Part shown: positions 1 to 64,000 of the stretch, in pieces
Position numbering within the stretch: position 1 is the first letter of the stretch
Layout of the letters: every line of letters begins with the position of its first letter
Origin: Eledone cirrhosa
Taxonomy: Eukaryota
Assembly (NCBI GenBank): GCA_964016885.1
Contig: CAXHJY010000472.1
Span: 1-64,000 of the forward strand
Length of the DNA stretch: 64,000 bases
Direction: 5' to 3'
Program-made: the position numbers and the translations under genes
Notes under the pieces: model-generated
Told to the model about the DNA's origin: nothing
The model's input: the letters and a program-made list of their open reading frames with translations, nothing else
The model's database searches: none

Positions 1-1075
<1,075 letters not shown>

Positions 1076-2968
1076 TACTCTTTTACTCTTTTACCTGTTT
1101 CAGCCATCCGGCTGAGGCCATGCTGGGGCACCGCCCTTGCTGCTACACACTTTATCTCCAGCCTGTATAGGTTGGCCACTGTTGTAGGAGGGAGTTTGTT
1201 GCTGCTGCCCTTAGGTTTCCCTCGTGTCTTGCTGTGGGCTCATCCGGGATCCTGGATAACAAGGTGTCGAGATGTTTCTTAAAGACATCCACCTCCACGT
1301 CATGCAAGTCTCGCAGATGCCTCGGCAGCCTGTTGAAGAGTTGAGGGCCCTTGAATCCCAGGCTATTGCAATACCTGCTCCTTATTCTAGATGTGGAAGA
1401 CGGGACCTTTGGCACCACACAGTGACGTCCTGTTCGACGGTTGGTCCAGCTCCCAATGCCAAAGTTTGGTGCTAGTCCCTCCAGGATTTTCCACATGTAG
1501 ATCACTGCGTATCTCTCCCGTCTTCGCTCCAAGGAGTAGAGGTTCAGTTCCTTCAGCCTCTCCCAGTAGCTTGTCTCCCTCATCTTGGCAATCCTCTTGG
1601 TGTAGCTTCGCTGGATTGCCTCAAGCTCTGTGGTTAGTTTGACACTATGGGGTGACCACAGCTGGGAGCAGTAGTCCAGGCGGCTTAGGACAAAAGTCCT
1701 ACACAGTGTCAACATGGTGTCTCGATCTCTTGTAAGGAAAGTCCTCAAGATCCAGCCAGCGAATCGTCTATATGCTGTCGCCACCTTCATGATGTGTGAA
1801 GAAAAAGATGCATCATCGCTCATGTCTATGCCCAGGTCTCGTATCGATTTTGACACGGGGATATCGGTCCCTCCTGGTCCTGTGTAGCTGTGTTCCGCTA
1901 TATTTGTGTTTGTGTTTGCAGGTTTGTATTGTAGGGCTTGGAATTTGCCAGCATTAAACTGCATGTTGTTTTCTTCCGCCCATCTGTATATGGCATCCAG
2001 ATCCTGCTGTAAGAGGGCAGTGTCAGCCGGGTTTTTGATTGCCTGTGCTACCTTAGTGTCATCAGCATAGCTAGTGAGGGATGTTGTTGCATGCACCACA
2101 GAGGGCATGTCCGAGAGAGCCACCAAAAACAGTAGTGGTCCCAGGACTGTCCCCTGAGGCACCCCACTTGTTATCGGTGTTTCCCTCGAGAGAGCCCCAT
2201 TTGCTGCGACTGCCTGGCTTCTGTCCCTCAGGAAGCCATGCAGCCACTCACCTACTTTTCCAGTTATGCCGAGTCCGTGTAGTTTGTGACATATCATTCC
2301 GTGGTCGACCTTGTCAAAGGCCTTCGCAAAGTCAAGATATATCACGTCTACATGTGAGCTGTCTAGTAGCTGTCTCAGTACCCAGTCGTAGTGATGTAGC
2401 AGCTGTGTAAGGCAGCTTCTTCCTGGGCGGAAGCCATGTTGCGTGCTAGTCAGGCGGTCATTTTCTTCGAGGAAAGTGATTAGTTTCTTTCTGACGACTC
2501 GCTCCATGACCTTACTGATATGCGACGTCAGGGAGACTGGCCTATAGTTCTTGGCCTCCGCTCTACTACCTCCTTTATGGATAGGGCATATTGTGCCTTC
2601 TTTCAGCTCCCTGGGTAGTACACCGCTAGCCAAGGAGCTTCTGAAGAGCATCTTCAGTGGAGTTGCTAAGGCCCGCTTACATATTTTTAGGAGAACTGCT
2701 GGGAATCCATCAGGTCCAGCAGCCGAGTCTGTTCTAATTTCATCAATGGCGTACACCACATCCTCCTCCGTTATGTCTATGTGGTTGATGGTTGCCATTT
2801 CTTGATGTAGTGTTGTGGCATCAAAGAACTCCTCTGGCTTCGTTATTTGCATGTGCCTCAGTGGACATGTGAAGACACTTTTGTACTGTTCATTCAGTAT
2901 TTCACATATCTCTTGGGGATTTTCGGTTAATGAACAGTCCGTGTGGAAGAGTGGTCGAATCTTGCAGT
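1076..2968 (-). mobile_element. 5'-truncated CR1-group (CR1/L2-like) LINE inserted in (TA)n
   Basis: RT ORF, then a short 3' UTR with hairpin TCAGCC-GGAT-GGCTGA and (GTAAAAGA)n tail on the minus strand; flanked by (TA)n on both sides. Confidence 0.88.
1152..2968 (-). CDS. Non-LTR reverse transcriptase, C-terminal part of ORF2; endonuclease lost by 5' truncation
   Basis: Motifs [45 protein letters not shown]1-like SLERRRER. The frame stays open upstream of the Met at 2852 to the (TA)n junction (HCKIRPLF...NEQYKSVFT). Confidence 0.92.
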
Positions 2969-4824
<1,856 letters not shown>

Positions 4825-5013
4825 TGTAGATAAATCTACCAAGAGTTTACGGTAGTGTCCAATCCGTATGAAGAACTCAATGTATTCCGGATATCATGGA
4901 AACAAGAGATGTAATGAAAAATCACTTTCGGTGAAAGATAAACGGTATACAGAGTCAAGATAAAATATTAAACAAATAATGAATAAACAATTCCTTATAT
5001 TAAACAAAAAAAG

Positions 5014-5167
5014 TTCATTATTTAACGATCGTTTCTAGGATATATATGTGTTAGAATTGGTATGCATATTCAACAGATCTATGTACAAAATTATACAAAA
5101 TTATACAAATTATCAAGATTAAATATACATACCAACACATATATACGCCGTCTTCAGAAATAATGAA
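5014..5167 (-). ncRNA. Type I hammerhead ribozyme with long stem II, PLE pLTR
   Basis: Reverse complement of the motif at 17682-17836. Confidence 0.72.
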
Positions 5168-6046
5168 GTATATTTATTGATAATAACAACAATTCAAAAT
5201 TTCAGGTCCGTTTGGGAACAAAATTGACCAATGAAAACACAAAGGGTTAAATGCAGTTCGGTGTGTGTATATACATGTAAAACCCTTACACATATGTTAC
5301 AAAAATGTATGTATAATTTGTATACGCATACTAAAAGGATGGATGCAAATACAAAATTTCAAGGTTAATGTCTCTGTAAGTTTATAGTGCACAGATAAGA
5401 TGCGTATTGACACTTATGAAATTAAGTATATAAATATATTTTTTCATACTCACACATATCCGTACAATCACACATACACGCGCGTATATGCATAAATATA
5501 CACATAACCACGAACATACAAACACACACACACCCCCTCTCACATTTATATATGTGGATATAAAATCATAAGCACATGGATATTAATTCACTCACATAAA
5601 ACACTGGCACACACATTTTTAGATCAAGATACAGAAGTTAGGTGGGAGGGGGGGGGGGGAGAGGTCAGTATTCAACGGTCTGAGCAGACTGCCTAATATA
5701 GATGTATCTATAAACTAAGAAAATAAAAAATAATAAATAAACATTAAAGAGGAAAGAATAGAAAGAGAACAGAAAAAAGAAAAAAGAAAAAAGAAATATA
5801 TCAAGAAAATAAATATATATATATACAAATATACACATACATATATATATATATATACACACACATATATACATATAATATACATATATATACACATAGA
5901 CACACACACATACATACATAAATATACACACATATACAAACACATCCATACATATACACACATCCACACTAAGAACATACATACACACACATATATAAAC
6001 ATATACATATACACACATACATACATATACACATATACATACAAAT

Positions 6047-6101
<55 letters not shown>

Positions 6102-6475
6102 CATATGTATATACACGTACATATACACACACATATACATATAATCACACATACTATATAGACACAGATATATATAACCACACACATACATGCACATATA
6201 TAACACTTACATACTAATATACATACAGATATACACATACATAGCTATATATACACACAAATATATACAGACTTACATATATACATACAGACAAATACTT
6301 ACGCATCTATATATCGGTGTATACATACAAACACCACTACACTATCACACAACTTAGAAATACAAAGAGAAAGGTATATACCTATACACACATACATATA
6401 CAAATAGAAAAACATATAGATATATATATATATATACATATATACACACACATATACACATACATATATATATAT

Positions 6476-6513
<38 letters not shown>

Positions 6514-6751
6514 CACATACACATACACACACATACACATATACACACATACATACATGTACACACACATAGAAATATTTACGCATACACACATACACAC
6601 ATACATATAAAGTCATACACACACATACACCTACACGAACATACACATACACATATATAAAGATATATATACACACACACACACACAACACATACACACA
6701 TACACATATATATAAAAAATAAATAATAAAGATATATACATATATATATAC

Positions 6752-6796
<45 letters not shown>

Positions 6797-7151
6797 CACC
6801 TAAATATACATACACATACATACACACATACATAGACATACATGTACATACATACACGTACATCGATATACATACATATATATATACACACATAGACATA
6901 TACATACATACACACACAACTTACATACACACATATATATACATGTATATTCATACATAGAATTAGATATATAATCATACATACATATGCACTTACTTAT
7001 ACTCATATATACAAATACATACGCATCCATATATGCGTATATACATAAAAACACCACTACAACCTCACATAACTCAGACATACAAATAAAAATAATAATA
7101 AAAAGGCATATGTATATACATATATACACGCATTAATAGAGATATATATAT

Positions 7152-7204
<53 letters not shown>

Positions 7205-7306
7205 CATACACACATACATTCATACATATATATATATAGATACCCACACACTCATACCACCATAAATACACATACAAACACCCACATATACATATATATA
7301 CACACG

Positions 7307-7338
<32 letters not shown>

Positions 7339-7455
7339 TAAAAAACAGACATGCACATATATATATATTTTTTTACACTTATATATACACATATTATATA
7401 CACATACACAACCTCACATATACACACATACACATAAGTTATATTATAATAATAA

Positions 7456-7520
<65 letters not shown>

Positions 7521-7584
7521 CATATAAACATATACATACATATATACACACATACAAATATAGACATATATTCACACATAGACA

Positions 7585-7652
<68 letters not shown>

Positions 7653-9077
7653 TATACACAGACACATATACACACTCACATATATATGTGTGTGCACACA
7701 CACATATATACACACATACATATATATATATATACATACACATATACATATACACATTCACATACACATACATATATACATGCATATATACACATATATA
7801 CATACATACACACACTCATATATACACACACAATCTTACATTCATATTTGCATGCGCATATATGTATTTTTATATTTAGATATAAATACCCAAACCTATA
7901 TAGACACCTACCTACATATATATTCATACATACACGCTTACAAATACAGATGATAATAGTATGGGGAAAGGGGGGGTTTGGAGAAGGGGATCATAGTAAA
8001 TATATGTTTCAAGAAACATAGAATATTTTCCGTATCTTTATCCAATGTATGTTTTTACATAGTTTCAGTGTTAGGAAATACAACAAACAAGAACTAAGGC
8101 AAAATCTATGCATCTCAAAATAAACAAGTATACCATTAACTATATGTTAACTAAACCAAAGATAGTTAACATATTGATTTCTAAGGTGTAAATTAGTTAG
8201 GTTTATAATATTTGAAGCAGAATTTTGAAGTTAAATAGTAGTAGAGTATTAATTATAGTATAACTAAATTAAAGTTAATAACGTTATGGTATCAATATTA
8301 GGAAATGAATTTAGTAATAGGGAAAAAACAAATAAAATAAAGTATTACATCGGTAGTAGAATATAAATTATAGGTTAACTAAATTAAAAATTATATATTT
8401 ATTTCTATAGTATATGTTAATTAGGTATATAATACATAAAGCAGATATTGTATTTTATCAATAGCATAATATAATTATATGCAAATAGAAATCAAAATTA
8501 ATACATATACATATACATACACATACATATATACATATATATACACATATATATATATACATATATACACATATACATACACACACACATACACATACAC
8601 ATATACATATACATATCTTTTTCAAAAAATTGCATAGAATATATTAACTAGGTATATATCCAAAACACATCCCATTCTATGATTACATGACATTCTGCAA
8701 TTCGTCTGTATAAGGATATTAATTTTAAGCAAATTAAAATTAAATTTTTAGGTTGATTAAAATTAAAACCAAATTATAAATATATTTCTAAAATGTATAT
8801 TAATTAGGTCTATAATACTAAAAATTATTTCTCTGTCATTGGATACACGATATTATTTTGTTATATTTTATCTGTAAAAGAATTATAATAAAAGGTTTAA
8901 ATAAATTAAAATTAATCTATAAATTAAATTACTAAGTATATATTAGTAATATTTAAAGGTTTTTCACAATTTATGATTACATAATATTTTATATTCTCAT
9001 CTGTAATAAAATTTTAATTAAATTAAATTTATAGGTTAACTAACATTTAAATTAAATTAATTTCTAAAATAATGTTA

Positions 9078-10670
9078 TTAATTAGGTTTATAATATTTAA
9101 ATGTTTTTTTTAGTTTATGATTACACGATATAATTAATTCCTGTCGTTTATTTAATAAGATATCCTTAGACTTCATTATTTCAAATAGTTCTTGGGAACA
9201 TAATCTACATTCATTTCTATTATTTTGATAAGGGGTGGCTCTTTTGAGCACACTCCAGGTCAAATCATATTCTATATTCTTATTTTTATAACTATTGATT
9301 TTTTCTGCTAGAGATGTTGTATTAGCCAGTGCGGCATTTTTAAAACTATGCTTGTGGGTATTAAACCTTGTCTTAAAATTATTAGAGGTAGCTCCTATAT
9401 ATGAGCAAATAGAATCTTTAGTTTTAACATTACATTTATAGACTATGTTGTTAACAAGACAATTCCCTTTTAATGGGCAGTTTGCTTTGTTTCTACAGTT
9501 ACATCCTTTCGTTAATTCTGTATTTGAGGAGATATTATGGTTAATTTGATGTACTGGTGGTATACTTATGGTTTTCTTACATTTATATGCATTATATGCA
9601 CTTATATTTTGTTTTATGTTATTTGTTGTAGAGTATGAGAATTTAACTGTAGACCTATTTAAGATTTGATGGTATTTGTGGTTTGGCGGGAAGTTTTTCT
9701 CAAGGATATAAAAAAATTTTTTAGCAATATTATCCTTAACTTGTAAATTAAAAGGAGCATTATACCAAGTAACCCGTCTATTACGGTTTCTATGTTGTTT
9801 ATTATTTTTATTATTTTTATAGGTTGTATCGTGATTTTTACTAGGAGGATTAATGTTAATGATCTCACCACAACTATTTTTAGTTATATTTGTAGATTTA
9901 GGTGTTTTATCCTTTTTATTAGGAGTTTTATTATTAATATTTATTAGAGTTGTATGATGAGTAGTTTTTTGAGAGTTACTATACTTTATATTAGAAGATT
10001 TGGTATTTTGGGGTATAGTGTGGGTGGCATTTATGTGTGTACTTTTCATTTGGTGTTTGTTGGTAATATTATGTTGTATGCTTTCAGTATTTTTAGTAGA
10101 AGGTATATACTCTAATCTATTTTTGTGGCCACTTCTATCTAGAGCTTCGTTATAGAAGGTCGCATTTTTATCAAATACATCTTGGTTAGAAGAAAGGTTA
10201 GAAATTCTAAGTGATATATTATATGCAAGGTTTTTAAGGATAGATTTAGGGTGATTAGATTGTGAGTGTATGTAATGTAAGTTTTGGTTAGGTTTATGGT
10301 AAGGTTGGTAGATACCCGTAGCTAAATCTAAAGTTATATCTAGGAAATTTACTACTTTACTTGTTTTTTCAAAAGTAATATTAAGATTATAATAGTCTTT
10401 AAGGAAAGTTCTAATATGTTTTTTGTTTTTTTCAATTTCTGAAAGGCTAAGGTTGTTAGAAAGAAGAAGACAGTCATCACGGTATAAACCACCTTTGAGG
10501 TGGGGAAAAGAGGCATTTATGTTGAAAAGGAGAAAGAGGCCCACAAGATCAGTAATTTGGGCGGAATCGCTTGAACCCATAGTAATATCAAAAAGATTAC
10601 TATATGTGTTTCTGGTCCAGTATTCATTCTGAAATTCAATAAGTGTTAGTCTAGCATGTGTAATAATATT
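9078..10670 (-). CDS. PLE RT + GIY-YIG polyprotein, 5'-truncated (uninterrupted frame)
   Basis: FDITMGSSDSA, GGLYRDD, NFLDITLDL, PYHKPN, CNCRxxxxCPLxGxC, IVY...YIG, CRLC...CNH. The first ~38 aa of the called ORF (to 10784) are antisense pLTR. Confidence 0.92.
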   Translation of the reverse strand, partial: NIITHARLTLIEFQNEYWTRNTYSNLFDITMGSSDSAQITDLVGLFLLFNINASFPHLKGGLYRDDCLLLSNNLSLSEIEKNKKHIRTFLKDYYNLNITFEKTSKVVNFLDITLDLATGIYQPYHKPNQNLHYIHSQSNHPKSILKNLAYNISLRISNLSSNQDVFDKNATFYNEALDRSGHKNRLEYIPSTKNTESIQHNITNKHQMKSTHINATHTIPQNTKSSNIKYSNSQKTTHHTTLININNKTPNKKDKTPKSTNITKNSCGEIININPPSKNHDTTYKNNKNNKQHRNRNRRVTWYNAPFNLQVKDNIAKKFFYILEKNFPPNHKYHQILNRSTVKFSYSTTNNIKQNISAYNAYKCKKTISIPPVHQINHNISSNTELTKGCNCRNKANCPLKGNCLVNNIVYKCNVKTKDSICSYIGATSNNFKTRFNTHKHSFKNAALANTTSLAEKINSYKNKNIEYDLTWSVLKRATPYQNNRNECRLCSQELFEIMKSKDILLNKRQELIISCNHKLKKTFKYYKPN

Positions 10671-10881
10671 AACAGAGACATTAACCTTGAAATTTTGTAT
10701 TTGCATCCATCCTTTTAGTATGCGTATACAAATTATACATACATTTTTGTAAAATATGTGTAAGGGTTTTACATGTATATACACACACCGAACTGCATTT
10801 AACCCTTTGTGTTTTCATTGGTCAATTTTGTTCCCAAACGGACCTGAAATTTTGAATTGTTGTTATTATCAATAAATATAC

Positions 10882-11035
10882 TTCATTATTTCTGAAGACG
10901 GCGTATATATGTGTTGGTATGTATATTTAATCTTGATAATTTGTATAATTTTGTATAATTTTGTACATAGATCTGTTGAATATGCATACCAATTCTAACA
11001 CATATATATCCTAGAAACGATCGTTAAATAATGAA
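10882..11035 (+). ncRNA. Type I hammerhead ribozyme with long stem II, inverted pLTR
   Basis: TTCATTATTT-CTGAAGA...GAAA-CGATCG-TT-AAATAATGAA. Confidence 0.72.
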
Positions 11036-11088
11036 CTTTTTTTGTTTAATATAAGGAATTGTTTATTCATTATTTGTTTAATATTTTA

Positions 11089-11293
<205 letters not shown>

Positions 11294-11338
11294 TAAACAA
11301 ATAATGAATAAACAATTCCTTATATTAAACAAAAAAAG

Positions 11339-11493
11339 TTCATTATTTAACGATCGTTTCTAGGATATATATGTGTTAGAATTGGTATGCATATTTAACA
11401 GATCTATGTACAAAATTATACAAAATTATACAAATTATCAAGATTAAATATACATACCAAACACATATATACGCCGTCTTCAGAAATAATGAA
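11339..11493 (-). ncRNA. Type I hammerhead ribozyme with long stem II
   Basis: Reverse complement of the motif at 17682-17836. Confidence 0.72.
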
Positions 11494-12179
11494 GTATATT
11501 TATTGATAATAACAACAATTCAAAATTTCAGTTCAAAATTGACCAATGAAAACACAAAGGGTTAAATGCAGTTCGGTGTGTGTATATACATGTAAAACCC
11601 TTACACATATTTTACAAAAATGTATGTATAATTTGTATACGCATACTAAAAGGATGGATGCAAATACAAAATTTCAAGGTTAATGTCTCTGTAAGCTTAC
11701 AATGCGCAGATAAGATGCGTATTGACACTTATGAAGTCAAGTATATAAATATATTTTTTCATACTCACACATATCCGTACAATCACACATACACGCGCGT
11801 ATATGCATAAATATACACATAACCACGAACATACAAACACACACACACCCCCACTCACATTTATATATGTGGATATAAAATCATAAGCACATGGATATTA
11901 ATTCACTCACATAAAACACTGGCACACACATTTTTAGATCAAGATACAGAAATTAGGTGGGAGGGGGGGGGGAGGGGTCAGTATTCAACTGTCTGAGCAG
12001 ACTGCCTAATATAAATGTATCTATAAACTAAGAAAGATAAAAAAATAAAACAATAAAATATAATAAATAAAACATTAAAGAGGAAAGAATAGAAAGAAAA
12101 ACAGAAAAAAGAAAAAAGAAAAAAGAAAAAAGAAATATATCAAGAAAATAAATATATATATATATATATACACATATAT

Positions 12180-12224
<45 letters not shown>

Positions 12225-12797
12225 TACATATATATATATACAAAAACATATATATATATACACATAGACACACACATATCCATACATAAATATACACACA
12301 TATATAAACACATACATACATATACACACATCCACACTAAGAACATACATATACACACATATATAAACATATACATATACACACATACATACATATACAC
12401 ATATACATACAAATACACATACATATATATATACACATACATATATACACACATATATATACATACATATACATATATATATGTACATACACGTACATAT
12501 ACACACACATATACATATAATTACACATACTATATAGACACAGATATATATAACCACACACATACATGCACATATACAACACTTACATACTAATATACAT
12601 ACAGATATACACATACATAGCTATATATACACACAAATATATACAGACTTACATATATACACATACAGACAAATACTTACGCATCTATATATCGGTATAT
12701 ACATACAAACACCACTACACTATCACACAGCTTAGAAATACAAAGAGAAAGGTATATACCTATACACACATACATATACAAATAGAAAAACATATAG

Positions 12798-12828
<31 letters not shown>

Positions 12829-12861
12829 CACACACATATACATATAGATATATATATATAT

Positions 12862-12903
<42 letters not shown>

Positions 12904-13141
12904 CAAATACACATACATACACATACAGATATATACACATACATACATGTACACACACATAGAAATGTTTACGCATATACACATATACACATACATATAC
13001 AGTCATACACACACATACACCTACACGAACATACACATACACATATATAAAGATATATATATACACACACACACACGCAACACATACACACATACACATA
13101 TATATAAAAAATAAATAATAAAGATATATACATATATATAT

Positions 13142-13196
<55 letters not shown>

Positions 13197-13882
13197 CACC
13201 TAAATATACATACACATACATACACACATACATAGACATACATGTACATACATATACGTACATCGATATACATATATATATATATATATATACACACACA
13301 TAGACATATAGATACATACACACACAACTTACATACACACATATATATACATGTATATTCATACATAGAATTAGATATATAATCATACATACATATGCAC
13401 TTACTTATACTCATATATACAAATACATACGCATCCATATATGCGTATATACATAAAAAACCACTACAACCTCACCTAACTCAGACATACAAATAAAAAT
13501 AATAATAAAAAGGCATATGTATATACATACACACACGCATTAATAGAGATATATATATACACACATACATACACATATATATATATATATATATATACAC
13601 ATACATATATATATATATATACACACATACACTCATACATATATATATATATATACACATAGATATCCACACACTCATACCACCATAAATACACATACAA
13701 ACACCCACATATACATATATATACACACGTATATATATATATATATATATACACACACATAAAAAACAGACATGCACATATATATATATTTTTTTACACT
13801 TATATATACACATATTATATACACATACACAACCTCACTTATACACATATACACATAAGTTATATTATAATAATAAAGAATA

Positions 13883-13929
<47 letters not shown>

Positions 13930-14019
13930 CATACATACATACATATACATACATACATATAAACATATACATACATAAATACACACATACGAATATAGAC
14001 ATATATTCACACATAGACA

Positions 14020-14098
<79 letters not shown>

Positions 14099-15217
14099 AT
14101 ATACACAGACACATATACACACTCACATATATACATGTGTGTGTGTGCACACACACATATATACACACACACACACACATACACATAAACACATACATAT
14201 GCATACATGCACACACACACACATATATCACATAGATACGAAGATAGACATATAAATAGAGAGACATACATATATATACAACACACATACACACACATAC
14301 ATACACACGCATATACATATACATATATATATACATATATATATTCCTACATATACATGCATACATATATATACACATATATACACATACATACACATAT
14401 ACGTACACACATTCACATACACATACATATATACATGCATATATACTCATATATACATACATACACACACTCATATATACACACACAATCTTACATTCAT
14501 ATTTGCATGCGCATATATGTATTTTTATATTTAGATATAAATACCCAAACCTATATAGACACCTACCTACATATATATTCATACATAGACGCTTACAAAT
14601 ACAGATGATAATAGTATGGGGGAAAGGGGGGGGGTTTGGAGAAGGGGATCAAAGTAAATATATGTTTCAAGAAACATAGAATATTTTCTGTATCTTTATC
14701 CAATGTATGTTCTTACATATTTTCAGTGTTAGGAAATACAAGAAACAAGAACTAAGGCAAAATCTATGCATCTCAAAATAAACAAGTATACCATTAATCA
14801 TATGTTAAACTAAACCAAAGATAGTCAACATATTGATTTCTAAGGTGTAAATTAGTTAGGTTTATAATATTTGAAGCAGAATTTTGAAGTTAAACAGTAG
14901 TAGAGTATTAATTACAGTATAACTAAATTAAAGTTAATAACGTTATGGTATCAATATTAGGAAATGAATTTAGTAATAGGGAAAAAAAACACAAATAAAA
15001 ATAAAATAAAGTATTACATCGGAAGTAGAATATAAATTATAGGTTAACTAAATTAAAAATTGTATATTTATTTCAATAGTATATGTTAATTAGGTATACA
15101 ATACATAAAGCAGATATTGTATTTCATCAATAGCATAATATAATTATATGCAAATAGAAATCAAAATTAATACGCATACATATACATATACATACACATA
15201 CATATATACATATATAT

Positions 15218-15262
<45 letters not shown>

Positions 15263-15781
15263 TACATACACATATACATACACACACACACATACACATA
15301 CACATATACATATACATATCTTTATCAAAAAATTGCATAGAATATATTAACTAGGTATATATCCAAAACACATCCCATTCTATGATTACATGACATTCTG
15401 CAATTCGTCTGTATAAGGATACTAATTTTAAGCAAATTAAAATTAAAATTTTTAGGTTGATTAAAACTAAAACCAAATAATAAATATATTTCTAAAATGT
15501 ATATTAATTAGGTCTATAATACTAAAAATTATTTCTCTGTCATTGGATACACGATATTATTTTGTTATATTTTATCTGTAAAAGAATTATAATAAAAGGT
15601 TTAAATAAATTTAAATTAATCTATAAATTAAATTACTAAGTATATATTAGTAATATTTAAAGGTTTTTCACAATTTATGATTACATAATATTTTATATTC
15701 TCATCTGTAATAAAATTTTAATTAAATTAAATTTATAGGTTAACTAACATTTAAATTAAATTAATTTCTAAAATAATGTTA

Positions 15782-17290
15782 TTAATTAGGTTTATAATAT
15801 TTAAATGTTTTTTTTAGTTTATGATTACACGATATAACTAATTCCTGTCGTTTATTTAATAAGATATCCTTAGACTTCATTATTTCAAATAGTTCTTGGG
15901 AACATAATCTACATTCATTTCTATTATTTTGATAAGGGGTGGCTCTTTTGAGCACACTCCAGGTCAAATCATATTTTATATTCTTATTTTTATAACTATT
16001 GATTTTTTCTGCTAGAGATGTTGTATTAGCCAGTGCGGCATTTTTAAAACTATGCTTGTGGGTATTAAACCTTGTCTTAAAATTGTTAGAGGTAGCTCCT
16101 ATATATGAGCAAATAGAATCTTTAGTTTTAACATTACATTTATAGACTATGTTGTTAACAAGACAATTCCCTTTTAATGGGCAGTTTGCTTTGTTTCTAC
16201 AGTTACATCCTTTCGTTAATTCTGTATTTGAGGAGATATTATGGTTAATTTGATGTACTGGTGGTATACTTATGGTTTTCTTACATTTATATGCATTATA
16301 TGCACTTATATTTTGTTTTATGTTATTTGTTGTAGAGTATGAGAATTTAACTTTAGACCTATTTAAGATTTGATGGTATTTGTGGTTTGGTGGGAAGTTT
16401 TTCTCAAGGATATAAAAAATTTTTTTAGCAATATTATCCTTAACTTGTAAATTAAAAGGAGCATTATACCAAGTAACCCGTCTATTACGGTTTCTATGTT
16501 GTTTATTATTTTTATTATTTTTATAGGTTGTATCGTGATTTTTACTAGGAGGATTAATGTTAATGATCTCACCACAACTATTTTTAGTTATATTTGTAGA
16601 TTTAGGTGTTTTATCCTTTTTATTAGGAGTTTTATTATTAATATTTATTAGAGTTGTATGATGAGTAGTTTTTTGAGAGTTACTATACTTTATATTAGAA
16701 GATTTGGTATTTTGGGGTATAGTGTGGGTGGCATTTATGTGTGTACTTTTCATTTGGTGTTTGTTGGTAATATTATGTTGTATGCTTTCAGTATTTTTAG
16801 TAGAAGGTATATACTCTAATCTATTTTTGTGGCCACTTCTATCTAGAGCTTCGTTATAGAAGGTCGCATTTTTATCAAATACATCTTGGTTAGAAGAAAG
16901 GTTAGAAATTCTAAGTGATATATTATATGCAAGGTTTTTAAGGATAGATTTAGGGTGATTAGATTGTGAGTGTATGTAATGTAAGTTTTGGTTAGGTTTA
17001 TGGTAAGGTTGGTAGATACCCGTAGCTAAATCTAAAGTTATATCTAGGAAATTTACTACTTTACTTGTTTTTTCAAAAGTAATATTAAGATTATAATAGT
17101 CTTTAAGGAAAGTTCTAATATGTTTTTTGTTTTTTTCAATTTCTGAAAGGCTAAGGTTGTTAGAAAGAAGAAGACAGTCATCACGGTATAAACCACCTTT
17201 GAGGTGGGGAAAAGAGGCATTTATGTTGAAAAGGAGAAAGAGGCCCACAAGATCAGTAATTTGGGCGGAATCGCTTGAACCCATAGTAAT
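15782..17290 (-). CDS. PLE RT (C-terminal half) + GIY-YIG, 5'-truncated
   Basis: 500-aa ORF near-identical to 9078-10670. Confidence 0.92.
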   Translation of the reverse strand: MTMGSSDSAQITDLVGLFLLFNINASFPHLKGGLYRDDCLLLSNNLSLSEIEKNKKHIRTFLKDYYNLNITFEKTSKVVNFLDITLDLATGIYQPYHKPNQNLHYIHSQSNHPKSILKNLAYNISLRISNLSSNQDVFDKNATFYNEALDRSGHKNRLEYIPSTKNTESIQHNITNKHQMKSTHINATHTIPQNTKSSNIKYSNSQKTTHHTTLININNKTPNKKDKTPKSTNITKNSCGEIININPPSKNHDTTYKNNKNNKQHRNRNRRVTWYNAPFNLQVKDNIAKKIFYILEKNFPPNHKYHQILNRSKVKFSYSTTNNIKQNISAYNAYKCKKTISIPPVHQINHNISSNTELTKGCNCRNKANCPLKGNCLVNNIVYKCNVKTKDSICSYIGATSNNFKTRFNTHKHSFKNAALANTTSLAEKINSYKNKNIKYDLTWSVLKRATPYQNNRNECRLCSQELFEIMKSKDILLNKRQELVISCNHKLKKTFKYYKPN

Positions 17291-17681
17291 ATGATTTTAT
17301 ATCCACATATATAAATGTGAGTGGGGGTGTGTGTGTGTTTGTATGTTCGTGGTTATGTGTATATTTATGCATATACGCGCGTGTATGTGTGATTGTACGG
17401 ATATGTGTGAGTATGAAAAAATATATTTATATACTTGACTTCATAAGTGTCAATACGCATCTTATCTGCGCATTGTAAGCTTACAGAGACATTAACCTTG
17501 AAATTTTGTATTTGCATCCATCCTTTTAGTATGCGTATACAAATTATACATACATTTTTGTAAAATATGTGTAAGGGTTTTACATGTATATACACACACC
17601 GAACTGCATTTAACCCTTTGTGTTTTCATTGGTCAATTTTGAACTGAAATTTTGAATTGTTGTTATTATCAATAAATATAC

Positions 17682-17836
17682 TTCATTATTTCTGAAGACG
17701 GCGTATATATGTGTTTGGTATGTATATTTAATCTTGATAATTTGTATAATTTTGTATAATTTTGTACATAGATCTGTTAAATATGCATACCAATTCTAAC
17801 ACATATATATCCTAGAAACGATCGTTAAATAATGAA
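17682..17836 (+). ncRNA. Type I hammerhead ribozyme, upstream pLTR; predicted cleavage after GUU at 17826
   Basis: 10-bp stem I TTCATTATTT/AAATAATGAA, core CTGAAGA (17692-98), 116-nt stem II, GAAA (17815-18), palindromic minimal stem III AACGATCGTT. Confidence 0.75.
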
Positions 17837-18181
17837 CTTTTTTTGTTTAATATAAGGAATTGTTTATTCATTATTTGTTTAATATTTTATCTTGACTCTG
17901 TATACCGTTTATCTTTCACCGAAAGTGGTTTTTCATTACATCTCTTGTTTCCATGATATCCGGAATACATTGAGTTCTTCATACGATTGGACACTACCGT
18001 AAACTCTTGGTAGATTTATCTACATAATTTTGCTCCTATTTTCACGGAAATATTCGTATTTTTGTACTGTATGTGTGTATTAATTTTATATTTATGTATA
18101 AACATATATATATATGTATGATTTTGTAAAACCCATATACATTTAGTTGAGCTCTTTCAATTGTCCATCATCCATATCACA

Positions 18182-20616
18182 ATGGAAAAACAATATTTAG
18201 GAACCTCCTAAAAAACATACCAATACCTTCTAAGGATGACTTCTTACTCCTTATGATTCAGAAAACTAATAATTTTATCAGAAGGGTTAGATGGAGAGCC
18301 TACCACTTCGATAGAAAATCTAAACAAGCAGATCGGAAATATATGTATGATTTCAATACTTACAAGAATCCACCACACAACTTTTTACTTGAAGACTTCG
18401 AGAAAGACCTTTTAATTTAATTAAACACCTCAAATTTAAAAAGTATAAATCCGTCTTTCAAAAGGACCTTGATTCTACCCTATTGGACCTAAAAAGTCTA
18501 AAAAAATCCATGTCCACTCGGACAAACTGGTAACTTGTATCATATGGATATTGAACATTATAACGAGTTCATATATAAAGAACTCAGAAAAAATTATAAA
18601 AATCTAATAATGTGTCACTCACCAACATCAACAACAAAACACACAACATAGTAAAAAAACTAAACATTGAAGATAGAACTGAACCTTTGGCATTGAAAAG
18701 ACCACACTTCAACTTGAAAGATCACAAATCTAACTTTAACTCAAATCCTTCTATTAGACTTATATGTCCCTCCAAATCAGATATTGGAATAATTAGCAAA
18801 AAAATTTTAGATAGAGTCATCCCACAAATAAGAAAACACGTTATTTTACCACTCTGGGAAAACACCTCCCAGGTAATTAACTGGTTTAAAAATATTAGGT
18901 GTAAATCTTCTGCTTCTTTCCTACAATTTGATATAGATAATTACTATTCTTCTATATCACCTATACTCCTGAACAAAGCATTGATATTTGCTAAAAATAG
19001 ATCTAACTTAACTTTGGATGACATTAACATTATTACACATGCTAGACTAACACTTATTGAATTTCAGAATGAATACTGGACCAGAAACACATACAGTAAT
19101 CTTTTTGATATTACTATGGGTTCAAGCGATTCCGCCCAAATTACTGATCTTGTGGGCCTCTTTCTCCTTTTCAACATAAATGCCTCTTTTCCCCACCTCA
19201 AAGGTGGTTTATATCGTGATGACTGTCTTCTTCTTTCTAACAACCTTAGCCTTTCAGAAATTGAAAAAAACAAAAAACATATTAGAACTTTCCTTAAAGA
19301 CTATTATAATCTTAATATTACTTTTGAAAAAACAAGTAAAGTAGTAAATTTCCTAGATATAACTTTAGATTTAGCTACGGGTATCTACCAACCTTACCAT
19401 AAACCTAACCAAAACTTACATTACATACACTCACAATCTAATCACCCTAAATCTATCCTTAAAAACCTTGCATATAATATATCACTTAGAATTTCTAACC
19501 TTTCTTCTAACCAAGATGTATTTGATAAAAATGCGACCTTCTATAACGAAGCTCTAGATAGAAGTGGCCACAAAAATAGATTAGAGTATATACCTTCTAC
19601 TAAAAATACTGAAAGCATACAACATAATATTACCAACAAACACCAAATGAAAAGTACACACCTAAATGCCACCCACACTATACCCCAAAATACCAAATCT
19701 TCTAATATAAAGTATAGTAACTCTCAAAAAACTACTCATCATACAACTATAATAAATATTAATAATAAAACTCCTAATAAAAAGGATAAAAACACCTAAA
19801 TCTACAAATATAACTAAAAATAGTTGTGGTGAGATCATTAACATTAATCCTCCTAGTAAAAATCACGATACAACCTATAAAAATAAATAAAATAATAAAC
19901 AACATAGAAACCGTAATAGACGGGTTACTTGGTATAATGCTCCTTTTAATTACAAGTTAAGGATAATATTGCTAAAAAATTTTTTTTATATCCTTGAGAA
20001 AAACTTCCCACCAAACCACAATACCATCAAATCTTAAATAGGTCTACAGTAAATTCTCATACTCTACAACAAATAACATAAAACAAAATATAAGTGCATA
20101 TAATGCATATAAATGTAAGAAAACCATAAGTATACCACAGTACATCAAATTAACCATAATATCTCCTCAAATACAGAATTAACGAAAGGATGTAACTGTA
20201 GAAACAAAGCAAACTGCCCATTAAAAGGGAATTGTCTTGTTAACAACATAGTCTATAAATGTAATGTTAAAACTAAAGATTCTATTTGCTCATATATAGG
20301 AGCTACCTCTAACAATTTTAAGACAAGGTTTAATACCCACAAGCATAGTTTTAAAATTGCCGCACTGGCTAATACAACATCTCTAGCAGAAAAAATCAAT
20401 AGTTATAAAAATAAGAATATAAAATATGATTTGACCTGGAGTGTGCTCAAAAGAGCCACCCCTTATCAAAATAATAGAAATGAATGTAGATTATGTTCCC
20501 AAGAACTATTTGAAATAATGAAGTCTAGGATATCTTATTAAATAAACGACAGGAATTAGTTATATCGTGTAATCATAAACTAAAAAAAAACATTTAAATA
20601 TTATAAACCTAATTAA
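18182..20616 (+). pseudogene. Full-length PLE RT + GIY-YIG ORF with several 1-bp frameshifts
   Basis: Begins MEKQYLGTS/LKNIPIPSKDDF...FIRRVRWRAYHF; 395-aa intact segment 18612-19799 (LKDHK, IRLICPSKSDIG, QFDIDNYY, YRDD); ends YYKPN*. Indels lie mostly in homopolymers and may be read errors. Confidence 0.88.
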
Positions 20617-22289
20617 TAACATTATTTTAGAAATTAATTTAATTTAAATGTTAGTTAACCTATAAATTAATTTAATTAAAATTTTATTACAGATGAGAAT
20701 ATAAAATATTATGTAATCATAAATTGTCGAAAAAACCTTTAAATATTACTAATATATACTTAGTAATTTAATTTATAGATTAATTTAATTTATTTAAACC
20801 TTTTATTATAATTCTTTTACAGATAAAATATAACAAATAATATCGTGTATCCAATGACAGAGAAATAATTTTTAGTATTATAGACCTAATTAATATACAT
20901 TTTAGAAATATATTTATTATTTGGTTTTAGTTTTAATCAACCTAAAAATTTTAATTTTAATTTGCTTAAAATTAGTATCCTTATACAGACGAATTGCAGA
21001 ATGTCATGTAATCATAGAATGGGATGTGTTTTGGATATATACCTAGTTAATATATTCTATGCAATTTTTTGATAAAGATATGTATATGTATATGTGTATG
21101 TGTATGTGTGTGTGTGTATGTATATGTGTATGTATGTGTATATGTGTATATATATATATATATAATATATTGTGTGTATATATATTTATATATGTATGTG
21201 TATGTATATGTATATGTATGCGTATTAATTTTGATTTCTATTTGCATATAATTATATTATGCTATTGATGAAATACAATATCTGCTTTATGTATTGTATA
21301 CCTAATTAACATATACTATGAAATAAATATACAATTTTTAATTTAGTTAACCTATAATTTATATTCTACTACCGATGTAATACTTTTATTTTATTTTTAT
21401 TTGTGTTTTTTTTCCCTATTACTAAATTCATTTCCTAATATTGATACCATAACGTTATTAACTTTAATTTAGTTATACTGTAATTAATACTCTACTACTG
21501 TTTAACTTCAAATTCTGCTTTCAAATATTATAAACCTAACTAATTTACACCTTAGAATCAATATGTTGACTATATTTGGTTAGTTTAACATATGATTAAT
21601 GGTATACTTGTTATTTTGAGATGCATAGATTTTGCCTTAGTTCTTGTTTGTTGTATTTCCTAACACTGAAAATATGTAAGAACATACATTGGATAAAGAT
21701 ACGGAAAATATTCTATGTTTCTTGAAACATTATATTTACTTTGATCCCTTCTCCAAACCCCCCCTTTCCCCATACTATTATCATCTGTATTTGTAAGCGT
21801 CTATGTATGAATATTATATGTAGGTAGGTGTCTATATAGGTTTGGGTATTTATATCTAAATATAAAAATACATATATGCGCATGCAAATATGAATGTAAG
21901 ATTTGTGTGTGTATATATGAGTGTGTGTATGTATGTATATATGAGTATATATGCATGTATATATGTATGTGTATGTGAATGTGTGTACGTTTATGTGTAT
22001 GTATGTGTATATATGTGTATATATATGTATGCATGTATATGGTAGGAAATATATATATGTATATATATATGTATATGTATATGCGTGTGTATGTATGTGT
22101 GTGTATGTGTGTTGTATATATATGTATGTCTCTCTATTTATATGTCTATCTTCGTATCTATGTGATATATGTGTGTGTGTGTGCATGTATGCATATGTAT
22201 GTGTTTATGTGTGTGTGTGTGTGTATATATGTTGTGTGTGCACACACACACATGTATATATGTGAGTGTGTATATGTGTCTGTGTATAT

Positions 22290-22348
<59 letters not shown>

Positions 22349-22429
22349 TGTCTATGTGTGAATATATGTCTATATTCGTATGTGTGTATTTATGTATATG
22401 TCTATTGTATGTATATGTATGTATGTATG

Positions 22430-22472
<43 letters not shown>

Positions 22473-22751
22473 TATTCTTTATTATTATAATATAACTTAT
22501 GTGTATATGTGTATAAGTGAGGTTGTGTATGTGTATATAATATGTGTATATATAAGTGTAAAAAAATATATATATATGTGCATGTCTGTTTTTTATGTGT
22601 GTGTATATATATATATATATATATACGTGTGTATATATATGTATATGTGGGTGTTTGTATGTGTATTTATGGTGGTATGAGTGTGTGGATATCTATGTGT
22701 ATATATATATATATATGTATGAGTGTATGTGTGTATATATATATATATATG

Positions 22752-22788
<37 letters not shown>

Positions 22789-23162
22789 ATGTATGTGTGT
22801 ATATATATATCTCTATTAATGCGTGTGTGTATGTATATACATATGCCTTTTTATTATTATTTTTATTTGTATGTCTGAGTTAGGTGAGGTTGTAGTGGTT
22901 TTTTATGTATATACGCATATATGGATGCGTATGTATTTGTATATATGAGTATAAGTAAGTGCATATGTATGTATGATTATATATCTAATTCTATGTATGA
23001 ATATACATGTATATATATGTGTGTATGTAAGTTGTGTGTGTATGTATCTATATGTCTATGTGTGTGTATATATATATATATATATATGTATATCGATGTA
23101 CGTATATGTATGTACATGTATGTCTATGTATGTGTGTATGTATGTGTATGTATATTTAGGTG

Positions 23163-23207
<45 letters not shown>

Positions 23208-23447
23208 ATATATATATATGTATATATCTTTATTATTTATTTTTTATATATATGTGTATGTGTGTATGTGTTGCGTGTGTGTGTGTGTATATATATATCT
23301 TTATATATGTGTATGTGTATGTTCGTGTAGGTGTATGTGTGTGTATGACTGTATATGTATGTGTATATGTGTATATGCGTAAATATTTCTATGTGTGTGT
23401 ACATGTATGTATGTGTATATATCTGTATGTGTATGTATGTGTATTTG

Positions 23448-23489
<42 letters not shown>

Positions 23490-24120
23490 ATATATATATA
23501 TATCTATATGTATATGTGTGTGTATGTATATATATATATATATATATCTATATGTTTTTCTATTTGTATATGTATGTGTGTATAGGTATATACCTTTCTC
23601 TTTGTATTTCTAAGCTGTGTGATAGTGTAGTGGTGTTTGTATGTATATACCGATATATAGATGCGTAAGTATTTGTCTGTATGTGTATATATGTAAGTCT
23701 GTATATATTTGTGTGTATATATAGCTATGTATGTGTATATCTGTATGTATATTAGTATGTAAGTGTTGTATATGTGCATGTATGTGTGTGGTTATATATA
23801 TCTGTGTCTATATAGTATGTGTAATTATATGTATATGTGTGTGTATATGTACGTGTATGTACATATATATATGTATATGTATGTATATATATGTGTGTAT
23901 ATATGTATGTGTATATATATATGTATGTGTATTTGTATGTATATGTGTATATGTATGTATGTGTGTATATGTATATGTTTATATATGTGTGTATATGTAT
24001 GTTCTTAGTGTGGATGTGTGTATATGTATGTATGTGTTTATATATGTGTGTATATTTATGTATGGATATGTGTGTGTCTATGTGTATATATATATATGTT
24101 TTTGTATATATATATATGTA

Positions 24121-24165
<45 letters not shown>

Positions 24166-24850
24166 ATATATGTGTATATATATATATATATATTTATTTT
24201 CTTGATATATTTCTTTTTTCTTTTTTCTTTTTTCTTTTTTCTGTTTTTCTTTCTATTCTTTCCTCTTTAATGTTTTATTTATTATATTTTATTGTTTTAT
24301 TTTTTTATCTTTCTTAGTTTATAGATACATTTATATTAGGCAGTCTGCTCAGACAGTTGAATACTGACCCCTCCCCCCCCTCCCACCTAATTTCTGTATC
24401 TTGATCTAAAAATGTGTGTGCCAGTGTTTTATGTGAGTGAATTAATATCCACGTGCTTATGATTTTATATCCACATATATAAATGTGAGTGGAAGGTGTG
24501 TGTGTGTTTGTATGTTCGTGGTTATGTGTATATTTATGCATATACGCGCGTGTATGTGTGATTGTACGGATATGTGTGAGTATGAAAAAATATATTTATA
24601 TACTTGACTTCATAAGTGTCAATACGCATCTTATCTGCGCATTGTAAGCTTACAGAGACATTAACCTTGAAATTTTGTATTTGCATCCATCCTTTTAGTA
24701 TGCGTATACAAATTATACATACATTTTTGTAAAATATGTGTAAGGGTTTTACATGTATATACACACACCGAACTGCATTTAACCCTTTGTGTTTTCATTG
24801 GTCAATTTTGAACTGAAATTTTGAATTGTTGTTATTATCAATAAATATAC

Positions 24851-25005
24851 TTCATTATTTCTGAAGACGGCGTATATATGTGTTTGGTATGTATATTTAA
24901 TCTTGATAATTTGTATAATTTTGTATAATTTTGTACATAGATCTGTTGAATATGCATACCAATTCTAACACATATATATCCTAGAAACGATCGTTAAATA
25001 ATGAA
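24851..25005 (+). ncRNA. Type I hammerhead ribozyme, downstream pLTR; predicted cleavage after 24995
   Basis: Same motif as 17682-17836. Confidence 0.75.
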
Positions 25006-25193
25006 CTTTTTTTGTTTAATATAAGGAATTGTTTATTCATTATTTGTTTAATATTTTATCTTGACTCTGTATACCGTTTATCTTTCACCGAAAGTGGATT
25101 TTCATTACATCTCTTCTTTCCATGATATCCGGAATACATTGAGTTCTTCATACGGATTGGACACTACCGTAAACTCTTGGTAGATTTATCTAC

Positions 25194-29860
<4,667 letters not shown>

Positions 29861-29942
29861 CGTTATTCCGGTTGAATCGGAGGTAACCACAGTAAGTAAG
29901 GTACTCAATACATAGCAGAGTATAATAGTTTTAATATAGAAG

Positions 29943-29993
29943 AGATTCTACAGGACTAGAACTGTTTCATTCATTAGAAATCATCAGGAATCT
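29943..29993 (-). ncRNA. Type I hammerhead ribozyme with full stem III
   Basis: Minus strand AGATTC-CTGATGA-T-TTC-TAAT-GAA-T-GAAA-CAG-TTCTAGTC-CTG-TA-GAATCT. Confidence 0.85.
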
Positions 29994-30215
29994 GGGTATC
30001 AAAAATAAATATGGTATTTATAGTCTCTACAAGTGGTAGGAGAGGGTGGGGAGTGGGATGGGTGCAGGTCATTGGTTGATAGAGAAGGGAATTCATTAAA
30101 GGGAATTCTTTAATGAATTCCTTCTCTATCAACCAATGACCTGCACCCATCCCACTCCCACCCTCTCCTACCACTTGTAGAGACCTATAAATACCATATT
30201 TATTTTTTGATACCC

Positions 30216-30265
30216 AGATTCTGATGATTTCTAATGAATGAAACAGTTCTAGTCCTGTAGAATCT
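30216..30265 (+). ncRNA. Type I hammerhead ribozyme, mirror copy with one C missing at the stem I/core junction
   Basis: AGATT-CTGATGA...GAAACAG...CTGTA-GAATCT; GUA site ends at 30259. Confidence 0.75.
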
Positions 30266-30280
30266 CTTCTATATTAAAAC

Positions 30281-30327
<47 letters not shown>

Positions 30328-30329
30328 CT

Positions 30330-30488
<159 letters not shown>

Positions 30489-30888
30489 TTATTTTTTTTT
30501 TTTTTTTTTTTTTGCGCGGGGACATAGAATAATCGGGCTGGATGCCCGATCGCGCAGTTAAACCACTGGGAGTGAAGAACCCCTAGCCCATGTCAGGGTA
30601 TTCTTCTAGGAGAAGGCATCTCAGGAAACTGGGTTAACTCCGATATAAAACCTGCGGCTCAGTAGTTACCGATGATGTTGATCTTTTCTTCTTTTCGGGT
30701 TATAGCTACTATCGCTCAGAGAGTGGATTGGTTCAGTGCACAGTCTTTCCTCACTTTAAAAATATTCGTCACGCACAGGCATTGCACGAGTGCATTAATA
30801 ATTATTAATAGTGTAGTATCATTATTATTATTATTATTATTACTATTATTATTACTTTTTTTTTTTTTTTTTTTTTTTTTCCAATTCA

Positions 30889-33800
30889 ATGATGTTCCAG
30901 AACAATGTAAACGAGATAATTGCCAATTTGGGTTCTGGAACAAAAAAGATCATTGGCAATAAGGGCAGGGGCCCCAAGTTATCACAACCTGGGCCCGCCC
31001 GTCATCGTGCCATTGTAATAGAGCCAAACAGGGCATTTAGTCTTGGCTGCTGGAACGTACGGACGCTGCTTGACAGGATTCTTTGGAGCGTCCTGAACGA
31101 AGGACCGCTCTTGTTGCGAAGGAGCTTCGACGTTACGATCTTGACATCGTGGCTTTGTCTGAGACGAGGTTAGCTGGGGATGGTCATCTTACGGAATTTT
31201 GTGGAGAATATACATTCTTCTGGAAAGGAAGAGATGAAGGAACCAGAAGAGAGGCTGGGGTAGGATTTGCTGTTAAGACTGTACTGGTGAATAAATTAGA
31301 AGAATTCCAGTGGGGATTAGTGAGCGTCTTATGTCCATGAGAGTTCCGCTGGACAAGGGAAGATATGCTACCCTGGTGAGTGTGTATGCTCCAACTATGA
31401 TTCTGTCGATGAAGAAAAACTGTCCTTTTACCATGCCTTGAAAGGTGTTTTAAGAAATATCCCTCAGGCAGACAAAATCATCGTGCTTGGTGACTTTAAT
31501 GCTAGAGTGGGTAGGGATTTTAACACATGGAATGTAATCGGAAGGCATGGGGTGGGGAAAGTGTAACAGCAATGGTATGCTCTTGCTGCAGATGTGTGAG
31601 GAGCTGGATCTGTGTGTTACCAGCACCATGTTCCAACAAAAGAACAAATTCAAGACCACATGGATGCATCCTGCATCTAAGGAATGGCATCTTTTGGACT
31701 ACGTCCTAGTCAGGATGCGTGACAGACAGGATGTGCAGTGTGTTCGTGTTCTTCGTGGAGCTGAGTGCTGGACGGACCACCGCCTGGTACGCGCAAAAGT
31801 GAATCTAATCCACCAAACGTAAAATCCGGGCTCCTGGTGTTACCCTGCCCAAAAGATTGAATGCTGCTCGTCTTAAGGATAAAAATGTGAAGAGGACATT
31901 GGAAGAAGAGATGCAGGCTGCAGATCTTGGTGAGATTGGCCGACCTTAAAAAGTCGGTTTATGATGTAGGCAGACGTGTTCTGGGATTGGTGCAGAGAAA
32001 ACATCAGGACTGGTTTAATGAGAAAGATGTGCATATAGATGACTTGTTGGCTGATAAGAGGCGCGCTCTGTCACGCTACTTGACGGCAAACCACAGGAGA
32101 GGAATACGTTGCATGAGGAGCTCAGGGATGTAAAATCACGTGTTAGGCGGAGTCTTTCTCAGATGAAGGATCAGTGGTGGAGTGAGAAGGCTGGTGAGAT
32201 ACAAACTGCGTCTGATTGCAATAACACAAAGCTGTTGTACAGTCTCTTGCGTGAGGTTTATGGACCGTCTTCTTCTCTGGTGACACCGATTCGCAGCAAG
32301 GATGGCAAAGAACTTCTTCGTGACTCACAGGGAATTCTACGAAGGTGGCGAGAGCACTTTGATGATCTTTTGAATCAGCCGTCTGTCGTCAGTGAAGATT
32401 TCCTCAATCTCATTCCGGAAAGTCCTGTGAAAGTAGCTCTCGCAGAACCTCCGACACTTGTGGAGGTTGCAGTGGCTATTTCGAAGCTGAACAGTGGAAG
32501 ATCTCCAGGTATGGATGGCATACATGCTGAGCTCCTACAATATGGTGGTGAGAGACTCCTGCAACATCTTCACTCTCTGTTTGGAAGGATATGGGCTAAT
32601 GAATCCGTGCCTGAGGACTGGAGAGATGCAGTAATGGTGGTCTTGTACAAGGGAAAGGGTAACAGGAATGATGTGGGAACTACAGAGGTATATCATTGCT
32701 TTCTGTCGTGGGGAAAGTTTTATGTAGGGTGCTTCTGGACCGTCTGCTGACACACATTGCAGATTGTGTCCTTCCTGAAAGCCAATCTGGTTTTCGTGTT
32801 GGACGCGGCACTACTGATATGATCTTCTCAGCTAGACAGCTCCAGGAGAAGTGCATTGAACAGGGCTTGGATCTGTATCAGGTTTTTGTCGATCTGACAA
32901 AGGCTTTCGATACTGTCAACAGAGATGCATTATGGAAGGTTCTCCAGAAACTTGGTTGCCCTGATAAGTTCCTTGCTTTAGTTAGGTCTTTCCATGACGA
33001 CATGAAGGCTTGGGTTAATGTCGGAGGTAACATGTCGGAGCCTATCTCAGTAAAAAATGGAGTGAAACAGGGGGATATTCCAGCACCGACCCTGTTTGCC
33101 ATATACTTTGCAATGGTTTTCTGTATTGCATTCAGGAATTGCGAGCATGGTGTTTACATCCGATATCGAACCTCAGGCAGCATATTTAACATCAGGCGCT
33201 TTGCTGCGAAGACAAAAGTATTTACATCAGTCATAAGAGACCTCTTGTATGCAGATGATTGCGATCTTGTAGCGCACACAGAGAGTGATATGCAGCACAT
33301 TTTGAATGTATTTTCTGACGCTTGCACTGCCCTGGGTTTGACTGTCAGTCTCAAGAAAACCGTCGTCATGTACCAACCTGCACCTGGTAGGCAGTACACT
33401 GAACCAAACATCTATGTGTATGGCAAACGACTTGGAGTGGTTGATCAGTTTGTCTACCTGGGAAGCACTGTCAATCGATACGGCAACCTTGACAGTGAAA
33501 TCTCACTTAGGATTAGGAAAGCAAGTGATGCTTTCGGAAAGCTAGAAAGGCGACTCTGGGGTCGGCGAGACATATGCAGGAGGACAAAGGTAAGGGTGTA
33601 CAGGGCATGTGTACTCTCTTGTCTTCTTTATGCCTGCGAGACCTGGGTCACATATCGACGCCACCTTAAGCAATTGGAGCGTTTCCATCAGATGTGTCTC
33701 AGACGGATACATGGCGTTCACTGGAGGGACCACATCAGTGATGTCGAGATTTTGGAAAGCTCTATGTGTGACAGTATAGAAGCTCTTGTGCTTAAGCAGC

Positions 33801-34430
33801 GACTCCGTTGGAGTGGTCACCTTGCCAGGATGAAGGATTCTAGAATACCAAAACAACTCTTCTATGGAGAGTTGGTTAAAGGAAAACGACCGCCACATAA
33901 ACCAAAAAAGAGGTATAAGGATTCCTTGAAGGCCTCTCTGAAAGACGCTAACATCTCTGCTGATACATGGGAAAATATTGCTGCTGATCGTAATAAATGG
34001 AGAAAGACTGTATATGAGGGAAAAAGTTGCCTTTGAGGCATCTCGAATCGCACACGAGAAAGTAAAGCGGGACGTGAGGAAGGGTATTGCTGTTGCACTT
34101 CCAGACGGCGAGGGTCCTCCTATGTTTCTGACATGCAGCGTCTGTGCGAGACTCTGCCTAAGCAAAGCTGGACTCGAAAGTCATCTTCGCAGTCATAAAG
34201 TAAGACCAGTGGTTGACTACCAGGCTGCTGTTGGAGATGCTACTCATCATGCTTGCCAAACATGTGGTAGAGAATGTAAATCAGCAGGAGGACTCAAGCG
34301 ACATGCAAAAGTACACGAACTCCAACCACAGCCGACTATTGCCAGTAAATGTTTTGGTTGCCGACTCTGTGCAAGACATTTTAGATCATTGGCTGGGCTA
34401 AAAAGCCACATTCGATCGCAGCACTGTTAG
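30889..34430 (+). pseudogene. RTE APE endonuclease + RT + three C2H2 zinc fingers, multiple frameshifts
   Basis: GCWNVRTL, DIVALSETRL, GVGFAV, TTWMHP, LDYVLV, TDHRLV, SPGMDGI, ESQSGFR, FVDLTKAFD, GVKQG, LYADD, RLRWSGH; three CxxC...HxxxH-type fingers. Confidence 0.92.
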
Positions 34431-34436
34431 TTGCTA

Positions 34437-34438
34437 TC

Positions 34439-34476
<38 letters not shown>

Positions 34477-34555
34477 GCTTATGTGCGTGCGTGTGTGTGT
34501 ATATATATATGAATATGTATATTATTATTGTTGTTGTCGTTATTATTATTATTGC

Positions 34556-34601
<46 letters not shown>

Positions 34602-34723
34602 GTTATTAATGTATGTGTGTATATATGTGTGAGTGTATGTGTATGTATGTGTGTGTGTATATATGTATGTATGTGTATGTATGTGTGTGTGTATATATAC
34701 GTGTATATATATATATATGTATA

Positions 34724-34760
<37 letters not shown>

Positions 34761-34786
34761 CTTTTCCCTTTTTTTTTTTTTTTTTT

Positions 34787-34843
<57 letters not shown>

Positions 34844-34870
34844 TTTTTTTTTTTTTTTTTTTTTTTTTAT
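34437..34870. repeat. Compound microsatellite (GT)n/(ATT)n/poly-T inside the RTE 3' UTR
   Basis: Directly visible. Confidence 0.9.
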
Positions 34871-34914
34871 TGTGCAATGGCCATACTCGATAACGAGGGG
34901 GCAGCCATCATATT

Positions 34915-35042
<128 letters not shown>

Positions 35043-35054
35043 AATATATATATA

Positions 35055-35861
<807 letters not shown>

Positions 35862-35873
35862 AATATATATATA

Positions 35874-35994
<121 letters not shown>

Positions 35995-36698
35995 GGATTA
36001 ACAAATAATAGTTAAATGCAGTCCACTTAGGTGAAGTCCAGTTATGGTATTCCAGGTAGTGGATGATATTAACGCTTGGCTTGGTTTGACTCAACAAGGC
36101 GTTTTCATAGTGATGCTGCGGGTATGCTGTAATTCCTATGTTGTAAACACTTGGAGTAATAATAAATCAGGAAAGAAGGTTTACATGGTTTGCTATACAA
36201 AAAAGTTTTTAATCACATAGCTTACATTTGTTTCACTGAACTGGTATGTTTAGAGATCGCTATCCGCCTAATTTTGCGTCACTCGATCGCCAATACAGAA
36301 TTATAACCAGTCAGATCTTCGGAGCATGCGAGAATGAAGAAAATACACAGGCAAGAAAATAAAAGAAAATATGGAGTAGTTATGGCATTCAATTAGAACA
36401 ATAAACAACAACAATTATTACAACAATGCTATCAATAAACTATTTAAGGAGACCCTGACATTACTTAGGTGGGGGGTATATAATGTATCTAATGTTACGG
36501 CGTGAAAACCAGCTGTCATAAGGCAAAAAGTATCGTAGTGTGTATCAATTTTAAATTATAAAGATAAGCTAGTTTTTACAGTCTTTCTCTTCATCTTCAA
36601 CCGTATACATGAGTGGGACCACTGTCACAGCTCAATAGTTGTAGAGTTAATACAGAGGTTAACGAATTAATATACGCATATATCTACGCACGCACACA

Positions 36699-36795
<97 letters not shown>

Positions 36796-37189
36796 TAAAT
36801 ACATATACACATATATGTGTACATAGACACATACATACACACTAATATACACTCGTACAAAAATATACATACATGCAAAGAGAAAAGCGTGCTAATTGTA
36901 ATATGGCAAAAAGAAGGTAAAGTAACATTGTAGTAGTGAAATGAGAAAAACTAGGATCTAGGATCAAATGATTGCAGCAGCTGAGAAGGAGTAAGATTGT
37001 TGGTAGATGAGGTATTTACAGACTATTGTGTGGTATAGACTTGTGAAGGAAATAGTATACTTAATGAATATATATTTTTTTTTGTGGGTAGTAGGTATCC
37101 TAATTTAAAGCTATGTTATGTTGGTTCGATTCACGGAGGTTTGAATCTTATGAATTTAGTGGCTATTCTATGCCTGCAGAAGATCTATC

Positions 37190-37240
37190 TTCTGCAGGCA
37201 TAGAATAGCCACTAAATTCATAAGATTCAAACCTCCGTGA
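37190..37240 (+). pseudogene. C-terminal remnant of a PLE ORF (FCRHRIATKFIRFKPP*)
   Basis: Aligns without gaps to SCNHKLKKTFKYYKPN* of the main PLE (C, H, F, KP and stop position shared). Confidence 0.6.
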
Positions 37241-37574
37241 ATCGAACCAACATAACATAGCTTTAAATTAGGATACCTACTACCCACAAAAAAAATATAT
37301 ATTCATTAAGTATACTATTTCCTTCACAAGTCTATACCACACAATAGTCTGTAAATACCTCATCTACCAACAATCTTACTCCTTCTCAGCTGCTGCAATC
37401 ATTTGATCCTAGATCCTAGTTTTTCTCATTTCACTACTACAATGTTACTTTACCTTCTTTTTGCCATATTACAATTAGCACGCTTTTCTCTTTGCATGTA
37501 TGTATATTTTTGTACGAGTGTATATTAGTGTGTATGTATGTGTCTATGTACACATATATGTGTATATGTATTTA

Positions 37575-37680
<106 letters not shown>

Positions 37681-38039
37681 CGTAGATATATGCGTATATT
37701 AATTCGTTAACCTCTGTATTAACTCTACAACTATTGAGCTTTGACAGTGGTCCCACTCATGTATACGGTTGAAGATGAAGAGAAAGACTGTAAAAACTAG
37801 CTTATCTTTATAATTTAAAATTGATACACACTACGATACTTTTGCCTTATGACAGCTGGTTTTCACGCCGTAACATTAGATACATTATATACCCCCCACC
37901 TAAGTAATGTCAGGGTCTCCTTAAATAGTTTATTGATAGCATTGTTGTAATAATTGTTGTTGTTTATTGTTCTAATTGAATGCCATAACTACTCCATATT
38001 TTCTTTTATTTTCTTGCCTGTGTATTTTCTTCATTCTCG

Positions 38040-38152
38040 CATGCTCCGAAGATCTGACTGGTTATAATTCTGTATTGGCGATCGAGTGACGCAAAATTAG
38101 GCGGATAGCGATCTCTAGACATACCAGTTCAGTGAAACAAATGTAAGCTATG
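38040..38152 (+). ncRNA. Hammerhead-like motif with long stem II and CCGAAGA core (mirror at 36216-36328, -)
   Basis: CATGCT-CCGAAGA-T-CTGACTGG...CCAGTTCAG-T-GAAA-CAAATG-TA-AGCTATG. Confidence 0.6.
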
Positions 38153-38205
38153 TGATTAAAAACTTTTTTGTATAGCAAACCATGTAAACCTTCTTTCCTG
38201 ATTTA

Positions 38206-40970
<2,765 letters not shown>

Positions 40971-41257
40971 TGTTATATTTGGGGAGGGTCATATTTGCGT
41001 AATATTGCCAGAATTAATAACAGAACACACTCACTGTTTGGTTGGTTTTCGCTTCTCGCTGTCTTTTATATATATATATCTGCGATCTAACTTACTCGGT
41101 CCTCAATGTTGCCATTGACTGACGGCGGTCAAAAATAATACAGATACAATATAGACAAACACATATATATATAGTTTACATAAATCTTTCGTTGCACATC
41201 TGCAACATCGTCAGTGGTGTTATATTCATTGTTCCTCCTGTTGTGTTGTATGTCTAC

Positions 41258-41288
<31 letters not shown>

Positions 41289-41296
41289 GTTCAGTC

Positions 41297-41300
<4 letters not shown>
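40971..41300 (-). mobile_element. Short insertion H related to F, with a degenerate HHR-like motif (~41178-41218)
   Basis: Terminus TGTTATATTTGGGGAGGGTCAT resembles TGTTATACTTTGGGAGGGTCAT of F; minus strand CTGACGA-T-GTTGCA-GATG-TGCAAC-GAAA. Confidence 0.55.
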
Positions 41301-41334
<34 letters not shown>

Positions 41335-41336
<2 letters not shown>

Positions 41337-41686
41337 GATAAATCTACCAAGAGTTTACGGTAGTGTCCAATCCGTATGAAGAACTCAATGTATTCCGGAT
41401 ATCATGGAAAGAAGAGATGTAATGAAAAACCACTTTCGGTGAAAAATAAACGGTATACAGAGTCAAGATAAAATATTAAACAAATAATGAATAAACAATT
41501 CCTTATATTAAACAAAAAAAGTTCATTATTTAACGATCGTTTCTAGGATATATATGTGTTAGAATTGGTATGCATATTCAACAGATCTATGTACAAAATT
41601 ATACAAAATTATACAAATTATCAAGATTAAATATACATACCAAACACATATATACGCCGTCTTCAGAAATTATTCATTATTTCTGA
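41335..41686 (-). mobile_element. Solo pLTR 3' fragment D of the main PLE with a 14-nt inverted cap
   Basis: Matches 4827-5161; ends inside HHR stem I, followed by inverted TTCATTATTTCTGA. Confidence 0.9.
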
Positions 41687-43211
<1,525 letters not shown>

Positions 43212-43265
43212 TAAACAAATAATGAATAAACAATGAAAACAGTTCCTTATATTAAACAAAAAAAG

Positions 43266-43419
43266 TTCATTATTTAACGATCGTTTCTAGGATATATATG
43301 TGTTAGAATTGGCATGCATATTCAACAGATCTATGTACAAAATTATACAAAATTATACAAACTATCAAGATTAAATATACATACCAACACATATATACGC
43401 CGTCTTCAGAAATAATGAA
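43266..43419 (-). ncRNA. Type I hammerhead ribozyme with long stem II
   Basis: Reverse complement of the pLTR HHR. Confidence 0.72.
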
Positions 43420-44080
43420 ATATATTTATTGATAACAACAATTCAAAATTTCAGGTCCGTTTGGGAACAAAATTGACCAATGAAAATACAAAAGGTTTAA
43501 TGCAGTTCGGGTGTGTGTATATACATGTAACTACCCTTACACATATTTTACAAAAATGTATGTACAACTTGTATACGCATACGAAAAGGATGGATGCAAA
43601 TACAAAATTTCAAGGTTAATGTCTCTGTAAGTTTATAATGCACAGATAAGATGCGTATAGACACATAAATATGAAATAAGTGTATATACATATTTTCATA
43701 CTCACTCATATCCGTACAATCACACATACACACGCGTATATGCATAAACATACACATAAACTACGAACATACAAACACACACACACCCCCACTCACATAT
43801 ATATATATGTGGATATAAAATCCTAAGCACATGGATATTAATTCACTCACATAAACATTGGCACACACATTTAGATCAAGATACAGAAATTAGGTGGGAG
43901 GGGAGGAAAGGTCAGTATTCAACTGTTTGGGCTGACTGCTTAATATAGATGTATCTATAAACTAAGAAAATAAAAAATAATAAATAATAAATAATAATAA
44001 ATAATAAATAAACATTAAAAAGGAAAGAAAAGAAAAAGAAAAAGAAAAAAGAAAAAAGAAAAAAGAAATATATCAAGAAA

Positions 44081-44143
<63 letters not shown>

Positions 44144-44305
44144 CACGTACATACACACATACATATACACATACACACATACAAACACATACATACATAT
44201 ACACACATCCACACTTAGAACATACATACACACACATATATAAACATATACATATACACACATACATACATATACACACATACATATAAATACACATATA
44301 CATAT

Positions 44306-44366
<61 letters not shown>

Positions 44367-44663
44367 CACTCATACATACACATATAATCACACATACTAT
44401 ATAGACACACATATATATACACACATACACGCACATATACATACACTTACATACATATATACATACAGATATACACATACATACCTATATATACACACAA
44501 ATACATACAGACATACATACATACATACAGACAAATACTTAGGCATCTATATATCGGTATATACATACAAACACCACTACACTCTCACACAACTCAGACA
44601 TACAAAGAAAAAGGTATATACATATACATATAGAGAAACATATACATATATATATATATATAT

Positions 44664-44715
<52 letters not shown>

Positions 44716-44890
44716 ACACATATACACACATACACATACATACACATACATACATGTACACACACATAGATATATATATACATACACACATACATATTTA
44801 GTCATACACACACATACACCTACACGAACATACACATACACATATATAAAGATATATATACACACACACACACATATATATAAAAAAAGC

Positions 44891-44935
<45 letters not shown>

Positions 44936-45266
44936 CATATACATACACACATACATAGACATATATGTACATACATACACATACATAGATACATACACAC
45001 ACATACATACATATATATATACACACATAGACATATACTTACATACACACACAACATACATACACACATATATACTCATACATAGAATTAGATATATAAT
45101 CATACATACATACGCACTTACATATACTCATATATACAAATACATACGCATCCATATATGCGTATATACATAGAAACACCACTACACCCTCACCCAACTC
45201 AGACATACAAAGAAAAAGGCATATACATATACATATATACACGCATTAATAGAGATATATATACAC

Positions 45267-45298
<32 letters not shown>

Positions 45299-45527
45299 AC
45301 TTATATATATATACTCACACCCACATACAACCAAAAATACACATACAAACACCCACATATACATATATATACACATATATATATATACACACACATAAAA
45401 AACAGACATGCACATATATATTTTTTTACACACATATATATACACATATATATACATATACACACCCTCACATATACACACATACACATAAGTTATATTA
45501 TAATAATAAATAATATATATATATAAC

Positions 45528-45582
<55 letters not shown>

Positions 45583-45847
45583 CGAATATAGACACATATA
45601 CGCACATAGATACATATACATATATATATATACACACATACATATACACACACACATATACACACTCACATATACATGTGTGTGCACACACACATATATA
45701 CACATACACACATATACACATAAACACATATATGTGTATACATGCGCACACACACATATATCCACATAGATACGAAGATAGACATATAAATAGAGAGACA
45801 TACATATATATACACACACACATATATACATACATACATACACACAC

Positions 45848-45907
<60 letters not shown>

Positions 45908-47241
45908 ACACATACACATACACATATATATACACACATGCATATATACACATATACACATACATACACACACATATATATACACACACAATCTTACATT
46001 CTTACTTGCATGCGCATATATGTATTTTTATATTCAGATATAAATACCCAAACATATATGCACCTACCTACATATATATTCATACATACACGCCTACAAA
46101 GACAGATGGTAATAGTATGGGGGAAAGGGGGGGGTTGGAGAAGGGGATTATAGTAAATATATGTTTCAAGAAACATAGAATATTATCCATATCAGGATCC
46201 AATGTATATTTTTTTACATAGTTTCAGTGTTAGGAAATACAATAAACAAGAAATAAGGCAAAATTTATGCATTTCAAAATAAATAAGTATACCATTAAAT
46301 TATATGTTAACTAAACTAAAGATAGTTAACATATTGATTTCTAAGGTGTAAATTAGTTAGGTTTATAATATTTGAAGCAGAATTTTGAAGTTAAATAGTA
46401 GTAGAGTATTAATTATAGTATAACTAAATTAAAGTTAATAACGTTATGGTATCAATATTAGGAACTGAATTTAGTAATAGGGAAAAAACAAATAAAATAA
46501 AGTATTACATCGGTAGTAGAATATAAATTATAGGTTAACTAAATTAAAAATTATATATTTATTTCTATAGTATATGTTAATTAGGTATATAATAAATAAA
46601 ACAGATATTGTATTTTATCAATAGCAGAATATAATTATATGCAAATAGAAATCAAAATTAATACATATACATATACATATACATACACATATATATATAC
46701 ACATATATATACATATATATATACATATATACACATATACACACACACACACATACACATACACATATACATATACATATTTTTTCAAAAATTGCAAAGA
46801 ATATATTAACTAGGTATATATCCAAAACACATCCCATTCTATGATTACATGACATTCTGCAATTCGTCTGTATAAGGATACTAATTTTAAGCCAATTAAA
46901 TTAAATTTTTAGGTTGATTAAAATTAAAACCAAATTATAAATATATTTCTAAAATGTATATTAATTAGGTCTATAATACTAAAAATTAATTCTCTGTCAT
47001 TGGATACACGATATTTTGTTATATTTTATCTGTAAAAGAATTATAATAAAAGGTTTAAATAAATTAAAATTAATCTATAAATTAAATTACTAAGTATATA
47101 TTAGTAATATTTAAAGGTTTTTCACAATTTATGATTACATAATATTTTATATTCTCATCTGTAATAGAATTTTAATTAAATTAAATTTATAGGTTAACTA
47201 ACATTTAAATTAAAATTAAATTAATTTCTAAAATAATGTTA

Positions 47242-48272
47242 TTAATTAGGTTTATAATATTTAAATGTTTTTTTTAGTTTATGATTACACGATATAATTA
47301 ATTCCTGTCGTTTATTTAATAGGATATCCTTAGATTTCATTATTTCAAATAGTTCTTGGGAACATAATCTACATTCATTTCTATTATTTTGATAAGGGGT
47401 GGCTCTTTTGAGCACACTCCAGGTCAAATCATATTCTATATTCTTATTTTTATAAATATTGATTTTTTCTGCTAGAGATGTTGTATTAGCCAGTGCGGCA
47501 TTTTTAAAACTATGCTTGTGGGTATTAAACCTTGTCTTAAAATTGTTAGAGGTAGCTCCTATATATGAGCAAATAGAATCTTTAGTTTTAACATTACATT
47601 TATAGACTATGTTGTTAACAAGACAATTCCCTTTTAATGGGCAGTTTGCTTTGTTTCTACAGTTACAACCTTTCGTTAATTCTGTATTTGAGGAGATATT
47701 ATGGTTAATTTGATGTACTGGTGGTATACTTATGGTTTTCTTACATTTATATGCATTATAGGCACTTATATTTTGTTTTATGTTATTTGTTGTAGAATAT
47801 GAGAATTTAACTGTAGACCTATTTAAGATTTGATGGTATTTGTGGTTTGGCGGGAAGTTTTTCTCTAGGATATAAAAAAATTTTTTAGCAATATTATTCT
47901 TAATTTGTAAATTAAATGGAGCATTATACCAAGTAACCCGTCTATTACGGTTTCTATGTTGTTTATTATTTTTATTATTTTTATAGGTTGTATCGTGATT
48001 TTTACTAGGAGGATTAATGTTAATGATCTCACCACAACCATTTTTAGTTATATTTGTAGATTTAGGTGTTCTATCCTTTTTATTAGGAGTTTTATTATTA
48101 ATATTTATTAGAGTTGTATGATGAGTAGTTTTTTGAGAGTTACTATATTTTATATTAGAAGATTTGGTATTTTGGGGTATAGTGTGGGTGGCATTTAGGT
48201 GTGTACTTTTCATTTGGTGTTTGTTGGTAATATTAGGTTGTATGCTTTCAGTATTTTTAGTAGAAGGTATAT
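47242..48272 (-). CDS. PLE linker + zinc knuckle + GIY-YIG fragment
   Basis: Near-identical to the C-terminus of 9078-10670; the first ~15 aa of the called ORF come from the opposite arm. Confidence 0.88.
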
Positions 48273-48273
48273 A

Positions 48274-48778
48274 TGTAAGAAAACCATAAGTATACCACCA
48301 GTACATCAAATTAACCATAATATCTCCTCAAATACAGAATTAACGAAAGGTTGTAACTGTAGAAACAAAGCAAACTGCCCATTAAAAGGGAATTGTCTTG
48401 TTAACAACATAGTCTATAAATGTAATGTTAAAACTAAAGATTCTATTTGCTCATATATAGGAGCTACCTCTAACAATTTTAAGACAAGGTTTAATACCCA
48501 CAAGCATAGTTTTTAAAAATGCCGCACTGGCTAATACAACATCTCTAGCAGAAAAAATCAATATTTATAAAAATAAGAATATAGAATATGATTTGACTTG
48601 GAGTGTGCTCAAAAGAGCCACCCCTTATCAAAATAATAGAAATGAATGTAGATTATGTTCCCAAGAACTATTTGAAATAATGAAATCTAAGGATATCCTA
48701 TTAAATAAACGACAGGAATTAATTATATCGTGTAATCATAAACTAAAAAAAACATTTAAATATTATAAACCTAATTAA
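48274..48778 (+). pseudogene. PLE GIY-YIG fragment with a +1 T frameshift near 48514
   Basis: CKKTISIPP...HKHSF, then TWSVLKRA...YYKPN* in the next frame. Confidence 0.88.
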
Positions 48779-50120
48779 TAACATTATTTTAGAAATTAAT
48801 TTAATTTTAATTTAAATGTTAGTTAACCTATAAATTTAATTTAATTAAAATTCTATTACAGATGAGAATATAAAATATTATGTAATCATAAATTGTGAAA
48901 AACCTTTAAATATTACTAATATATACTTAGTAATTTAATTTATAGATTAATTTTAATTTATTTAAACCTTTTATTATAATTCTTTTACAGATAAAATATA
49001 ACAAAATATCGTGTATCCAATGACAGAGAATTAATTTTTAGTATTATAGACCTAATTAATATACATTTTAGAAATATATTTATAATTTGGTTTTAATTTT
49101 AATCAACCTAAAAATTTAATTTAATTGGCTTAAAATTAGTATCCTTATACAGACGAATTGCAGAATGTCATGTAATCATAGAATGGGATGTGTTTTGGAT
49201 ATATACCTAGTTAATATATTCTTTGCAATTTTTGAAAAAATATGTATATGTATATGTGTATGTGTATGTGTGTGTGTGTGTGTATATGTGTATATATGTA
49301 TATATATATGTATATATATGTGTATATATATATGTGTATGTATATGTATATGTATATGTATTAATTTTGATTTCTATTTGCATATAATTATATTCTGCTA
49401 TTGATAAAATACAATATCTGTTTTATTTATTATATACCTAATTAACATATACTATAGAAATAAATATATAATTTTTAATTTAGTTAACCTATAATTTATA
49501 TTCTACTACCGATGTAATACTTTATTTGTTTTGTTTTTTCCCTATTACTAAATTCAGTTCCTAATATTGATACCATAACGTTATTAACTTTAATTTAGTT
49601 ATACTATAATTAATACTCTACTACTATTTAACTTCAAAATTCTGCTTCAAATATTATAAACCTAACTAATTTACACCTTAGAAATCAATATGTTAACTAT
49701 CTTTAGTTTAGTTAACATATAATTTAATGGTATACTTATTTATTTTGAAATGCATAAATTTTGCCTTATTTCTTGTTTATTGTATTTCCTAACACTGAAA
49801 CTATGTAAAAAAAATATACATTGGATCCTGATATGGATAATATTCTATGTTTCTTGAAACATATATTTACTATAATCCCCCTTCTCCAACCCCCCCCCCC
49901 TTTCCCCCATACTATTACCATCTGTCTTTGTAGGCGTGTATGTATGAATATATATGTAGGTAGGTGCATATATGTTTGGGTATTTATATCTGAATATAAA
50001 AATACATATATGCGCATGCAAGTAAGAATGTAAGATTGAGTGTGTATATATATGTGTGTGTATGTATGTGTATATGTGTATATATGCATGTGTGTATATA
50101 TATGTGTATGTGTATGTGTG

Positions 50121-50181
<61 letters not shown>

Positions 50182-50446
50182 GTGTGTGTATGTATGTATG
50201 TATATATGTGTGTGTGTATATATATGTATGTCTCTCTATTTATATGTCTATCTTCGTATCTATGTGGATATATGTGTGTGTGCGCATGTATACACATATA
50301 TGTGTTTATGTGTATATGTGTGTATGTGTATATATGTGTGTGTGCACACACATGTATATGTGAGTGTGTATATGTGTGTGTGTATATGTATGTGTGTATA
50401 TATATATATGTATATGTATCTATGTGCGTATATGTGTCTATATTCG

Positions 50447-50503
<57 letters not shown>

Positions 50504-50730
50504 GTTATATATATATTATTTATTATTATAATATAACTTATGTGTATGTGTGTATATGTGAGGGTGTGTATATGTATATATATGTGTATATATATGTGTG
50601 TAAAAAAATATATATGTGCATGTCTGTTTTTTATGTGTGTGTATATATATATATGTGTATATATATGTATATGTGGGTGTTTGTATGTGTATTTTTGGTT
50701 GTATGTGGGTGTGAGTATATATATATAAGT

Positions 50731-50762
<32 letters not shown>

Positions 50763-51093
50763 GTGTATATATATCTCTATTAATGCGTGTATATATGTAT
50801 ATGTATATGCCTTTTTCTTTGTATGTCTGAGTTGGGTGAGGGTGTAGTGGTGTTTCTATGTATATACGCATATATGGATGCGTATGTATTTGTATATATG
50901 AGTATATGTAAGTGCGTATGTATGTATGATTATATATCTAATTCTATGTATGAGTATATATGTGTGTATGTATGTTGTGTGTGTATGTAAGTATATGTCT
51001 ATGTGTGTATATATATATGTATGTATGTGTGTGTATGTATCTATGTATGTGTATGTATGTACATATATGTCTATGTATGTGTGTATGTATATG

Positions 51094-51140
<47 letters not shown>

Positions 51141-51342
51141 GCTTTTTTTTATATATATGTGTGTGTGTGTATGTGTGTGTGTGTGTGTGTATATATATCT
51201 TTATATATGTGTATGTGTATGTTCGTGTAGGTGTATGTGTGTGTATGACTAAATATGTATGTGTGTATGTGTGTATGTATATATATATCTATGTGTGTGT
51301 ACATGTATGTATGTGTATGTATGTGTATGTGTGTATATGTGT

Positions 51343-51424
<82 letters not shown>

Positions 51425-51711
51425 GTTTCTCTATTTGTATATGTATATGTGTATAGGTATATACCTTTTTCTTTGTATGTCTGAGTTGTGTGAGAGTGTA
51501 GTGGTGTTTGTATGTATATACCGATATATAGATGCCTAAGTATTTGTCTGTATGTATGTATGTATGTCTGTATGTATTTGTGTGTATATATAGGTATGTA
51601 TGTGTATATCTGTATGTATATATGTATGTAAGTGTATGTATATGTGCGTGTATGTGTGTATATATATGTGTGTCTATATAGTATGTGTGATTATATGTGT
51701 ATGTATGAGTG

Positions 51712-51791
<80 letters not shown>

Positions 51792-51988
51792 ATATGTATA
51801 TGTGTATTTATATGTATGTGTGTATATGTATGTATGTGTGTATATGTATATGTTTATATATGTGTGTGTATGTATGTTCTAAGTGTGGATGTGTGTATAT
51901 GTATGTATGTGTTTGTATGTGTGTATGTGTATATGTATGTGTGTATGTACGTGTATGTATATTATATATATATATATATATAGTATAG

Positions 51989-52020
<32 letters not shown>

Positions 52021-52652
52021 CTTGATATATTTCTTTTTTCTTTTTTCTTTTTCTTTTTCTTTTCTTTCCTTTTTAATGTTTATTTATTATTTATTATTAT
52101 TTATTATTTATTATTTTTTATTTTCTTAGTTTATAGATACATCTATATTAAGCAGTCAGCCCAAACAGTTGAATACTGACCTCTCCCCCCCTCCCACCTA
52201 ATTTCTGTATCTTGATCTAAATGTGTGTGCCAATGTTTATGTGAGTGAAGGATTTTATATCCACATATATATATATGTGAGTGGGGGTGTGTGTGTGTTT
52301 GTATGTTCGTAGTTTATGTGTATGTTTATGCATATACGCGTGTATGTGTGATTGTACGGATATGAGTGAGTATGAAAATATGTATATACACTTATTTCAT
52401 ATTTATGTGTCTATACGCATCTTATCTGTGCATTATAAACTTACAGAGACATTAACTTTGAAATTTTGTATTTGCATCATCCTTTTCGTATGCGTATACA
52501 AGTTGTACATACATTTTTGTAAAATATGTGTAAGGGTAGTTACATGTATATACACACACCGAACTGCATTAAACCTTTTGTATTTTCATTGGTCAATTTT
52601 GTTCCCAAACGGACCTGAAATTTTGAATTGTTGTTATTATCAATAAATATAT

Positions 52653-52806
52653 TTCATTATTTCTGAAGACGGCGTATATATGTGTTGGTATGTATATTTA
52701 ATCTTGATAGTTTGTATAATTTTGTATAATTTTGTACATAGATCTGTTGAATATGCATGCCAATTCTAACACATATATATCCTAGAAACGATCGTTAAAT
52801 AATGAA
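52653..52806 (+). ncRNA. Type I hammerhead ribozyme with long stem II
   Basis: Core and stems conserved in subfamily C. Confidence 0.72.
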
Positions 52807-53004
52807 CTTTTTTTGTTTAATATAAGGAACTGTTTTCATTGTTTATTCATTATTTGTTTAATATTTTATCTTGACTCTGTATACCGTTTATCTTTCACCG
52901 AAAGTGATTTTTCATTACATCTCTTCTTTCCATGATATCCGGAATACATTGAGTTCTTCATACGGATTGGACACTACCGTAAACTCTTGGTAGATTTATC
53001 TACA

Positions 53005-57418
<4,414 letters not shown>

Positions 57419-57419
<1 letters not shown>

Positions 57420-59673
57420 GTTTATTATAAACATACAGAATATTTTCGAATATTCTATGTCTATATTCACATATATATCGCTATTTCAGAGCATTTATTC
57501 CAATTTCTAATTTCTGCCGGACCGGCAACCGCTCTTTCAAACCAGTTCCTGTACACAGCTAAGTATTCTATAAGTCTCTAGCTGTGTCATTCTCGATAAA
57601 AGCACTGGATATGTAGTCCTGATGATTTCTAACAAGAATGAAACGCGTAGATTACTTCCCTTGCTTTTATCGAGAATCTAATTGTAATACGTGACGTATT
57701 CTATTCTATAGCGATTAGGTCTTCAAAATGTTTATTATAAACATACAGAATATTTTCGAATATTCTATGTCTATATTCACATATATATCGCTATTTCAGA
57801 GCATTTATTCCAATTTCTAATTTCTGCCGGACCGGCAACCGCTCTTTCAAACCAGTTCCTGTACACAGCTAAGTATTCTATAAGTCTCTAGCTGTGTCAT
57901 TCTCGATAAAAGCACTGGATATGTAGTCCTGATGATTTCTAACAAGAATGAAACGCGTAGATTGCTTCCCTTGCTTTTATCGAGAATCTAATTGTAATAC
58001 GTGACGTATTCTATTCTATAGCGATTAGGTCTTCAAAATGTTTATTATAAACATACAGAATATTTTCGAATATTCTATGTCTATATTCACATATATATCG
58101 CTATTTCAGAGCATTTATTCCAATTTCTAATTTCTGCCGGACCGGCAACCGCTCTTTCAAACCAGTTCCTGTACACAGCTAAGTATTCTATAAGTCTCTA
58201 GCTGTGTCATTCTCGATAAAAGCACTGGATATGTAGTCCTGATGATTTCTAACAAGAATGAAACGCGTAGATTACTTCCCTTGCTTTTATCGAGAATCTA
58301 ATTGTAATACGTGACGTATTCTATTCTATAGCGATTAGGTCTTCAAAATGTTTATTATAAACATACAGAATATTTTCGAATATTCTATGTCTATATTCAC
58401 ATATATATCGCTATTTCAGAGCATTTATTCCAATTTCTAATTTCTGCCGGACCGGCAACCGCTCTTTCAAACCAGTTCCTGTACACAGCTAAGTATTCTA
58501 TAAGTCTCTAGCTGTGTCATTCTCGATAAAAGCACTGGATATGTAGTCCTGATGATTTCTAACAAGAATGAAACGCGTAGATTACTTCCCTTGCTTTTAT
58601 CGAGAATCTAATTGTAATACGTGACGTATTCTATTCTATAGCGATTAGGTCTTCAAAATGTTTATTATAAACATACAGAATATTTTCGAATATTCTATGT
58701 CTATATTCACATATATATCGCTATTTCAGAGCATTTATTCCAATTTCTAATTTCTGCCGGACCGGCAACCGCTCTTTCAAACCAGTTCCTGTACACAGCT
58801 AAGTATTCTATAAGTCTCTAGCTGTGTCATTCTCGATAAAAGCACTGGATATGTAGTCCTGATGATTTCTAACAAGAATGAAACGCGTAGATTACTTCCC
58901 TTGCTTTTATCGAGAATCTAATTGTAATACGTGACGTATTCTATTCTATAGCGATTAGGTCTTCAAAATGTTTATTATAAACATACAGAATATTTTCGAA
59001 TATTCTATGTCTATATTCACATATATATCGCTATTTCAGAGCATTTATTCCAATTTCTAATTTCTGCCGGACCGGCAACCGCTCTTTCAAACCAGTTCCT
59101 GTACACAGCTAAGTATTCTATAAGTCTCTAGCTGTGTCATTCTCGATAAAAGCACTGGATATGTAGTCCTGATGATTTCTAACAAGAATGAAACGCGTAG
59201 ATTACTTCCCTTGCTTTTATCGAGAATCTAATTGTAATACGTGACGTATTCTATTCTATAGCGATTAGGTCTTCAAAATGTTTATTATAAACATACAGAA
59301 TATTTTCGAATATTCTATGTCTATATTCACATATATATCGCTATTTCAGAGCATTTATTCCAATTTCTAATTTCTGCCGGACCGGCAACCGCTCTTTCAA
59401 ACCAGTTCCTGTACACAGCTAAGTATTCTATAAGTCTCTAGCTGTGTCATTCTCGATAAAAGCACTGGATATGTAGTCCTGATGATTTCTAACAAGAATG
59501 AAACGCGTAGATTACTTCCCTTGCTTTTATCGAGAATCTAATTGTAATACGTGACGTATTCTATTCTATAGCGATTAGGTCTTCAAAATGTTTATTATAA
59601 ACATACAGAATATTTTCGAATATTCTATGTCTATATTCACATATATATCGCTATTTCAGAGCATTTATTCCAA
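57419..59673 (+). mobile_element. Tandem array of a 310-bp HHR-containing unit, ~7.3 copies (non-LTR retrozyme-like)
   Basis: Unit starts at 57419, 57729, 58039, 58349, 58659, 58969, 59279, 59589; units near-identical; one HHR per unit; no real ORF. Confidence 0.9.
57589..57677 (+). ncRNA. Type I hammerhead ribozyme of unit 1 (recurs every 310 bp, 7 copies); predicted cleavage after GUA at 57649
   Basis: GTAGTC-CTGATGA-T-TTCT-AACA-AGAA-T-GAAA-CGCG-TA-GATTAC; stem I extended by a 16-bp helix ATTCTCGATAAAAGCA/TGCTTTTATCGAGAAT. Confidence 0.88.
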
Positions 59674-62355
<2,682 letters not shown>

Positions 62356-63140
62356 TTGGAATAAATGCTCTGAAATAGCGATATATATGTGAATATAGAC
62401 ATAGAATATTCGAAAATATTCTGTATGTTTATAATAAACATTTTGAAGACCTAATCGCTATAGAATAGAATACGTCACGTATTACAATTAGATTCTCGAT
62501 AAAAGCAAGGAAGTAATCTACGCGTTTCATTCTCGTTAGAATCATCAGGACTACATATCCAGTGCTTTTATCGAGAATGACACAGCTAGAGACTTATAGA
62601 ATACTTAGCTGTGTACAGGAACTGGTTTGAAAGAGCGGTTGCGGTCCGGCAGAAATTAGAAATTGGAATAAATGCTCTGAAATAGCGATATATATGTGAA
62701 TATAGACATAGAATATTCGAAAATATTCTGTATGTTTATAATAAACATTTCAAAATGTTTATTATAAATGTTTATTATAAATGTTTATTATAAACATACA
62801 GAATATTTTCGAATATTCTATGTCTATATTCACATATATATCGCTATTTCAGAGCCTTTATTCCAATTTCTAATTTCTGCCGGACCGGCAACCGCTCTTT
62901 CAAACCAGTTCCTGTACACAGCTAAGTATTCTATAAGTCTCTAGCTGTGTCATTCTCGATAAAAGCACTGGATATGTAGTCCTGATGATTTCTAACGAGA
63001 ATGAAACGCGTAGATTACTTCCCTTGCTTTTATCGAGAATCTAATTGTAATACGTGACGTATCTATTCTATAGCGATTAGGTCTTCAAAATGTTTATTAT
63101 AAACATACAGAATATTTTCGAATATTCTATGTCTATATTC

Positions 63141-63141
<1 letters not shown>
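62356..63141. mobile_element. Palindromic insertion of the 310-bp retrozyme-like unit (62356-62750 -, 62751-63141 +)
   Basis: Each arm is ~1.2-1.3 units with one HHR; the junction has AATGTTTATTATA three times. Confidence 0.88.

Positions 63142-64000
<859 letters not shown>

Follow-up and report, generated by a model that had tools for sequence, protein, structure and literature searches.

A gene-less hammerhead-motif repeat of Eledone cirrhosa inserted as a PLE-style head-to-head pair

A 64,000-nt stretch of Eledone cirrhosa DNA (GenBank assembly GCA_964016885.1, contig CAXHJY010000472.1, positions 1 to 64,000; hereafter the window) contains a head-to-head insertion of a gene-less 310-bp unit with a hammerhead motif, set into a (TA)n microsatellite. 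The pair was probably made (we would say about two chances in three) by a PLE reverse transcriptase-endonuclease acting in trans on RNA of the unit. Its PLE-style character is given by the head-to-head polarity, a 34-nt tail on one arm, the (TA)n target, a microhomology joint and a palindrome at the 5' junction. The original prediction had called this a direct structural link between a retrozyme-like RNA and the PLE integration machinery. The PLE-style part holds by more features than were used there, but "direct" is too strong a word, since what is seen is a footprint and no significant sequence is shared with the PLE of the window.

The window consists of a stretch of (TA)n microsatellite with many insertions. 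Unit positions are numbered from +1, the A that opens ATGTTTATTATAAACAT. By blastn the unit was present at two loci only within the window, a tandem array (57418-59673) and the pair (62356-63141), and nhmmer gave nine strong matches in the window, seven of them array units and two the arms. Tandem Repeats Finder reported neither the array nor the 13-mer repeat discussed below, and both were established by script. The unit has no ORF of 90 or more residues, and an RT plus GIY-YIG ORF is absent from unit, array and pair; the unit is thus not an autonomous EN+ PLE. The GC content is 28% over 58001-60000 (a span that takes in some flank), below the retrozyme bound of 50%. As a linear monomer the unit folds better than its shuffles (z = -4.4, none of 100 shuffles as good), and the circular fold reaches -67.8 kcal/mol versus -61.3 for the best of 60 shuffles. 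An exact 21-nt pattern gave no matches in prokaryotic genomes, as should be the case with a repeat of eukaryotes. Words resembling TATA and Inr elements were noted in the unit by eye and are used in no inference.

Array units are near-identical, with one difference in 2256 nt. The array begins at +1 (57418) with a 2-nt AT overlap with the flank and finishes at +86 (59673), at ATTCCAA/TA, where the slash marks the end. The (TA)n repeat flanks both loci (2/2), as it does the three PLE pairs of the window (3/3), and because it lies on both flanks target-site duplications, which are long in non-LTR retrozymes when present, are unreadable.

Table 1 Features of the window that bear on the head-to-head pair
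Feature	Coordinates	Strand	Remarks
Most complete Hydra-type PLE pair	11285-25193		Full arm 17290-25193, plus strand
Sister Hydra-type PLE pairs	4826-11089 and 43203-53003		Solo end 41335-41673
Tandem array, 7 x 310 + 86 nt	57418-59673	+	7 hammerhead motifs; 1 difference among units
(TA)n target between array and pair	59674-62355		ATTTA:TAAAT = 129:0; polarity never flips
Left arm: one unit + 86 nt, 3' end outward	62356-62748	-	Start and end as in array
34-nt tail, +53 to +86	62356-62389	-	Terminal on left arm and array; missing from right arm 3' end
Predicted type I hammerhead, left arm	62513-62554	-	Cut after 62519; loop-II variant 62534
17-nt palindrome at left arm 5' end	62732-62748	-	At head-to-head junction
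Head-to-head junction, TT microhomology (2 nt)	62749-62750		Common to both arms
Right arm: start -6 to -4, two extra 13-mers, one unit, end +52	62749-63141	+	Short 3' end
13-mer ATGTTTATTATAA x 3	62755-62793	+	Right arm only
8-bp stem with UUCG loop, +20 to +39	62800-62819	+	Strongest local hairpin; no junction here
Predicted type I hammerhead, right arm	62976-63018	+	Cut after 63012; loop-II variant 62997
(TA)n target right of pair	63142-64000		ATTTA:TAAAT = 28:4; polarity unchanged

Both arms of the pair are 393 nt long. The left arm, which runs on the minus strand from 62748 (or 62750) to 62356, is 310 + 86 nt minus three one-base homopolymer deletions. Its 3' end at ATTCCAA/TA (+86) is the same base as the array end at 59673, whereas its 5' end lies between -2 and +1 and coincides with the first base of the array if the shared TT is given to the right arm. 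The right arm runs on the plus strand from 62749 to 63141 and stops at TATTCA/TA (+52), beside the longest alternating AT run of the unit (8 nt, +54 to +61), where a (TA)n end could pair at 9 of 10 nt. The outer ends therefore differ, the right arm being 34 nt shorter at its 3' end (+52 versus +86), and this arm also reaches at least 4 nt further 5' than the left one. As neither arm contains the other, neither is a plain copy of its partner, and snap-back copying of one arm off the other was rejected. Note that the tail size comes from one focal pair and that the short end (+52) was observed once, in two loci in all. The coordinates originally predicted for the pair were correct, as was the identity of the long-arm end with the array end, but the arm is "long" only with respect to its 3' end, overall length being equal. 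The 34-nt asymmetry of the outer ends, which is the best PLE clue, had been overlooked.

The two loci have the same 3' end within 1 nt and the same 5' end within 3 nt, for which p is ~2e-4 when ends are taken as uniform on the 310-nt unit, a post hoc value from two loci that ignores shared ancestry. Both arms carry AACGAGAAT where all seven array units carry AACAAGAAT, an AACG in place of AACA that falls in hammerhead loop II. The two arms show the variant on opposite strands, which makes an error specific to one strand unlikely. The pair is thus very probably an event separate from the array, in agreement with what had been proposed from this variant. The distribution of the variant (2/2 arms, 0/7 array units) also weighs against a purely DNA-level origin of the pair, as an inverted duplicate of the array end formed by fold-back or template switching in the fragile (TA)n without an RNA step. 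Such a duplicate would suit the short distance of 2.7 kb to the array and the presence of both array ends in the left arm, but the right arm has the other 3' end and starts further 5' than the first unit of the array. In addition, the ATTTA polarity is unflipped between the loci. This agrees with a true insertion, but plus-strand counts of ATTTA greatly exceed those of TAAAT in every one of the 12 (TA)n tracts examined (213:1 and 129:0 are examples) and, with all 12 of one polarity, the test may lack power. Taken together, we consider DNA-level duplication improbable.

The uniform strand bias of (TA)n may be a regional mutation bias or a read artefact, and the latter bears on a further explanation, that the pair is a fold-back artefact of library, read or assembly. 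The window has many inverted pairs, and the arms are richer in one-base deletions than the array: four one-base homopolymer deletions plus one private substitution were found in 786 nt of arm sequence, which exceeds the single difference in 2256 nt of array and suggests noisier sequence inside the palindrome. However, a fold-back would mirror the outer ends, yet those of the focal pair differ by 34 nt, the same kind of asymmetry recurs base for base in three PLE pairs, and the LINE fragments and the array are unmirrored. An artefact therefore seems very improbable.

Self-BLAST of the window returned six further inverted pairs and, with the focal pair, all seven (7/7) are long at one outer end and short at the other. 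Three are Hydra-type PLE pairs (Table 1) having an identical long 3' end and an identical short 3' end, 134 nt apart. Their central overlaps are 1, 3, and 6 nt, compared with 2 nt in the focal pair. In the PLE pair 43203-53003 the short-ended arm extends 521 nt further 5' than the long-ended (tailed) arm and hence neither arm is a copy of the other. The outer-end differences of the remaining pairs are ~63 nt (29862-30283), ~57 nt (35266-35863), and ~168 nt (35994-38210). Only the focal pair, with 34 nt, falls within the published tail range of 30-40 nt among the seven pairs of the window; the tail of the Hydra-type PLE measures 134 nt versus the 30-40 nt given for PLEs in PMC8557442.

The window PLE was provisionally assigned using the Hydra-clade features listed in section 11 of PMC8557442, and it matches in its C-terminal GIY-YIG with a CxCX5C linker, CxxC, CxH, hammerhead motif and (TA)n target. 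It has RWR where the Hydra clade has RWK, DKT was not found in frame, and its period is ~7.2 kb including internal microsatellites versus less than 3 kb for the clade. Assignment to Naiad was rejected because the endonuclease is C-terminal. Pfam gave no informative match for the PLE ORFs P0001 and P0002. A protein search found 119 relatives, one of which, an Argonauta hians hypothetical protein, has Pfam GIY-YIG and RVT_1 matches under the cut-off. The PLE hammerhead motif has a ~115-nt insert replacing the short helix II. The long 3' end of the PLE (4826, 18023, 25193) finishes in a palindrome, GTAGAT-TT-ATCTAC, whereas that of the 310-bp unit is at the 5' end. At 41660-41690 the 5' junction of the solo PLE end carries a 14-nt inverted piece resembling a miniature second arm.

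Several of the other insertions also have hammerhead motifs. The small inverted pair at 29862-30283 matches the 310-bp unit in core and U-U-closed helix II, has a full helix III and shows a 14-mer near-duplication at its centre. The hammerhead-motif pair at 35266-35863 has a 3-nt central loop and a 28-nt duplication in its short-ended arm; in the focal pair, too, the arm with the triple 13-mer is the short-ended one. A solo insertion at 40972-41262 is related to this family (score 85 versus 52 for the best of 200 shuffles), has a hammerhead-like core by eye and ends within ~2 nt of the short 3' end of the family. The inverted pair at 35994-38210 has arms of ~1.1 kb and a near-perfect centre, and a pattern scan found no hammerhead in it.

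The window also has two LINE-type RT ORFs (1152-3002 on the minus strand and 32672-34036 on the plus strand; RVT_1, E ~1e-30), and a LINE RT could in principle have inserted unit RNA by L1-type twin priming. This would fit the inverted structure with its microhomology joint, the position of the short end next to an AU run and the presence of these ORFs. Twin priming by L1 yields non-overlapping segments, whereas the arms of the pair overlap almost fully, and they end in neither poly(A) nor a repeat tail. Moreover, self-BLAST found no inverted partner for either LINE ORF in the window, indicating that inversion is family-specific rather than a general artefact. We give the LINE explanation almost no weight.

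A pattern scan of our own found the type I hammerhead motif in all seven full array units and in both arms, with the predicted cut 79 nt before +1. The motif sets the sense strand of the unit, and in the neighbouring PLE the hammerhead strand is that of the ORFs. The predicted ribozyme has a 6-bp helix I, a short helix II closed by U-U and a 1-bp helix III with a palindromic loop; in the left arm one T fewer is present at the base of helix II. PMC4209133 describes type I hammerheads with a 6-bp helix I, a short helix II and a helix III of 1-2 bp with a palindromic loop, from which the U-U closing pair of the unit departs, as does that of family 29862-30283. Rfam gave no matches in the whole window at gathering score, and the nine matches obtained at E up to 10 in 62300-63200 included no hammerhead; the miRNA-precursor matches there are far under their cut-offs and reflect the inverted repeat. 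The ribozyme call therefore relies on the motif and on the geometry of PMC4209133. The monomer is predicted to disfavour the active hammerhead fold (+0.9 versus -5.8 kcal/mol). Two copies of the unit can form helix III between them (-9.5 kcal/mol for the isolated 11-mer duplex), which matches the dimeric type I hammerheads of PMC4209133. Note that eight of nine Xenopus retrozymes assayed failed to cleave in vitro (bioRxiv 10.64898/2026.07.22.740005). Each arm passes the predicted cleavage site once without a scar, from which we infer that the template was presumably either a multimer that had stayed uncleaved or a circle closed by ligation.

The original prediction that both loci have their 5' junction at a hairpin was borne out. 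All three 5' ends (one in the array and two in the pair) are at or just 5' of the 17-nt palindrome ATGTTTA-TTA-TAAACAT, with a spread of no more than 8 nt. The unit has three perfect hairpins with stems of at least 6 bp, and by our arithmetic the chance of a 5' end falling at a hairpin is ~7%, so that this coincidence is weaker than that of the shared ends. The triplicated 13-mer reported there is also present. Its 13-nt period equals both the length of the GTTTA-TTA-TAAAC hairpin and the distance between two A-tracts; the combination of slip and hairpin is found at other sites of the unit as well (10 entries, 8 distinct).

The accompanying claim that RT stalled at a fixed hairpin is unsupported as worded, and stalling at the palindrome hairpin in the RNA template is an unlikely cause of the fixed 5' end. 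The location of three of three ends within 8 nt at the hairpin, and of the slip repeat at the same place, speaks for it. Stalling at a template hairpin should, however, leave cDNA ends on the 3' side of the hairpin, and the observed ends are past it. In the predicted RNA ensemble the palindrome hairpin has a pair probability of 0.34-0.44, and it competes with a longer stem, +1..+4 with +52..+55 (0.44-0.50), that caps the UUCG hairpin. The UUCG stem is stronger (0.65-0.97) and has no junction. By our count the palindrome site was passed 12 times, 9 of which were read through and 3 of which ended there. In the window PLE seven 5' ends were mapped, all of them different, and one of the seven is near a hairpin start compared with ~0.2 expected. 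A general hairpin rule for 5' ends thus failed on this element. Because the three ends of the unit lie within 8 nt whereas the seven PLE ends all differ, recurrence is a property of the unit.

Our tentative preference is that the fixed 5' end arose by release of the cDNA through its own hairpin. As DNA, the antisense strand is predicted to fold the palindrome just before a T-tract, and this fold together with the 13-nt period fits release and slippage of new cDNA, although the repeat may instead stem from slippage on the opposite strand or during repair synthesis. Nearly as likely is that the RNA itself has a fixed 5' end near -6, which would account for n = 1 in both arms. That the ends agree through a shared source or by chance is doubtful. 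Palindromes of 18 and 38 bp are already known at the 5' ends of pLTRs and at inverted junctions of PLEs, where the pLTR ones were interpreted as self-priming sites (PMC3846280).

A plausible course of events for insertion by a PLE protein in trans would be as follows. An array located elsewhere and bearing the AACG variant would be transcribed, its RNA either staying an uncleaved multimer or becoming a ligated circle. Both strands of the target would be cleaved by a PLE protein directed to (TA)n, and each target 3' end would prime its own cDNA from an internal site of the unit RNA. The two start points would be +86 and +52, which lie 164 and 130 nt beyond the cleavage site, respectively; at +52 the AU run of the RNA could pair with the target end over 9 of 10 nt. 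Synthesis of both cDNAs would run through the +1 palindrome at the first encounter and terminate a little past it at the second. A hairpin formed by the new cDNA in front of a weak dT:rA tract would bring about its release and would also account for the two 13-nt slips; the fixed RNA 5' end is the alternative for this step. The cDNA ends would then join via 2 nt, followed by fill-in. In this scheme the array would represent an insertion with a single arm that started and stopped at the same places and grew longer through rolling-circle copying or, later, unequal crossover. Since each strand of the pair has one hammerhead, no circles are predicted to come from it, and RNA transcribed through both arms would fold into a long double-stranded hairpin.

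The closest competitor to action in trans is that the unit is the tandem end region of an autonomous PLE located outside the window. The pair would then be a doubly 5'-truncated PLE inserted in cis, with the array grown at the DNA level. Every junction feature is a PLE feature, 24 of 57 Xenopus retrozyme families match TEs, nearly all of them PLEs, and retrozyme families are often pLTR-homologous, with local tandem amplification proposed (bioRxiv 10.64898/2026.07.22.740005). Opposite-strand hammerhead pairs 100-700 bp apart are also known for PLEs (PMC4209133). However, at both loci the sequence leading up to the 3' end comprises a complete 310-nt period and part of another copy, all of it non-coding. 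The unit lacks an ORF of at least 90 residues, and the parent would require at least two such terminal repeats. We therefore hold insertion in cis to be rather unlikely.

We also compared the unit with the PLE and other families of the window in 14 comparisons (seven regions, two strands). No same-strand similarity to the PLE was detected in three regions, where 43-90 of 100 shuffles scored equally. The only same-strand signal was a 28-column hammerhead core shared with the pair 29862-30283 (1 of 100 shuffles), which is partly forced by the core. Two opposite-strand scores between unit and PLE (2 and 4 of 100 shuffles) were set aside; the one alignment printed is gappy.

The stop site and the short start site are the two feet of one predicted structure. 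A bolder proposal, which we offer at long odds, is that metazoan retrozyme RNAs carry a full minimal PLE programme in ~90 nt: two internal RT start sites 34 nt apart and an RT release site. The two feet of the +1 to +55 stem-loop would be the stop site and the short start site. Starting from both target strands, a PLE dimer would roll round the circle and stop about once in four turns, with telomerase-like slips adding 13-nt repeats. Recognition would be of structure rather than sequence, which could allow a single PLE protein to act for several hammerhead families that are unrelated.

Arguments about the enzyme that moves animal retrozymes have relied on common hammerheads, tandem arrangement and co-occurrence (PMC7229834) and, more recently, on pLTR homology (bioRxiv 10.64898/2026.07.22.740005). 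Homology is evidence of origin rather than of present spread, and local DNA amplification remains an option. The tailed head-to-head pair, in contrast, would be a trace of the mechanism itself, a PLE-type insertion that used RNA of the repeat, and it suggests that insertion of such hammerhead-motif repeats into genomes is likely the work of a Penelope enzyme that they borrow. The PLE conclusion is the expected one and its surprise is moderate. It gives defined predictions, starts at +52 and +86 and a stop at -6 to +1, and a template of ~400 nt suits the in vitro PLE assay of PMC11167929. The pair may also represent a route by which a retrozyme gives rise to a long self-complementary locus that could trigger silencing.

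On the features that sequence can test, the unit is a non-LTR retrozyme that behaves like a non-autonomous PLE passenger. Non-LTR retrozymes have tandem units of 150-450 bp (PMC7229834) and, like the metazoan examples described in PMC7229834 and bioRxiv 10.64898/2026.07.22.740005, the unit is a non-coding tandem repeat of this size with low GC, one type I hammerhead motif per unit, a well-folded monomer and PLEs alongside. Beyond what the main texts of these two sources describe, it also occurs as a head-to-head pair with a tail and fixed ends. The word "inverted" does not occur in the main text of PMC7229834, and in bioRxiv 10.64898/2026.07.22.740005 it appears only in a reference title, whereas "tail" and "junction" are absent. 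In the papers on retrozymes and PLEs that we consulted, no retrozyme was described as inserted in the form of a head-to-head pair with a tail.

The shared features are those of EN+ PLEs such as the Hydra clade (PMC8557442), Poseidon PAc (PMC11167929), and Adineta Pen2/Pen3a (PMC3846280): partial tandem, inverted 5'-joined copy, one-end tail, (TA)n target, hammerhead upstream of the 3' ends, 5'-junction palindrome and microhomology joint. PLE insertions often have a 30-40-bp tail at one end only (PMC8557442), given as 31 bp in PMC3846280. In the in vitro assay of PMC11167929 RT has two internal start sites and the tail corresponds to the interval between them; the PLE protein used there cleaves AT-rich DNA on both strands, extends both and has a preference for uncleaved RNA. 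In contrast to EN+ PLEs the unit has no ORF and a period of 310 nt, and it differs from the window PLE in its recurrent 5' end and in sequence.

The nearest parallel to an ORF-less passenger is provided by the non-autonomous Chlamys PLEs of Chlamydomonas, MRC1 and Chlamys-N4, which make pLTRs and multicopy head-to-tail insertions in microsatellites (PMC8557442, PMC9977147). As in a passenger, the array and the left arm of the unit have a terminal direct repeat from a partial tandem (n x 310 + 86), the inverted copy is 5'-joined, the 34-nt tail is at one end (one pair) and the microsatellite is shared with the PLE. According to the same sources, Chlamys passengers generally have 3' sequence in common with an autonomous family (for the unit, none was seen with the one PLE family of the window), most Chlamys elements are without hammerheads, and the active pair that was studied targets (C)n. 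The pair architecture is already known as standard for PLEs and a link between retrozymes and PLEs has been proposed before; what the pair adds is evidence for it at the level of the junctions.
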